Positions 1 to 64,000 of a stretch of DNA of 64,000 nucleotides are shown in pieces (the first letter of the stretch is position 1; each line of letters opens with the position of its first letter). The position numbers and the translations under genes were made by a program. A model generated the notes under the pieces. The model worked only from the letters and a program-made list of their open reading frames with translations, had not been told where the DNA came from and made no database searches. The DNA is from an uncultured Candidatus Micrarchaeota archaeon (GTDB taxonomy: Archaea; Micrarchaeota; Micrarchaeia; Anstonellales; Bilamarchaeaceae), in the NCBI GenBank assembly GCA_963714085.1, contig OY970229.1:1280001-1344000 (forward strand). Reading direction: 5' to 3'.

Positions 1-216
1 GTCGAGCTTCCGAAGCTGGGTTTCGGCCTCACGAAAGCCAGGACGGTCGTGCTCGGGGAGATAGCGAAGCGCGGCGGCCGCTCCATGGTGGAGATAGCGA
101 AGAAGCTCGGTAAGACCAGGGCGATGATCTACCAGCATCTGAAGGAACTCCGGGCCGTTGGTTACGTAGATGATGAATTCGAAGTAACGGTGGCTGGCAG
201 GCTGGCTTTATTGTAG
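1..216 (+). CDS. 3' part of a wHTH regulator, probably Csa3/DUF6293-like CARF-wHTH protein (5' truncated by window)
   Basis: Frame 1 reads VELPKLGFGLTKARTVVLGEIAKRGGRSMVEIAKKLGKTRAMIYQHLKELRAVGYVDDEFEVTVAGRLALL*. The HTH is clear; the ELPKL linker and TxAG tail resemble archaeal Csa3-like proteins. Not in the ORF track. Confidence 0.6.
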   Translation, partial: VELPKLGFGLTKARTVVLGEIAKRGGRSMVEIAKKLGKTRAMIYQHLKELRAVGYVDDEFEVTVAGRLALL

Positions 217-869
217 GACTAATCAAAGTTGCTGTGAACGAGGCGAACGTCCGGGGGCGCGCTTGCCCGGTTTCCGATTCGCTCTCTTTCTGGTTTGTTT
301 GCTGCGCGCTTTTTCCGCTTTGACTGAACTGGTGAATCCGATCCGGTTCATGCGCGCGGTGCGGGATTGGACGGACGGGATGACGCGCACGGCCGCACGG
401 AGCCTGGGCGCAGCACGCTCGGCCGGGAACGTGCTTAATGCTTTCGGTCTTGCGAGCCCGAAACCGTTAATGTCCTTTCCGGCCTCGCTTTACGAATTGG
501 ACGGAAGTTGAAAGGAGTTGAAGGGTCTTGATTGACGTAATTTGGTCTTGCTCGTGGGATGTTTGTCATCCCACTCGCCATTATACGACCGTAACACCGA
601 AATACCCCCCGGTTTATCGTCGTAGCTGGGATTGGCGGAAGTTTTCCTATTCTGGATTGGGAATGATGGTGAAATACCGAAATGCCCCTTCCAATAGCGA
701 CGTTGAAAGCCGTCTCGACACCTGTTGGGCGGATAAGACGGGTATTTCAGCGATGGCATGCTCGCATCACCGACAAATCAAAAGTAGATCTGGGGTATGC
801 CCTTATAGGTAACCATGGCTCCGATACCTTTAAATATTTAATGTAACAAATATTACTCTAAGAGTAATT

Positions 870-1670
870 ATGGTAGCAAGGAATTATAGATTCGGGGAAT
901 TGGAAACACGAGCGCTTTTCGCGCTTGAGGAGGGCGAAGTGGGCCTCATAACGTCCCTGCAGCTAGCCAAGCTCCTCAATGTCTCCAGGGGAAGGGCCAA
1001 CAAGCTGGCATGGCAATTGGCAAGGAAAAAACGCCTCCTGCGGGTTAGGAAAGGAGTCTATCTTTTCGCTCCACTGAAAGCAGGACCTAAAGGATACTGG
1101 AGCGAGAACGCATTGGTCCTAATGCCCGAACTTATAAAAAACGGGCAATATGCGGTGAGCTATTGGGCCGCGCTCAGCCATTATGGCCTTACAGAACAGA
1201 TGCCCATAAGCATACAGGTGAAAGTCTCCAAAAGAAGGCGCTATTTCGAGGCATTCGGCAGCAAAATCTGGTTCATCAAGGTAAGTGATATCGGAGAAAC
1301 GAAGGAAGAAAGAATATCCGGAAAACCCGTGAAGTTTGCCACGGTGGAGCAGCTGATTATCGACTGCCTCACGCATCCCGAACACTGCGGGGGGGTGCAG
1401 GAAGCCACCAAGGCATTATGGTACTCCAAAGAAAAGATCGACTGGGGTAAGCTAGGAGAACTGGCGCTAAAATCCAAGAATGTGGTCAGGCGGAGGCTCG
1501 GATTTCTCCTCGAGCTCCTTCATCTGCCCGGCCTCAAGAACAAGGAGAGATTTGCAGGGTGGCGCTGGCTTGACCATTCGCGCATCAAGGTCGTAAAAGG
1601 CAGGTCCGAGAAATGGGGGCTTATAATCAATCTTACGGAAAAAGAACTGATGCAATGGCAGGAAAGCTGA
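870..1670 (+). CDS. Type IV toxin-antitoxin antitoxin, AbiEi family
   Basis: N-terminal wHTH (LLRVRKGVY), SYWAALSHYGLTEQMP, ATVEQLIIDCL, RRLGFLLE motifs; directly upstream of AbiEii gene. Confidence 0.85.
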   Translation: MVARNYRFGELETRALFALEEGEVGLITSLQLAKLLNVSRGRANKLAWQLARKKRLLRVRKGVYLFAPLKAGPKGYWSENALVLMPELIKNGQYAVSYWAALSHYGLTEQMPISIQVKVSKRRRYFEAFGSKIWFIKVSDIGETKEERISGKPVKFATVEQLIIDCLTHPEHCGGVQEATKALWYSKEKIDWGKLGELALKSKNVVRRRLGFLLELLHLPGLKNKERFAGWRWLDHSRIKVVKGRSEKWGLIINLTEKELMQWQES

Positions 1671-1674
1671 TACC

Positions 1675-2499
1675 ATGCTGAACTTGGCGGATTTGAAACG
1701 GAGGGCGGCTAAAGAGGGCGTGCCGCAGGCAATCGTAGAGAAAGATTACGCGCTGTCCATAGCACTGGATGCGATAGCGCAATCCAGTTTGGCCGGGCAT
1801 CTGGTTTTCAAAGGGGGCACTGCGTTGAAAAAAGTTTATTTCAGCCAGGCGCGGTATTCAGAAGACCTGGATTTCACTGCATTGAAACTGAGCCCGGAGC
1901 GGATTTTGGAGGTTCTTCGCATGACCTTGGGGAACAAGGAAATCGAAGGTATCCGTTTTGAAAACGTCGAAGAGGAAAAAACCCGGGCAGGCCTGAAGGC
2001 CGCACTCAGGTTCACAGGGCCGCTTGGACAGCCGCAGCGAATCAGGTTCGATTTCAGCTTCAGGGATAATCTTGTGCAGGAGGCTCAAAGAAAACCGGTG
2101 TTGGATTCTTACGGATTGAAAATTCATGAAATATCCGTTCTTAGCTTGGAAGAGCTTTTTGCCGAGAAAATCCATGCACTTGTTTCCAGGTCTGCACCGA
2201 GGGATCTTTATGACGTCTGGTTCCTTTTGCGGGAAAAGGTCGAGATAAAACCGGACATCGTGAAGATGAAATTCGATTATTACAAAGAACGATTCGAATA
2301 CGGCAGTCTCCCGGGCAAAATGAAAGAACTAGAAGCCAATTGGAATGAGGACCTGAGGCAATTCCTGAAGAAGGTGCCCTCTTTCGAGTTGATTGCAAAG
2401 GAAGTTATGGATGAATTAAAAAAATACGAGCATATGTATGACAATTCCGTTACTAGTTCGACACCGGGAGCATACAATCCGACATTCTCTTCTAAATAA
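1675..2499 (+). CDS. AbiEii/AbiGii nucleotidyltransferase toxin
   Basis: VEKDY, FKGGTALKK, RYSEDLDF, AEKIHAL, RDLYD motifs. Confidence 0.9.
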   Translation: MLNLADLKRRAAKEGVPQAIVEKDYALSIALDAIAQSSLAGHLVFKGGTALKKVYFSQARYSEDLDFTALKLSPERILEVLRMTLGNKEIEGIRFENVEEEKTRAGLKAALRFTGPLGQPQRIRFDFSFRDNLVQEAQRKPVLDSYGLKIHEISVLSLEELFAEKIHALVSRSAPRDLYDVWFLLREKVEIKPDIVKMKFDYYKERFEYGSLPGKMKELEANWNEDLRQFLKKVPSFELIAKEVMDELKKYEHMYDNSVTSSTPGAYNPTFSSK

Positions 2500-2525
2500 T
2501 TTATCAACGTGGGAACCAGCGAAGT

Positions 2526-4772
2526 CTATGATATATTCTCCGTCTGCACAGTCTTTGCCGGCTCCGTGAGCTTCACCACTGCAACGTTCCTGGCCCCAGC
2601 CAATGCCTTCTCATACCTGACCTTCTGTCTCTGGTTAATCACAACGATGATAACTGATGCATAGCCCTGCCCGAACCTCTTTCTCACCTGGTCAGCGAAA
2701 CCCAAGAGTTCAGGCTTGGTTCCTGTCTCGACCTCCACCGCAGTCTTACCATTGAAAACAAGGTCTGGGTTATTCCATCCACCCAGCACCTTCACACTGC
2801 CATAATTGGCGAGCTCCCTCTCGACCTTTGACACAAGGATCCGGTGAAAACTGCTCTCGTTCCGGTTGGGGTTGTTGACCTCATAGAAGACTTCCATGCC
2901 CTCCCGCGTCTCTAGTTCTTCATAGCGGATTACCTTGCCTGCCTTCGTTAATGACTGAAGACGCCGCCAGACGGCGGGCTTGGGATAACCACTCTTGCGG
3001 GACAACTCCGTGGCGGTCATCGCGCCCTCTTTTTTCAGGGTTTCCAGAATCATTTCGCTCCTGGGTATGCGTGGACTGAGTTTAGGGGCTTGTATTAGCG
3101 TTCCTGCTGGCTGCGGTGCTATCGCTGCACTCGGCTGGACTTCCGATTTTTCCGGGCCCGTAGGGGCCATTTTCAGCGCATCCACGCGCACTAAAGCATA
3201 GTGGTCCTTTGGCGCGATGAGAAGCGCCTCGCCCTTAATCAGGCCGTTCATGACGTTGTGAAGCAGTCCGCCGGAGATTCCAGTCATCTTCTCAAGCTGC
3301 TGGAGGTCGGACGCCGATGGTATCCTGAAGACAAGGATGTTGCCGAAATTCGCGCTGAAACCATCCGGGAAATCTACGAGGTTCTGGCTGGCGATTATGA
3401 GCCGCCCTCCGAACTTTCCAGCCTCGCGGGCTATCTTGATGGTCGTGGTGGTGAAGCCGCGGTCCCTCAGCTTGGGGTTGTTCAGCCTGTGCGCCTCATC
3501 TATGACTATCGTTGTCGGAAGCCTCATTTCCATCAGGACTGCGAGGTAGCGGCGCAGGATGAGGTCGGCGTAGAAATCCGCCGCGTTCTTGTCCCTGATC
3601 CGCGAGAAATTGAAGACCACGTTCCGCTTGTCCCCAGTGAGCTCGTGGATGTTCTTCTGGCCAGTGCCGTATCCCGCAATCTTGGCAAGGCGCAGGTGCA
3701 GACCTGCGTACCTATCCTTCTCGTAATAAGATTTAGCCGCTGACATCGCCTGCTGGATGGTAATCAAGGCATCCGAGAGAGTGCCATTGCGTCCCATGCC
3801 CTGGTCAAGCGCTTTCTTCAGTATCGCAAGTTGGACGTCTCCGACATCGGTGAAAGCCGTCAGGAAGCTGTCCACCACATCGCTGACACGGTTCTCCGAA
3901 GGCTCACCTTGGTAAATCGGCGCGAGAGGTGCATATTCGAGCGCATCAACGACAAAGAAGCCATTGTTGGCAAGGTAGGAGTACTCGTTATGGAAGTCTA
4001 TCACGACATGGCCGCGCCCCTCTTCAGCACCAGTCTTGACGCGGCTCCTCACGTACCATGCCCAGACTGCGACGATGACGATACCTCCGAGGACCCACCA
4101 TGCGTTCAGAATGTCGACCATATATGTGGCTGGCCAATGGGCGAAGGCCAGGACTAATACCAAAGGCATGAGCAGCCACCGCCCGAAGTACAGCCAGAAA
4201 ACGAGCAGTACTAGCGCAACGATGGCAAGCAGGATGATGGCTGGAGAGAAGAACGGCCCGATGGAATTCCAAAGAGTTCTCTTCTTCGTCAGCGTTCCCA
4301 GAAGCGTCCTTATGGTCGTGCTTTTCCCGCTCTGACTCCCTCCGACTATCAGGATGTGCGGGCTGGCACTTTTCAGGTCAAGGGTCGTTTTTTTGGATAC
4401 GAGATAGCGGGAGAAGAGCCATCCGCCAGGGTCACGCTCGAACCTGCCGAATTCCCGGCCTATATCCAGGCCGGGCAGGACGTCTAGGTGGGCGAACGCT
4501 TTCCAGAGAATCCACGCCGTGATCGTGAGGAAGGCGTCGAACAGCGCCGCGACCAGCAGCGGTATCGGGAAGCAAAGGACGAGGTTCAGGAGATTCCAGT
4601 GGGCGAGGTAATAAAGGAAGACCACGACCAGTGAAACCGGGTAAAGCAGGAGGTACAGGATGCCCCAAATGCCAAGGCTCAACAGTGCTAACGGCTTTAT
4701 GCTGCTTTTACCTGGGGCCGGACTCGAATGGAACTTCAGCACGTTCGACAGTATCATATCCGCCGGATCCAT
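2526..4772 (-). CDS. Membrane-bound HerA/VirD4-like ATPase fused to wHTH and PD-(D/E)xK-like domain
   Basis: Walker A GGSQSGKST, IDFHNEY, Walker B IVIDEAH, REAGKFG, ASQ; TM segments; C-terminal wHTH then PDL..VEVETG. Confidence 0.75.
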   Translation of the reverse strand: MDPADMILSNVLKFHSSPAPGKSSIKPLALLSLGIWGILYLLLYPVSLVVVFLYYLAHWNLLNLVLCFPIPLLVAALFDAFLTITAWILWKAFAHLDVLPGLDIGREFGRFERDPGGWLFSRYLVSKKTTLDLKSASPHILIVGGSQSGKSTTIRTLLGTLTKKRTLWNSIGPFFSPAIILLAIVALVLLVFWLYFGRWLLMPLVLVLAFAHWPATYMVDILNAWWVLGGIVIVAVWAWYVRSRVKTGAEEGRGHVVIDFHNEYSYLANNGFFVVDALEYAPLAPIYQGEPSENRVSDVVDSFLTAFTDVGDVQLAILKKALDQGMGRNGTLSDALITIQQAMSAAKSYYEKDRYAGLHLRLAKIAGYGTGQKNIHELTGDKRNVVFNFSRIRDKNAADFYADLILRRYLAVLMEMRLPTTIVIDEAHRLNNPKLRDRGFTTTTIKIAREAGKFGGRLIIASQNLVDFPDGFSANFGNILVFRIPSASDLQQLEKMTGISGGLLHNVMNGLIKGEALLIAPKDHYALVRVDALKMAPTGPEKSEVQPSAAIAPQPAGTLIQAPKLSPRIPRSEMILETLKKEGAMTATELSRKSGYPKPAVWRRLQSLTKAGKVIRYEELETREGMEVFYEVNNPNRNESSFHRILVSKVERELANYGSVKVLGGWNNPDLVFNGKTAVEVETGTKPELLGFADQVRKRFGQGYASVIIVVINQRQKVRYEKALAGARNVAVVKLTEPAKTVQTENIS

Positions 4773-4827
4773 GGGTTCACCTCCACCTCAGCTTGAATTT
4801 TTTCAGTTCACGAAGAGAAAGAAAGGA

Positions 4828-5058
4828 CTATCTCACAGTCAGCTCTCCAACTACCTCCTTCCTAATCACTACCCTGAAGCCGTCGCGCAGGATTTGCAGC
4901 TTTGGCGAGTTATGCTGCAGGTACTCGATCATCTCTAGATTCTTCCTTACGGTCCGGTAGTTGAAGCCTGTTTCGCGGCACAGTTTCATGAACGAAACCG
5001 GTTCAAAATCCACAACATCCATGATTTTTTCCAGGATTTCTTTTTGCGTCCTCATCAC
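4828..5058 (-). CDS. Small wHTH DNA-binding protein
   Basis: SFMKLCRETGFNYRTVRKNL HTH-like segment followed by beta wing. Confidence 0.6.
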   Translation of the reverse strand: MMRTQKEILEKIMDVVDFEPVSFMKLCRETGFNYRTVRKNLEMIEYLQHNSPKLQILRDGFRVVIRKEVVGELTVR

Positions 5059-5122
5059 ACCACCCCTACAACATGATAGCGTTTTCGGGGGTATAAATAG
5101 TTGGGGACGCGGGTTTGGAATT

Positions 5123-5416
5123 TTAGGCTTGCATAATTGCTGCGCCTATGATTAAACCCAGTAGATACAACGGGCCATTGATACAGATATCTTCAAACAT
5201 CGTCGCCATTCCTATTATGAAGAAGAGTAAACCATAAAGCCAGAGATAACCGCATACACTGCTCGATCCCGTAACTGGGTTCTTACACACGGCGTCCAAA
5301 ATCATTAACGCAATGGATTCCCTGGAGGGTTCGATTCCTGTTTTCAATCCAATGCCTATTACTATGCCATCGGCCAGACCTGAAACAAACGCCGCAGGCA
5401 TCGTTATTCTTTTCAT
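5123..5416 (-). CDS. Small membrane protein
   Basis: GAGGTGA RBS; 2-3 hydrophobic segments, Cys pair. Confidence 0.6.
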   Translation of the reverse strand: MKRITMPAAFVSGLADGIVIGIGLKTGIEPSRESIALMILDAVCKNPVTGSSSVCGYLWLYGLLFFIIGMATMFEDICINGPLYLLGLIIGAAIMQA

Positions 5417-5461
5417 TCATTTCACCTCGTTTAGGTGATTTGGATTAGGGCATCTCAGCCC

Positions 5462-6244
5462 TTATTTGGTGCATCTAACATCGTTGTATGGTTCACCATA
5501 CAGCGAGTATGCTTCAAAACACAGCAAATCGAATAGAAACAATAGGCGTTTTCTTGCAGCATTTGTTTTTTTCACGTCTAGAACGATATCTTTCTTTTTT
5601 GAATCGTATTCCCAAACCTCAATTTCGACTCCGTCATAATGATAAACCCCATCATCTGATTTTTTGATAATCCCGCACTTTTCGAGTTTTGATAAGAGGG
5701 AAACTGCGCTCGGCCTCTGAATCCCCAGAAGATCTGCACAGTCTTGGAACGACCAGGCTTGAGGCCCATTATTGATTAATGCACCCAAGATAATCAGAGT
5801 AGACGGTTCCCATTCAAAAGCAACTTCCTTGCCTGGTTCCGCACTGCTTTTTTTCCGATATTTTTCGTATCGGATGGTCAAATTCAATGCATGCCTTAAC
5901 CGGTTGGCAAAACTAGTTTCCCTAAAATATAAGGAAGGAACCATAAACATAAAAGTGAAGCACATGTAGCTCCAGCTTAGTAAGGCGTAATATCCTAAAT
6001 CGTTATTTAGTAGTTTTAGACTTAATGAAAAAATCAGAAAAATAATGGCGAGTATGAAAAGCACAAACATAAAAAAACGAAATTTCTTCGGTTTCATAAG
6101 CTTCTGAATAATTATGTTGTTAAACCAAAGGAAAAGCGCTGGGAGGTATGGAATTGGGAATAAGTCAGAAAAGAAATCAACAGAGAAGCCATCCTGTGGT
6201 TTGCCCAAGATGACTTTTGTTTTAAACATGATTATCAGATGCAC
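5462..6244 (-). CDS. Membrane protein with C-terminal wHTH
   Basis: N-terminal TM helices; SFQDCADLLGIQRPSAVSLLSKLEKCGII; AT-rich; start uncertain. Confidence 0.55.
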   Translation of the reverse strand: MHLIIMFKTKVILGKPQDGFSVDFFSDLFPIPYLPALFLWFNNIIIQKLMKPKKFRFFMFVLFILAIIFLIFSLSLKLLNNDLGYYALLSWSYMCFTFMFMVPSLYFRETSFANRLRHALNLTIRYEKYRKKSSAEPGKEVAFEWEPSTLIILGALINNGPQAWSFQDCADLLGIQRPSAVSLLSKLEKCGIIKKSDDGVYHYDGVEIEVWEYDSKKKDIVLDVKKTNAARKRLLFLFDLLCFEAYSLYGEPYNDVRCTK

Positions 6245-6274
6245 TCATAGTAACTAAAAAACTTCGCACGCGGG

Positions 6275-7075
6275 TTAGTTGGACATCTGCATCTTGTACT
6301 GCTGAAAGCAATTCCTCACGCTATTCACGTTTATACCCGCCGCCTTGGCGAGCTTCTCCTGAGTGAGCGTGCCGTCCGTTGCGAGAGAAGCGACGTAAAG
6401 CGCGGTGGCAGCGAGCGTCGTAGGTTTGCCGCCGTACTGCTGGTTCTCAAGAAGCTTCACGGCCAGCTCCACGGTTTCCTGCGGCACGCCAGCCGTCAAT
6501 GCGATGCGGTGGACCTGGGTCGCCGGTCCTGCGGCGTCAGCCGGGAGGTTCAGGGCCCGTTTCATGGCGAGGTACGTCCGCCCGATGGTCTTCGGCTGCA
6601 GCTCCGCCGCCTCCGCGATCTCATCCAGGGCGCGGGGGAACCCGGACATCCTGCAGGATGCATATACGCAGGCGGCGGCTATCCAGTCGAACCTGCGCCC
6701 GCTCGTCACATTCGCTATCCTGGCCTTCCGGTAGATGTTCATGGCCATGTCCTCCGCGTTCGGAGGCAGGTGCATAGCGAAGCAGACGCGCTTTATCTCG
6801 TTCACGATCCTTATGTTGAACTTCTTCCTGAACGCCTCGCTGGACACCCTCGTATGCCATTTCTTGATCCCCCCATACCCGTCGCTATCGAAGGCGACGT
6901 CCCTGAATTCCCCAATCGTCGTCATGGTCCCGAACGAGCCGAGCCTCATGCGGGCCATGCTTTTCGTGAGCCTCAGCGACCCCTCGGCGCGCTTCTTGGG
7001 CATGAGCGGCGCAAGCTTCGCTTTCAGCATTTCGATGAACGACTTCCTGCTTTCCCTCTTAGGACACCTTTCCAA
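6275..7075 (-). CDS. TFIIB/TFB-like protein (two cyclin repeats, no Zn ribbon)
   Basis: GRRFDWIAAACVYASCRMSGFPRALDEIA and GKPTTLAATALYVAS...LTQEKLAKAAGINVNSVRN match TFB cyclin repeats. Confidence 0.8.
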   Translation of the reverse strand: MERCPKRESRKSFIEMLKAKLAPLMPKKRAEGSLRLTKSMARMRLGSFGTMTTIGEFRDVAFDSDGYGGIKKWHTRVSSEAFRKKFNIRIVNEIKRVCFAMHLPPNAEDMAMNIYRKARIANVTSGRRFDWIAAACVYASCRMSGFPRALDEIAEAAELQPKTIGRTYLAMKRALNLPADAAGPATQVHRIALTAGVPQETVELAVKLLENQQYGGKPTTLAATALYVASLATDGTLTQEKLAKAAGINVNSVRNCFQQYKMQMSN

Positions 7076-7237
7076 AGAACCACCCCACGAATATATCTGT
7101 CTTGAGGTAGTATAAATACTTGGGGTTTTTGGAGGTACTATCGGGTACCTAATGCACTCTGGCGCTTTCAGGTTTCGCTCAGGCTCATGTGAGCGGGGTC
7201 CGTCCGAGCGATTGCCTATAGTAAAGATAAGAAATAT

Positions 7238-7732
7238 TCAGTCGTACTCTACATACTCCTCGTCATCAAGTTGGATTTTGCTTTCTTCCAAAAACTCATG
7301 TATATAATCCGCTGTCTCTTTGATGGTTTTTTCATTCTGTGTCAAGCAATTAGGAATCCTAAGAGTTACATAACCCTTCTTGAAAGAATAAAACGTCCTT
7401 TTCAAATCAGCCAATGCTTGTTTTGGATCAGCATTATGCTGTGGACCATCAACTTCAATATTGACCTTTGCGTCAACAATTGCGATGTCGATATGCTTGT
7501 AGCCGTCCCATTTCTCCAGTTCGACTTTCCATTCGAATTTTTTGAGGTATTCCGCGAGCTTTTTCTGCTGCGGGGTCGGTTCAGGTTTGCGGGGTTCTTT
7601 TCTACGACTGCCCATCCCCACTTTTTTTTGACAGACTAAACATAATGGTATCTTGAAATGTTCCATAGAATATTCGAATACTTCATTTGGAATATCCTCA
7701 CGGCACTTATTGCAGTAATACCCCATTAGCAT
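7238..7732 (-). CDS. DUF559/Vsr-like endonuclease with N-terminal Zn finger
   Basis: CNKC..CLVCQ; IDIA..NIEVDGPQH..D..R..GYVTLRI. Confidence 0.75.
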   Translation of the reverse strand: MLMGYYCNKCREDIPNEVFEYSMEHFKIPLCLVCQKKVGMGSRRKEPRKPEPTPQQKKLAEYLKKFEWKVELEKWDGYKHIDIAIVDAKVNIEVDGPQHNADPKQALADLKRTFYSFKKGYVTLRIPNCLTQNEKTIKETADYIHEFLEESKIQLDDEEYVEYD

Positions 7733-7824
7733 ATTCCATCTTCTTGGGTTAAATAGTTATGTTCATGTGACCCGAAAAGGGCTTCAGACTCCAGAGTTAC
7801 TTAGAGGTTCTTCGTCTAGATTCC

Positions 7825-9132
7825 CTATGTCATCAGCCCCATCTCCAGGATCTTCTTCATCATGACCTCCTTGAACTCGTCGTCCTTCATGAGCTGGCTG
7901 AGGATGGACTGCGGGGCGATGGGCTCCTTCGACTTCTCCGGTTTCTCCGGCGGCTTCACGGGCGCCTTCTCGGATGTCTTCTCAAGTGGCTTATCAGGCA
8001 TCTTCACAAGCGCTTTCTCCTCCTCCGGCATGAACCCGTAGCCGCACTTCGAGCAGATCTTCGCTGCCGGAGGGCACGGGTTGCCGCACCTGGCGCATGG
8101 CGCCTGCCTGAACGTCTCGGCGTTGCTGCCCTCGTCCTTCTTCAGGCCGTTTATCTTGAGTATGGCGTCGTCCACGTCCCTGCCGCTCAGGTGAACGTAG
8201 ACGCTCGCCATGTCGCTGGCCTGGACCCACCCGAAATACTCCTTCATCTGCGCCTCCGTGAGCCTGCTCGCCATCATCGTGGCCCTGGAATGGCGGAAAA
8301 GGTGGGGGTGGACCCGTTTCGTTATCCCCACCTGCTTCGCCAGGGTCTTGATTATCCTGGCAGCGTACGGGTAGCTGAACGGGACAGGCTGCGTCTCCCT
8401 GCCGTACCTGCGCCGCACGAAGAGGTAGGCGTCCGGCATGTCCCTGTACGGGTGGAACTCGAGCCAGCCGGCCAGGGCCGGAACCGACGCGATGAGCCTT
8501 ATCCTCCTGTCCCCGGTCTTCCCTGTGACCACCACGACGACCCCGTATTCGTCGAACTTGAGGTTCTTGAGCTGGATTGTGAGGATCTCGCCTATCCGGC
8601 CCCCGCTCTCGTACAGGCACTGTATGAACGCCCTGTCCCTGGCGTCCTCGCAGGCCCCTATCATCCGCTTCACCTCGTCTTCGGTCAGCAGCTCGTCGGG
8701 CAGCTTGTGCTTGCCCTTCACGTGCACCTTTATCCAGCTAACCTCGGGCGGGTATTCCCTGTTCCCGCCCCGCAGCCATTTGAAGAAGCGGCGGAGCGTG
8801 ACCTTGTAGTCGTGCTTCGACCAGGGCGCGAGCTTTTCGTTGCCCTCGATGTCCACGACGATGTCCTTTATGTCGTCCTTGTCGAGCTCGGTGAGCGGCT
8901 TCTCCAGCTTTTTCGCGATCCTCTTGAGGGTCTCGACGTACTTGCAAAGCCGCGCTATCCTCATGCTCTCCGCGACCATGTCCCTGTGGAAATCGCATAT
9001 CACCCGGACGTTCTCCTTGGACAGGCCGGCCTTGCCGTTCCGCATGTTCTCCAGCATGGTCCTGAGCTGTCCGGCCCTTCCATGCGGATCGTATTTCATA
9101 CCCACCAAGCGCATCACCCCGTTTTTATACAT
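7825..9132 (-). CDS. Tyrosine recombinase/integrase with C-terminal Zn ribbon
   Basis: LYESGGRIGE, GKTG, HPHLFRHSRAT, YVHL; CARC..CSKC. Confidence 0.93.
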   Translation of the reverse strand: MYKNGVMRLVGMKYDPHGRAGQLRTMLENMRNGKAGLSKENVRVICDFHRDMVAESMRIARLCKYVETLKRIAKKLEKPLTELDKDDIKDIVVDIEGNEKLAPWSKHDYKVTLRRFFKWLRGGNREYPPEVSWIKVHVKGKHKLPDELLTEDEVKRMIGACEDARDRAFIQCLYESGGRIGEILTIQLKNLKFDEYGVVVVVTGKTGDRRIRLIASVPALAGWLEFHPYRDMPDAYLFVRRRYGRETQPVPFSYPYAARIIKTLAKQVGITKRVHPHLFRHSRATMMASRLTEAQMKEYFGWVQASDMASVYVHLSGRDVDDAILKINGLKKDEGSNAETFRQAPCARCGNPCPPAAKICSKCGYGFMPEEEKALVKMPDKPLEKTSEKAPVKPPEKPEKSKEPIAPQSILSQLMKDDEFKEVMMKKILEMGLMT

Positions 9133-9255
9133 GGATGCATGGTGTTGGCGTGAAACGGGGCGTGGAACGCCTTTTCATGGCGGAAACCCCCAAAAACCCG
9201 CAAAAGTGGCGGTTTATGGCGGTTTGCATCGGGAGGCGTGGAACAAGAAGAAATA

Positions 9256-9328
9256 CGCCCCGGGGATGACTCGAACATCCGGCCTGCTGATTAACAGTCA
9301 GCCGCTCTACCAGCTGAGCTACCGAGGC
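9256..9328 (-). tRNA. tRNA-Asn(GTT)
   Basis: Reverse complement GCCTCGGTAGCTCAGCTGGTAGAGCGGCTGACT-GTT-AATCAGCAGGCCGGATGTTCGAGTCATCCCCGGGGCG folds into a cloverleaf. Confidence 0.95.
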
Positions 9329-9386
9329 AATAAGATTGACTTTTGTTATCGAATCGTGTTTAAAAAACTAACACTTCAGGAAATCC

Positions 9387-10460
9387 CTAGCGTTTCCTGC
9401 CCAGCGCATGGTCTATGGCTTCCTTCGTTCTCCTTATGATCGTGTCCACGATGTCCTCATAGGCGCCCCTGACCACTCCTGCCGCCATGTTCCCGTGGCC
9501 GCCCATGTAATCTTCCCGGGGCATGCCCAGGTCCGCGCTCGTCCTCTTGGCGATTTCGCTGGGGATTATGCCGTGGTCCACATCGCTCTGTTTCACCCGG
9601 AAAGAGACCTTGTAGACGCCGTTGTCTATCGCGCCGAGTGCCACGGCTACGTTTATGTAGGAACTATCAGGATTATTCGGCGGGGTTATGGCGTTGAGCA
9701 TGATGGACAGCAGGGACGGAAGCTCCTGCGTGGTCTTCCCTACGGATATCACCTTGCCCCGGTATATCTCGGTCCTCAGGTGCCTGGTGTCATTTAGCAG
9801 GTTGACGAATGTCCTGGGGCTTAGCGGGGGATAAGCGAGCGCATATATCTCGGATTCGCTTTTTCCTGATACCTTTACCAGCTCCCTGAATGTTTGCTGC
9901 GTCTGCTTGCTGGTGGCCGTCATCCTGGCATTGTCCGCGGCTATGCCCGTCGCGAGGGCGAGGGCGATGGAAGGATCCTCCTCTATGCTGCGGCTCGGTA
10001 CGAGCAACGCGAGCATCTCGCATACCGCAGTCGCGGTCTCGTTTCTTATGAATACAGGAGCAGTCAGCGGGATCGACGTCACGCTGTGGTGGTCTAAGAC
10101 CATGAGGACGTCCTCCTCCTTGAGTTTGCCTTTCGCGCTCGGCATCACGGTCGCGGTATTCGTATCCACCACGATACGCGGGCGTTTGTCGTTTTTGGCT
10201 ATCTGGGACCATCTCTTCAGGTCGTTTAGCTGCAGCTCTGCCACGAGCGGGTCCGTGTGCGCCATCATATTGCTTGTGACGATGGTTACGCGCCTACCGC
10301 CGATGATCCTCTTGAGGCTGTAAGAAGCGCCCAGGCCGTCAGCGTCCAGCGGCTCATGGGTCCCTATCACCGCGCCATACCTGCGGGCTACGCTGATGGC
10401 ATGGTCGAAGAACTCCCTCTGGACCTGGGTCGCAATTCCGCTTATGTAGCGCCGTTGCAT
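9387..10460 (-). CDS. DHH/DHHA1 phosphoesterase (NrnA-like)
   Basis: HEPLDADGLGA, VVDT, LDHH, GIAAD, GGHGNMAAG. Confidence 0.85.
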   Translation of the reverse strand: MQRRYISGIATQVQREFFDHAISVARRYGAVIGTHEPLDADGLGASYSLKRIIGGRRVTIVTSNMMAHTDPLVAELQLNDLKRWSQIAKNDKRPRIVVDTNTATVMPSAKGKLKEEDVLMVLDHHSVTSIPLTAPVFIRNETATAVCEMLALLVPSRSIEEDPSIALALATGIAADNARMTATSKQTQQTFRELVKVSGKSESEIYALAYPPLSPRTFVNLLNDTRHLRTEIYRGKVISVGKTTQELPSLLSIMLNAITPPNNPDSSYINVAVALGAIDNGVYKVSFRVKQSDVDHGIIPSEIAKRTSADLGMPREDYMGGHGNMAAGVVRGAYEDIVDTIIRRTKEAIDHALGRKR

Positions 10461-10521
10461 GACTAATCTATCGCTGATTGTTCTTTTAAATGTTGCTAAA
10501 ACGGGTTATTTGCGTAAAAAG

Positions 10522-10656
10522 TCACGCCTCATCGCACAACGACCAGCCGCAATATATGCATTCCAGGCAGCCCTCCTCGTGCGTGAGTTTTCTCATGCAT
10601 CTCGGGCATATGCCGCTTTCAATCAGTTTCCTGCTCTCCTCTATGTCGTCTGCCAT
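10522..10656 (-). CDS. 44-aa Cys-rich zinc-ribbon microprotein
   Basis: Manual translation MADDIEESRKLIESGICPRCMRKLTHEEGCLECIYCGWSLCDEA*; starts 6 nt after the upstream gene. Confidence 0.7.
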   Translation of the reverse strand: MADDIEESRKLIESGICPRCMRKLTHEEGCLECIYCGWSLCDEA

Positions 10657-10661
10657 CCGAA

Positions 10662-11039
10662 TCAGGATTTGAATAGGCTCTTTATCCCCTTTATTATGCC
10701 CTCGGATTTGGCCTTCCAGCCGGCCAGGAAGCTCGTGAGGTTGTCCATGCCGCCGAGCACCATGAGGATCTCCTCTGATTCCTTGAGCACGCCCTTGTTC
10801 GAAGTGAGCCCGGGCACCTGGCTCATGTTCCGCAGCAGCTCGGTGACGCCGCGTTTGGTGTACATGGGCTTGCCGTCCTTCATTCGGGACGACCAGTCCT
10901 TGATGAACTGCTTCGCTTCTGGTGTCCTGAGGAACTCTTCAGAAGAAGTTGACTTCGCTTCCTCCGGCTTTGCCTGGACCTGCGTCGGTTGCTCTTCCTG
11001 CTGTTTCATCTGGAGGTCGCCTAAAGCCATGGTCACCAA
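10662..11039 (-). CDS. Hypothetical protein
   Basis: ORF with genome-typical codon usage; TATA-like TTATAAA upstream. Confidence 0.6.
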   Translation of the reverse strand: MVTMALGDLQMKQQEEQPTQVQAKPEEAKSTSSEEFLRTPEAKQFIKDWSSRMKDGKPMYTKRGVTELLRNMSQVPGLTSNKGVLKESEEILMVLGGMDNLTSFLAGWKAKSEGIIKGIKSLFKS

Positions 11040-11106
11040 CGCTTTTCGATAACCATTTAAGCTTTATAAGCTTTGCTCAGCGTTTCCAGCAGATTCTCCC
11101 CTGCAA

Positions 11107-11640
11107 TCAGACGCCAAGCTCCTCGATTATCCTGCTGGTCTTGAACCTGTCCGGTTCCAAGCTCCGCTCCAGCTTCACGACTTCCACGCCCACGGGCTTC
11201 ACGAACGGCTCCTGGTCGTAGCCGTAGACTATGATGTCCGGGCCCACGAACTCCAGCAGGTCCTTGGGCCGCGCCCTGCCAAGCAGCGCGACGTCCACTG
11301 GCTTGAGGAACTCCACCATCGCGGCCCGGTACTCCTGGGAGTGGATCGGCTTCCTTTTCTTCTTCTCTATGTGGACGTCCGCTGCCACGGCCACCACCAG
11401 TACGTCCCCGAGCTTCTTCGCCTCGTTGAGAGTGTAAACATGGCCGATGTGTATGATGTCGAAGACCCCGCCGGTGAGCACGACCTTTATCATCTTCCGG
11501 AATTCGGGCTTGAGGAAGCTCCTGCCGTCCTTCTCTTCGAGCATCCCCTGTTCGTCCTCGGGCAGGAAATGGAACACGTCGTCCGCGATCCCGCCCTCTT
11601 TCAGCTGGAGCACGAACAATCTCTTTACCTTGTCCTTCAT
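11107..11640 (-). CDS. ribL: Cytidylyltransferase-family protein, probable FAD synthetase
   Basis: GGVFDIIHIGH (HxGH), PDIIVYGYDQ, KTSRII; start placed at MKDKVK. Confidence 0.75.
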   Translation of the reverse strand: MKDKVKRLFVLQLKEGGIADDVFHFLPEDEQGMLEEKDGRSFLKPEFRKMIKVVLTGGVFDIIHIGHVYTLNEAKKLGDVLVVAVAADVHIEKKKRKPIHSQEYRAAMVEFLKPVDVALLGRARPKDLLEFVGPDIIVYGYDQEPFVKPVGVEVVKLERSLEPDRFKTSRIIEELGV

Positions 11641-11739
11641 AGGCACCGTATCGCTGGCAAAAGTTAAAAATAGCGTCGGAACGCACCGCGGAAATCCACC
11701 CCCGAATCGTTTAAATACCTGGAACGGCATAATCCCCTC

Positions 11740-12897
11740 ATGAGCGGGAAAGGCGCGTTCCTCAAGAGGATAACATCCAAAATCCAGATGAGGAGCGTCG
11801 AGGTGGGCGAGAAGCTTGACGGCACGTCCCCACCCTCGGTCTTCGTCGGCGCCTGGAACTACCCGAAGGTCTACGTCGGCCCCATGCTCACCCCCGAAGC
11901 TGGCGACACGTCGGTTTTGGACACCCCCGAGGCGTGGATACCGGGGAGAAAGACCCAGGACCAGATAATCCGCTACAGGCTGGACCTGGTGCGCGGCAAG
12001 CACATGGTCGGCATAAAGGACCTGGACAACAAGCTCGTGCAGAAGCTCCAGGAGATATCCCTCGCCAAGTCCTCCGTGGACAGCGAAGCGGAGTTCCGCT
12101 ACCAGCCCAAGGGCTTCACGTTCAACGAGGAGCACACCCCTTTCGGCCCAAGCGCGCCGCTGGAGCGTTTCGACATCGGGAACGTGAGCTGGGAGCAGCA
12201 CATGCAGGCCGCGTATTACGATACGGACCTGAAGGCCTCGGAGGCGGTGGTGGACCTCTACAACGACGGGGTGATGTTCTCCCAGATACAGAAGGCGTTC
12301 TCCACCGGGACCATGGGCATCGGCAGGAACCGCAGGATGGTCCCCACCAGGTGGTCCATAACCGCTGTGGACAGCGCGCTCGCTAACCATCTGTACGACG
12401 AGGTGATGCGGCACGAGGCCATAGAAGAGTACATGGTCTACGAGTTCTCCAGCCTCAACAATCGTTATCTCGTGCTCCTCACTCCGACGCCGTGGCAGTA
12501 CGAATGGATAGAGGCGTTCATCCACGTGATGGGCGAGTCCACGGTGGTGTTCGGCGACAGCGAGGTGCTCAGGCCCAAGAAGGAATACTCCAGCGTGGGC
12601 GGCTGCTACTACAGCTGCAAGTTCGCGGTCCTCGAGGCGCTCGCCAGGATGAGGAAGCAGGCCGGAGCTGTGGTCCTGAGGGAAGCCTACGAGGACTACG
12701 TCCCATTGGGCGTTTTCAACGTTAGGGAGAACGTGAGGAACGCATTAAAGCAGAAACCGCTCGAATTCGATTCCTTGCACAGCGCGCTGGGCCACATGTC
12801 GGGCAGGCTCAAGCTTCCCCTTTCAAGGTTCATGGGCCAGAGCAGGGTGCTCAAGGACCTTTTAAGCCACAGGCAGACCACGCTCTCGGGTTTTTGA
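11740..12897 (+). CDS. nreA: Nre-family DNA repair protein
   Basis: SPPSVFVG..YPKV, RRMVPTRWSITAVD, GGCYY, PLGVFNVRENVR; C-terminal PIP box QTTLSGF. Confidence 0.9.
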   Translation: MSGKGAFLKRITSKIQMRSVEVGEKLDGTSPPSVFVGAWNYPKVYVGPMLTPEAGDTSVLDTPEAWIPGRKTQDQIIRYRLDLVRGKHMVGIKDLDNKLVQKLQEISLAKSSVDSEAEFRYQPKGFTFNEEHTPFGPSAPLERFDIGNVSWEQHMQAAYYDTDLKASEAVVDLYNDGVMFSQIQKAFSTGTMGIGRNRRMVPTRWSITAVDSALANHLYDEVMRHEAIEEYMVYEFSSLNNRYLVLLTPTPWQYEWIEAFIHVMGESTVVFGDSEVLRPKKEYSSVGGCYYSCKFAVLEALARMRKQAGAVVLREAYEDYVPLGVFNVRENVRNALKQKPLEFDSLHSALGHMSGRLKLPLSRFMGQSRVLKDLLSHRQTTLSGF

Positions 12898-12898
12898 C

Positions 12899-13231
12899 AT
12901 GATAGAATCCTACGCGTTCGGCAGGATGATAATAAACAAGAAGGAATACCTGAACGACCTCATAATCTTCCCTGACCGGATCGTTTCCAACTGGTGGCGC
13001 GATCAGGGCTATCTGCTCCAGATGGAGGACCTGGGGGAGGTCTTCGCGGCAAAGCCCAAGATACTAATCGTCGGGACGGGCTATTCCGGCCTGATGAAGG
13101 TGGACCAGGATGTAAGGCGCCACTGCGCGGAGAACGACATAAAGCTGATCGATGCGCTCACAGAAAAAGCGGTCCAGGAATACAACCGGATCTCCGGCCC
13201 CGGGGTCGTGGCCGCGTTCCACCTCTGCTGA
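12899..13231 (+). CDS. Mth938-like domain protein
   Basis: IESYAFG..DLII..WWR..IVGTGYSG..AFHLC. Confidence 0.85.
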   Translation: MIESYAFGRMIINKKEYLNDLIIFPDRIVSNWWRDQGYLLQMEDLGEVFAAKPKILIVGTGYSGLMKVDQDVRRHCAENDIKLIDALTEKAVQEYNRISGPGVVAAFHLC

Positions 13232-13245
13232 ATGCGGCCATCTGC

Positions 13246-14556
13246 CTAGCGTGCCGATGCCTTGACCGCCTCTTCCAGGATGTCCATCCCCTTCTCCGCC
13301 TGCTCCTCGGTCAGTGTGAGCGGAGGGCAGATGCGCACCACGGATTCTCCGGCCGTCAGGAGCAGCAGCCCGCGTTTCACGCAGTTGTGCACTATCGCAT
13401 GGCGCCTTTTGGGGTCCGGCGTGCGGGAGCTCTTGGATTTCACGATCTCCACGCCTATCATGAGCCCGAGGCCGCGCACGTCGCCGACCATCTCGTGCTC
13501 CAGCTCCATCTCCTTGAGCCGGTTCATCATCAGCTTCCCTATGCGCAGCGCGTTCTCGCCGAGTTTGGCCTTCTTCATGTAGTGGAGCGCAGCGGTCCCT
13601 CCTGCGCAGGCGAGCAGGTTGCCCCCGAAGGTGTTCGCATGCGAGCCGTGCTTCCAGTTCTTGGTGAGCTTCCGGCTCGCTACGGTCGCGCCTAAAGGTA
13701 TCCCGCCGCCTATCGCCTTGCTTATGGAGACTATGTCCGGTTTCACGTTGAAATTCTCTATCGCGAGGAACTTCCCGGTCCTGAAGCAGCCGGCCTGCAC
13801 CTCGTCGTCGCAGAGAAGCGCGCCGTGCTCGTCGCACAATTTCCGCACGCCCGGGATGAACTCCTTCGGCGGCACGATGTAGCCGCCTTCGCCCTGCACC
13901 GGCTCTATGAACACGGACGCCAGGTCCCCCTTCACGCTGCGCATGGCCTTCTCCATCTGGCCAAGGCAGTGATCGCTGCACTCGCCGGGCTCCATCCTCA
14001 TCCGGTACCAATAGGGATACGGCACGTGCTTCACAGGGAGGAACGGTCCGTACCTCTCCCGCTGCACGGGCTTGGAATTGGTCATGGAGAGCGCGCCCAT
14101 GGTCCTGCCGTGGAACGCGTTCATGAACGCGATGGTCCATTTCCTGTTCTTGTAGTAGCGCGCGAGCTTGTATGCCGCTTCCACGGATTCGGTCCCCGAG
14201 TTGGAAAGGAAGACGCTGCTCAGGCCGCGCGGGAGCATGGACACGAGCGTCTCCGCGAATTTCACCGGCACTTCGGCATACAGGTCCGAGAACGCGCAGT
14301 GCAGGCCTTTCCGCAGCTGCGCGTCTATCGCCGCGACCACCTCGGGGTTGTCATGGCCCACGCTCTGCACAGCCACGCAGGCCATGAAATCAAGATACTC
14401 CCTGCCGTCCGCATCCCATATGTGCACGCCCTTCGCCCTCTCGTATACGAAAGGGTACTCGCGGGTCATGCACGGGGCGATGACCTTCATGTCCCGCGCA
14501 ATCACCGACTTCGACTTCGGCCCTGGCTTGAAAAAATGCTTCTTCAGGATATCCAT
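13246..14556 (-). CDS. Class III PLP aminotransferase (ornithine/4-aminobutyrate type)
   Basis: NSGTESVEAA, AFHGRT, EPVQGEGG, DDEVQAG, SKAIGGG, NTFGGN. Confidence 0.9.
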   Translation of the reverse strand: MDILKKHFFKPGPKSKSVIARDMKVIAPCMTREYPFVYERAKGVHIWDADGREYLDFMACVAVQSVGHDNPEVVAAIDAQLRKGLHCAFSDLYAEVPVKFAETLVSMLPRGLSSVFLSNSGTESVEAAYKLARYYKNRKWTIAFMNAFHGRTMGALSMTNSKPVQRERYGPFLPVKHVPYPYWYRMRMEPGECSDHCLGQMEKAMRSVKGDLASVFIEPVQGEGGYIVPPKEFIPGVRKLCDEHGALLCDDEVQAGCFRTGKFLAIENFNVKPDIVSISKAIGGGIPLGATVASRKLTKNWKHGSHANTFGGNLLACAGGTAALHYMKKAKLGENALRIGKLMMNRLKEMELEHEMVGDVRGLGLMIGVEIVKSKSSRTPDPKRRHAIVHNCVKRGLLLLTAGESVVRICPPLTLTEEQAEKGMDILEEAVKASAR

Positions 14557-14561
14557 GTGAT

Positions 14562-16028
14562 TCAACCCGTGTCTATCTGCGCCTTCTGCAGCCTGCCTGA
14601 ATAATCCACGTACAGCGTCTTGGAGTGGCTGAACTCCTCGATCCCCTCGATCCCCGCCTCGCGCGTGAATCCGGTCTTCTTCACGCCGCCGAAAGGAAGA
14701 TGGACCTCGGATCCTATGGTCGGACTGTTGACATAGGTTATCCCGGCCTCTATTTTTTTCATGGCCACGAACGCGTTCCTCACGTCGTTGGTGTAAATCG
14801 AGCTGCTCAGGCCGTAATCCGTGTTGTTCGCGACCTCTATGGCCTCGTCAAGGCTCTTTATCTCGATGACCGAGAGCACGGGCCCGAATATCTCCTCCTT
14901 CGCTATGTGCATGTCCGGAGAGACCCCGTCGAAAACGGTCGGCTGGAAGAAGAACCCCCTGCCCTTCGGTCTCTCCCCTCCGCAGAGCATCTTCGCGCCC
15001 TCGTCCTTCCCGACCCAGGCGTATCTCTGGCTTTTCTTGAGCGCTGCCTCGTTCACCAGCGGGCCGACGTCCGTGGACCTGTCCAGGCCGTTGCCCAGGC
15101 GCAATCTCTTCGTCCTCTCCACCAGCATCTTCAGGAACCGCTCCTTCACCGTCTTGTGCACGATCACGCGCGAGCACGCGGTGCATCTCTGGCCCGTGGT
15201 ACCGAACGCCCCCCAGATTATGCCGTCCAACGCGAGCCCCAGGTCCGCGTCATCCATCACGATGATGGGATTCTTGCCTCCAAGCTCCAGGCCCACCTTC
15301 TTCACGCCCACGTTAGCCATTATCCATTCCCCGGTATCCCGGGAGCCGGTGAAGGAAAGCCCGCTTATCTTCTTGTTCTTGACGATCTCCTCTCCCACGG
15401 TCTTGGCCGGCCCGGTCACAAGATTCACGACCCCTGGCGGCACGCCGGCCTTTTCCAGGATCTTCACCAGCTCGGTGGCGCACAGCGGCGTGTCGGAGCT
15501 CGGCTTGAGCACGATGGTGTTGCCGCAGACCAGGGCAGCGGACAGCTTCCAGGACGGGATTGCGAACGGGAAGTTCCACGGGGTTATCAGCCCCATGACG
15601 CCCACAGGCGTCCTTATCGTCATCGCGAACTTGTCCGGCAGCTCGCTGGTGGTCGTATTGCCGAGCAGCCTCCTGCCCTCCCCGGCCATGTATTCGAATA
15701 TGTCTATCGCTTCCTGCACGTCGCCCAGGCCCTCGGGGAGCACCTTGCCCATCTCCATGGTGACGAGCCTGCCCAGCCGCTCCTTGTCTTTCCTGAGCAG
15801 TTCGGCTACTTTCAGTAGCATGAGCCCTCGTCTGGGAGCAGGCATGTCCGACCATCCCGGCAGCGCCCTCTCCGCCGCGTCTATCGCCTTCCGGGCGTCC
15901 TCTACCTCCCCGTGCTGGAACTTGCCCATCTTCTGCTCGGTCGCGGGGTTCACGCTAAGGAACGTCTCCCTGCTGACGCATCTCACCCATTTTCCGCCGA
16001 TATACATGTTATATTCCGGAGTCAGCAT
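14562..16028 (-). CDS. NAD(P)-dependent aldehyde dehydrogenase
   Basis: ITPWNFP, FTGS, LELGGKN, GQRCTA, EEIFGP, PFGG. Confidence 0.93.
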   Translation of the reverse strand: MLTPEYNMYIGGKWVRCVSRETFLSVNPATEQKMGKFQHGEVEDARKAIDAAERALPGWSDMPAPRRGLMLLKVAELLRKDKERLGRLVTMEMGKVLPEGLGDVQEAIDIFEYMAGEGRRLLGNTTTSELPDKFAMTIRTPVGVMGLITPWNFPFAIPSWKLSAALVCGNTIVLKPSSDTPLCATELVKILEKAGVPPGVVNLVTGPAKTVGEEIVKNKKISGLSFTGSRDTGEWIMANVGVKKVGLELGGKNPIIVMDDADLGLALDGIIWGAFGTTGQRCTACSRVIVHKTVKERFLKMLVERTKRLRLGNGLDRSTDVGPLVNEAALKKSQRYAWVGKDEGAKMLCGGERPKGRGFFFQPTVFDGVSPDMHIAKEEIFGPVLSVIEIKSLDEAIEVANNTDYGLSSSIYTNDVRNAFVAMKKIEAGITYVNSPTIGSEVHLPFGGVKKTGFTREAGIEGIEEFSHSKTLYVDYSGRLQKAQIDTG

Positions 16029-16081
16029 AGTCACACCTGGTAAACCGAACCTTCCAAAGATTATAAACCTTTTCCCATAGA

Positions 16082-16576
16082 ATGCATTCCATGATCCTGC
16101 CGAAACACCATCTCAAATCAGGCGCCTTCGTTGAGAACGTCCATGAAAGCCAGTACCAGCCAGCCGGCATCGACATCACGCTGAAGCAGGCCTGCAGCTT
16201 CGCGTCCGCGGGCAAGATAGATTTCGACAACAGCGAAAGGAAGATAAGCGACACTGTCCCGCTGGAGTACGAGAACGACGAAGTGAGGCTGGCCCCCGGC
16301 GCATACAAGGTCATATTCAACGAGTACGTGAGGATACCGGCGGACGCGGCGGCGCTCTGCCTGCCCCGCTCATCCTTGTTGCGGTGCGGGGCGAGCCTGG
16401 AGTGCGCGGTCTGGGACCCGGGCTACGAGGGGAGGAGCGAGGCGCTGCTCGTCGTGCGCAACGAGCACGGCATAGTCCTCAAGCGCAACGCGAAGATCGG
16501 CCAGATGGTCTTCTTCAGGCTCGCGGACTCGGCGAAAGAGTTATACGAAGGCAGGTACAAAGGCGAGAACAGGTAA
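16082..16576 (+). CDS. Archaeal dUTPase / dCTP deaminase family
   Basis: QPAGIDIT, PRSSLLRCG, VWDPGYEG, IGQMVF, YEGRY. Confidence 0.85.
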   Translation: MHSMILPKHHLKSGAFVENVHESQYQPAGIDITLKQACSFASAGKIDFDNSERKISDTVPLEYENDEVRLAPGAYKVIFNEYVRIPADAAALCLPRSSLLRCGASLECAVWDPGYEGRSEALLVVRNEHGIVLKRNAKIGQMVFFRLADSAKELYEGRYKGENR

Positions 16577-16590
16577 AGGAGGTCGTGCAT

Positions 16591-17223
16591 ATGGCTGAAA
16601 AGAAGACATTGAGGTTCCTTGTCGGGATAGTCACCGGAGACACGGTGTTCGCGGAGTTCGCGCTTTTCCTTAGGATGATGAAGTTTCCGGAGAACTCCCA
16701 GGTCCTGTTCGCTATGAACAAGGCGAGCGGAGTCGACGTTGCGAGGAACATGATAGTCGAGAACGCGCCCTCGGACACGGATTACATACTGTTCCTGAAC
16801 GACGACGTGCTCGTGCCGGCGGATGCCGTGGAGCGGCTGATGGCCCGCGGCAAGGACATAGTGTCCGGCCTGTATTTCAGCACCAGCCCGCCCTTCTACC
16901 CGCACATCTACAAGTCCGACGGCAAGGGCAGGTACGACAACGTGTCCGACTATGAGAAGAACTCGCTCGTGGAGGTGGACGCGGTCCGGGCCGGGGCGCT
17001 CCTTGTCAAGAAGAAGGTGTTCGACAAGATGGGCGCGCCGTTCTTCCAGCACGCGGTCCAGAAGAACGACCTGACCGAGGACTTCTTCTTCTGCCGCAAG
17101 GCCAAGGAGGCCGGGTTCAAGGTGTTCTGCGACACGTCGCTCGTCTGCAGCCACGTGGGCGTCAGCATGGTGAACGAGAACGCTTGGGAGAGCATGAAGG
17201 ACCAGGCCAAGAGGAAGGGCTAG
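16591..17223 (+). CDS. GT-A fold glycosyltransferase (family 2-like)
   Basis: ARN, ILFLNDD, TEDFFFCRKA..GFKV..D..H; AGGAGG RBS before ATG 16591. Confidence 0.75.
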   Translation: MAEKKTLRFLVGIVTGDTVFAEFALFLRMMKFPENSQVLFAMNKASGVDVARNMIVENAPSDTDYILFLNDDVLVPADAVERLMARGKDIVSGLYFSTSPPFYPHIYKSDGKGRYDNVSDYEKNSLVEVDAVRAGALLVKKKVFDKMGAPFFQHAVQKNDLTEDFFFCRKAKEAGFKVFCDTSLVCSHVGVSMVNENAWESMKDQAKRKG

Positions 17224-18521
17224 CCCAGGAACCTGTCCAAGACGGATTCTATATCTTTATTCTTCTTCATCTCATATCCTATGTGGACTATCGGTATCCT
17301 CGCCTTCAGCACCCTCCTTATGTCGGTCGGAGTCCCGGACACGACCAGCTCGGCGTTCGAGCGGTTGATGGTCTCCTGCAAATCCCTTATCTCTTTTTCG
17401 GAATAGCCGACCGCCGGAAGGACCTTTCTCAAATGCGGGTATTGCACGAACGCCTCTTTTATCATGCCCACCGCGAACCTGCCGGGCTCCAGTACAATCG
17501 CGCCGTGCGACACCGCATACTCATAGCCGGCTCCGTACGCCATGCCCCCGTGCGTCACGGTCGGGCCGTCCTCTATGACGATGACGCGCCTGCCTCTCAG
17601 GTCCGTATTCCCCTCTTCGGTAAGCACCATGTCGCTCTCGATCACTTTCGCCTTGGGATTGACCTCCTTGGCATGCGCGGCCACGAGTTTCGCACCCGCT
17701 CTGTTCGCTGATGCCTTGCTTATCACTATCACGTCCGCCATGCGGAAATTGGCCTCGCCCGGATGATACAGCAGCTCATGGCCAGGCCGCAGCGCGTCAG
17801 CGACCACGAACGAGAGATCAGGTTTGAAGAACGGCAGGTCGTTGTTGCCTCCGTCCCAGACTATCACGTCAGCCTCCTTCTCCGCCTGCCGTAGTATCTT
17901 CTCGTAATCGACCCCTGAGAATACCACGGTGCCGTTCCTGATGTGCGGCTCGTAGTCCTCGCGCTCCTCTATCGTGCACCTGTTCTTGTCCAAATCATCG
18001 AGCGTCGCGAACCTCTGCACAGCCTCCTTCCTCAGATTCCCGTATGGCATCGGGTGACGCACGAAGACGAACCTTATTTTTTTCCGCTTCAGGATGCCGC
18101 TTATCTCGCGGCTTAAAGGGCTCTTGCCGGCTCCGGTGCGCACCGCGCAGACCGAAATGATCTTCTTTTTGCTTTTCAGCATCGTGTCCTTGGGGCCGAG
18201 AAGCGTGAAGCTCGCGCCTGATGCCAATGCGCGGCTCGCCAGATGCATTACGCGCTCGTGCGTGACGTCTGAATAGGCGAACACGACCTCGTCCACACCG
18301 AACCTCTTTATCAGCATCTCCATGTCCTTCTCCTCGAATATGGGTATGCCTTTGGGATACATTTTTCCAGCCAACTCAGCAGGATACCTCCTTCCGGCTA
18401 TGTCCGGTATCTGGGCCGCAGTGAAGCCGACGACCTTGTACGCGGGGTTGTCCCTGTAGACCGTGTTGAAGTCATGGAAATCCCGGCCCGCTGCCCCAAG
18501 CACCAGCACATTGCGTGTCAT
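17220..18521 (-). CDS. arcE: ArcE-like arginine synthetase (cDPG synthetase/GTPase-annotated family)
   Basis: LGAAGRDFHDFN, AVRTGAGKS, RHPMPYG, TIEEREDYEPH, WDGGNND, EDGPTVTHGGM; divergent from carbamate kinase. Confidence 0.75.
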   Translation of the reverse strand: MTRNVLVLGAAGRDFHDFNTVYRDNPAYKVVGFTAAQIPDIAGRRYPAELAGKMYPKGIPIFEEKDMEMLIKRFGVDEVVFAYSDVTHERVMHLASRALASGASFTLLGPKDTMLKSKKKIISVCAVRTGAGKSPLSREISGILKRKKIRFVFVRHPMPYGNLRKEAVQRFATLDDLDKNRCTIEEREDYEPHIRNGTVVFSGVDYEKILRQAEKEADVIVWDGGNNDLPFFKPDLSFVVADALRPGHELLYHPGEANFRMADVIVISKASANRAGAKLVAAHAKEVNPKAKVIESDMVLTEEGNTDLRGRRVIVIEDGPTVTHGGMAYGAGYEYAVSHGAIVLEPGRFAVGMIKEAFVQYPHLRKVLPAVGYSEKEIRDLQETINRSNAELVVSGTPTDIRRVLKARIPIVHIGYEMKKNKDIESVLDRFLG

Positions 18522-18572
18522 GGGAAAATGCTCCCATGAAACACTTATAATCCTATACTGGTTACTCCATCC

Positions 18573-19550
18573 ATGGCACGAGTGGTCATAGCGCTGGGCG
18601 GCAATGCGCTTCTCGCCAAGAACAGCAAGGGGACTGCAAAGGAGCAGCTCGAGGAGGCGAAGGTCGCAGTGCTCTACCTGGAGAAGGTGATTGAGGACAA
18701 CCAGGTCGTGATAACACATGGCAACGGCCCGCAGGTCGGCAACCTCCTCCTGCAGCAGCACGCGACCAAGGAGGTCCCGGAGATGCCCCTGGACGTGCTC
18801 GACGCCATGACACAGGGCCAGATAGGCTATTTCATAGCTAGCGCGATATCCCTCACAGGCATGCATTCGGCTACCATGGTGACGCGCGTGGTCGTCGACC
18901 CCCAGGACCCGGCTTTCGAAGACCCGACCAAGCCGGTCGGCCCCTTCTACGCCGAGAGGCCACTTACCAGCGGCAGAAGCACGCATTATTCGATGGATTC
19001 GGGCCGCGGTTATCGGCTCGTGGTCCCGTCCCCAGAGCCCATAAAAATCCGCGAGCACGATGCGATAGACGCGCTCCTGGAACGGGGGTTCGTGGTCATC
19101 GCAGTTGGCGGAGGGGGGATCCCGATAAACGAGAGCGGGGAAGGCCTGGAAGCCGTGATAGACAAGGACAGGGCCGCATCGCTGCTCGCGAACCAGATAA
19201 ACGCGGACATGCTGGTGTTCGTGACGTCCGTGAACTCCGCATATCTGAACTTCGGGAAAAAGAACCAGAAGCGCATCGCATGCATGACCAGCTCCGAGGC
19301 CAAAAGATACATGGAGGACGACCAGTTCGCGGAAGGCAGCATGAAGCCCAAGATAGAGTCGGCGATCCGGTTCCTCGACTCCGGGGGCAAGCGCGCGGTG
19401 GTATGCTCCATCTCCAACTGCGAGAAGGCGGTGAAGGGCAAGGCCGGCACGACCATACTCCCGGGCCCGGCGTTGTTGAAGATGAAGGCGGTATCGACCG
19501 GCAAGAAGCCGTACGTCGCCGAGGCGCAGGCCCTCCGGGCCACGCATTGA
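18573..19550 (+). CDS. arcC: Carbamate kinase
   Basis: ALGGNAL, THGNGPQVG, PTKPVGPFY, VPSPEP, GGGGIP, AVIDKD, GSMKPK. Confidence 0.95.
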   Translation: MARVVIALGGNALLAKNSKGTAKEQLEEAKVAVLYLEKVIEDNQVVITHGNGPQVGNLLLQQHATKEVPEMPLDVLDAMTQGQIGYFIASAISLTGMHSATMVTRVVVDPQDPAFEDPTKPVGPFYAERPLTSGRSTHYSMDSGRGYRLVVPSPEPIKIREHDAIDALLERGFVVIAVGGGGIPINESGEGLEAVIDKDRAASLLANQINADMLVFVTSVNSAYLNFGKKNQKRIACMTSSEAKRYMEDDQFAEGSMKPKIESAIRFLDSGGKRAVVCSISNCEKAVKGKAGTTILPGPALLKMKAVSTGKKPYVAEAQALRATH

Positions 19551-19559
19551 TCGGAGTGC

Positions 19560-20522
19560 ATGAGCATGGACAAGGTCGTCGAAGCGGAGAACATCGTCAA
19601 GGTCTATCCCGGCAAGGTCACGCTCTACAATTTCACGCTCACGATAAGCAAGGGGGACGTCATGGGCCTGCTCGGCCCGAACGGGGCCGGCAAAAGCACC
19701 TTCATAAGGATAATGACCGGAGCCGAGATGCCTGATTCAGGCAGGATACTGCTCTTCGGCAAGCCGCTTTCAGGCAGTTCCGCCCGGAGGATCGGGGTCG
19801 CGCCCCAGGACAACTGCGTGTATTCCCTGCTCACATGCATGGAGAACCTGCTCTATTTCGGTTCGCTCTACGGCGTATCCGGGAAAACCGCGTGGAAAAG
19901 GGCGGCGAAGCTGCTCTCGGACCTCGAGCTCAGCGACAAGACCAACGCCCAGGCAGGATTGCTGAGCGGGGGCATGAAGCGCAGGCTCAACCTCGCATGC
20001 GCCCTGATGCACGAGCCGGAACTCATAATCTTGGACGAGCCCACTACCGGGCTGGACCCCTCCAGCAGGAGGAAGATGTGGGACCTGGTGCGGCGCATCG
20101 TGAAGCAGAAGGGCGCCACGATCCTGCTCACCACGCATTACATGGAGGAGGCCGAGTCCCTCTGCGGAAAGGTCGCGTTCGTCAACGACGGCAAGGTCGT
20201 GGCGCAAGGCAGCCCGGACGAGCTTCGCAAGCTCGCTGGCAGGGAGATAGCCAAACTCATGAGCATACCCGGGGACTACGCCGGGTTGGAGCCGATGATC
20301 AAGGGCATCAAGGGCGTGCGCAACACGACGATAACCGAGCACGGAATGTTCGTGGAGGCCGCCGACGTCTCGGGCATAGTCGGCGAGATGTCCGACATAT
20401 TCGCGAAAAAGGGCGAGAAGATAGTGGAGCTGTCGGTTTCCAAGCCGTCGCTGGAGGACGTATTCCTCAAGCTCACCGGCGCCCAGCTCAAGGAGGCTGT
20501 GAAAATTGGACCTAAGAAGTGA
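19560..20522 (+). CDS. ABC-2 exporter ATP-binding subunit
   Basis: [34 protein letters not shown]. Confidence 0.93.
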   Translation: MSMDKVVEAENIVKVYPGKVTLYNFTLTISKGDVMGLLGPNGAGKSTFIRIMTGAEMPDSGRILLFGKPLSGSSARRIGVAPQDNCVYSLLTCMENLLYFGSLYGVSGKTAWKRAAKLLSDLELSDKTNAQAGLLSGGMKRRLNLACALMHEPELIILDEPTTGLDPSSRRKMWDLVRRIVKQKGATILLTTHYMEEAESLCGKVAFVNDGKVVAQGSPDELRKLAGREIAKLMSIPGDYAGLEPMIKGIKGVRNTTITEHGMFVEAADVSGIVGEMSDIFAKKGEKIVELSVSKPSLEDVFLKLTGAQLKEAVKIGPKK

Positions 20523-22353
20523 GATAAGCAAGGACGGCAGGCAGTTCTTCCGCGAAGGGAGGACGCTGCTGCTGCTATTCGCGGTCCCACTGCTCGTGCT
20601 GCTCGTGCTAGGGGGCGTGTTCGGCAACACGGCCGCCCAGACCACCGGCATAAGCATCGGCCTCTGCGACCTGGACAACAGCACGATGTCGCACCTTTTC
20701 GTGTCCAGCATATCGAACAGCACGAACATCGTCGATTACAGCAACGACAGCAACTGCAACGCCACGGTCTACGGCCAGGTCACCCAGGGTCGGCTGCCTG
20801 CGGCCATAGTGATACCCAGCGGCTTCGAGTCCCAGATCGAGGCCGGCCAGTCCCAGAACCTGACCGTGTACATAGACAACTCAAGGGTCCAGATCGCGCC
20901 CTCCATAGAGGCGTTCCTCAAGGCAGCGGTGCAGCAGGCCGGGCAGGAGATCGGCACCCAGTTCATCCTGAGCGTCTGGGGCCAGCTGGACAACGCCTCT
21001 GCCCAGCTCAGCGGGCTCCAGGCCCAGGTGAACGGCAGCCGGACGGACGCGCTGGACATGGAGCAGAGGCTCCAGGGCACCGAGGACTCGCTCAATGCCA
21101 TAAACTTCAGCGTCATGAGCGACCAGATCTCGGCTGCGAACGCCACGATCGGCTATGCGCGCGATTCCATGGAGACCGCCCGGTCCAACCTCACGCAGAC
21201 ACAGTCCAACTTCGCGGGATACGAGGACGAGCTCAATCAGACCGAGGCCGACCTGCTGCAGATAAACGCCACGCTGGGCAATGCGACAGCTTACATAAAT
21301 TCCGCCCAGAGCGGGATCAACTGCTCGAACGTGCTTTTCCTGGCTTACTGCGTGTCCCTGGATTCGCTCAACTCCACCATCGGGTCGGCAAGCGCCTCGG
21401 TCAACGACCGCATAACCAAGATAGAGGCCGCCAAAGCGGGCCTGGCCCAGGCCAATGCGACCATAATCCAGTTCGACTCCAGCATCGATTCCGCGCTGAA
21501 CAGGACGCAGGACGCCGAGGCGAGGCTGGCGGAGATGGACAGCTTCATGGACCAGCTGAAGAGCAACCAGGCGGACGCCCTGTCAACCATAGACGAGGTC
21601 ATGTCCTCGCTAAACGAGACGGTGAACAAGAGCTACCAGCTCGAGGCCATAATAAACCAGAGCACGAGCCAGATAAACGGCATCACGTCGCGCGACCCGC
21701 AATCCGTCATAGCGCCCATGCTGCTCTCATCGGACGCGCTCTTCGGCCAGCGCACGTTCTTCGACTTCCTGCTTCCGAGCCTGCTGCCCATGATACTGAT
21801 GTTCGTCGCCCTGTTCCTCTCGTCCACGTCGCTCGTGCGGGAGAAGAACAGCGGGACGCTGGCCAGGGTGCAGCTCTCCCAGGTCAACCCCTTCGAATAC
21901 TGCGTTGTCAAGGTCATAAGCTACACCGTGGTCCTCATACCAGAGGCCATAATGCTTACCATCATCGCCTCCGTGGTCTACGGCAGCTTCTCGGTCCTGG
22001 ATTTCGGGACCTGGATCTTCGTGTTCGAGACCCTTGCCCTGCTCCTGCTCTCCTTCGTCTCCATAGGACTGGTGATCGCCCTGTATTCCGAATCCGAGGC
22101 CACCGCGTTCCTGGCGTCGCTGGTGGTCGGCCTTCCACTGCTGTTCCTCAGCGGCCTGCCGTTCCCGTTCGAGTTCATGCCCTCGTCCATAGCCATGGTG
22201 GGCCAGGCGTCGCCCCTGACGCAGGCGGTGTCCAGCATGCAGTCCGTGATGCTCTACCATTCTCCCCAGGCCGTGGGCTTCGGCATACTCATACTATACG
22301 CGCTGGTCTTCACGATCGTCGCCGCGCTTTCCATGAGAAGGAGCAGGTTCTAG
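20506..22353 (+). CDS. ABC-2 permease with long extracellular coiled-coil (YhgE/Pip-like)
   Basis: N-terminal TM, ~250-aa heptad-rich region, REKNSGTL and C-terminal TM bundle. Confidence 0.85.
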   Translation: MDLRSEISKDGRQFFREGRTLLLLFAVPLLVLLVLGGVFGNTAAQTTGISIGLCDLDNSTMSHLFVSSISNSTNIVDYSNDSNCNATVYGQVTQGRLPAAIVIPSGFESQIEAGQSQNLTVYIDNSRVQIAPSIEAFLKAAVQQAGQEIGTQFILSVWGQLDNASAQLSGLQAQVNGSRTDALDMEQRLQGTEDSLNAINFSVMSDQISAANATIGYARDSMETARSNLTQTQSNFAGYEDELNQTEADLLQINATLGNATAYINSAQSGINCSNVLFLAYCVSLDSLNSTIGSASASVNDRITKIEAAKAGLAQANATIIQFDSSIDSALNRTQDAEARLAEMDSFMDQLKSNQADALSTIDEVMSSLNETVNKSYQLEAIINQSTSQINGITSRDPQSVIAPMLLSSDALFGQRTFFDFLLPSLLPMILMFVALFLSSTSLVREKNSGTLARVQLSQVNPFEYCVVKVISYTVVLIPEAIMLTIIASVVYGSFSVLDFGTWIFVFETLALLLLSFVSIGLVIALYSESEATAFLASLVVGLPLLFLSGLPFPFEFMPSSIAMVGQASPLTQAVSSMQSVMLYHSPQAVGFGILILYALVFTIVAALSMRRSRF

Positions 22354-22431
22354 CGCGTCGCTGGCAGATAGATATAAAAGCACGTCGGTCCACAGATGAA
22401 CTTGTCTATACATCAGAGTAAGGTGTAACCC

Positions 22432-23025
22432 ATGACAATGAAAAATAAAACCGTTCAGCCCAGATTAGGACATATCTCTTCGGCAAGAAAGGCGTTCTTG
22501 GCAGCCGCGCTCGGCTTCCAGGTGCTTACAAGCTCTATCGGAACCAACCCGGACAGGTTTCTCGGCACCGCCACGGCGGCGGCCAAGACCGACGCGGGTG
22601 CGCCGAAGGACAAAGCGCAGGCTCCGAGGAACGAAAAAGACCAACTTAACAGGGACCTCCTGGAAGCAGTCGGTAACGGCGATAAACTGGCCGTGGAAAA
22701 GCTCCTCGGCCAGGGCGCGGATCCCAATGCGAAGGACGGCAACGGCAAGTCGCTGCTGGCATTGGCCGTCATCGACGACCATAACGAAATCGCCAGGGCG
22801 CTCCTGAAGAAAGGAGCGGACGTGAACGCCGCTGATGCCAAGGGCAAGACGCCGCTGATGGAAGCCGTCATCGAGGGGCATCTCGGAGCCGTAAGGCTTC
22901 TACTTGACAATGGTGCTGCCGTGGACGCGGTGGACAATAACAAGATGACGGCGCTGTCCCACGCCAATCAGAACGGCCGTGGCGAGATCGCGAAAGCGCT
23001 CGAAGCGAAAGGGGCCAAGGCTTGA
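22432..23025 (+). CDS. Exported ankyrin-repeat protein
   Basis: About 4 ANK repeats (GADPNAKD, GADVNAAD..GKTPLMEA); N-terminal signal-like segment. Confidence 0.88.
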   Translation: MTMKNKTVQPRLGHISSARKAFLAAALGFQVLTSSIGTNPDRFLGTATAAAKTDAGAPKDKAQAPRNEKDQLNRDLLEAVGNGDKLAVEKLLGQGADPNAKDGNGKSLLALAVIDDHNEIARALLKKGADVNAADAKGKTPLMEAVIEGHLGAVRLLLDNGAAVDAVDNNKMTALSHANQNGRGEIAKALEAKGAKA

Positions 23026-23048
23026 AGGCGGACGCGCGTCCCTTTTTG

Positions 23049-23666
23049 CTACTGAAGCTTGTATTTCTTTTCCGCCTCTTTTATCATCGCTTCCTGTTCT
23101 TCCGGCGACACCCGGCCAGGCGAAGGCACCCATATGAACTCCATCGGGACACCCAGGAAATCGGCTATCTGCTGGGCGGATTTTTTCTCCTGCTCGGTCG
23201 AAGTCGTGGAGGTGCTGGTTATGCGCCCTTCCGGTGACCTGCTGACAGCTACTATGTTGACTGGTTCATAGGCAAGCTTGAAAGGCACTTCTTCTCCGCT
23301 GTCCATAACGAAATTGACTGTGTAATCAAGGTATCGACTATTGCCGGAGAGCATGGCTTCGCTTAAGGTGAGCTTCCTGATTCTGCTCAGGAAAAACGCA
23401 TTTGTTTTGCCACCTATCAGCCCGAGCAGCGCAACGCTTCCCTCGTCGCTATCCTTATCCAGGATTACTGTGAGCATCTTGTTGGAAGCGATCATCCAAA
23501 TGCCGGCCAAGCCGAGTACGATGAAGAATCCCCCGGCAATCGGATTGCTCGACAACGAGAATGCGCTGTACACTCCGAGAATGATAAATACGGCTCCTAA
23601 GAAATATGCGCCGTAATTATGGTCCTTCAGCACCATCTTCGAAGGACTCTCAAGAGTGATTTTCAT
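23049..23666 (-). CDS. Two-TM membrane protein, paralogue 1
   Basis: MKITLESPSKMVLKD; similar over its length to 23811-24356. Confidence 0.75.
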   Translation of the reverse strand: MKITLESPSKMVLKDHNYGAYFLGAVFIILGVYSAFSLSSNPIAGGFFIVLGLAGIWMIASNKMLTVILDKDSDEGSVALLGLIGGKTNAFFLSRIRKLTLSEAMLSGNSRYLDYTVNFVMDSGEEVPFKLAYEPVNIVAVSRSPEGRITSTSTTSTEQEKKSAQQIADFLGVPMEFIWVPSPGRVSPEEQEAMIKEAEKKYKLQ

Positions 23667-23703
23667 GCGTATTCTTCTTTCGCAAGGATTTAATCTCAAT
23701 AGG

Positions 23704-23769
23704 CTATCCCTTCACTACCCCTATCGGCCTCAGTTTCGCCACTACGTCGCTTATTCCGGCGTCAGCCAT
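23704..23769 (-). pseudogene. Remnant duplicate of rtcB 3' end
   Basis: Encodes MADAGISDVVAKLRPIGVVKG* versus RtcB VADAGISDIVARLRPIGVVKG*; 55/66 nt identical to 24379-24444. Confidence 0.9.
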
Positions 23770-23810
23770 ATGCTCCCACGGACTCTTGAACATCTTTTCC
23801 GCCCGTTTTT

Positions 23811-24356
23811 TTATATGGTAGCTGCCATCTTGTGATTGGTGCTCGGCCCGGTCGCTTCCATCGGGACGCCGAGGAAATCCGCTATCCGCTGCACGAATTC
23901 TTCTTCTTTATCCGGCCCTGCCACGGGCTTGGCCGTGGCGGCATAGACGTTGGTGAGCTTGAAATGCACGGCCTCGCCGCTGTCCATGACGAATTCTACG
24001 ACCGGGTGGCTGCCGGTATGCCTTTCGGCCATGACGGGCCTATCGAGGACTAGCTTTCTGATCCGGGCCAGGTCTATGTCGTCCGATTCGCTCCCGAGCA
24101 TCCCGTGCAGCGCGATGCTCCCCTTGCCGGTGGACTTGTCAAGGATTATCGCTGCTGTCTGGTTGGAAAGCACCATCCATACCCCCAATAAGGCCAGTAT
24201 CGCACCTACCAGCCCGATGACCACGGGAAGCGATCCGCCGATCGCCAGAAGCACGAGCCACGCGCCCAGCATGAAGCACATTGCGCCCCAGAAGTATGTC
24301 ATGTAGTTATTGTCGGTCAGCACCATCCTGGAGGGGTTCTCAAGAGCGATCTTCAT
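23811..24356 (-). CDS. Two-TM membrane protein, paralogue 2
   Basis: MKIALENPSRMVLTD; shares ILDK, RIRKL, FVMDSGE, IADFLGVPME with paralogue 1. Confidence 0.75.
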   Translation of the reverse strand: MKIALENPSRMVLTDNNYMTYFWGAMCFMLGAWLVLLAIGGSLPVVIGLVGAILALLGVWMVLSNQTAAIILDKSTGKGSIALHGMLGSESDDIDLARIRKLVLDRPVMAERHTGSHPVVEFVMDSGEAVHFKLTNVYAATAKPVAGPDKEEEFVQRIADFLGVPMEATGPSTNHKMAATI

Positions 24357-24378
24357 GCTTATCACTCAAGGATTTGAC

Positions 24379-26211
24379 CTATCCTTTCACGACCCCTATC
24401 GGCCTGAGCCTTGCGACAATGTCGCTTATTCCGGCGTCGGCCACGCTCTGCACAACGTCATCAACGTTCTTGTACGCGTCTGGCGCCTCCTCCGCGACCA
24501 CTTTCGGCTCAGTCGCCTTCACATAGATGTGGTTCTTTGTCCAGAGCTCTTCGGTGAGGCTCCTGCCGTTGTGCGTCCTTATGGCCTCGCCCCTGCTCAT
24601 GGTGCGCCCTGCACCGTGACACGTTGTTCCCCAGGACACTTCCAGACCCTTCGGCTTCCCTACCAGCACGTAGCTCGCGGTCCCCATGCTTCCTGGGATG
24701 AGCACCGGCTGGCCTATGGAGCGGAAGGCGGGCGGCAATTCAGGCCTTCCGGCCGGGAATGCGCGCGTCCCTCCTTTCCTGTGTACAATGAGCTTCCTCC
24801 TCTTCCCGTCGACATCGTGCTCCTCGAATTTGGCGATGTTGTGCGCCACGTCGTAGAGCAGGCTCATGTTGTCCGACGTCCCGTTGCCGAACACCTGGTC
24901 GAAGGTCTCCCTCACCCAGTGCCCGATGATGTGCCTGTTCGTGAACGCGTAGTTGACCGCGCACCTCATGCCCCCCATATAGGTGTCCGCCTCCGGGGTC
25001 TGCATCGGCGCGTAAACCAGCTCCCTGTCCGGAAGCCAGAGGTTCCTTTTCTGCGCGAGATTGAGCAGCGGAGGTATGTTGTCAGAGCATATCTGGTGGC
25101 CGTAACCCCTGGAGCCGCAGTGCACCATCACGGTTATCTTGCCTTCTTCCAATCCGAACGCTTTGGCAACGCGCTCGTCGTATATCTTCTCCACGACCTG
25201 GGTCTCCAGGAAGTGGTTGCCCGCGCCGAGCGTGCCGAACTGGCTCTTCCCCCTCTTCTTTGCCGTGGGCGTGACCTTCTTCGGGTCCGCGCCCTCGATC
25301 CTGCCGTACTCCTCGCAGTGCTCCTTGTCCTCCTTCCTGCCATATCCCTTGGCTATTGCCCAGTCCACTCCTTCCACGACCGCCTGGTCCAGCTCCTCGT
25401 GGGAGATGCGCAGCTTGCTCTCCGAGCCGACTCCGCTCGGAACGTTCACGAAAAGCTTGTCGCATAATTCCCGGATCTTCGGCTGGACCTGGCCCAGTTC
25501 GAGTCCTGTCTTAAGCAGCCTGACTCCGCAGTTCGAAACCACGAATCCGTTGGCTATGAAATTGTGGGTCTTCGGCACTGTGAAGTCGTAAACCGTATTA
25601 TTACCGTGGACTTCTACAATGCGGTCTACCTCGTCCGTGTAAAAACCATCCTCGTTCATGAGGAGCGAGCTGCCGATGCTTATATCTTTCGCCAGCGTCT
25701 TCCCCTGCGGTGTGAAAAACGGATGCTCCTCGGTCGCGGCTATCTCGCTTCCGCATTCCGTATAAATCCTGAAAACCCGTTTCCTGCTTTTAAATCTCAT
25801 GAAAAACGAGGGATAAACCGATTCGAGCGTGCCATTGTCAACAGTATAAAGTTCGTACTGTTTCTTCGGAAAACTCTCTATGGTCCTAAAACCATCCTCG
25901 GTTGATATCTTTGTTTCGCCCGGCAGGCAGTTTATGTCGTAACCGACCCCCCCAGGACTCACTATCCCCGTCTCCGCGTCGAACGCCGCGACCCCGCCTA
26001 TCGGGAACCCGTATCCCTCGTGGCCGTCCGGTAATAATATCGCGTGCTTCACGATGCCTTCCAGCCCGGCGACATTCCTGAGCTGCTGCATCGTCCGATC
26101 ATGCTTCATCCCCTCTATTATCTTGTCATTCGCCAGAATGTAGGCGGGCGCCTTCATGTCGCCCTCCTTCTCCATGCGCCATATCGCCTTTTCGACCTGT
26201 GTCAATTCCAT
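24379..26211 (-). CDS. rtcB: RNA-splicing ligase RtcB containing an intein
   Basis: PDGHEGYGFPIGG, GYDIN/CGVR, GTLGAGNHF, HCGSRG, HNIA, HRKG, HGAGR, EEAPDAYK. Confidence 0.95.
   Translation of the reverse strand: MELTQVEKAIWRMEKEGDMKAPAYILANDKIIEGMKHDRTMQQLRNVAGLEGIVKHAILLPDGHEGYGFPIGGVAAFDAETGIVSPGGVGYDINCLPGETKISTEDGFRTIESFPKKQYELYTVDNGTLESVYPSFFMRFKSRKRVFRIYTECGSEIAATEEHPFFTPQGKTLAKDISIGSSLLMNEDGFYTDEVDRIVEVHGNNTVYDFTVPKTHNFIANGFVVSNCGVRLLKTGLELGQVQPKIRELCDKLFVNVPSGVGSESKLRISHEELDQAVVEGVDWAIAKGYGRKEDKEHCEEYGRIEGADPKKVTPTAKKRGKSQFGTLGAGNHFLETQVVEKIYDERVAKAFGLEEGKITVMVHCGSRGYGHQICSDNIPPLLNLAQKRNLWLPDRELVYAPMQTPEADTYMGGMRCAVNYAFTNRHIIGHWVRETFDQVFGNGTSDNMSLLYDVAHNIAKFEEHDVDGKRRKLIVHRKGGTRAFPAGRPELPPAFRSIGQPVLIPGSMGTASYVLVGKPKGLEVSWGTTCHGAGRTMSRGEAIRTHNGRSLTEELWTKNHIYVKATEPKVVAEEAPDAYKNVDDVVQSVADAGISDIVARLRPIGVVKG
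25531..25929 (-). mobile_element. Mini-intein (133 aa, no homing endonuclease) in RtcB
   Basis: CLPGETKI start, block B ATEEHPF, VYDFTV..HNFIANGFVVSN|C end; lower GC than flanks. Confidence 0.92.
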
Positions 26212-26309
26212 GAGTGTCACCGCATAATTCGCTGTTATATAGTTCCTACCAACCAATATAAACGTTATCGCCCAATTACCCCATAACGACCAATGGCGGA
26301 GGAATTCAT

Positions 26310-27116
26310 ATGCGAGACTATATCAGGGCGAATGATCTTGAAGACGATACGGATGCGGTCATCAGGCAGATGAGGGACATGCTCGAGGGGAAGCTTCCTG
26401 CGAGAGCGCCGGCTAGGAGGGCGCCGCAGAGGCTCAAGGGCACGAACCTCGCGCTCACCATCGTGCACTCGCTGCGCGGCGAGATGCGGGACATCGGAGG
26501 CCTGGACGCGCCCGAGGAGCTGGTATTGGAGACGAAGCCGAAGAGGCGCGCGCCTCTAATCACCCAGAAATCGGTACCAATGCCGGAGCCGGAAGAGGCC
26601 CCTTCAGCAGAACCAGTACCGGTCGTGGAACCAATGCCTGAAACAAAGGAGCCCATAGGGCCGGAACCCGGGCCTGAGACGAAGGCGCTCCTCGCAGTAC
26701 CGCTCATAGAGCCCGAGCCCGGGCCGGAACCAGAACTCGAGCCCGAACCGCTGGAACCAGAGACGGATTTCACAGCTGCCGAGCCCGTGGGATCGAAGCC
26801 CGCGCCCATGGCGAGCGTCGAGCCGCTGTTCGAACACGAGCCGCAGAAGATGCCCGGGATAGTGGACATCCCGAAGCCGAAGACCTCCAAGCTCACCGCA
26901 GGGGACGACGAGGACGACGATGACGACGGACCTGACGAGGACGACGATGACGAAGGGGACGATGACGAGCCGGGCCCGCCTGTCAGGATGGGCAGGTCCA
27001 AGAAGATGCTGCTAAAGCTCCTCAAGCGCATCGGGAGTAAGAAGAGCGTCTCGCGCTCCCGCAAAACGACCCGGAGCAGGCCGAAATCCCATCCAGCCCC
27101 CAGGCGCAGGAAATAG
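26310..27116 (+). CDS. Hypothetical low-complexity protein (Pro/Glu-rich, Asp tract, basic tail)
   Basis: GGAGG RBS; typical codon usage. Confidence 0.65.
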   Translation: MRDYIRANDLEDDTDAVIRQMRDMLEGKLPARAPARRAPQRLKGTNLALTIVHSLRGEMRDIGGLDAPEELVLETKPKRRAPLITQKSVPMPEPEEAPSAEPVPVVEPMPETKEPIGPEPGPETKALLAVPLIEPEPGPEPELEPEPLEPETDFTAAEPVGSKPAPMASVEPLFEHEPQKMPGIVDIPKPKTSKLTAGDDEDDDDDGPDEDDDDEGDDDEPGPPVRMGRSKKMLLKLLKRIGSKKSVSRSRKTTRSRPKSHPAPRRRK

Positions 27117-27166
27117 GAAGATTTTAATTCATTTTAATTATTGGTTAGCATCGATATGGTGATACA

Positions 27167-28039
27167 TTGGTCCTCTGCGTAATCGCCTTCATCGTATTGG
27201 CCTTCATGTCCCTGTTCAGCGCCAAGTACCGGCCGATGGCGAAGGAGGCGTTCCGCTGCGTCTTCCTCAAGATGACGCTGCGGCCCTGCGAGAGCGGGCT
27301 GGACCAGAAGATAAAGATGAAGGTCGTTTCATCGGTGTTCGACCGCTCGCCTCCTGCCGCGCAGTTCGTCAACAAGCATTTCGAGCTTTTGTCCTGGATA
27401 TTCGTGATACTCTCGTTCGTGAGCCTTGTGCTGGTGATCCAGGGCGTGTACAACTTCTACCTCTACGGCACCTGCGACCCTGCGCATCCGAACCAGTGCC
27501 TGATAACCGGGATAATCGGCCAGCCCATATGCCCTGTATCATACGAAGGCATAGACGTCGGGCCTGCCAATGCTTCGGTGACGATAATAGAGTTCGGCTG
27601 CTTCACCTGCCCGTATACCAAGGCATCCGAGGACATGGTGGAGCAGATCCTTGCCAAGTACAACGGCAGCGTGCGCTACGTGTTCAAGACGTTCCCGATC
27701 CCGACCCACGACAACTCCGTGATAGCCGCCGAGGCGTCCATCTGCGCCAACAACCAGGGCCAGTACTGGGCGTACAGGGAGGGGATGTTCAACAACCAGT
27801 CCCTCATAGTGAGCGAGGGCGAGCCGTTCCTGCTCTCGCTGGCCGCGCAGGTCGGCCTTAACATCCCGGAGTTCACATCCTGCATGGCCTCCAATTCCAC
27901 GGCGCAGCAGGTGGCGCTCATGCAAGAGGAGGGCAACGAGTCCAACATCCGCGGCACGCCAACGTTCTTCGTCAACCGCGTGTACGTGGCCAACGCGTCG
28001 GACCTCGAGAATGTCGTGCAGCAGGACCTTGCGAAATGA
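27167..28039 (+). CDS. Membrane-anchored DsbA/thioredoxin-like protein
   Basis: TIIEFGCFTCPYT, FP, AAEASICA..QG.YW, IRGTPTFFVN. Confidence 0.85.
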   Translation: MVLCVIAFIVLAFMSLFSAKYRPMAKEAFRCVFLKMTLRPCESGLDQKIKMKVVSSVFDRSPPAAQFVNKHFELLSWIFVILSFVSLVLVIQGVYNFYLYGTCDPAHPNQCLITGIIGQPICPVSYEGIDVGPANASVTIIEFGCFTCPYTKASEDMVEQILAKYNGSVRYVFKTFPIPTHDNSVIAAEASICANNQGQYWAYREGMFNNQSLIVSEGEPFLLSLAAQVGLNIPEFTSCMASNSTAQQVALMQEEGNESNIRGTPTFFVNRVYVANASDLENVVQQDLAK

Positions 28040-28139
28040 TCCCCGCAGGACGGACTCCGTGGTGGAGCCACCGGAACCCCCGCTCGCCCGGTTTCCCAAT
28101 TCTTTAAAAACTCTTATTCCCAAGAAAGATTTGCTATTT

Positions 28140-28214
28140 GCCCCTGTAGTCTAGCCCGGTCAAGGACAACGGACTCTCACTCCGTGAACCCGAGTTCAAA
28201 TCTCGGCAGGAGCA
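28140..28214 (+). tRNA. tRNA-Glu(CTC)
   Basis: GCCCCTGTAGTCTAGCCCGGTCAAGGACAACGGACT-CTC-ACTCCGTGAACCCGAGTTCAAATCTCGGCAGGAGCA cloverleaf; C3:A70 mismatch; TATA upstream. Confidence 0.92.
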
Positions 28215-28418
28215 TATTCTCTTTATCTGAGTGCTCCCCCCTCAGCAGCAGCCAGCAACCGGTTCCCAGTCTCGGGTTTCGGGTTCTGAGTAATGGGTTT
28301 TGCACGAATTTGACACCATAATGTCAAATTTTACAGCAAGTAAAATATAGCCGGTTCAGCACAAAAATGCTGATACCAGCACGAAGCCAGATAAAGGCCT
28401 TCCACTGGAGTTGGAAAC

Positions 28419-29636
28419 ATGGCGAAAGTGGATCTATATGACTATCCGAGAAGGCTTGAGCAGGCAATTGAAAAATTAAGGGAAGAAAAAGGGGTTTGTA
28501 AGGAAAATGTCGAGGCCATAGTAACTTTTTCTAAGTTTAAACTGGCCAAAAGCTGTACGCATGGAAGGGTTGCCAAAACCGTTTATTGCCTACGATTCTT
28601 GGCAAAATGGCTCAAAAAACCTTTCAAAAAGGCAACAAAAGACGACCTGATCGCCTTAGTTGGCGATTTGGAACGGACGGATTACGCAGAATATACAAAA
28701 TACGACTATCGAGTCATTCTGAAGATGTTTTACAAATGGTTGGAAGGTAAAGACGAGTTTTTCCCGCCTAAGATTACCTGGCTAAGAAAAAGCATGAAGC
28801 ACCTTGATCACAAGCTACCTGAACAATTGATAACCGAGGAAGAAGTCCTGAAGTTGGCAGACGCAGCCATGAATCCAAGAGACAAAACGTTGATTTTGGT
28901 TCTTTATGAGACTGGTTGTAGGATTGGAGAACTACTATCACTACAAATGAGGAATGTTAGTTTTGATCAATATGGAGCCGTTCTGAGGGTTACTGGCAAA
29001 ACCGGCGATAGAAGGGTTCGAATCATCAGCTCGGCGTCTGTTTTGGCTTCCTGGATTAATTCACACCCTAAAGCAAAAGACCCGGAAGCTTGGCTATGGC
29101 TTCAATACAAAAACAATACGATAACCGATAAATGCCTGCGACATGGGACGATTTATGCAACTCTTAGGAAAATTGCCAAAAGAGCAGGTATTCAGAAGAA
29201 AATCTACCCGCATTTGTTTCGCCATTCAAGAGCCACTAATTTAGCAAATAAATTGACCGAATCGCAGATGAAGGAGCACTTCGGTTGGGTTCAAGGCTCT
29301 GATATGGCAGCGACGTATGTTCATCTTTCTGGTCGTGATGTTGATAACGCATTTTTGAAAATGCATGGCTTGGTTCCAATTGAAAACAACCGAGAAGAAA
29401 AACTGAGGGTAAGAACCTGCCAGCGCTGCAAGGAACACAATTCACCTACTTTCAAGTGCTGCACCAAATGTGGAATGCCTCTTGACGAATCTTTCATTTC
29501 AACAATCGAAAAAGAGCGTCAGAAAGGCGACAATCTCATGAACAAATTGATGGAAGATGACGAGGTCAGGAATTTTTTGCTAAAGAAAATGCTAGAGAAA
29601 GGACTAGATAAGGAATTGAACGGGGCGCAGGTATGA
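28419..29636 (+). CDS. Tyrosine recombinase/integrase with C-terminal Zn ribbon
   Basis: LYETGCRIGE, GKTG, YPHLFRHSRAT, YVHL; homologous to 7825-9132. Confidence 0.93.
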   Translation: MAKVDLYDYPRRLEQAIEKLREEKGVCKENVEAIVTFSKFKLAKSCTHGRVAKTVYCLRFLAKWLKKPFKKATKDDLIALVGDLERTDYAEYTKYDYRVILKMFYKWLEGKDEFFPPKITWLRKSMKHLDHKLPEQLITEEEVLKLADAAMNPRDKTLILVLYETGCRIGELLSLQMRNVSFDQYGAVLRVTGKTGDRRVRIISSASVLASWINSHPKAKDPEAWLWLQYKNNTITDKCLRHGTIYATLRKIAKRAGIQKKIYPHLFRHSRATNLANKLTESQMKEHFGWVQGSDMAATYVHLSGRDVDNAFLKMHGLVPIENNREEKLRVRTCQRCKEHNSPTFKCCTKCGMPLDESFISTIEKERQKGDNLMNKLMEDDEVRNFLLKKMLEKGLDKELNGAQV

Positions 29637-30127
29637 AAAATATCTACTCCATCGGCAAACGCCAATGGAAACTAGGGGGCAAAAACATAGGCGAGTACAT
29701 TGCCAGATGTTACGATCTTTACGAAACCAAGATGGGCAATAAATGGAAGCGCTATCTCATAAAAGTTCGCCCAAATGAAGGTGCGGATCATGCGTTTCTT
29801 TGTTGGTACACTGAGTCTTTATTATCAAAAATCGGTTTGAAATCAACTATCAATCCAACTTGGGGTGCTGATCTGGCTGTCGAATACAAAGAAAAGAAAA
29901 TATGCTTCGAAATAGAAACCGGAAAACGCTTAGACAGAATGAAACGGCGTGATATGTATGCTAGGTTTGATGAATATTCGAAGACTTATGCCCTGGTTTT
30001 CATAATCGTTCCTAATGAACGAGTAGCCAGAAGATATCGCGGATTTGGCAAGCCAGTCATAACAAAAGACAAAATAGAGGCTTTCATTCACTCTTTTTCA
30101 CTCACACACAACACTAAGGGCAGCTAG
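29633..30127 (+). CDS. PD-(D/E)xK-like nuclease-fold protein
   Basis: EGADH..GADLAV..CFEIETG; resembles the C-terminal domain of 2526-4772; ATGA overlap with integrase. Confidence 0.65.
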   Translation: MKNIYSIGKRQWKLGGKNIGEYIARCYDLYETKMGNKWKRYLIKVRPNEGADHAFLCWYTESLLSKIGLKSTINPTWGADLAVEYKEKKICFEIETGKRLDRMKRRDMYARFDEYSKTYALVFIIVPNERVARRYRGFGKPVITKDKIEAFIHSFSLTHNTKGS

Positions 30128-30300
30128 AACGCTTGTTCCATTGTGTTCTGAAGCTTAGAACGCCTAAAGCAGTGTGTTTTGCGTGTGTTTCTTTAAAAAG
30201 GCAAAATTAGCAAAACACAATGCTTTTTGCAATTCTGCACAATGGTCTGATCGTTTGGGTATTCAACACCCCCACAAAATTTTGAGCGAAATTAGGTGAA

Positions 30301-32394
30301 TTAAGGTCTAACAATTGCGAAACGATTAGAATCAGATTTGCTTGCTGTTTTCTTCTGGATCTTTTTCTTCGTCATCAACAACCATAGCAAGATTTTCTTC
30401 GCTTTCCGTTTTTTCTCTTGCGTTTCATAGAGCAAAAGCTCTTTTCTTCTACGCGTTTCACGCTCCTTCTGCTCCTTTATCACGGTTTTCTTTGTGTTTT
30501 TACTAACTAAGGAAACCTCATTGGTTTGAAGCTTAATGATTGGCCGTGGAAAGTTAGATTGATGATTTGATTTTCGGTTCTTGGCCTTTTCTAACAATTC
30601 CTTGGTCTGAGTTTGCCGGATTTGTTTTGACTTAACTGATTTTACTTGTCTTTCCTCTTTTCGTTCTGGTTTGATCGAAGTATCGGACCTGGCTTTTCTT
30701 TTACCGAACTTGGTTTTTTGTTCTTCTGCCGCTCTGAGCACTCGACTACTTTTTTCAGTTTTTCGTGCTTCGGATTTTGGAAGTAAAGGAGTATTGTTTT
30801 TGGTCTTTTTATTATGTCTAACTACGTGGGTTGCAGTTAATCGGTTTGGATTTCGAGTCTGAGTATATTGTTTTCGTCTCGAAATCTTCTTTTTTTCTAG
30901 TTCGTACTGAGGTTGAGCTTTTCGTGATGCATGCTTGATTCTTATGTGTTTTGAGTTCTTTAGATCAGATCGTCTAGTCTCAATTACCGCAGCGGAAGTT
31001 TTTGGATGGGCTTTTCTCTTCTGAGGTCTCGGTGTTTGTAAAAGTTGTGCATCTGAGTTCTCGGTGCGTGGTTTCCGAGATTTGCGAGGTTCTCTAGTTT
31101 GTCCGGCATTTTCTTCATTCCCAATTCTATCTGTGCGGACTTCAACGCATTCTGGCTTTGTCCTGAACCAAATATTTGAAAACGACCAGCCAGCTCCTGT
31201 TTCAATCACTTCTCTTGTGTTTCCTGCCAATGCTGACGTCTCTCTTTCGCCTGATCGTCGTTCTAATACTGTTAAAATTCCATCCAAACGAATGGTCTCC
31301 TTGTTTCCCTGGATATTTGAATTGGATTGAATGGTACTGCGCGTAACTGAGAAAAGGGCTGAATCCGCAGCTCCATTAAACCAAGGGCGTGTAAGTTTTC
31401 GTTTTTGATTCTCTTCTCTTGCAATTTCAAGAATGAAACGTAATCTCAGGTCAAAATAAGCGTTATATCCATAATCATTTGTTTGAATCGAGTGATGGTC
31501 AACAAGTGCAGAAAACACTGGATGAACTCGTCTAATTTCAACGTAATCAGGTTGCCATATTTGGTTTGGGATTTGGAAACTCTGCGGTGAAGGAGAAGCA
31601 AAACTATCCTGTAAAATAGGATTGTTGAGAATAACTGAAGGGGTTTGTATGGTGAAAGTTTGTAGTTCAGTTTGGGTGGTTGGAGGACTTGCAATTAAAG
31701 GTTGCAACTGTAAACTGTTGTTATTCAATTCCTTATTTGCAGCTGCAAGAATTTTTTGTTTAAGCTCCGGAGCCTGTTTTGCAGCTTCTTCTTGTACAAA
31801 TTGTGAAATTCGATCTATATTTTCAGCACATGCAAGTTTTGGTGCCTGCCACGCTCCAACTGGATGAGAGCAACGGCCAGAAGCTGCTATGACAAAATCC
31901 AACGCCAGAGGATTGTGCGTATCGGCGACAGCTTTGATGGCCTCTTTTAGAGTTCCTTCATCGCAGGTCGTGGAAAGAGAATTAAGCTTCTGCACTCCTT
32001 CGTTATTTTTCAACAGATCAGAAAAATGAGTAGTCAAAATGCCTTTTATCGTAGGATTTCCGTCTCCAGCTTCAATAATATCATGAACTGTTTTTGCATA
32101 ATCGGTCGCAGATGAGAGATTCTGAGCAAGTGCATATTTTGCGACTCCCCGATCCTGTTCATCGCCAGTTTGAACTATCCTGACAAGGACGGCTAGGTAT
32201 CCAGGCAGACTTGAGTTATCTTTTGCCTCAGCTATTTTATCCTTAAATCGATTTTGACATGGATGCGATCCTGAGCCATGTTTTTCTTGCTGCAGAGATG
32301 GAGATGGCGTGCGCTCTAGGGGTTTGGATACCTGCTGAGGTGACTTTGGAGGTAAACCTCGCCGTGTAGCACTAGCTCCTTCATTTTCTGCCAT
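30301..32394 (-). CDS. Hypothetical protein with long Lys/Arg-rich C-terminus
   Basis: ~700-codon ORF in AT-rich DNA; start uncertain. Confidence 0.6.
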   Translation of the reverse strand: MAENEGASATRRGLPPKSPQQVSKPLERTPSPSLQQEKHGSGSHPCQNRFKDKIAEAKDNSSLPGYLAVLVRIVQTGDEQDRGVAKYALAQNLSSATDYAKTVHDIIEAGDGNPTIKGILTTHFSDLLKNNEGVQKLNSLSTTCDEGTLKEAIKAVADTHNPLALDFVIAASGRCSHPVGAWQAPKLACAENIDRISQFVQEEAAKQAPELKQKILAAANKELNNNSLQLQPLIASPPTTQTELQTFTIQTPSVILNNPILQDSFASPSPQSFQIPNQIWQPDYVEIRRVHPVFSALVDHHSIQTNDYGYNAYFDLRLRFILEIAREENQKRKLTRPWFNGAADSALFSVTRSTIQSNSNIQGNKETIRLDGILTVLERRSGERETSALAGNTREVIETGAGWSFSNIWFRTKPECVEVRTDRIGNEENAGQTREPRKSRKPRTENSDAQLLQTPRPQKRKAHPKTSAAVIETRRSDLKNSKHIRIKHASRKAQPQYELEKKKISRRKQYTQTRNPNRLTATHVVRHNKKTKNNTPLLPKSEARKTEKSSRVLRAAEEQKTKFGKRKARSDTSIKPERKEERQVKSVKSKQIRQTQTKELLEKAKNRKSNHQSNFPRPIIKLQTNEVSLVSKNTKKTVIKEQKERETRRRKELLLYETQEKKRKAKKILLWLLMTKKKIQKKTASKSDSNRFAIVRP

Positions 32395-32544
32395 TGGCAA
32401 ATACATCGACAAAAATATTTATAATCCGTAGCATCATTTGAGAAAATATATCTCGATTATTTAGAGTTTAAGATAATAGATTGGAGCTGATTCACATTGG
32501 CAAACGTCTAATCTCCCTCCGACCAAGCCTTAAATAGCTCTTAC

Positions 32545-32586
32545 CTCAGAACCGCCCTCAGTGGAAGGCATAACTTGGCTTTCTTC
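32545..32586 (+). repeat. Element right-arm repeat, copy 1
   Basis: CTCAGAACCGCCCTCAGTGGAAGGCATAACTTGGCTTTCTTC identical (42 bp) at 34129-34170; first part also near 35078-35101. Confidence 0.92.
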
Positions 32587-33933
32587 TTACTCTAGCATCC
32601 CAACGAAAAACAATGGCCGACGCATATCATCCAGCATGCCAGGGTGAGTAAAGATTATTTTTTGTTTGGTCGTGAATCCCTTGAACTGAGTTCGCCCCTT
32701 GTTACGCCCGCCTATTTCACATACCAGATCGTTCACTAGATAATCAGGAGTTTTCTCTCCTCTTGTCCCCTTGAGATAATCTAATTGGATACCAAGACGT
32801 GAGATAGCGTCCACGAAAAAATCTTCACGCAACGCTCCTATCGCATCATCATACGATTTGAAAAGCAATCGATATGGCAGGGCGAATAATATCTTTGGCT
32901 CTTTGGTAATATTGGTGCCCTTTGGAAGAATACACTTTAGTACAAAAGCTTTTTCCAGCAAATCTACGTATCTCTGAACTTTTGTCTTAGCAATTTGGCA
33001 GTTTTGAGAGATGCTTGAATAGCTAATGCCCTCGCTTTCTGAGCGGCCGATGAAAAGTAGGATTTGGCGCACCTCAAAGGATTCGGCAAGGGTGATGCCA
33101 GAAGCTCGAATCAGATCACGTTCGATGATTGTGTCTAGCATATTGCGAAATTGTGGAAGCGTATCCTGCTGACCAAAAGTGAAAAGGTAATTACTCCCAG
33201 TAAGATAATCCTTAAACAGGGATTCAAAACGCAGATTCAGACCGTAATATGTCCTGCAACGCTCGGTATCTGTTAGATCAGAAAAAGGGAGTGGTTGAAC
33301 TTGGATATCTCTTGAAAAAAAGATAAACTCTCGAAAAGACAACGATAGAACAGAGAACACCCTCACACGGCGTGAGAGATCATATGTGGAGCTATGGAGG
33401 GAAATTGCGGATGAACTGGTAAACACCACTTGTAATTGAGGAAGAAAGTCGTAGATTTTTTTGAGTTCGTTGCCATAGTTTGGATATGCATGGATCTCGT
33501 CTATAAGAAGCAATTTGATGCCTTTGTCCATAAGTTCGTTTGCCAATCCGAAAAGGTCGGTTTCGCTTCCTGTATCGAGTGAGATATAAAACGAAGTTTT
33601 GGCCTGATTATGAATTTGTTTCAACAGCGTACTTTTTCCCACCCCCCTCGGACCGATTAGCGCTATGAAGATGCGTTCTCCTAAATGGCGATTGATCTCT
33701 TCATACACAAAACGTTTCTTGGGATAAGTAGCGCCCTCTTGCCTTGCTTTGTCGCTTAGAGTTTGCTGCTCTTCGTTGGGTACGTTACGAACTCCAAAAA
33801 CTCCCAACCGAGCCGATGGCAAGGTTGTCATATCAACAATACGTCGTGGATCCACACCTTCGGGCGGAAGTTTATGCTCTTCCTTCTTGGCGCTACGACG
33901 TTTGGTTTGTTTTCTATTACTCATACAATTCAT
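32587..33933 (-). CDS. AAA+ ATPase (AAA_14/DUF4143-like)
   Basis: GPRGVGKST, LLIDEIH, TSSS, LSRR, LSFREF, C-terminal PDY..EIGG. Confidence 0.85.
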   Translation of the reverse strand: MNCMSNRKQTKRRSAKKEEHKLPPEGVDPRRIVDMTTLPSARLGVFGVRNVPNEEQQTLSDKARQEGATYPKKRFVYEEINRHLGERIFIALIGPRGVGKSTLLKQIHNQAKTSFYISLDTGSETDLFGLANELMDKGIKLLLIDEIHAYPNYGNELKKIYDFLPQLQVVFTSSSAISLHSSTYDLSRRVRVFSVLSLSFREFIFFSRDIQVQPLPFSDLTDTERCRTYYGLNLRFESLFKDYLTGSNYLFTFGQQDTLPQFRNMLDTIIERDLIRASGITLAESFEVRQILLFIGRSESEGISYSSISQNCQIAKTKVQRYVDLLEKAFVLKCILPKGTNITKEPKILFALPYRLLFKSYDDAIGALREDFFVDAISRLGIQLDYLKGTRGEKTPDYLVNDLVCEIGGRNKGRTQFKGFTTKQKIIFTHPGMLDDMRRPLFFVGMLE

Positions 33934-34198
33934 TACACACCAAACTATATAAACCTATCATTTTGGCTAGTATTCATACGAAATGATAGTCATTTTAGAA
34001 TAATTTCAGACAAAATGATAGTTTGTTTATGACCGTGACTTCGCCAGATTTTCGATTCATCGAGCTTTTCCGAGGTAAATTTTCGTCAAATCCCTAACCC
34101 TCCCGGCCAATCATTAAATAGAACCCATCTCAGAACCGCCCTCAGTGGAAGGCATAACTTGGCTTTCTTCGGTACACACTCAGATAACCTCTCTGCAT

Positions 34199-35148
34199 TC
34201 GGCAGGAGCACTCTGCTTTTATCTAAGTGTTCCCCCCATTTGGCACCGCGGTGTCAAGTAATTCTCCTAGATATAAACTTGAAAATGTGGGAAGTTTAGG
34301 AGAACCTTAAAATGACATATTCTTATTAGTAAGCATGAAAGAATTACATATGGAAAATTCCTGGTTTTTAATCTCTAGCAAACTGAAAAAAATCAAATTC
34401 AATGGAGATACGGATATTCGGTATACAGAAGAATTTGTTAAAATGTTCATCCTTAAATTTACAAAAAGAGGGGATAGAATCTTAGACCCTTTTGCTGGTT
34501 TTGGTACAACGTTGTTTGTAGGCCAGCGACTGGGACGAACAGTTCTTGGGATAGAATACGACGAAAGTCAATATGAATACATTAACGACCGGATCAAAAA
34601 GCCCTGTAAAATCATTCATGGAAATTCCCTAAAACTCAGATCTTATAAATTGCCAAAGTTTGACTTTTCCATAACTTCTCCGCCCTACATGAGAAACTTT
34701 GATAAGGAAGATCCATTTACAAATTATACAAAAATTGGGAGTTACTCAAAATATTTGAAAGATATTGGAAGAATATACCGGCAGATCAAAAAGGTAATGA
34801 AAAAAAATGCCACAATCATAATCGAAGTGTCAAATACAATTGGTGAGGGCCGTCCCATGACTCCTTTAGCTTGGGACATAGGGAGAGAAATTTCGAAAAT
34901 ATTCTTTTTCGAACAAGAAATAATTTATTGTTCGACGGAAGGCGATCATAGCCACGTTTTAGTATTTAAGAACAAATGGCTGCAAAGTAATCATTTTCAT
35001 TGAAGTTCAGTGTCCAAGTGCAAGCAGCAGTGCAAGTCGTCTAACCCCCCTCAGGCCAGAGTATAAATAGCTCTTACCTCAGAACCGCCCTCAGTGGAAG
35101 GTCATTGTCTTTCACACTCAGATAAGCCCTGTGCTTCCGGCAGGAGCA
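34199..35148. mobile_element. Non-autonomous 938-bp att-bounded cassette carrying one DNA methyltransferase gene
   Basis: Core CGGCAGGAGCA at both ends with conserved arm motifs at identical spacing. Confidence 0.8.
34335..35003 (+). CDS. Orphan amino-DNA methyltransferase (N4-C/N6-A)
   Basis: Motif I DPFAGFGTT precedes motif IV TSPPY. Confidence 0.8.
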   Translation: MKELHMENSWFLISSKLKKIKFNGDTDIRYTEEFVKMFILKFTKRGDRILDPFAGFGTTLFVGQRLGRTVLGIEYDESQYEYINDRIKKPCKIIHGNSLKLRSYKLPKFDFSITSPPYMRNFDKEDPFTNYTKIGSYSKYLKDIGRIYRQIKKVMKKNATIIIEVSNTIGEGRPMTPLAWDIGREISKIFFFEQEIIYCSTEGDHSHVLVFKNKWLQSNHFH

Positions 35149-35205
35149 TTTAACTCCAATCCGGGAATCAGAACTATTAAGAACACTCTCAGCCCGTTCA
35201 TTTTG

Positions 35206-35706
35206 ATGGCGCTGAAAGGCAAACCCGTCTCCCGGCTGACGATGTTCAAGTTGAATTATAACAAGCTCATTTCGGGTGTTCTCAGCCTTGGCGTCATCGT
35301 AGTCGCCTTGTTCATCCTGCAATATCTATTCCATACGAACTCCATAATCATCTTTCTCGCCGCCCTGATCGTGGCGTCATCGGTCTTCTGGAAGCTTCTG
35401 CGGGGACTATACGATGTCGAAAAGTCCAAGCAGGCTATCCTCCTCTTGATAAACACATCCCTCCTCGTCCTGTTCCTGTTCGCAGCGCTTTATCTGGTAT
35501 CGGCAAGGATCCTGATGAAAGTAGACCCGTCCTTGGAATGCAAAACGGCGATAGAATGCACCTGGTCCAGCTGCCCCATCGTCTTCAATATCTCCGACCT
35601 GTGCTTTTTCACGCAACAGTTCCTGGCTGCGAACATACAGTTCACGGGTATCGAGATAATATACCTGATCCTGGCGCGCGGGATCGGCGACATCGTCCTG
35701 AGATAA
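35206..35706 (+). CDS. Hypothetical membrane protein
   Basis: 3-4 TM segments, Cys-rich loop; start uncertain. Confidence 0.6.
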   Translation: MALKGKPVSRLTMFKLNYNKLISGVLSLGVIVVALFILQYLFHTNSIIIFLAALIVASSVFWKLLRGLYDVEKSKQAILLLINTSLLVLFLFAALYLVSARILMKVDPSLECKTAIECTWSSCPIVFNISDLCFFTQQFLAANIQFTGIEIIYLILARGIGDIVLR

Positions 35707-35751
35707 ACCCGCTTCCAAAAGGCTTTTTATCTGCCCCGTAGAATAACAATC

Positions 35752-37674
35752 ATGCATTTTTCCCTTGAATCCCCCTACAAGCCAGCAGGCGACCAGCCCC
35801 AGGCAATAGACAAGCTGGTCGCAGGGGTGGAGAAAGGGGGCTTCCAGACTCTTTTAGGTGTGACCGGGTCCGGAAAGACGTTCACGATGGCCAATGTCAT
35901 CGCCCGCAGCGGCAAGAACGCAATAATCGTCTCGCACAACAAGACTCTTGCAGCGCAGCTCTACGCCGAGTTCCAGCAGTTCTTCCCGCAGGACAACGTG
36001 GGATTCTTCATATCATATTACGACTACTACCAGCCGGAGAGCTACATCGCCTCCACGGACACGTACATAGAGAAGGAGGCCGAGAGGAACGAGAAGCTGG
36101 AAGAATTCAGGCTACAAGCGACATCGTATCTCCTTTCGGGCAGGCCCACGGTCATCATCGCCTCGGTCTCGTGCATCTACGGCCTGGGCAATCCCGGAAC
36201 GTACGCCCAGCTGGGATTGGACCTCAAGAAAGGCATGCGCATCCGGAGGAAGGAGCTGACGCACTCCCTGGTCAAGATGCAATACGAGAGGAACGAGACC
36301 GTCCTTGAGAAAGGCAGCTTCCGCATGCGGGGTGACATGCTGGAAGTCTTCCCGCCGTTCTCGGATTCCGCCATACGCGTGATGTTCGAGGACGACGAGT
36401 TGCAATGGATCGAATCATTCGACGTGCTCAGCGGAAGGAAGAGCAAAACATCGAGCTACCTCCTGCTCCCGGCCAAGCACTTCGTGGTCCCGGACGAGAC
36501 GAAGAACGATGCGTTGGAGTCCATATCCGCGGAGCTGGAGGAATCCGCCCCGTCGCTCAAACCACTGGAAAGGCAGCGATTGGAGCAGAGGACGCGCTAC
36601 GACCTGGAGATGATACGCGAGCTGGGCTATTGCTCGGGCATAGAGAACTATTCAAGGCATTTCGACGGCCGCAAGCCCGGCGAGAGGCCGTACTGCCTGC
36701 TGGATTACTTCCCCAAGGACTTCCTCATGTTCATAGACGAATCCCATGTCACCCTGCCGCAGGTCCGGGGCATGTACCACGGCGATCTCACCAGGAAGCA
36801 GGCCCTGGTGGAGAACGGGTTCAGGCTGCCGTGCGCGTACGACAACCGGCCCCTGAAGTTCGAGGAGTTCGAGAAATTCATGAAGAACGTGGTCTTCGTC
36901 TCCGCCACTCCGGCGCAATATGAGCTGGACCACTCGTCCCAGGTTGTCGAACAGATAGTGCGCCCGACCGGCCTGGTGGACCCGGAGATAGAGATAAGGA
37001 AGACCAAAGGCCAACTGGACGATCTTTTATCCGAAGTCAAGCTCAGGGCTGACCGGAACGAGCGCACGCTCGTCACCACGCTCACGAAAAGGATGGCAGA
37101 GGACCTCGCGTCCTACCTCCATGACAAGGGTGCGAGGGTGCGTTACCTGCACTCCGAGATAGAGACGCTCGAGCGCACGAAGCTCATACGCGCATTGAGA
37201 GCAGGGAAGTTCGACTGCCTGGTCGGCATAAATCTCCTCAGGGAAGGTTTAGACATCCCCGAGGTCTCCCTGGTCGCGATACTGGACGCGGACAAGACCG
37301 GCTTCCTCCGCTCCTCGCAAGCCCTGATCCAGACCATAGGCCGTGCAGCGAGGAACGTGAACGGCAGGGTCATCATGTACTCGGACACTGTTTCCGAAGC
37401 CATGCGCGCAGCGATAAGCGAGACCGACAGGCGGCGCAAGAAGCAGGTTCTGTTCAACAAGAAGTACGGGATAACCCCCAAGACGATAATCAAGCCGGTT
37501 CCACCTGAAGAGGAGATAGGCGAGGTCGAAGCCGCGATCCCGAAGAGCATGAATGAGAAACAGAAGGAGGAGCTCATCGCCCTGTTCGAGGAGGAGATGA
37601 TGGCAGCGGCCGAGCGGCTGGACTTCGAGAAGGCGATAGCGCTGAGGGACAGGATACGGCAGCTGAGGAAATGA
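35752..37674 (+). CDS. uvrB: Excinuclease ABC subunit B
   Basis: GVTGSGKT, HNKTLAAQL, YYDYYQPE, DESH, GINLLREGLD, C-terminal UVR domain. Confidence 0.97.
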   Translation: MHFSLESPYKPAGDQPQAIDKLVAGVEKGGFQTLLGVTGSGKTFTMANVIARSGKNAIIVSHNKTLAAQLYAEFQQFFPQDNVGFFISYYDYYQPESYIASTDTYIEKEAERNEKLEEFRLQATSYLLSGRPTVIIASVSCIYGLGNPGTYAQLGLDLKKGMRIRRKELTHSLVKMQYERNETVLEKGSFRMRGDMLEVFPPFSDSAIRVMFEDDELQWIESFDVLSGRKSKTSSYLLLPAKHFVVPDETKNDALESISAELEESAPSLKPLERQRLEQRTRYDLEMIRELGYCSGIENYSRHFDGRKPGERPYCLLDYFPKDFLMFIDESHVTLPQVRGMYHGDLTRKQALVENGFRLPCAYDNRPLKFEEFEKFMKNVVFVSATPAQYELDHSSQVVEQIVRPTGLVDPEIEIRKTKGQLDDLLSEVKLRADRNERTLVTTLTKRMAEDLASYLHDKGARVRYLHSEIETLERTKLIRALRAGKFDCLVGINLLREGLDIPEVSLVAILDADKTGFLRSSQALIQTIGRAARNVNGRVIMYSDTVSEAMRAAISETDRRRKKQVLFNKKYGITPKTIIKPVPPEEEIGEVEAAIPKSMNEKQKEELIALFEEEMMAAAERLDFEKAIALRDRIRQLRK

Positions 37675-37748
37675 CAAGCCATAAATACCTCTTTCGTCAT
37701 AATAGACTAGACTAATTCCCAGGTGATGTAATCCCAATAGATTCAATC

Positions 37749-40574
37749 GTGATAAAAGGCGCGAGAGAGCACAATCTCCGGAACGTGGACGTAGAGATAC
37801 CCAGAGGAAAGATAACAGTCGTAACCGGCCTTTCGGGCTCGGGAAAATCCACGCTCGCCTTCGACACTTTGTACGCCGAAGGCCAGAGACGCTACGTCGA
37901 ATCCCTCTCAGCCTACGCCCGCCAGTTCCTGGGCATAATGAACAAGCCGGACGTGGATTCCATAGAAGGGCTTTCTCCGGCGATATCCATAGACCAGAAG
38001 ACGACCTCCAGGAACCCGCGCTCCACTGTCGGAACGGTCACGGAGATCTACGACTACATGCGCCTGCTCTTCGCGAGGGTGGGCCAGCCGCACTGTCCCG
38101 TATGCAGGAAGCCGATATCAAGGCAGGGCCCGGACGAGATCCGCGCCAATCTCTTCTCAAACTCCGAAGGCAAGAAGGTGGAGTTCCTCGCTCCGATAGC
38201 AAGAGGCGAGAAGGGCAGGTTCGAGAAGGAGTTCGAGAGGCTCAGGAAGGCGGGCTTCTACAAGGTCTATGTGAACAACGAGCTCCTCGACATCAGTGCG
38301 AAGAACCCGAAGCTCGACAAGAACATAAAACAGACGATATCCGTGGTGATAGACAAGATAACCATCGAGACCGCATCCAAGGACCGCATCCATGAGGCAA
38401 TAGAATCCTCGCTGAAGGAAGGCAACGGGGTGATGATCGCAAGGTGCGGCAAACTCGAAACGCTGTATTCGAGGCACAACGCCTGCCCGGAGCACGGGAT
38501 CTCGCTGGGAGAGATACAGCCCAGGGATTTCTCGTTCAACTCCCCGTTCGGCGCCTGCCCGGAATGCCACGGCCTGGGGTTCAAGATGGAGTTCGACCCT
38601 GACCTGGTGATACCGGACCGCTCGCGCTCCATCCTGGAAGGCGCGATAACCTGCTACAAGGGCCTGATGGAGGGCGGCTGGAGGATGCACACTGTCCGCG
38701 AGGTGGCTTCGAACAACGGCATAGACCTCGAGATGCCGGTCTCGAAGATACCGAAAGAGAAGCTGGACATCATACTCTACGGCACGAAGGACAGGATGAA
38801 ATTCACGTACGAGGGCAGGAACTCGCGGTACGAGTACGAGGGCGATTTCGAAGGCGTCATCCCCCAGCTCGAGCGCCTCTTCCAGCAGACGAAATCCGAG
38901 CGCAGGAAGGAGGAGATAGCCAAGTTCATGCTCGAGAGCACCTGCCCCAAATGCAAGGGCATGCGCCTGAAAGACGAGATACTGGGGGTGCTCATCGGAG
39001 ATAAGAACATCATGGAGATATGCCGCCTCCCGATAGGGGATGCGAAGGGGTATCTGAGATCGCTCGCACTGGACGATAACCAGAAGAAAATATCAGCCCC
39101 GATACTCAAGGAGATCAACACGCGGCTGGAGTTCCTGGAGAACGTGGGGTTGAACTACCTGGACCTCGCGAGGGAGAGCTCCACGCTCTCAGGAGGGGAG
39201 TCGCAGCGCATCCGCCTGGCCACGCAGATAGGCTCAAACCTCACCGGGATAATCTACGTGCTGGACGAGCCGTCCATAGGCCTGCACCAGCGCGACAACT
39301 CCAAGCTCCTCGCGACGCTAAAACGCCTCCGCGACCTGGGCAACACGCTCGTCGTGGTCGAGCATGACGAGGAGACCATGCGCGAGGCCGACCATATAAT
39401 AGACATGGGCCCAGGCGCCGGACTCAAAGGCGGGTATGTCGTCGCCACGGGCAAGGTCCAGGACATAATGCGCAACGACGCTTCGATAACCGGCGACTAT
39501 CTCTCCGGCCGGCGGACGATCAGGACACCCGGGGAAAGGAGGCCTGCGGACGGCAAGCTCATCCTGAAAGGCGCGTCGGAGAACAACCTCAAGAACATAG
39601 ACGTCACGTTCCCGCTCGGGACGTTCATCTGCGTGACCGGGGTCTCAGGATCCGGCAAATCGTCTTTGATAGCGGAGACGTTATACCCAGCGCTCTCGAA
39701 CCTCCTCAACGGCTCCAAGCTGAGGGTCGGCAAGAGCAGGGAGATAGACGGCCCGTACCAGCTCGACAAGGTCATCACCGTCGACCAGTCGCCCATAGGC
39801 CGCACCCCGAGGTCGAACCCGGCCACGTACATCGGCGCGTTCACGCCAATAAGGGACCTGTTCTCCAGGACGGAAGAATCAAGGGCGCGCGGCTACGGGC
39901 CCGGGAGGTTCTCCTTCAACGTCCCGCAGGGCAGGTGCGAGAACTGCGAGGGCGACGGCCTCATAAAGATAGAGATGCACTTCCTGGCCGACGTCTACGT
40001 GCCGTGCGAGGTCTGCAAGGGGAAGCGCTACGACTCCCAGACGCTCGAGATAACGTACAAGGGCAAGAACATCGCGGACATACTGGACATGAGCGTGGAC
40101 GAGGCGCACGGGTTCTTCGCCAGCATACCCATGATCAGCCGCAAGCTCGAGACCATCAAGGACGTGGGGCTCGGATACATCAAGCTCGGCCAGCCCGCGA
40201 CCACGCTCTCAGGAGGGGAGGCCCAGCGCGTGAAGCTCGCGACAGAGCTCTCCAAGCGCTCCACCGGCAAGACCATGTACCTGCTGGACGAGCCGACCAC
40301 GGGATTGCATTTCGACGACGTGAACAGGCTCCTCGAGGTATTGCAGCGGCTGGTGGACCGGGGCAACACCGTGATAGTGATAGAGCACAACCTCGACGTG
40401 ATAAAGAGCGCGGACTGGATCATAGACCTGGGCCCTGAAGGCGGCGAGGCAGGGGGCAGGGTCGTCGCAGCAGGGACTCCTGAGGCAATCGCGCGCAGCC
40501 ACACGCACACCGGCGCATACCTGAAGAAGGCCCTGGCCGCCGGTAGAAAGAGATCCTCGGAAGTGGATCGATGA
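37749..40574 (+). CDS. uvrA: Excinuclease ABC subunit A
   Basis: [15 protein letters not shown], two ABC domains with Zn fingers; true start may be slightly upstream. Confidence 0.97.
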
Positions 40575-42130
40575 TATTCGAACGGGACAAATATCCTGAG
40601 GAGCCCGGCGTCTATCTCATGAAAGGCGATGATGGGGCCGTGATATACGTGGGCAAGGCCTCCTCGTTGCGTGACCGGCTCTCGCAGTATTTCCTCAAAG
40701 GTAGGGACGTGAAGACCAGCACGCTGGTGTCCCACATATCGGCGATAGATTTCGTGGTGACCAAGGACGCGAAAGAGGCGCTCATACTCGAATCCAATCT
40801 GATAAAGAGCTATCAGCCCAGGTACAACCTCTGCCTCAAGGACGCGAAGCATTTCTCGTACCTCGCGCTCACAGAAGAGCGTTTCCCAAGGCTGCTCCTC
40901 GCGAGGAAGAACACCGCCGGCGCCTTCCGCATCAAGGGGGCGAAGTTCTACGGCCCGTTCGTGGAGGGCTCGAAGAGGGCGATCTCCGCGAGGTACCTCA
41001 GGAAGCTCTTCAGGATACGGATCTGCGGCACGAAGATGCCCAAAAAGGAGTGCCTCCAGTTCCACCTCGGGAACTGCGACGCGCCGTGCGTGGGCAACGT
41101 TGGCGAGGCTGATTATGGAGCGAATGTCGCAGCGCTCCGTTCCGTGCTGGAAGGGAGATTGCAAGCGGGCGTGCTCATCGAATCCCTGCGCAAGCGCATG
41201 GCCGAGGCGTCTGCCGCGATGGACTACGAACGCGCGATGTCTCTGCGCGACCAGATGGAATCGCTGAAGATATTCCTCGACAGGCAAAGAGTGGAAAAGA
41301 AACGCGGTTATGACGAGGACTACCTCTGGCTGCAGAGGATAGGACCTAACCTGCACGTGCAGATACTCCGGAGCCGCCACGGAGTCATCGGAAAGGTGGA
41401 GAAGCATTCCATGGCCATAAAGGAGCAGGAGGAGCCTGAGCTATCCTTCTGCCTCCAATATTATACCGAGATCCCGGACAGGGTGTACTCGAACCTCTCG
41501 GAATCCCAGGACAAAGCGCTCAATCTCGCGCTGGGGACCGAGGCGTTCTCGCACCCTGGCAGGGAGAAAGCCAAAGTGCTGGACATCGCGGCGCGCTCGC
41601 TCGTCATGGGCGAGGTGGACCAATCCGTCCTGAGGCTGCGCGAGAGGCTGGGCCTGGAGAACAACCCGATAACCATAGAGACCTTCGACATATCCACGCT
41701 GTTCGGGGAGGAGTCCGTGGGCTCCATGGTGAGGTTCGTGAACGGCAGGCCGGACAAGGACGGCTACCGCAGGTTCAGGATCAAGACCGTGTCAGGGCAG
41801 GACGATTTCGCCATGATGAAGGAGGTCGTGCTAAGGAGGTACCAGCGCGTCATGAAGGAGGGCGGTCCTTTGCCGGACCTCGTGCTGCTCGACGGCGGCG
41901 CAGGGCAATTGCATGCTGCCATGGACGGGATGGACGAGGCGGGCGTGCGCATCCCAGCGGCAGCGATAGCCAAGAAAGAGGAGGAGATATACCTTCCTAA
42001 CAGGATGGAGACGCTGCGCATGGAGCGCTCGGACCAGGCGCTAAAGCTCCTCCAGCGCTGCAGGGACGAGGCGCACAGGTTCGCGGTGACCTATCAGCGG
42101 CTCAGGCGCGGGAAGAAGGCCAGGGAATGA
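40571..42130 (+). CDS. uvrC: Excinuclease ABC subunit C (lacks C-terminal HhH)
   Basis: PGVYLM..IYVGKA, UVR domain, FDIS, DGGAGQ, RDEAHRFA. Confidence 0.93.
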   Translation: MIFERDKYPEEPGVYLMKGDDGAVIYVGKASSLRDRLSQYFLKGRDVKTSTLVSHISAIDFVVTKDAKEALILESNLIKSYQPRYNLCLKDAKHFSYLALTEERFPRLLLARKNTAGAFRIKGAKFYGPFVEGSKRAISARYLRKLFRIRICGTKMPKKECLQFHLGNCDAPCVGNVGEADYGANVAALRSVLEGRLQAGVLIESLRKRMAEASAAMDYERAMSLRDQMESLKIFLDRQRVEKKRGYDEDYLWLQRIGPNLHVQILRSRHGVIGKVEKHSMAIKEQEEPELSFCLQYYTEIPDRVYSNLSESQDKALNLALGTEAFSHPGREKAKVLDIAARSLVMGEVDQSVLRLRERLGLENNPITIETFDISTLFGEESVGSMVRFVNGRPDKDGYRRFRIKTVSGQDDFAMMKEVVLRRYQRVMKEGGPLPDLVLLDGGAGQLHAAMDGMDEAGVRIPAAAIAKKEEEIYLPNRMETLRMERSDQALKLLQRCRDEAHRFAVTYQRLRRGKKARE

Positions 42131-42132
42131 TC

Positions 42133-42966
42133 CTACTCAAGGCCAGCAGACTCGTCGAAACCGCACATGATATTCATGTTCTGGACCGCCTGGCCCGCAG
42201 CCCCTTTCATGAGGTTGTCCAGCGCGGAGATGATCACAGCCTCCCTGCCCTTCTGCGTGACGGAGATATCGCAATAATTGGTGCCCAGAGATGCCTTGGT
42301 TCCGACATCATCCTTTATCCTCACGAAAGTCTCGTGCGAATAATGCGTTTCGAGCGCATAGTGCACGCTGAAGTCAGCTTTTAGGGTCAGGTTTATGGTA
42401 GAAACGATCCCCCTTTCCAGACATTCGGCTACGATGGGTGTGAATGCCATGCCGGTCAATCCAAGCTCATGCTCCATCTCTCCTATATGGTCATGCTCCC
42501 ATCCGACCTTATACGCCCTAAGGCCGCCGTCAACGATTGCGTTCCTACCAGCCCCGGATATGCCTGAAACGGAAACCACTTTGATGCCCTCCACCAATCC
42601 CTTTATCGGCAAAAGGCCGAGTATTATGCTGGTCGCATAGCACCCGGGGTTGGAGACGAGCTTCGCAGCCCTTATCCTGTCCCTGTTTTTCTCCGGCAGA
42701 CCGTAAACCGCGTTCCCGCTAAGCCGGAATGCCCTGCTGAAATCTATTATTCTCTTGTGTTCCCCCAGTAAACACGGGACTCTTTCTCGAGAGACGTCAT
42801 TCGGTGTGGCCAAGAACATGATTTCCGCATCCTTCAACTGTCCGTCGCTAACCTTGCTGGACGAGCAATAAATCAGATCGACCAATGGGTGTTTCTGCAG
42901 CAATTCCTTTGCAACCCCGCCGCTCATTCCGGTACTGCCAACCAATCCGACCCTGACTTTGTGCAT
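42133..42966 (-). CDS. argC: N-acetyl-gamma-glutamyl-phosphate reductase-like (ArgC/LysY family, short)
   Basis: GSTGMSG, YGLPE, NPGCYAT, SGISGAGR, HDHIGE, DNLMKGAAGQAVQNMN. Confidence 0.82.
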   Translation of the reverse strand: MHKVRVGLVGSTGMSGGVAKELLQKHPLVDLIYCSSSKVSDGQLKDAEIMFLATPNDVSRERVPCLLGEHKRIIDFSRAFRLSGNAVYGLPEKNRDRIRAAKLVSNPGCYATSIILGLLPIKGLVEGIKVVSVSGISGAGRNAIVDGGLRAYKVGWEHDHIGEMEHELGLTGMAFTPIVAECLERGIVSTINLTLKADFSVHYALETHYSHETFVRIKDDVGTKASLGTNYCDISVTQKGREAVIISALDNLMKGAAGQAVQNMNIMCGFDESAGLE

Positions 42967-43015
42967 AATGTATCATCGTTTTTAACATTTTTAAATTTTT
43001 GTAACCAATCTCCTC

Positions 43016-43088
43016 CTGCAGGGACGAGGCGCACAGGTTCGCTGTCTCTTACCAGCGGCTGCGGCGCGGGAAGAAGGCCAGGGAGTGA
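43016..43088 (+). pseudogene. Remnant duplicate of uvrC 3' end
   Basis: 65/73 nt identical to 42058-42130; encodes CRDEAHRFAVSYQRLRRGKKARE*. Confidence 0.92.
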
Positions 43089-43105
43089 GGCGCGGCCAGG
43101 GCGAT

Positions 43106-44098
43106 TCAAATCGGGAAATACAGGAACTTGTGCTCTTTGAGGACATAGAGCGTCTGGTAGCTTTTTATCAGGCCTTTGAACTTATCCAGGATGTCAGCTA
43201 TGATCTCGTGATAGTGCTCGTTGTCCCTGGCCTCCAGGTCAATCTCCATCTGCCAGGGGGCGAGGGTTTTCGCGTAGTCGATCACATAAGGATTCATGGC
43301 GATGAAGGCCGCGAGTTCCTTCTCTCTCCTCTCCCCGAGGGGGTTCACATAGAGAAGAGTTTTGTAAAGCTGCGTTCCGCCTTTCCTGTGGTCGAGCAAG
43401 AGGAAATATTTGGCGATCAGACCGCTTTTCTCGAACTTTTTTATCTTATAGGACACGGTCTCTGGCGAAAGGCCCGCCTTTTTCGCTATCCTGCTGATGG
43501 GCGCCCTCGCGTTCTCCGCGAGCATGGCTAGGATGCTCCTGTCGTTCTCGTCGAACACGAACGGCGTTTGCTTCACGTACGGCGCTTCCGTCCCGACCAT
43601 GTATTTCAGTTCGGGTGATTTCTTGTCGAGCCAGTAGCCCCGGTTGAAAAGCACGAGCCGGGTCACGATGACGAAATCATAGCTCGCTATGCGCTCCCTG
43701 TGCGGGGCGAGGATGTCGCTCACGGTCTTTTCGATTTCCATTTCGTTTTTGCCCACCAGCCCGACAAGAAGGTCGTAGGGGCCGTCGCTGCTCGCGACCC
43801 AGTGGGCCTTTTCATTTTTCGTTATCGTATCGATTATGCCTTTCTCGTCCGCCCTGTCGCTATTGAGAAAATTTATGTGAAGCCGGCAATACATGAAGCC
43901 CAGGGAGCTGAGATTCCCGATCATCCTGTAACCGCGCAAAAGCCCGGAAGATTCCATTTTGCCGATCCTGTACTTCACGGACTGCTTGCTCAGCCTCACC
44001 GCCCGGGCGATTTCTGAGTAGCTGTATCTCGAGTTGACATCCAGATTCCATAATATGGAGCGGTCGAACTTGTCCAGCTTGGCACGGGAGTCTTCCAT
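43106..44098 (-). CDS. Tandem Lrp/AsnC-family regulator
   Basis: Two HTH-AsnC units (LDKFDRSIL.. and FDENDRSIL..). Confidence 0.88.
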   Translation of the reverse strand: MEDSRAKLDKFDRSILWNLDVNSRYSYSEIARAVRLSKQSVKYRIGKMESSGLLRGYRMIGNLSSLGFMYCRLHINFLNSDRADEKGIIDTITKNEKAHWVASSDGPYDLLVGLVGKNEMEIEKTVSDILAPHRERIASYDFVIVTRLVLFNRGYWLDKKSPELKYMVGTEAPYVKQTPFVFDENDRSILAMLAENARAPISRIAKKAGLSPETVSYKIKKFEKSGLIAKYFLLLDHRKGGTQLYKTLLYVNPLGERREKELAAFIAMNPYVIDYAKTLAPWQMEIDLEARDNEHYHEIIADILDKFKGLIKSYQTLYVLKEHKFLYFPI

Positions 44099-44192
44099 AT
44101 GTTAACTTTATCCATATATAATTTAAAATATTTTTGTTTTGTTCCAAAATAATGAAATAACATTAATATATCACAAAGAACCAAATAATACC

Positions 44193-45143
44193 ATGAAGTT
44201 AAACGGAAGGCGGCCAACGGGCCCGATCGCCGGGCCTCGCTGGGATCCGTACGCGCTCCACGACTCCGGGCGTAACATCTACGAGAATGAAGCGTCCGGA
44301 ATAACGCACAAGTACCCCCATACGGTCCGTTTCGCGCTCACCGACAAGTGCAGCCATGGCTGCGACTACTGCTACGAAGCCGGGCGCGTCTTCGGGACGA
44401 AAAGAACGCCGGGCAATCCGCTGGAAAAAAGAGTCCATGACGTCGTCGAATACGCAAGAAGCCGCCAGCAGATCTACGACATGGTACTCAGCGGCGGAGA
44501 ACCGCTCATCCTCCCGAACGACGGGTTGGAATTCGTGCTCCGTAGCCTTGCGCAGATTCCGCATCTTAAGGACATCAGGTTTTGCACCTACTCGCTGATA
44601 AAAACTCCGGACAGGATAGACAACGGCTTCCTCGCGATGCTCGATCGCTTCAGCAGCAGGTTCTCGGTCCAGATGATGTTGCACGTCGTTCATCCGGACC
44701 AGCTCACGGAAACCACGAAAGACGCGATTCGAAAGCTGCTCCGGGCGGGTGCCAGATGCTTTTCGCAGGTCCCGCTGCTTAAAGGGAAGAACCTATTCGA
44801 TGATGCCGAAAAGTCGAGGCTGCTATTGAAGGAGCTGCTCCGCAAGCTCAATGACCAGAGGATAGCGCCATATTCCTTTGTCGTCAAGATGGCCGTGCCA
44901 GGGACCGAGGCGTATGCGATGCCGCTGGAGAGGATAGTCGAGATCTTCCGGCCGCTTTTGCAGCACGAACGGGATTCGATCGGCCTTGAGCTCACCTTCA
45001 AGCTGATGGTCGCAGCCCCTGAAACCAAGGTATTCCTGTACCCAGAGACCAGGTTCGAGTACGATGGGGAGCGCGGCGGATATGTCATCCATGCCGGAGA
45101 GAAAAAGATATTCTATCCTTACGAGGATCCCTCCACGTTATAG
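44193..45143 (+). CDS. KamA/EpmB-like radical SAM protein
   Basis: THKYP, CSHGCDYC, LSGGEPL, HVVHPDQL, QVPLLKG; divergent from the Lrp regulator. Confidence 0.78.
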   Translation: MKLNGRRPTGPIAGPRWDPYALHDSGRNIYENEASGITHKYPHTVRFALTDKCSHGCDYCYEAGRVFGTKRTPGNPLEKRVHDVVEYARSRQQIYDMVLSGGEPLILPNDGLEFVLRSLAQIPHLKDIRFCTYSLIKTPDRIDNGFLAMLDRFSSRFSVQMMLHVVHPDQLTETTKDAIRKLLRAGARCFSQVPLLKGKNLFDDAEKSRLLLKELLRKLNDQRIAPYSFVVKMAVPGTEAYAMPLERIVEIFRPLLQHERDSIGLELTFKLMVAAPETKVFLYPETRFEYDGERGGYVIHAGEKKIFYPYEDPSTL

Positions 45144-45166
45144 CATCCGGAAACCAGCGTCCGCGC

Positions 45167-45442
45167 CTACCAGATCCTTATCCCGCCGCTGAATATTATT
45201 ATGATGAGCAGATACAGCGGAGCGCAGCAGATCAGTCCCAGGTAGTCCCAAACATCCAGTCCGCGGGTGCAGACGTCCTTCAGGTAGCCGGTCGCGGTCC
45301 CGTCCGCGCAGCTGTAATGTATCACGGCGAGGGCGAGCACGATGCAGATCACCCACGTCAGGCCGCCTCCGATGTCAAACACGGTCTTGTGCTCGCTTAT
45401 GACCTTCCTGCCCTGCTGGTCGAACACATCCATGGTTGCCAT
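45167..45442 (-). CDS. Small two-TM membrane protein
   Basis: Two hydrophobic helices separated by a loop with a Cys pair. Confidence 0.6.
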   Translation of the reverse strand: MATMDVFDQQGRKVISEHKTVFDIGGGLTWVICIVLALAVIHYSCADGTATGYLKDVCTRGLDVWDYLGLICCAPLYLLIIIIFSGGIRIW

Positions 45443-45496
45443 CAACTCTGGAAATGAGCATCCGTCTTTTTATCGAGCCCTGCTCCAAAAGACGCG

Positions 45497-45649
45497 CTAA
45501 AGCGATTTCAGGAAGCCGTCTTTCCCGAGCTTGAACTTGTGCTCAGGGTTCTTCGGGCAGACGAACACGTCGTTTCTCTTGGCCAGCTGGTAGTTCATGC
45601 TTGAACTCATGCGGCACGTCGGGCATATCAGAGTATACTCGTTTGTCAT
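45497..45649 (-). CDS. 50-aa zinc-finger microprotein
   Basis: MTNEYTLICPTCRMSSSMNYQLAKRNDVFVCPKNPEHKFKLGKDGFLKSL*; GGAGGT RBS. Confidence 0.75.
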   Translation of the reverse strand: MTNEYTLICPTCRMSSSMNYQLAKRNDVFVCPKNPEHKFKLGKDGFLKSL

Positions 45650-45668
45650 GGGATTCTACCTCCGGAAA

Positions 45669-45727
45669 GTAGAAGCTATCAGCCCGCTGAGGGCGGTTTG
45701 GTTCGATGCCTGGTGAGCTTCATCGCC
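45669..45727 (-). promoter_or_regulatory. Fluoride (crcB) riboswitch
   Basis: GGCGATGAAGCTCACC...AAACCGCCC-TCAGC-GGGCTGATAGCTTCTAC matches the crcB layout, with GAAGCT/AGCTTC pseudoknot pairing. Confidence 0.8.
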
Positions 45728-45796
45728 ATGTCGCATTTACGGGTCAATTCTTAAAAAGCCTTTGATTCGGCTGCCGTACACGCGCCTCGACACGGG

Positions 45797-46960
45797 TCAT
45801 CTCCTCAATACTATCAGCGGGACGTACATCTCCTCGTCGCTAACGCCGCCATGGACGCCGACGGGATTCTTCATCTTCTCCCCGCAGACGAAATCGTCCA
45901 TCACGTAATTCCCCTTCATTATCAGGACGTAATCCCCGATCCTGCTGTTTAATTTTTCATTGGCGGAGAACAATCCGAAATAGCCTTTTTTGACGAGGCT
46001 TTCGGATCTATGCAAACTGCATTTGTTTTTGAACTCGGTTCTCACATATTTCTCGAATTGCCTGGCTTTGGAAGGGTGCACATAGCAATAGGCGGCACGG
46101 TGTTCGCCGGACAGGGGCATGGAGAGACACTCCTCCAATTTCGGGTGGTCCCTGAGGAATATCCTCTTCGACGGTTCGATATTGATCAGCCCATGGTCCG
46201 CTGTGATCACTATCGTTGTGCCCGGCTCCAGGGAGCGGTAAAGCGAGCGGAACCTCCTGTCCAGTTGTTTCAGGTGCCTCTCGACCCTTTTGTCGGATGT
46301 GCCGTATTTGTGGGCCAGGGAATCGATATCCGGCCAATAGGCATAGACGAATTTCCTCCCTTTCCTGGCAAGGGCCTTTTTCAGTTTATTGAAGAATCCC
46401 GTGAGATTCCGGTATCCGAGCCGTTTCGCCTTTCCGGAGTGGGCCACGCTATAAGCCGAATCCGCGATGCCTTCCCTCGTGACGATGTAAGATCTGGTTT
46501 TTATCCTCTCGAATATGGATTTTTGGTCGAAAATGACCTTTGGATTGATCTTCTGCCTGGTGAACGAGGCAGTCCTGTCAACACCCGCATAACGGGGAGT
46601 GAACGTGAGGATGGTCGATATCGTCCCCATCTCCTTCAGGTATACGAACCAGCCGGTGATCGCGTGCTGCTGCGGGGCGAGGCCGGTATTGAATGTGGTG
46701 ACGCAGGCCGCGGTGGTGGAAGGGAATACGGAGGTGATCCTTCCTTCCAATCTGTCGCTGAATATCGAGCCTTTGCCGTGTTTCCGCAAATACTCGTAGC
46801 CGAGGCCGTCCAGGACTACCAAGACGATGTTCTTGGAGCCTTTAAGCTCAGCCGGAGGAAGGAGCCTCAGAGGCGCATACTGCGACTTGGAGCCGTAGGA
46901 CTCCAACAGCGACGCCATCAGGTTGACGATGCTTCCGCCTTTGTAATCAGGAAGGACCAT
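45797..46960 (-). CDS. Alkaline phosphatase superfamily / nucleotide pyrophosphatase
   Basis: LDGLG, SVFPSTT, DSLAH, TADHG, GVHGG. Confidence 0.88.
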   Translation of the reverse strand: MVLPDYKGGSIVNLMASLLESYGSKSQYAPLRLLPPAELKGSKNIVLVVLDGLGYEYLRKHGKGSIFSDRLEGRITSVFPSTTAACVTTFNTGLAPQQHAITGWFVYLKEMGTISTILTFTPRYAGVDRTASFTRQKINPKVIFDQKSIFERIKTRSYIVTREGIADSAYSVAHSGKAKRLGYRNLTGFFNKLKKALARKGRKFVYAYWPDIDSLAHKYGTSDKRVERHLKQLDRRFRSLYRSLEPGTTIVITADHGLINIEPSKRIFLRDHPKLEECLSMPLSGEHRAAYCYVHPSKARQFEKYVRTEFKNKCSLHRSESLVKKGYFGLFSANEKLNSRIGDYVLIMKGNYVMDDFVCGEKMKNPVGVHGGVSDEEMYVPLIVLRR

Positions 46961-47012
46961 GGTTCCGATTATCCATTATTCATTATAAATGATTGTCACA
47001 TCAATACCCATC

Positions 47013-48395
47013 ATGGCGAGGAGCTTCGGATCCACGGCGCAAATAACGGTCCCTACCGACCCCTTCAGCCGCATCATCGGGCAGGACAACGCGGCGAACA
47101 TGGCACGCGTGGCCGCGCTCCAGAGGCGCCATCTCCTTCTCGTCGGCCCTCCGGGCACCGGCAAATCGCTCATCGCGCGCGCCATGGCGTCCGTGCTCCC
47201 GTCACCGAAGCAGGAGATCTCCGTACTGGACAATCCGGAAAGGCCCGAGCGGCCGGTGGTGGAGATAAGGGACGGGGATAAGATCGCCAGGGATTCCGGC
47301 GCCGAAAGATCCGGGAAGGAAATCCCCGCGAAGGACGTCCCGGTCTTCCTGGCCGAGCGCTTGGGCATCCGCTGCAGGAGGTGCGGCATGCTCCTGGACG
47401 AGCGGGGCGCGCCATGCTCCATATGCGGCGCATATCCTGCCCGCGAGGCTGTCGGCACAAGGTTCGCGACCGCGCAAAAGGGCGCTTCAGGCAGGCAGGA
47501 GACCATCTTCTACTCAATGGATTCGCGCGGCAGCGTCGTCATGCTCACCGAGGCCGAAGTGAAGACGGAGGAGGAGCAGAGGAAGAAGAGCAGGAGGAAG
47601 GTGCTGCTCCCTCTCAAGCGCAATCCGTTCGTCCAAGCCAGCGGGGCGAGCGAGACCGAGCTCCTGGGAGACGTGAGCCACGATCCGTACGGAGGGCACA
47701 GGGAATTGGGCACGCCGCCGTTCATGCGCGTGATCCCGGGCGCCGTGCACGAGGCGCACGAGGGCGTGCTCTTCATAGACGAGCTTTCGACTCTTGGCGG
47801 CCTCCAGCGCCATCTTCTCACCGCGATGCAGGACAAATCGTTCCCCATAAGCGGCAGGAACGCGACATCGTCCGGTGCCTCGGTGCGTGTGGACGCGGTG
47901 CCCTGCGACTTCATACTCGTGGGCGCGGTGAACGTGAACGACCTCCAGCCGATACTCCCGGCATTGCGCTCCAGGATAAACGGGGACGGCTACGAGGTGC
48001 TCATGAACGCGGCCATGGCGGACACGCCGGTCAACCGCATGAAGCTCGCCCAGTTCGTGGCCCAGGAGATCGTCCGCGACGGGAGGATCCCCCATGCCGG
48101 CTACGATGCTTTCGATTCCATCGCGATGCACGCGAGGAGGATGGCGAAGGAGATAGACGGCGAGGCGGACTCGTTGACGCTGCGCCTGCGCGCGATAAGC
48201 GGGGTCGTCAAGCTCGCGGGCGATCTGGCCGCGGTGAACAGGAACGAATTGATAACGAAAGAGGACGTGCTCGCTGCGATACGGAACGCCCGCTCCATAG
48301 AGGAGAAGATGCAGGAAAAGTACGGGAGCGCGTGGAGGGCCGGCGCCTCGGACGTCCAATCGAAGCAGGCACCAGCTGGAAGGGAAACTAGGTAA
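47013..48395 (+). CDS. LonB-like AAA+ ATPase without protease domain
   Basis: IIGQD, GPPGTGKS, LLGDV.HDPYG, GAVHEAHEGVLFIDE, VPCDF, PALRSRI, LTLRLR; CRRC..CSIC insert. Confidence 0.82.
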   Translation: MARSFGSTAQITVPTDPFSRIIGQDNAANMARVAALQRRHLLLVGPPGTGKSLIARAMASVLPSPKQEISVLDNPERPERPVVEIRDGDKIARDSGAERSGKEIPAKDVPVFLAERLGIRCRRCGMLLDERGAPCSICGAYPAREAVGTRFATAQKGASGRQETIFYSMDSRGSVVMLTEAEVKTEEEQRKKSRRKVLLPLKRNPFVQASGASETELLGDVSHDPYGGHRELGTPPFMRVIPGAVHEAHEGVLFIDELSTLGGLQRHLLTAMQDKSFPISGRNATSSGASVRVDAVPCDFILVGAVNVNDLQPILPALRSRINGDGYEVLMNAAMADTPVNRMKLAQFVAQEIVRDGRIPHAGYDAFDSIAMHARRMAKEIDGEADSLTLRLRAISGVVKLAGDLAAVNRNELITKEDVLAAIRNARSIEEKMQEKYGSAWRAGASDVQSKQAPAGRETR

Positions 48396-48399
48396 CGAA

Positions 48400-49365
48400 T
48401 CAGAGCGGTATGCCGGCTATGATCTCTTTTATCGCGCTGAGCGGCAGCCCGAAAAGATGCTCGTAGGTCCGCTCGAACTCTTCGTTGGCATGGCGCAGTA
48501 GAGCTTCCTTGTGAACCGCATCCGCCGGGTCGCATTCTGCCTCTGTGCCGCAAGCCTTAGCGAGATAACGGTCTGTCTCAGTCGGCGTTTCCCTGTATGA
48601 CATGCCGCGCATTATCTCGTCCTCTCTCATCCCATACCTCCCCTTCAGCCGATCGATGAAGCGGAAGGAGGCTTTGAGATGGGGCTCTCCAGTGGGGTTC
48701 CTGGCTCTGGACCTGCGATTGGTTATCATTGCCCTCAGAAGTATCATCGGGTCGTCGAAATGCATGAGCTCCAGCAGCGTTGAGAGGTACTCGCCATTAG
48801 AAGCGCCTATGGGGATAGGGAGCCCGGTCATGCGCCAGATGCTCAGATGCACCCCGTGCTCGCATTCATGGGCGGCATCGCTTTCCAGGCCGGTGAAAAC
48901 GAATGCCTGATGGAGCTCAGAGAGGTAAAGGCCGCCGGGGAGCCCGGGCGCTTTGCTGAACGGCTCCGGGACCCTCGAAACCAGCATGTCACCTATCATC
49001 TCGGTCGGACACGAGCATACGATGAACCCCAAAGGCTTGATGCCAGACATCTCCTGCGGCACTGCCTGCAAACCCGAGATCAAGGCAGACCGGTTGAAGT
49101 CGCGGATCCGGTCAAGGAAATCGCTGTATCTAAACGGCGCAAATCCGGATTCCGTCCTAAAAACCGTGCCTTCCTTGAAACCAACCGGCTTTACCGGAAC
49201 GGACCAATGGACGTCCTGGCCGCAGAGATGCTGCTTCAGGAACGGGAGGTGGGTCGGGCGGCCTTCCTTCGAATCTTTCTCCACGCTCCTAAGAATTCTT
49301 TCCCTCAGCCGTAGGGCTCTCGATTCGGCGCTGAGGCCCAGCGAGTACGCGGTGAGGGAGTGCAT
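48400..49365 (-). CDS. Hypothetical protein, possible HExxH metallopeptidase
   Basis: AAHECEHG with a downstream Glu (GEYLS). Confidence 0.5.
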   Translation of the reverse strand: MHSLTAYSLGLSAESRALRLRERILRSVEKDSKEGRPTHLPFLKQHLCGQDVHWSVPVKPVGFKEGTVFRTESGFAPFRYSDFLDRIRDFNRSALISGLQAVPQEMSGIKPLGFIVCSCPTEMIGDMLVSRVPEPFSKAPGLPGGLYLSELHQAFVFTGLESDAAHECEHGVHLSIWRMTGLPIPIGASNGEYLSTLLELMHFDDPMILLRAMITNRRSRARNPTGEPHLKASFRFIDRLKGRYGMREDEIMRGMSYRETPTETDRYLAKACGTEAECDPADAVHKEALLRHANEEFERTYEHLFGLPLSAIKEIIAGIPL

Positions 49366-49436
49366 ATGTTAATTGTGTTGGCAAATGATTAAAAAGGGTA
49401 ACCAAAGCGCTCTCTGAAGCTGGCTAGGGGAAGTGT

Positions 49437-49472
49437 AAAAGAAAAATAAAGAATCCCCTGGTCAGAGGATCC
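49437..49472 (-). terminator. Hairpin followed by T-rich tract
   Basis: Minus strand GGATCCTCTG-AC-CAGGGGATTC then TTTATTTTTCTTTT. Confidence 0.55.
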
Positions 49473-49478
49473 TTTTTA

Positions 49479-49684
49479 TGGGGGGATAACAAGGTGGAAC
49501 GGACCCTATAATGAGAGAGGCGGGAGCGGGCCCGTCCATGCCTTGCCATATCTTTCGATTAGTGTGATTGCACCAGCCCCGTTTTTTGAGTGGGAGGATA
49601 ACAAGGTAGAACGGGCCTAAAAACAGAGAGGCGGGAGCGGCCCGTTCTTTGCCTTGCCAATTTTTCGAGACTAGTGCAATTTAC
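49479..49684 (-). ncRNA. Tandem pair of structured RNA elements (112-nt period)
   Basis: Two diverged copies, each a long stem closing a 21-nt loop that starts with invariant GCUCCCGCCUCUCU. Confidence 0.65.
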
Positions 49685-49691
49685 GCACGAA

Positions 49692-50120
49692 TCACATCGG
49701 GAAGAAGAAGACCTTCTTTCCGACCTGCTTTTTGCCGAGCAGGTTCAGCTCGTATAACCGATTCAGTCTTGCGCAGGCGGCGTTCTTTCCCTTGTAGCTG
49801 AAATGCTGCCGCACGTCCTCGGCGCTTATCCTCCCCTTCTCCCGGACGAATTCCATGATTTTCTCGTCCACTTCGGGCAGGAGGGGCTCGCCTCCGGGCG
49901 CTGCGGCAGTGCCTGTTGGGATGTTCTCGAGTTTTGCGAGTATGTTCTTCAGTATCCGGTTGGTGTTCTCCCTCTCCTCGAGGAGCTTGTACATAAGCTC
50001 TCCGAGGATGACCGGGTCGCTGAATTTCTGCATGTTGTTCTCGAGGTCATTCCTGATTTCGCTGCGCAACGGGCTGCGTTCGGTGTTAAGTTTATATATG
50101 TTAACACTGTTATCTTCCAT
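49692..50120 (-). CDS. Coiled-coil plus wHTH DNA-binding protein
   Basis: ISAEDVRQHFSYKGKNAACARLNRLYELNLL..QVGKKVFF. Confidence 0.75.
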   Translation of the reverse strand: MEDNSVNIYKLNTERSPLRSEIRNDLENNMQKFSDPVILGELMYKLLEERENTNRILKNILAKLENIPTGTAAAPGGEPLLPEVDEKIMEFVREKGRISAEDVRQHFSYKGKNAACARLNRLYELNLLGKKQVGKKVFFFPM

Positions 50121-50175
50121 CGAAGTCACCCCGTTGTTGAGTGGTTTCCTGACAACGTTGCGATAAGATCACGCA

Positions 50176-50209
50176 ACTATCATGATAGTATCATGATAGG
50201 GTTTATAAA
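50176..50209. promoter_or_regulatory. Overlapping palindromic operator next to TATA box
   Basis: ACTATCATGATAGT (50176-50189) and TATCATGATA (50189-50198); TTTATAAA at 50202-50209. Confidence 0.6.
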
Positions 50210-50238
50210 GCTAACGTTTCTCCCATGAATCTATTTGG

Positions 50239-50799
50239 ATGCTAGGTGGCGATTTGAAATCAATGAAAGACATGGCTTTCCAGGTGCTCGACGCATTCAG
50301 GGCCAGGAACCAGAAGAGCCTCAGGAAGATAAACGACGTCGTGCTCAAAGAGGCGAGCCTGGATTTCACCAGCACCGCGTACGAGATGGCCGTGCTCTCC
50401 TACGTTTTATCCAAGATAGTCTCAAAGCCGCGATTCCTCGGCAAGGATGCGGCCCCGCGCATCAGGAAGATCGAGGACGAGATCAGGGGCCTGGTGCAGA
50501 TACTGGGCACGAACCAGGACACCGCGCCGTACTTCAAGCGCATCGCGACCGCGATCGGGCAGCTGGAGAAGCTGGACCCGCGGTTCGTGCGCGACCTGGT
50601 CTCCAAGGGCAGGCTCAAGACCGCGGCCACCATGTACGCCCAGGGCATATCGCTGGGGCTGGCTTCGGAGATGACCGGCATCTCGAAGCAGGACATACTG
50701 AGCTACGCCGGAAGGACCATGATGTTCGACAGGATAAAGGAGGAGATGCCCGTGGCGGAACGGCTCAAGGCCGCGCGCAGGGCGCTGGGCGGTGCGTGA
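50239..50799 (+). CDS. Hypothetical protein with C-terminal HTH-like segment
   Basis: YAQGISLGLASEMTGISKQDILSY; abuts the PIN gene. Confidence 0.7.
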   Translation: MLGGDLKSMKDMAFQVLDAFRARNQKSLRKINDVVLKEASLDFTSTAYEMAVLSYVLSKIVSKPRFLGKDAAPRIRKIEDEIRGLVQILGTNQDTAPYFKRIATAIGQLEKLDPRFVRDLVSKGRLKTAATMYAQGISLGLASEMTGISKQDILSYAGRTMMFDRIKEEMPVAERLKAARRALGGA

Positions 50800-51483
50800 A
50801 TGGAATCCAAGGACATACTCTGCGACTCCGGCTCGTTCATATCCCTGACCACCGCGTGCCTGGACCCCATAATCTATTTCCTTTCGGAGAAGTTCAAGGT
50901 CCGGTTCGTGATACCGACCATGGTCCGCAAGGAGACCGTGGACTATCCGCTGGAAAAGGGCCTCAAGCAGTACGCGTTCTCGGCCATCAAGATAAAGGAG
51001 GCATTGAAAGACGGAGTGATAAACGCGGTGGACATGGACGTCTCGTCGCAGACCCAGCGCATACTGCGCATGGCCAACGGGATCTTCTACGTCCAGGGCA
51101 AGCCGCTGCAGCTCATACAGCACGGGGAGGCCGAGATGCTCGCCCTGGCGAAGGCTTTGGACATAAGGGACATACTGATAGACGAGCGCACCACCAGGAT
51201 GCTCATAGAGGCGCCCTTCAGCATGAAGGACCATCTGGCCGAGGAGTTCGGCGTGAACGTCATGCTTGACCGGAAGGCGCTCACGGAGTTCGGCGCCATC
51301 ACCAAGGGCATGACCGCGCTCCGCTCGAGCGAGCTGGTGATGGTCGCGTACGAGGACGGGTACTTCGACCACTTCGACGAGCTCAAGCGCGAGGCGCTGG
51401 AGGCCGCATTGTACAAGGTCCGATTCTCCGGCTGCTCCATCAGGTTCGACGAGATCGAGGAATACGTGAAGATGGTCAGATAG
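50800..51483 (+). CDS. PIN-domain protein
   Basis: LCDSGSFI, HGEAEMLALA, ILIDERTTR. Confidence 0.72.
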   Translation: MESKDILCDSGSFISLTTACLDPIIYFLSEKFKVRFVIPTMVRKETVDYPLEKGLKQYAFSAIKIKEALKDGVINAVDMDVSSQTQRILRMANGIFYVQGKPLQLIQHGEAEMLALAKALDIRDILIDERTTRMLIEAPFSMKDHLAEEFGVNVMLDRKALTEFGAITKGMTALRSSELVMVAYEDGYFDHFDELKREALEAALYKVRFSGCSIRFDEIEEYVKMVR

Positions 51484-51491
51484 GTGCGCTG

Positions 51492-52160
51492 ATGGAGACC
51501 AAAGACCGCGCACTGATAGTGATGGACCAGAGGGAGAGCGCGGATTTCGTAAGGCTTCTTTCCGATGCCGGAGTGGACGTGGAGCGCAAGCAGCTCCAGG
51601 TCGGCGATTTCCTCTGCTCCGAACGGCTTGCCGTTGAGCGCAAGACGCGCTCGGATTTCGAGCAGTCCATAATGGACGGCCGGTTGTTCTCCCAGCTCTC
51701 CAATCTCATTTCCAATTTTCCGCGGGTAGCGGTCGTGGTGGAAGGCGAGAGCGCCGAGGGAAGGATCTCGAAGCAGGCGCTGCTCGGCGCGTATGCGGCC
51801 GTGGTCTCGGATTTCGGCGCCAGCATGTTCTTCACCAGGGACACGGAGGGGACCGCAGAACTCCTCTGCGCGCTGGCCAAGCACGAGCAATTGGCCAAGA
51901 AAATCCCGATGCGCGTGTTCGCGAAGAGGAAGACGCTCACCGCGTCCGCGAACCAGCGGGCGATAGCAGAGATGCTTCCCATGGTCGGCCCGAAGCTCGC
52001 AAAGGCGCTGCTCGAGCGCTTCGGGAACGTGGAGAGCCTGTTCACCGCGAGCGAAGAGGAACTGAGGAAAGTGGAAGGCGTGGGCGCCAAGCGTGCGAAG
52101 GCCATAAGGAGCGTAATCGAGAACCCATATTCTAGCGAGGAAGACGCGGACCACCAATGA
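51492..52160 (+). CDS. xpf: Short XPF/ERCC4 nuclease with HhH
   Basis: DQRE, GDF, VERKTRSDF, GRLFSQ, two HhH motifs. Confidence 0.88.
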   Translation: METKDRALIVMDQRESADFVRLLSDAGVDVERKQLQVGDFLCSERLAVERKTRSDFEQSIMDGRLFSQLSNLISNFPRVAVVVEGESAEGRISKQALLGAYAAVVSDFGASMFFTRDTEGTAELLCALAKHEQLAKKIPMRVFAKRKTLTASANQRAIAEMLPMVGPKLAKALLERFGNVESLFTASEEELRKVEGVGAKRAKAIRSVIENPYSSEEDADHQ

Positions 52161-52194
52161 ATTCTTTTATAATTCTTGGGCGAGAAATAGCACC

Positions 52195-53076
52195 ATGCAG
52201 CTCCAGTGCCAAGGCTTCACCCTCGGTCTCGACCATCCGGCGGGCGATTTCTCGTTCCTCTCCCACGCCCACAAGGACCATTCCGCGGGCATGCAAAGGC
52301 AGAAGAGGATAATCGCGAGCCAGGAGACGCTCGCTATCGTGGGGCTGGAGAAGTCCGCCTGCGTCCCTCCAGATGGCGTTAAGCTCAGGATGCCGGACGC
52401 CGGGCACATGCTGGGCTCCAGGCAGCTATTACTGGAGCAGGACGGAAAAGTGACGATCTACACAGGAGACATCTCGCTCAAGGAGAATGTGTTCGGCCAG
52501 AAGGCGGAGATCCCCTCCTGCGACCGGCTCATCATGGAGGCCACCTACGGCAGCGACCCGGTGTACAGGTTCCCCAGCCATGAGAGCGTATACGAGGAGA
52601 TATCCTCCTTCATCCGCTCCAACGACTCGAGCAACGTACTGCTGGGCTGCTACGAGATAGGAAAGGCCCAGGAGATGGTGAGGATACTCAACGAGCGCTG
52701 CGGCATCGCCCCTGTCGTGAACGAGACCACGGAGGAGATCTGCGCGGTCTACGAGAGGTTCGGCCTGAAGCTGGACCGCCTGGAGATAGGAAGAGAGGAG
52801 GCGGAGGAGGTAATGAACCGCAGGTTCGTCGCTGTGGTGCCCATGCGCCACGCGAAGAGATACTTCGCAAGAAAGCTCGCGGACGCGTTCGGGAAGAAGA
52901 CGCTCTGCGCGGCGGTGACCGGCTGGGCGCTGACAATGAGGTTCGACGCGGACGCCGCGTTCCCGCTCAGCGACCACGCGGACTTCCACGAATTGCGCGA
53001 ATACATAAGCCGCTCCGGAGCGAAAGAGATAGAATTCTTCTGCGGAGACGGAAGAAGGCTCCTCGAATTCTTATAA
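52195..53076 (+). CDS. Metallo-beta-lactamase (beta-CASP-like) nuclease
   Basis: SHAHKDH, AGHMLGS, YTGD, EATYG, LSDHADF. Confidence 0.85.
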   Translation: MQLQCQGFTLGLDHPAGDFSFLSHAHKDHSAGMQRQKRIIASQETLAIVGLEKSACVPPDGVKLRMPDAGHMLGSRQLLLEQDGKVTIYTGDISLKENVFGQKAEIPSCDRLIMEATYGSDPVYRFPSHESVYEEISSFIRSNDSSNVLLGCYEIGKAQEMVRILNERCGIAPVVNETTEEICAVYERFGLKLDRLEIGREEAEEVMNRRFVAVVPMRHAKRYFARKLADAFGKKTLCAAVTGWALTMRFDADAAFPLSDHADFHELREYISRSGAKEIEFFCGDGRRLLEFL

Positions 53077-53463
53077 CAAGCTGGCGCTCAGCGAACGCAC
53101 CATCTTCCCGCTCTTCAATGCGGCGAAAAGCTCCCTTATCCTCCCAGCTTCGCCGCAGATTATCAGCACCCGCATGTGGACGCCCTCGTGGTGCTGGTGC
53201 ATCTCGGTCCTTATGACGTCCTCGAACTGCGCAAGCAGGTGGCCGAGCTCGTCCTTCCTGCGGTAGTTGTACGTCACCGTGAGCACAGCGTCGCAATGGC
53301 CCTCGAGCTCCTCCATGACCCGGTACTCGTTGAGCATCGAATCTATGGTGGCGCGCATGAGCTTGGAGCGGCTCCTGAAGCCCAGCTTCTTCTGGATCGA
53401 GTCCAGGTTGGTCACCGTCTCCTTGTCGAGCGATATGCTGATTATCTCCAAAACATCACCCAA
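53071..53463 (-). CDS. NikR-like ribbon-helix-helix metalloregulator
   Basis: IISISLD..GFRSRSKLMR; His cluster HQHH..H in ACT-like domain. Confidence 0.8.
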   Translation of the reverse strand: MGDVLEIISISLDKETVTNLDSIQKKLGFRSRSKLMRATIDSMLNEYRVMEELEGHCDAVLTVTYNYRRKDELGHLLAQFEDVIRTEMHQHHEGVHMRVLIICGEAGRIRELFAALKSGKMVRSLSASLL

Positions 53464-53466
53464 GAA

Positions 53467-53619
53467 TCAGCGGAGCTTCTCCCGTACCCCGTGCAGTATG
53501 AGGGCGCTGCTGGAGATTATGCACACCGGGCACGGGCAGGCCGCGACGGCGCCTATGCCCCAGAGTACGCCCACCGCGATGCTCTCATTGCCCTTGCTTA
53601 TGATATTCTCTTTCTTCAT
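53467..53619 (-). CDS. 50-aa membrane microprotein with CPCPVC motif
   Basis: MKKENIISKGNESIAVGVLWGIGAVAACPCPVCIISSSALILHGVREKLR*; ends 3 nt before the NikR-like ORF. Confidence 0.68.
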   Translation of the reverse strand: MKKENIISKGNESIAVGVLWGIGAVAACPCPVCIISSSALILHGVREKLR

Positions 53620-53632
53620 GATGCTCCGCCTG

Positions 53633-53670
53633 TTATTAACTTTTCAAGGATATCTCCCTATAGTTAATAA
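53633..53670. promoter_or_regulatory. Inverted repeat, candidate metalloregulator operator
   Basis: TTATTAACT-N20-AGTTAATAA between divergent operons. Confidence 0.55.
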
Positions 53671-53721
53671 TATATGTGCAAATATTTATTAATACTGCTT
53701 TTGACCAATATCCCTGGTGAT

Positions 53722-54660
53722 ATGGTGGATAGGAAGTTATTGGCTATATCGATGCTTTGCATATGCATGTTCATGGGATGCACCTCCGCGCCGAGCGCGT
53801 CATCCGCTCCAGCTCCGGGCAGGCTGCAGGTGGTGACTTCCTTCAGGCCGTTCACCCTGCTGGTCGGCCCGGTCGCTGGAGATGACGCAGAGATAACCCA
53901 GATACTTCCGCCCGGAGCAGACCCCCATGATTATGAGCCGACGCCGCGGGACGCGGTGACGCTGCAGAACGCATCGATATTCTTCTTCGACGGCCCGTTC
54001 CTCGAGCCGTGGGCGTCCTCCATAGCCGCCTCGGCCAATCCGGACATAAAACTCGTGTCGTTCGCGGATTCCATACCTGCGCAGGCTTTCGCGCAGATGG
54101 AGAGCCAGTACCCTAACTTCCCGAACGTAAGCCAGGATCCGCACTTATGGCTCTCACCCAAGCTGGCGGAATATTTCGTGCCGTACGTCGCGCAACAGCT
54201 ATCTGCGGCAGACCCGGCTCATGCGGCTGATTACAACTCCAACGCCCAGGCATATGTGATAAGATTGCAGAAGCTGGATGCGGATTACACCGCAGGATTG
54301 GCCAACTGCACGACCCGGACGTTCCTGAGCTCGCACGCGTTCCTCGACTACGTGGCCGCTGACTATAACCTCACGGCCATCTCAATAGCCGGCCTGAGCC
54401 CGGATGCCGAGCCGTCCATAGAGCAGATGGATTCCATAATCAACGAATCCAAGACTGACCATGTGATGGGCGTCCTGGCGGAACCGGACGAGGCGCAGCA
54501 GCTGAGCCAGTCCGTGGCGGGCGAGCTCGGCCTGCCGGTCTACCCGTTCAGCACCATGGAGATCCTGCCCGCCGCGAACCAGAACGCCAGCGCAAACGAT
54601 TATATCTCCATACAGGAAGAGAATCTGCAGGAACTGAGGTCTGCGTTGGGATGCCGGTGA
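53722..54660 (+). CDS. znuA: Zn/Mn ABC transporter substrate-binding protein
   Basis: PGADPHDYEP, DPHLWLSP, SHAFLDY, AEPS. Confidence 0.88.
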   Translation: MVDRKLLAISMLCICMFMGCTSAPSASSAPAPGRLQVVTSFRPFTLLVGPVAGDDAEITQILPPGADPHDYEPTPRDAVTLQNASIFFFDGPFLEPWASSIAASANPDIKLVSFADSIPAQAFAQMESQYPNFPNVSQDPHLWLSPKLAEYFVPYVAQQLSAADPAHAADYNSNAQAYVIRLQKLDADYTAGLANCTTRTFLSSHAFLDYVAADYNLTAISIAGLSPDAEPSIEQMDSIINESKTDHVMGVLAEPDEAQQLSQSVAGELGLPVYPFSTMEILPAANQNASANDYISIQEENLQELRSALGCR

Positions 54661-55409
54661 AAAACGAGGAAGACGTCTGCCTGAGGGCAAAGCACATATG
54701 GTTCTCCTACGGGAGCGACCACATACTGCAGGACGTTTCGGTCACGATAAATGAGGGGGAGTTCGTGGGCATAGCCGGGCCCAACGGGGCGGGCAAGACC
54801 ACGCTCATGAAGATACTCGTGGGCCTTCTCAAACCCCAGAAGGGGACGGTGGAGTTCACATGCCAGCAGGGCGAGTGCAAGGGCGAGAGCCCGTGCAGGC
54901 CGTGTGTCGGCTACGTGCCCCAGGATCCCATGCTGAGGGAGCGGCAGTTCCCGGTGACTGTGCGCGAGGTCGTGGAGATGGGCAGGTTCAGCCAGGCAGG
55001 GATGCTCCGCCCGCTTTCGTCAAGCGACAGGGAAGACGTCCACCAGGCCATAGCCGAGGCGGGCCTTGGCAGGATAGAGGACGAGATGTTCGGGGACCTC
55101 TCAGGCGGGCAGCAGCAGCGCGTGCTCGTCGCCCGCGCCTTGGTGAGCAAGCCGCACCTGCTGGCCTTGGACGAGCCGACGAGCGGAGTGGATGCCAAGG
55201 GCAAGCAGGGGTTCTATGAACTGCTGACGCACCTCCACGAGGCGCACAACATGTCCGTCCTGATAATACTGCACGACCTGCCGGACCTCACGGAGCGGGT
55301 CGAGCGCCTGATATTCCTCCAGCGGAAGGTCCTCTACGACGGCCCGGCGAAGAAGATCGGCGCCGACGGGCTCTGGGAGCTGATGAAAAAAGCAAGCGTC
55401 AATGAATGA
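54651..55409 (+). CDS. znuC: Zn/Mn ABC transporter ATPase
   Basis: GPNGAGKTT, GYVPQ, LSGGQQQR, LDEPTSGVD. Confidence 0.9.
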   Translation: MPVKNEEDVCLRAKHIWFSYGSDHILQDVSVTINEGEFVGIAGPNGAGKTTLMKILVGLLKPQKGTVEFTCQQGECKGESPCRPCVGYVPQDPMLRERQFPVTVREVVEMGRFSQAGMLRPLSSSDREDVHQAIAEAGLGRIEDEMFGDLSGGQQQRVLVARALVSKPHLLALDEPTSGVDAKGKQGFYELLTHLHEAHNMSVLIILHDLPDLTERVERLIFLQRKVLYDGPAKKIGADGLWELMKKASVNE

Positions 55410-55418
55410 GGTGTTGCC

Positions 55419-56264
55419 CTGTTTGAATTCCTGGTCTATGAGTTCGGCAAGCGTGCGCTGGTCGGCGGCCTGATAGTCGCCATCACCTGCGCCGTGCTCG
55501 GGGTCTTCCTGGTCCTGCGCAGGCTCTCCCTCATAGCCGACGGCCTTGGCCATGTTGCGTTCGGCGGCATAGCGTACGGCTTCTTCTCCGGCATCTACCC
55601 GCTGTTCGGCGCCATCGCAGCGGTGGTGCTCGGCTCCCTCGGCATATACGGATTGAGGAGGATCCGCGTGTTCTCGGACGCGGCCATAGGCATGATGTCC
55701 GCCGGGGGGCTGGCGCTCGGCATCGTCCTGGTGAGTCTCACCCAGTCTGTCCCGGCCGACCTCTACAGCTACCTGTTCGGCACGATCCTGGGGATCGCGA
55801 CAAGCAACGTCTACCTCGCCGCCGGCCTGGGTGCGTTCGTGCTCCTGGTTTTGGCGGCACTGTGGAAGGAGTGGATATCCATAACATTGGACGAGGATTT
55901 CGCGAAGGTCAGCGGCATCCCTGTGGAGGCCCTGGAGGTGCTGTTCGTCCTGCTCACCGGCCTCACGGTGGTCATCGCCACCAAGATCGTCGGGGTGCTC
56001 CTGGTATCCAGCCTGATGATAATCCCGGCCAGCACCGCCATCCAGCTGAGGCTCCCCTTCACAAGGACGGTGCTCGCATCCTGCATCATAGCGGTGTTGT
56101 CCGTGCTGGCAGGGTTGCAGATATCCTTCTCCTATAATATCTCCCCCGGAGGGGCTATAGTCCTGGTGTCCATCGCGCTCTTCCTCCTGGCCGCGTCCTT
56201 GACCAGGCTCATTTCCAGGATAAGGCCAGCCCTGACGATCGGCCAGTGGAGCCACACGGACTGA
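55419..56264 (+). CDS. znuB: Zn/Mn ABC transporter permease (probable CTG start)
   Basis: LGVFLVLRRLSLIADGLGHVAFGG, YLFG, VGVLLV; frame is open back to CTG 55419. Confidence 0.88.
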   Translation: MFEFLVYEFGKRALVGGLIVAITCAVLGVFLVLRRLSLIADGLGHVAFGGIAYGFFSGIYPLFGAIAAVVLGSLGIYGLRRIRVFSDAAIGMMSAGGLALGIVLVSLTQSVPADLYSYLFGTILGIATSNVYLAAGLGAFVLLVLAALWKEWISITLDEDFAKVSGIPVEALEVLFVLLTGLTVVIATKIVGVLLVSSLMIIPASTAIQLRLPFTRTVLASCIIAVLSVLAGLQISFSYNISPGGAIVLVSIALFLLAASLTRLISRIRPALTIGQWSHTD

Positions 56265-56318
56265 GTGCCTGGTGATACGTTTAAAAAATGGTGAAACAGA
56301 AATAATTCACTCCTACTT

Positions 56319-56423
56319 GGCCACGGTAGTGTAACGGTAGCATAGGAGCCTGTGGTGTCGTCTTGGCTGAGGCCAGGGCGTCATGGCAAGCTCTTGAACC
56401 GAGTTCGAGTCTCGGCCGTGGCC
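56319..56423 (+). tRNA. tRNA-His(GTG) with encoded G-1 and 33-nt intron (56356-56388) at 37/38
   Basis: Acceptor GCCACGG/CCGTGGC, C73, anticodon arm GGAGC-CTGTGG|A-GCTCT, bulge-helix-bulge junction. Confidence 0.92.
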
Positions 56424-56553
56424 CTATCCTACTTTGCTAGAAGCCAGGATCCTGCGAATCCTCGTGCAGGGCCATCCCGATGGGCCAGGCGATCCAGTCC
56501 GGGCGCTTCGGCCGCCTGGATGGCAAAGAGAGGATGCGATCCATCCACCTGAA

Positions 56554-58611
56554 TCACCTCACCCCCAGGATGGACTTGAAGAAGTCGATTATCTGGCTGA
56601 ATATGTCCTTCTGAGCCGGAGGAGGCGCCGCAGCGTTTGTCGAAGCTGTCGCATTCGCCGCCGGCGCGCCAGATGTGGCATATGCGGAGCTGTTGAGCGC
56701 AGGCTGGGTCGAGTTCTGAGGGGGCGCCGGCCTCGTATTCCCCTGGCTCGTGTTCTGCTCCGGCATCTGCCTCGGAACCAGCGGTCTTGAGAAGTTCTGC
56801 GAGCTGCCATTCTGGGGCTGCAGCGTGATGTTTATCTGGATGGGCGGCATGATCCTCAAGGTGCCTGATAGGTTCAATGTGGAATTGATCGAAGGCACCG
56901 GGAGGCTGGATATGTTCCTGGTCGTGAATCCCCATTGATAATCCACACCGAGGGTCTCCCCGCTCTTGTCTCCTATCCGCGAGGAGAGGTGCGCTACATA
57001 ATCGCTGTCGGGGTCGAGCGTCGAATTGAGCTCGAGCACTGCCAGTTTCGCCGATGCGCTGACCGATGCAGGTATGACCGTGCCGTTCTGGTCGGTCAGC
57101 CAGAACGTGCTGCCGTTGACTGTGCTTTTATCCAGAGGCTCTGAGAACGTGGCATAGATCACGAAATATTCGTCCTTGTAGTTGCTCGCGAAGGAGTCGT
57201 TCGCCGGATGGAACGAGGTAGGCACGAATGGGAAGGACATGTTCAGGATGGATGGAGGTACCCCTATGGATTGCTGGAGCCAGCTGTAGTCCGGAGGAGG
57301 GTTGAAGGCTATCATGGACGGAGAGACCGCTATGTCGTTGACCGTGTCATTGGCGCTAATGGTCTTGAGCTGGCTCATGCTGCTCAGGTCGTAGATGATT
57401 ATGCCGTCCCCGATATCATTCCCCATCCAATCGCTATAGACCGTCGATATGAATGCGTATCTTCCGTCCCCGCTTATCGCTAGATTGGAGGGGTAGTCCT
57501 TATCGGGAGCGGTTACGGTGCCTGAAGAATCCGACGAGTAGAACTTGCTCGGCGTTGTTACCGCATAATCCATGAGCGAGCTGTGGTACGGACCCACCAG
57601 CTGCAGCCCGCTGTATTTGTGGATGGAATACTGCTTGTTGTTGTTCGAGTCGTATGTGTAGCCTATGGCGTAGAGCGTCAGCCCGTCCGATGAGGCGGCC
57701 AAAGCGAGCGGATAGTAATCCGTCGGTATCACCTGCTTGCCCTCATCGATGTCGTCCATCGCGAATATCCCCTTGCGCAGGTTTATCGCGGAATAGACCA
57801 TGTATCCGTACCTTCCGACCGCTACGCTCCTCGGGTACTGGTCATCATTGTTCGTGCTGCCTGGAATCGCGTAGTACGCCCCCTGGTTCTCGCTCCAATC
57901 GAACGAATAGAGCGCGCCCGGATTGTACCATCCGCCGTAGAAAATCATGTTCCCGGTCGGATAGTAGGCGAACTCCTCCATCATCATGGCCTGGCTGGAG
58001 GTTATCTGCCACATCTTGCCCTGCTGGAAATCCATTATCTTCACTCCGCCGTAGGATTCGGGGCTGAAGTCCTGGTACCCGAGGTAGATTTTGCCATCAG
58101 GTGAGACAGAAAGGTGCTCCGGATAGATGTTGTCTATCTCGAAATAATCGACCGGTTGATCGGTGGTGGTGTTAATCCGCACCACCCTGCTGTATCTGTT
58201 GTAATAATCCCCGGTAGGGTCGCTCACATGCTCTTCCCACGAATAAACCATGTAGAGATACGATCCGTCCGGAGAGACTGCGACGGCCTCGACTACCGAG
58301 TTATCCGCATCCGGCTTTATGCTCGAGACGATGTTCATGGTGGAGGTGTCTATCACAAGGACCGATTTCTGGGTCGCGGCATAAGCCATGGGCCCCTGCT
58401 CCAAGACGAACTGCGGTATCGTGGTATTGCTTATCAGGCTGATGTTGGCCATGAGCTGGAAGCTGCCGCCCGATGCGTTGGCCGCGGTCATCTGCGTGCT
58501 TATCACCGGGTTATTAAGGCCAGAGCCCGGAGCCATGGCGGCCAGAGAGGAACCGGCCATCAGCAAAAGAGCGAATACCACACAAACGGCAGAATCCCTT
58601 AGAATGACCAT
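56554..58611 (-). CDS. Secreted YncE-like beta-propeller with Ig-like (Big_5-type) domain
   Basis: Signal peptide; AVSPDG repeats; TFSEPLDKSTV..L.PDSDY..Y.W.FTT; Pro/Ala linker and amphipathic tail. Confidence 0.8.
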   Translation of the reverse strand: MVILRDSAVCVVFALLLMAGSSLAAMAPGSGLNNPVISTQMTAANASGGSFQLMANISLISNTTIPQFVLEQGPMAYAATQKSVLVIDTSTMNIVSSIKPDADNSVVEAVAVSPDGSYLYMVYSWEEHVSDPTGDYYNRYSRVVRINTTTDQPVDYFEIDNIYPEHLSVSPDGKIYLGYQDFSPESYGGVKIMDFQQGKMWQITSSQAMMMEEFAYYPTGNMIFYGGWYNPGALYSFDWSENQGAYYAIPGSTNNDDQYPRSVAVGRYGYMVYSAINLRKGIFAMDDIDEGKQVIPTDYYPLALAASSDGLTLYAIGYTYDSNNNKQYSIHKYSGLQLVGPYHSSLMDYAVTTPSKFYSSDSSGTVTAPDKDYPSNLAISGDGRYAFISTVYSDWMGNDIGDGIIIYDLSSMSQLKTISANDTVNDIAVSPSMIAFNPPPDYSWLQQSIGVPPSILNMSFPFVPTSFHPANDSFASNYKDEYFVIYATFSEPLDKSTVNGSTFWLTDQNGTVIPASVSASAKLAVLELNSTLDPDSDYVAHLSSRIGDKSGETLGVDYQWGFTTRNISSLPVPSINSTLNLSGTLRIMPPIQINITLQPQNGSSQNFSRPLVPRQMPEQNTSQGNTRPAPPQNSTQPALNSSAYATSGAPAANATASTNAAAPPPAQKDIFSQIIDFFKSILGVR

Positions 58612-58743
58612 CCAATCGACCAATCCAATTACTTGTCGAAGGATTAATAATATTGCATAAAACCGATTTTCCAGCCGCCATGGTGCCGGAAGAGAGGCGG
58701 TCCTCACTCTAGCTCCCGGTCTATTTAAATAAAAAAAGAAGGT

Positions 58744-61700
58744 CTATTTCTTTTTGCTGGCCCTCGGCTTGGGCATCATGAAGATTATGCCCCCGATCAC
58801 CACTATCACGACCAGGAGGATTGTTCCGAAGAGCAGCCAGTTGGTGCCAGGAGGCGCTGGAGCCGGGGCGGATACCGAGGATGAGGCGGGCGCCTGGGGC
58901 GCGCTCGTGGGGGCTCCGGCGGCGTTCAATGCCGCCTGTTCCGCCTCGTTCGCGAACTGCATGGCGCCGGTATAATTGCCCGCTGCCAAAGCCGCATTGG
59001 CCTCTCCAAGCAGGGTGTTGGCAGACGAGGTGTCCTTCCCTGCCTGCTCGGCATTGCTGATGGCCGCAGTCGCGGCGGATATCGCGTCGGACGCGTCCTG
59101 CTGCGTCGGCCCTGACGGCGTCACATTGGCGGGAGCTGTCGTATTGGTCGTCTGCCCGGTCGTGTTTGTCGTCACGTTCTGGGTCCCGTTGTTATTCTGT
59201 TGCGGGGGGACGTAGGGCGGCGTGCTATTGGTCGGGCACAAGGCCAGGTCGAACGGATCCGATGTGTAGGACTTGTAATCGCTTGAAGTCGGCTGGTAGA
59301 CCTTGTAAGTCCCGGTCGCAGTTATAGTGAAGATCGCATTTCCGTACTGGTCCGACCGCTCGGTGTCGCTGTAGCCGTTCGACGTCCCTATCAACCTGAC
59401 ATCCAAACCGGACGCGCCATCCGCTGCGGTCAAGGTGACCTGCCCGCTCGTGCAGTCGAACTGCTCGGTCCAGGTCGTGGATTTCAGGTTCGTTGCGCTG
59501 GATGTTGACGTCGGCCCGGTGTTCGTAGGCGCAGGAGGCGGCAACGTGCCGGACTGGGTCAGGGGCGCGTAGTCCGTCACACCCACGGTCTTGCCCAAGG
59601 AATCAGCGTCGTCATACGGGTAGCCGCTGCCTTCCGATCCTATGAAATACTGCGGGAAGCCGGTCGACAGGTTGGTCCCTGCCACCACGACCTGCCCGTT
59701 GATCACATTCGCCCAGATGTTGCCCTCGTCCGTGTCGGATGGGGTCGTGGCATCATAGGCGTTTCCGCCGTTCGAGTCATTGACGTAGAGCCCGGGCGTG
59801 TCCACGAAGGTGTTCCAGTAGAATGTGTTCTCTCCGGAGTCCGAATCCAGGGTGAGAAGGTCCGAAGACGGCGATGACAGCGTGTTGTTCACGAAAAGGT
59901 TGTCTCCGGCATCCTGCAGGTTAACGACCGGCATCTGGGATTCGAACGTATTGTTCGCTACCAAGTTGTCCCCGGTGTCCTGCAGCAGGAGCGCGGAACG
60001 GTCATAATCGTAGAGGAAACCCTGGTATCCGGTGCCTGCGACGAGGGAAGTCTGGTCCGTGACGGTATTGATGCTTCGGACGCGGTTGTTGTCGGTGTCC
60101 GCGATGTACACCGTATTGCCCGGCCCGGCCGAAAGGCCTTCTGGGTAATGGAAGCTGGCGCCGGATCCGATGCCTTCCTGGTAATACGTGCTCAGATTCC
60201 CGGCTACGAAATACGTCTGGCCAGTGTCCACGTTCACTTTCCTGATCAGCGAGTTGCTGCTGTCGGATATGTAGAGGAAACCGTCCTGGCCGAAGGCAAG
60301 GCCATACGGATAGCAGAAGGAAGCCGAAGTGTTGACCCCCTCAGCGTACCCGCAATTGCTTTGCGGGCTGCCGGTCACGTAATACGTCCCCGTGGTCGTG
60401 ATGTTGATCCTCCTTATCACGCCATTTTCGCTGTCTGCGACGTAGAGATAGCCGTCGGGTCCGAAAGTGAGCGCTTCGGGGTAACTGAATCTGGCATAAG
60501 ACCCGTTCGTATCGTTTTCCACGTAGCCCCAGCTATCCGGGGTACCCGCTACCAGGGACGTTTCGTTGGTCGTGACATTGATCTTCCTTATTACGGTATT
60601 GTCGGAGTCCGCGACGTAGAGGTAGCCGTCGGGCCCGGATACGAAGCCTCGGGGCCAATCGAATTCTGCGGAAGAGCCGTTACCGTCCTGATAACCGCAA
60701 CTGCCCGTGTTTCCTGCCACGAGGAAGGTCTCGTTGGTCGTGACGTTTATCTTCCTTATCGCACAGTAGTCCGAGACGTAGAGGTAGCCATCGGGCCCGA
60801 AAGCGAGGGCCATAGGGTATCTGAACAGCGCGCCGGATCCGATGCCTTCCTGGTAGCCGTAAGCCTGGGGCTGCCCTGCGACCACGTCGGTTTCGGAAGT
60901 CGTGGTGTTTACCCTCTCTATGACACGGTTGTCCTCGTCGCTCACGTAGACATAGCCGTCCGGGCCGTACGCCACATCTTGCGGATAGTCGAATGCGGAC
61001 GCCGTGCCTGCCGTGCTGACCGAGTTGCCCAGGATCGTGTCCGAATGAGCTCCGTCGGTCAGGCTGATGCCGTTTACGGCCTGGGATATGGTGTTCCCGG
61101 AGATTAGGTCGCCCGAGTCATCGTCGGTATAGACCCCCCAGGTGACGCCGGATATGCCGTTGTCCAGCAATTGCGTGTCGCTCTCCTCATAGAGGTAGAG
61201 CCCTATGCTGGAGCTAGCGCCGGTTATGGAGTTATTGAACACCACGTTGCCGCTGGAGTACGGAAGCGAACCCCCTGCCAGGGCCGGGGAGCCGTGCGTG
61301 TAGTTGCGGGTGTCCCATGTGGACAGGTACGCGGTGTGGGCTGCATCGGACGGATAGCTCTCGTTCGACTGATATGGGTAGTTGGACATGTTTTTGAACG
61401 GCAGCGGGTCCACTGTCCCGCCGTACACGTTCGAGGCCGGCTTGTAGTAATCGTAGCTGTAGAAGAGGAAATCCCTGACATCGCTGGAGTTCTGCATCGC
61501 GACATACGGGAACTGGGCGCTGATCTCGTCTCCGTGGCGCATTATGACGTACTCGTCGTCCACTGACGCGAGCAGCGGCGTGACATCGCCGTATTTCGTG
61601 AAGTCGCCCGTCGGATTGGAATAGAGCGTATCATTGATGACCGAGTTGTAATCGTATTGCGGGACCACGCCTCCGCTGTAGTTGGAGTACCCGCGCCAAT

Positions 61701-64000
61701 GCAGGTCCGCGGATTCCGGCGAATACGTGTTGACCGTGAAGTTCTGCTGCGGAGAGGTGTCGAGCGCCACATAATCGAAGCTCGAGCGGACGAAGCCGAG
61801 CTTCACCGAGACGTCGCTGGTGTTGACCTTCCCAGTCAGGTTGATCACGTACGTCCTGGGCAATCCAGAGGGCCGCTTTATGTCGCTGTTCGAATAGACG
61901 GTCACCCACTTCCCCTGCGCGTTCTTCACCTGTACGAGACGGGTGTTGGACGAACCGTTCCCGAACGTGCTGAATCCGGTCAAAACCAGCTTCATGTCAT
62001 TGGCGCTGACGTTGCCGAAGTCGAGGGTGAGGTTGTTCATCGTGTCGTTCTCCGCGAGGGCGTAATACCCGTCCTGCGCCGAGACCTGCGCCAGGCAATT
62101 CTTGCCGTTCCCGTCTATGCACGAGATCGGCGCGGTGAGGCTCTTCCCGACCGTGTATATCTTGCCGAGGTCCGAGCGCAGGAGGCCCGGATAGACGTCG
62201 AAAGCGGGCGAGTGGTCTACGGTGACGAGCGCGACCTGGTCCAGGTATGATATCTCATCGTATTCCTCGGTCACCTGCATGTCGTATGTGCCGTTGGCCT
62301 CATCCAGCTGGTCCGAGCTTATCTTGGCATAGTCGCCCGGGATCGATTTCTTATAGGTGCCGTTCCCCAGATTGACTCCCAGGATGCCGGATTCAGCCGA
62401 TATGTCGGTCACCATCCCGTAGCCCGTGCCGTTCCACGAATAAAGGAACGGGCAAGAGGACTCCTCGTCGTAATAGTTGGAGAGCAGCGCGTTGTTTATG
62501 GTGTTGAGGCCGATCTGGTTGTAATTCGAGTACCAGACGCCGAACCCGTTCTGGTCCCCGTCCATGCTGTTGTTCAGCACGGAGTCGTAGTCTGAATAAT
62601 AGAGATAGAAGCCGTCGTAGTTGTTCGAGAGGTTGTTCTGGGTTATCGTCCCGTTCTCGTTGTATTCGAAGTCAATCCCGTAATAGAGATCCTTCATGTT
62701 GCAGTTCTCGACGGTCGTGTTGAAGGAATCCGAGTAGACGCCGTCCCCGACCGGGTTATAGTACTGATAAAATCCGCTGTTCGAGGGCCCGATTATGGAA
62801 TGGCCCGAGCAATCGACCGTGACATTGTCCGCTTCCACGTCCAGGCACGAGGGTCCGTTCGAATTCCCTGCGAGGCCGTGCATGTCCCTAGTGAGGTTGT
62901 ACACGCTGTTCGGGGTATCCAGGACATGGCAAATGCTTGTATTGTCCGTTGAAGCGGTCAGCGGGGCGTAGTCGGTATCGCCGTATACCCTGTAGCCAGA
63001 CGAGTCATAGTCGTACGGCACTGCGCCATCGGTCCCTATGTACATGCCGGAGATGGACGAAGGCACTGATCCTGACACGGGGTCCGTGCCGTCCATGACG
63101 TTCGCATAGATGTTCCCCTGGTTCTTTCCGTCCACGGTGGCGTTGAGGTAGTTGTTTTCCCACGGGTTATACACGTAATACTGATCGGTCTGGGTGAAAT
63201 TGTTCAGGTAGAAGACGTTATAGTACGAGTCGTAATATATAAAGACCAATTCCCCCGAATTCCCGCTGACAGAAATGAACGTGTTGTTGGCGAAAGTATT
63301 GTAGTTGCAATCGTAGTAGATATACACGGGGGTGCTCGTCGTCGATGATATCGTGGAGTTGGCGACGGTATTGTACGAGCTGTAATAGTAATACACCCCG
63401 TATTTCCCAGGGCTGCTGAGCCGGCTCCCTGATATCGTGTTGTTATTCGATTCATGGAAATAGGCGCCGATGAAGTCATTGGACGTGGATGATGCATTGA
63501 CTCCGGTGAGTGTATTATATTCGGAATAGTCTAGATATACTCCGTAGTAGTCGGAGGACGCGTTCAGATTGGTGAACGTGTTATTGGAGGAATCGTAGGC
63601 ATATACGCCATATTCATCTCCGGATGATGCGTTGACATTGGTGAAGGTGTTATTGTAGGCTGAATACAAGTATACGCCGTAATCGCCTTCGGGCGAAGAA
63701 GCTTGGACATTGGCGAAGGCATTGCCGTTCGAATAGTAATCGTTGATGGCTTGCGAACCGTTGGTGGTCACGGAGGTGTTGAGGACGCTGACGGATCCGG
63801 ATGGCGATTGCAGATAGATGCCGTTTCCATCGTTAGCGGATATGCTGGAATTGGTCAGAGTGTCGTTCATCGTGTTGTAATAATCGACGCCGTCGCTGAA
63901 ATCCTGCACGGTGCAGTTCCCCACGGTCATGTTGTTCGCGTCCTGGACAACGATGCCTGCGCCAGTGCCGTCCCCGGTGATGTTATAGCCACGGCAGTTG
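58744..64000 (-). CDS. Very large surface glycoprotein: beta-helix (PbH1/NosD) repeats, NHL propeller, C-terminal TM anchor (5' truncated)
   Basis: GVYLYSxxNNTF repeats, SCPFLYSWNG domain, about 6 FxYP..GPDGYLYVADS repeats, many NxS/T sequons, TM plus basic tail. Confidence 0.88.
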   Translation of the reverse strand, partial: NCRGYNITGDGTGAGIVVQDANNMTVGNCTVQDFSDGVDYYNTMNDTLTNSSISANDGNGIYLQSPSGSVSVLNTSVTTNGSQAINDYYSNGNAFANVQASSPEGDYGVYLYSAYNNTFTNVNASSGDEYGVYAYDSSNNTFTNLNASSDYYGVYLDYSEYNTLTGVNASSTSNDFIGAYFHESNNNTISGSRLSSPGKYGVYYYYSSYNTVANSTISSTTSTPVYIYYDCNYNTFANNTFISVSGNSGELVFIYYDSYYNVFYLNNFTQTDQYYVYNPWENNYLNATVDGKNQGNIYANVMDGTDPVSGSVPSSISGMYIGTDGAVPYDYDSSGYRVYGDTDYAPLTASTDNTSICHVLDTPNSVYNLTRDMHGLAGNSNGPSCLDVEADNVTVDCSGHSIIGPSNSGFYQYYNPVGDGVYSDSFNTTVENCNMKDLYYGIDFEYNENGTITQNNLSNNYDGFYLYYSDYDSVLNNSMDGDQNGFGVWYSNYNQIGLNTINNALLSNYYDEESSCPFLYSWNGTGYGMVTDISAESGILGVNLGNGTYKKSIPGDYAKISSDQLDEANGTYDMQVTEEYDEISYLDQVALVTVDHSPAFDVYPGLLRSDLGKIYTVGKSLTAPISCIDGNGKNCLAQVSAQDGYYALAENDTMNNLTLDFGNVSANDMKLVLTGFSTFGNGSSNTRLVQVKNAQGKWVTVYSNSDIKRPSGLPRTYVINLTGKVNTSDVSVKLGFVRSSFDYVALDTSPQQNFTVNTYSPESADLHWRGYSNYSGGVVPQYDYNSVINDTLYSNPTGDFTKYGDVTPLLASVDDEYVIMRHGDEISAQFPYVAMQNSSDVRDFLFYSYDYYKPASNVYGGTVDPLPFKNMSNYPYQSNESYPSDAAHTAYLSTWDTRNYTHGSPALAGGSLPYSSGNVVFNNSITGASSSIGLYLYEESDTQLLDNGISGVTWGVYTDDDSGDLISGNTISQAVNGISLTDGAHSDTILGNSVSTAGTASAFDYPQDVAYGPDGYVYVSDEDNRVIERVNTTTSETDVVAGQPQAYGYQEGIGSGALFRYPMALAFGPDGYLYVSDYCAIRKINVTTNETFLVAGNTGSCGYQDGNGSSAEFDWPRGFVSGPDGYLYVADSDNTVIRKINVTTNETSLVAGTPDSWGYVENDTNGSYARFSYPEALTFGPDGYLYVADSENGVIRRINITTTGTYYVTGSPQSNCGYAEGVNTSASFCYPYGLAFGQDGFLYISDSSNSLIRKVNVDTGQTYFVAGNLSTYYQEGIGSGASFHYPEGLSAGPGNTVYIADTDNNRVRSINTVTDQTSLVAGTGYQGFLYDYDRSALLLQDTGDNLVANNTFESQMPVVNLQDAGDNLFVNNTLSSPSSDLLTLDSDSGENTFYWNTFVDTPGLYVNDSNGGNAYDATTPSDTDEGNIWANVINGQVVVAGTNLSTGFPQYFIGSEGSGYPYDDADSLGKTVGVTDYAPLTQSGTLPPPAPTNTGPTSTSSATNLKSTTWTEQFDCTSGQVTLTAADGASGLDVRLIGTSNGYSDTERSDQYGNAIFTITATGTYKVYQPTSSDYKSYTSDPFDLALCPTNSTPPYVPPQQNNNGTQNVTTNTTGQTTNTTAPANVTPSGPTQQDASDAISAATAAISNAEQAGKDTSSANTLLGEANAALAAGNYTGAMQFANEAEQAALNAAGAPTSAPQAPASSSVSAPAPAPPGTNWLLFGTILLVVIVVIGGIIFMMPKPRASKKK

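Follow-up and report, generated by a model that had tools for sequence, protein, structure and literature searches.

The tRNA-Glu(CUC) locus analysed here, part of a 64,000-nucleotide stretch (the window) from an uncultured Candidatus Micrarchaeota archaeon, is probably a composite island that arose through serial site-specific integration at the tRNA gene's 3' end, including a non-autonomous mini-element that resembles the cis-mobilizable elements (CIMEs). Two units stand behind the gene: a proximal one of 5996 bp that carries an integrase gene (E1), and a distal one of 938 bp that carries a methylase gene. Both are low-GC foreign DNA, with a GC content of 0.417 and 0.376, respectively, in a genome of 0.573. 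Along the window, GC is about 0.57-0.62 in the flanks versus 0.34-0.45 inside the units, and it returns to about 0.5-0.58 beyond the third core.

The 11-nt core CGGCAGGAGCA, which forms the end of the tRNA gene, has three exact matches (Table 1). With up to one mismatch allowed, 12 matches were found in the window versus 1.88 expected from shuffled sequences, and none of 100 shuffles reached 12. Arm TTATCTGAGTG lies 8 nt downstream of core 1 and arm ACACTCAGATAA 12 nt upstream of cores 2 and 3, while TTATCTAAGTG, with one mismatch, follows core 2. The inverted-repeat arms of the two units are 12/12 and 10/11 identical, at equal spacings of 12 nt and 8 nt. The 12-mer arm occurs only seven times in the entire 1.57-Mb genome with up to one mismatch, and four of these occurrences are the arms of this locus. 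Cores 2 and 3 are also preceded by a 68-nt repeat (R68), a third copy of which lies inside E1 with no arm or core after it. A 22-mer within R68, CAGAACCGCCCTCAGTGGAAGG, is identical in all three copies and has no other match in the genome, even when three mismatches are allowed; its copies in other genomes are 2 to 7 letters off. The tRNA itself has a C3.A70 mismatch in its acceptor stem, reading GCCCCTG where same-genus genomes read GCTCCTG.

An earlier note on this DNA had described three core copies at tRNA-Glu, arranged as attL, an attP-like junction and attR by two units integrated in series. That description holds: the core coordinates are exact and their number is far above the shuffled expectation, arm positions and spacings fit the att pattern, and site 2 is a true P-O-P' junction joining different units. 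The arm positions it gave were also right, but its arm lengths were too short, since R68 extends the arms before cores 2 and 3. Because sites 1 and 2 are only 79% alike on their P' sides (over 39 nt) and the P arms of E1 and the mini-element 68-88% alike, the array reflects serial integration and not duplication.

Table 1. Features of the tRNA-Glu(CUC) island, in window coordinates.
Feature	Position	Strand	Remarks
tRNA-Glu(CUC), attB-bearing gene	28140..28214	+	ARAGORN; Rfam RF00005, 59.4 bits
Core copy 1	28204-28214	+	last 11 nt of tRNA-Glu(CUC)
P' arm of E1	28215..28418	+	TTATCTGAGTG (28223-28233), CTCCCCCC, palindrome TTGACACCATAATGTCAA, CCTTCCACTG directly before integrase start
Tyrosine integrase, 405 aa, intact	28419..29636	+	XerA-like catalytic domain, then Cys-rich C-terminal tail
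164-aa ORF, overlaps integrase stop	29633..30127	+	no family match
703-aa ORF, low-complexity, K/R/Q/P-rich	30301..32412	-	no family match
R68a, internal P-arm repeat copy	32519..32586	+	TATA-like TTAAATAG box and 22-mer; neither arm nor core follows
AAA_14/DUF4143 P-loop ATPase, 448 aa, candidate defence family	32587..33933	-	PF13173 E 6.4e-23; PADLOC PDC-S01 E 1.4e-30
P arm of E1	34086..34199	+	R68b 34103-34170, arm ACACTCAGATAA 34176-34187, 12-nt spacer CCTCTCTGCATT
Core copy 2, centre of P-O-P' junction	34200..34210	+	
Truncated P' arm of mini-element	34211..34256	+	CTCTGCTT, TTATCTAAGTG (34219-34230), TTCCCCCC, palindrome TTGGCACCGCGGTGTCA
Methylase module, 781 bp	34257..35037	+	TATA-like box TAGATATAAAC, ORF 34335-35003, 34-nt tail
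P arm of mini-element	35038..35137	+	CGTCTAACCCCCC, TATAAATAG, R68c 35052-35119, arm ACACTCAGATAA 35114-35125, spacer GCCCTGTGCTTC
Core copy 3 (attR)	35138..35148	+	chromosomal flank next: 191-aa ORF, then uvrB 35752-37674

The E1 integrase matched PF00589 (E 4.9e-22, profile positions 3-169 of 172), and its nearest solved structure is XerA (4a8e, E 2.6e-17). The genome encodes two paralogues, 61% and 45% identical. Conserved blocks that we take to be the R, H-x-x-R and Y motifs are readable in the translation. The reading frame is open and lies 204 nt from the core; the gene thus remains intact after integration with attP outside it, as in classical non-suicidal archaeal integrase elements. 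Its box reads HLFRHSR, that is, H-x-x-R, as in Xer-type enzymes. This does not fit the pNOB8-type subfamily, for which the signature R...YxxR...Y is described (PMC8371274). Nor does the enzyme qualify as the chromosome dimer resolvase XerA: it scored 113 bits versus a cut-off of 220 for NCBIfam NF040815, carries additional regions at its N and C termini and is encoded within foreign DNA of low GC content. The motif order of the E1 P' arm is the same in three related records (G114, G152 and L054). Within E1, the left part of R68a is identical to R68 copy 3 and the right part to copy 2, and we read it as the probable scar of an older unit junction. The junction between R68a and the ATPase gene is conserved between the window and G114, and the two ATPases share 77% amino acid identity. 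Searches of viral contigs found neither the integrase nor the methylase in a free (viral or plasmid) form, a point against the reading proposed below.

The 938-bp unit consists of a truncated P' arm of 46 nt, the 781-bp methylase module, a P arm of 100 nt and the core. Its only gene-candidate ORF of at least 60 aa encodes a PF01555 DNA methylase (E 2.1e-21; 222 aa, or 214 aa if the second ATG is used), and neither an integrase gene nor an integrase remnant was found in the unit, in keeping with the earlier claim that it holds a DNA methyltransferase gene alone. The TATA-like box of the module lies 55-65 nt upstream of the ATG. Another such box, in the preceding P arm of E1, points into the module and may act as an outward promoter. 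The P' arm of the mini-element matches those of G114 and of site B in L054 up to GGTGTCAA and diverges beyond; it is truncated at 34256, where it meets a module that is also present in other frames. Since it ends after 46 nt and lacks the distal P' motifs of full elements (the integrase-proximal TATA-like box and CCTTCCACTG), the mini-element may be recombination-defective.

A 171-nt junction query matched 13 of 99 family genomes. Besides E1 and the mini-element, we examined six further units in the same Glu-type frame. They include a 1399-bp unit with one gene, for a 350-aa ATPase-like protein (G152), a 1942-bp unit with an integrase stub followed by R68a-ATPase-R68b (G114), a 93-bp empty shell (G105) and two units of 3018 bp and 4461 bp (L054). 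Integrase-less units with the same arms and other cargo thus occur in four other records, and the variable cassettes that the earlier note had proposed to look for at the tRNA-Glu genes of relatives do exist. An intact integrase is present in just one of the seven Glu-frame units with both ends visible, namely E1, and most of the arrays examined have none inside or beside them. Of the integrase gene, the G114 unit retains a 140-nt stretch of the 5' coding sequence and the region upstream of it (81% identical to window positions 28395-28534), fused to an R68a-ATPase-R68b segment that is 77% identical over 1509 nt. This stub and the empty shell of G105 show that integrase-less units arise by decay. 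Searched for in 176 genomes of the order, the exact arm pair at 31-nt spacing turned up in the source genome only, besides one metagenome contig, which weighs against the reading proposed below. A P-O-P' junction of the same type occurs independently in a metagenome contig of 259 kb.

Homologues of the methylase with 86-99% amino acid identity are present in eight other genomes from three genera (176 genomes searched). Nucleotide identity was 89.9-95.4% in all 15 pairs of six copies; for comparison, uvrB, found in three of five genomes, was 82, 77 and 68% identical. The entire 781-bp block is 91-95.6% identical in eight other loci, and its ends, 34257 and 35037, are common to the longest matches and to an 18,079-nt contig of run X2. 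From these identities, the cargo has clearly spread horizontally, with recent crossing of genus boundaries. The methylase-bearing relatives are Candidatus Micrarchaeota, a DPANN group, consistent with the DPANN-type host that the earlier note had deduced. It had also listed a never-mobilised deletion remnant as grounds for refuting its idea; units do arise by such decay, yet this cargo has evidently moved between genera. The cargo is found in the att frames of three different tRNA genes. Behind tRNA-Leu(UAG), the module is the first unit in one genome (G091), the second in another (G111) and a later one in a third (G084); it sits at a different Leu-type core in G005, and in G002 it follows tRNA-Leu(UAA) and has a further type of P' arm. 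The differing array positions could also come from later insertions beside a vertically inherited unit.

We propose that E1, with its intact XerA-like tyrosine integrase, is an autonomous integrative element and that the 938-bp unit is a non-autonomous mini-element, in which an attP (P arm, 11-nt core and truncated P' arm; about 157 nt in circular form) would surround a module that has a TATA-like box of its own and encodes a predicted orphan type II-like DNA methyltransferase. The E1 integrase would recombine any pair among the three directly repeated att sites, and could in this way set free E1 by itself, the mini-element by itself (in trans) or the two together in a 6.9-kb circle (in cis). 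Released circles could re-insert at a tRNA-Glu core, and we infer that the 938-bp unit is still excised and integrated by this enzyme. Mini-elements would derive from full elements through internal deletion, and neighbouring units would fuse once the intervening junction is lost, the apparent route of the ATPase gene into E1. The conserved P arms could also provide homology for integrase-independent shuffling.

A bolder version, which we regard as possible but doubtful, is a tRNA-anchored cassette system of Micrarchaeota that would be integron-like in its working while not being an integron. XerA-like integrases of small elements would act in trans on one-gene minicircles (attP about 150 nt) and stack them behind genes for tRNA-Glu and tRNA-Leu. 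From each P arm, the outward TATA-like box would read into the next unit, and mostly defence cargo, the orphan methylase and PDC-S01 ATPases for example, would be re-armed between the att frames of different tRNAs. If so, genome-reduced symbionts would share a rapidly exchangeable pool of accessory genes.

We consider it unlikely that the 938-bp unit is instead an inert fossil, all that deletions have left of a larger Glu-type element with methylase cargo and immobile since then, the methylase having spread only in integrase-bearing elements that later decayed genome by genome. The decay seen in G114 and G105 and the truncated P' arm would fit such a history. No integrase was found inside the methylase-holding arrays of other genomes, those at tRNA-Leu among them, and the methylase-holding genome G093 has no PF00589 match at all, so the units could be fossils. 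In the Logan contigs of the run holding the organism, no joint across a unit was seen, and no run holds half of the sampled words. Against this stands the cassette in its tRNA-Leu form, with a P' arm of its own (P'X). In five genomes, at two Leu cores, this form occurs only with the methylase module and was never found joined to an integrase-bearing element, and it therefore seems to travel as a small unit. Furthermore, the mini-element's P-arm 22-mer does not differ from either E1 copy, where drift would be expected in a long-dead unit.

More improbable still is a dedicated gene-capture platform analogous to an integron, in which the tRNA gene and its resident integrase would serve as a permanent site of acquisition. 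One-gene attP minicircles would be taken up and reordered there as a matter of routine, and their genes expressed from the outward-facing TATA-like box of the P arm before them. Arrays of one-gene units do stand at several tRNA genes in relatives and in the source genome, which has a stack of 20 kb plus 1664 bp at tRNA-Leu(GAG), with the same type of P-O-P' junction, and one of 8.7 kb plus 1870 bp plus 680 bp at tRNA-Leu(UAA). The cargo is rich in defence-type genes (the methylase and PDC-S01 ATPases), the TATA-like box is conserved in the P arms of the Glu and Leu(UAG) frames, and the junction, when single-stranded, can fold through its 12-nt arms into a hairpin (-9.4 and -11.4 kcal/mol, z -2.7 and -3.2). 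However, this hairpin is trivial because the arms are inverted repeats, the methylase module has its own TATA-like box, only one in seven Glu-frame units carries an integrase, several arrays have none nearby, and the units show random decay and no uniform cassette format (sizes range from 93 bp to 4.5 kb). Moreover, the integrase is not of the IntI type: it scored 46 bits versus a cut-off of 265 for TIGR02249 and 28.6 versus 435 for NF011946, and its match to solved IntI4 covers residues 117-201 only. The units are not attC-bounded cassettes either, as what they have in common with the target is the tRNA 3' end, in the 31-nt centre of the inverted repeat and not at an R' box. On these scores and the position of the core, the integron-like platform of the earlier note does not qualify as an integron. 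Integrons have been reported in Archaea (bioRxiv 10.1101/2022.02.06.479319; PMC9668308). Features that integrons share with our arrays are a tyrosine recombinase, small and mostly one-gene units, inverted-repeat recombination sites and a possible outward promoter. In contrast to integrons, the arrays here have no IntI-type integrase and no attC, a central crossover core that is the tRNA end, units with their own promoter-like box, and an integrase on one mobile unit in place of a fixed platform.

An artefact of chance core repeats, or of mis-assembly at short shared repeats, is scarcely credible: the identical contigs listed for run X1 reach up to 28237 or lie inside the units and bridge neither site 2 nor site 3, but the repeats are far beyond chance, those shared are at most 68 nt and below typical read length, and P-O-P' junctions recur in the 259-kb metagenome contig and at tRNA-Leu(GAG) of the source genome.

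The genomes of DPANN archaea are tiny, and a dependence on hosts is assumed. To our knowledge, little is known of how they gain and exchange accessory genes, and integrase-less hitch-hiking units, although a known kind, have been little studied in archaea. Our comparison shows that much of the foreign DNA behind tRNA genes of Micrarchaeota consists of very small integrase-less units that keep both docking arms, and that full elements break down into units of this kind and apparently take up neighbours as well. If mobilisation of the units continues, they would offer genome-reduced archaea a cheap route of gene exchange, including defence and anti-restriction traffic, and a natural system for studying how cassettes of one gene and a recombination site originate; should they be fossils, the arrays would still amount to a dated record of past invasions.

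Among known systems, classical archaeal elements of the lambda/pNOB8 paradigm and tandem mobile elements, as presented in PMC8371274 and PMC6563490, similarly have an integrase that stays intact after integration, a tRNA 3' target, a short shared core and arrays formed by re-use of the site. The E1 box is H-x-x-R where pNOB8-type enzymes have Y-x-x-R (PMC8371274), and the portions of both accounts available to us make no mention of DPANN hosts or of integrase-less one-gene units with two arms. CIMEs and tandem accretion were defined on ICESt1/ICESt3-type elements of streptococci (PMC5704250). As in that account, so far as it was accessible, the mini-element has attL- and attR-type flanks cognate to the neighbouring integrase-bearing element, carries no integration or transfer genes and is stacked at a tRNA 3' end with a chimeric internal att site; decay from a full element is visible for the sister unit in G114, and the R68a scar is consistent with capture by junction loss. 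It differs from the CIMEs described there in its archaeal host (Micrarchaeota), the XerA-like integrase, the lack of an adjoining conjugation module, the single gene in 938 bp and the presence of the same cargo in att frames of three tRNA genes. The tycheposons of Prochlorococcus are tyrosine-recombinase elements that target tRNA genes (bioRxiv 10.1101/2020.12.28.424599), and the available text describes successive integrations that push older elements into the island, adaptive or defence cargo, and degenerate remnants and partial tRNAs scattered through islands, all similar to what we observed. They belong to an unrelated, bacterial host and have an apparently unrelated integrase, and whereas their small forms are described there as remnants, the Micrarchaeota arrays contain intact one-gene units with both arms.

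The earlier note had placed three exact copies of the tRNA-Glu 3'-end core, with their arms, in the window, and we confirmed all of them (see table). With up to one mismatch, the core has 12 matches in the window against 1.88 expected, a number reached in 0 of 100 shuffles. The 12-mer arm occurs 7 times at up to one mismatch across the 1.57-Mb genome, and 4 of these occurrences are at the tRNA-Glu locus. GC content between the outer cores is 0.34-0.45 vs about 0.57-0.62 outside; it is 0.417 for the 5996-bp integrase-bearing element behind the tRNA gene (E1) and 0.376 for the 938-bp distal unit (the mini-element), compared with 0.573 for the genome. Two circles in series, as proposed from the first reading, is the right interpretation: integration was serial, at a single tRNA core, with cognate arms on both units. 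The arms go further than first described, with a 68-nt repeat (R68), comprising a TATA-like box and the 22-mer CAGAACCGCCCTCAGTGGAAGG, ahead of cores 2 and 3. The 22-mer is the same in all three R68 copies and absent elsewhere in the genome. The internal copy, R68a, matches the copy at core 3 in its left part and the copy at core 2 in its right part, which points to exchange among the copies. In the tRNA gene itself the acceptor stem is mismatched at C3.A70 (5' GCCCCTG, 3' CAGGAGC), while tRNA-Glu of the same genus has GCTCCTG, and a G discriminator where the window has A.

Coordinates of att sites, repeats and associated features in the window and in loci (L) of related genomes (G) and metagenomes
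Feature	Location	Remarks
tRNA-Glu(CUC)	window 28140-28214	final 11 nt are the core, CGGCAGGAGCA
Core 1	window 28204-28214	arm TTATCTGAGTG 8 nt past it
Core 2	window 34200-34210	exact; arm ACACTCAGATAA 12 nt ahead, arm TTATCTAAGTG (one mismatch) 8 nt past
Core 3	window 35138-35148	exact; arm ACACTCAGATAA 12 nt ahead
R68a	window 32519-32586	inside E1, abutting ATPase gene 3' end; no arm or core after it
R68b	window 34103-34170	ahead of core 2; TATA-like box at 34112-34119
R68c	window 35052-35119	ahead of core 3; TATA-like box at 35066-35074
Methylase module	window 34257-35037	781 bp, in the mini-element
Near-palindrome TGCTGATAYCRRCA	window 28368-28381; L026 ~7815-7828; L071 ~11010-11023
Second integrase paralogue	window 8017-9329 (genome C1:1258508-1289329)	45%, minus strand, adjoining tRNA-Asn(GUU)
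G016 element	L026 (G016:C11) 330-7960	integrase 80% identical; same inverted arms, 31-nt spacing
Repeated chromosomal flank	L054 3373-3558 / 10575-11038	~460 nt, ~90%
DsbA-like gene, G002	L032 (G002:C150) 533-2106	downstream of tRNA-Glu, inverted
TFIIB-type unit, G091	L074 13238-14381	bounded by tRNA-Leu(UAG) cores
Insertion in module, G084	L072 9286-9395	~110 nt
Intron-bearing docking tRNAs	L039 (G011:C53) 897-1028; L075 598-758; L071 13768-13990; L078 (rc) 2030-2204

E1 carries four genes, and the distal unit carries, as had been claimed, only a DNA methylase gene (PF01555), which resembles type II enzymes. The E1 integrase (window 28419-29636) is an intact tyrosine recombinase of 405 aa (PF00589, E 4.9e-22). 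Among solved structures it is closest to XerA (4a8e, E 2.6e-17), and it scores under the cut-offs of both the XerA and the integron-integrase models. Two further ORFs, one of 164 aa and a low-complexity one of 703 aa, gave no family; the fourth gene, on the opposite strand, encodes an AAA_14/DUF4143 ATPase that matches PDC-S01, a candidate defence family, at E 1.4e-30. A near-palindrome recurs close to att sites in Glu and Leu(UAG) frames alike (a frame being the arms and core for one tRNA gene), 5' of the integrase in E1 and in the G016 element and, for G111, within a P arm (the arm before the core); a regulator may bind to it.

Because the IntI model is not matched and attC is absent, the tRNA-Glu array is not an integron, and the ‘integron-like platform’ of the earlier note overstates the case. 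The hairpin into which the junction could fold is a consequence of the inverted arms, and the shared core is at its centre. The closest known kind is a cis-mobilizable element (CIME) with tandem accretion, which the accessible text of PMC5704250 describes for streptococcal ICEs. As in the CIMEs outlined there, the mini-element has flanking cognate att sites and has lost its recombination genes; the further CIME trait of origin by decay is seen in the sister unit of G114 and not in the mini-element itself. Tycheposon islands of Prochlorococcus, as far as the text consulted goes, likewise combine a tRNA target, stacking and remnants, and tandem integrated elements are known in archaea from the accessible parts of PMC8371274 and PMC6563490. 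An open-access word search, which does not prove absence, returned no description, for Micrarchaeota or any other DPANN group, of units that lie between att sites, hold one gene and lack an integrase.

A 171-nt query spanning junction 2, the P-core-P' site between the units, matched 13 of 99 family genomes. A search for the exact arm pair, allowing gaps of 25-37 nt, found it with a 31-nt centre in one of 176 order genomes, the window's own, and in a 259-kb metagenome contig, L054. L054 was the true relative of the two metagenome loci matching the pattern. Two viral-contig loci also matched but are AT-rich and unrelated, and the other metagenome locus, L053, is that same unrelated sequence. In the site alignment, the common P side consists of the TATA-like box, the 22-mer, ACACTCAGATAA, a conserved 12-nt spacer (CCTCTCTGCATY) and the core, and the common P' side of 8 nt, TTATCTGAGTG, TTCCCCCC and a palindrome; full elements then have a further TATA-like box and, ahead of the integrase start, CCTTCCACTG. 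Units in the Glu frame include one of 1399 bp in G152, immediately after tRNA-Glu and with a single 350-aa ATPase-like gene, one of 1942 bp in G114, one of 93 bp in G105 that contains arm remnants alone, and two of 3018 and 4461 bp in L054, where neither an integrase nor a tRNA was found within the 16 kb examined. Only one of the seven Glu-frame units with both ends visible, E1, has an intact integrase.

The G016 element has a centre (TGCGGTCGCCG) that differs from the window's, is non-tRNA and is seemingly inverted relative to the integrase gene; it matches the window's centre at 22 of 31 positions when flipped vs 10 of 31 unflipped. This suggests that, within fixed arms, the core switches target and flips orientation. 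In L054, the chromosomal flank after the last att site is repeated after the first, and the unit between the repeats has a chromosome-like GC content of 0.55; an element may have brought in this fragment from a related chromosome. No clean empty tRNA-Glu site was found in the same-genus genomes G001 and G002. The G001 contig terminates precisely with the 3' end of tRNA-Glu. [quoted passage not shown]

In order, the G114 unit comprises core, P' arm, 140 nt, R68a, ATPase, R68b, arm and core. Its 140-nt stretch is 81% identical to window 28395-28534 (the integrase upstream region and first codons) and is fused directly to R68a, and its ATPase is 77% identical (aa) to that of E1. By this comparison the unit is an E1-like element from which a single deletion removed most of the integrase gene and the two unknown ORFs, and the 93-bp unit of G105 is where such decay ends. 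The R68a-ATPase junction is kept in both G114 and the window, and looks like the scar of an older stacked-unit junction whose arm, core and P' were deleted. If so, E1 would have taken up a neighbouring ATPase unit. These cases show decay of full elements into arm-bounded units, along with a putative capture scar. AAA_14 ATPases, with mutual identities of 21-36%, are a frequent sole or main cargo of att-bounded units, for example behind tRNA-Glu in G011 and in the tRNA-Leu arrays of G084 and G111.

A methylase match at E 1e-10 or better occurs in 15 of 176 order genomes, and eight of the 176, beyond the window's own, have whole or partial copies with 86-99% aa identity: G111, G084, G102, G005, G002, G093 (86%), G091 (split over two contig ends) and G112 (29 aa only, where a contig ends). 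The 781-bp module around the methylase gene is 91-95.6% identical (nt) in relatives, and an 18,079-nt contig of run X2 has it close to one end. Six module copies are 89.9-95.4% identical in every pair over 690 shared columns, a set that leaves out the split G091, diverged G093 and partial G112 copies, whereas the neighbouring housekeeping gene uvrB, present in three of five methylase genomes checked, is only 82, 77 and 68% identical. The module has therefore moved horizontally, across genera.

In the tRNA-Leu(UAG) frame, the module is preceded by a 44-nt arm and followed by one of ~190 nt, and the whole lies between two copies of the core TGCTCCCTGCA. The G091 array opens with the module and continues with a one-gene TFIIB unit; in G111 the module takes second place, after a unit with DUF3024 and ATPase genes, and in G084 it lies further along. 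The 44-nt arm occurs in five genomes, with the module always adjoining it where the flank is visible; in G090 it is at a contig start with the flank out of view, and two extra matches with 3 mismatches are at control level. In G005, Leu(UAG)-type arms surround the module but the Leu-type core is different. In G002, which belongs to the window's genus, the methylase follows tRNA-Leu(UAA), with a P' arm of the type at the window genome's tRNA-Leu(GAG) site. The methylase cargo occurs in three att contexts. The tRNA-Leu methylase arrays contain no integrase; the genomes that hold them have 0 to 6 integrases elsewhere. Since the module is found in other frames elsewhere, the 938-bp unit is a chimera of Glu-type arms and module with two break points. 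We rejected the idea that the module ends are a recurrent site-specific cassette boundary, as both are breakpoints of one chimera, and the ends in G002 differ (34292-34982 in window coordinates). The arm ‘ends’ are defined by the same breakpoints, and the sharp module ends require no special cassette-forming mechanism. By eye, the module ends lack terminal inverted repeats and any clear duplication of a target, and viral contigs contained no relatives of the methylase or of the integrase. Travel of the cargo across genera and att frames raises the interest of the locus.

The one-gene unit of G091 holds a complete TFIIB-type gene (PF00382, E 3.5e-46); here, a basal transcription factor is mobile cargo. 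In G084, the insertion that breaks the 5' part of the module has internal inverted repeats (CCAAACCAACC / GGTTGGTTTGG) and may be a miniature transposable element.

We propose that the E1 integrase could recombine the three direct att sites in any pairing, which would free E1, the mini-element or the two as one 6.9-kb composite; the P' arm of the mini-element is truncated and may no longer support recombination. The TATA-like box of the P arm would fire outward, so that transcription would run into the integrase gene of a circular form and, in an array, into whichever unit follows. Outward-promoter logic of this kind exists in bacteria, according to work published in 2026 on ICEKp1 and its promoter switching. 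The orphan methylase might earn its upkeep by shielding DNA from restriction. Among sequencing runs, none contained half of the sampled words. Run X1 has the organism as identical contigs, with bins 34032-34599 uncovered and no joints across units. Run X5 covers the flanks and 34231-35130 and nothing of 28068-34031; contig cover gaps are not probative, and this pattern is only a lead for a strain with the mini-element and without E1. A joint from 32569 to 34159 in run X3 is explained by two R68 copies.

Eleven of the 43 tRNA genes in the genome have an 11-nt 3'-end repeat within 40 kb downstream, and some of these repeats enclose low-GC DNA. Besides tRNA-Glu, which encloses low-GC DNA in E1 and the 938-bp unit, there are tRNA-Leu(GAG), with 20 kb carrying a 61% integrase paralogue plus 1664 bp with one ORF and a P-core-P' middle site; tRNA-Leu(UAA), with 8.7 kb plus 1870 bp (Na/H exchanger gene) and 680 bp (DUF4389 gene); tRNA-Leu(CAA), which ARAGORN names tRNA-Pro(ggg), with 901 bp; tRNA-Thr, with 818 bp; and tRNA-Asn, with 30.7 kb carrying a 45% integrase paralogue. 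Repeats behind tRNA-Ser, Lys, Ala, Val and Tyr were taken as chance, having genome-like GC and lying in or near large genes. Non-canonically placed introns, some in the region of the T-loop and others in the anticodon loop, interrupt docking tRNA genes, several of which ARAGORN misses or misnames. The tRNA-Asn(GUU) 3'-end repeat lies 30.7 kb off, the enclosed DNA has a GC content of 0.487, and the island looks like a large integrated element occupying the first part of the window.
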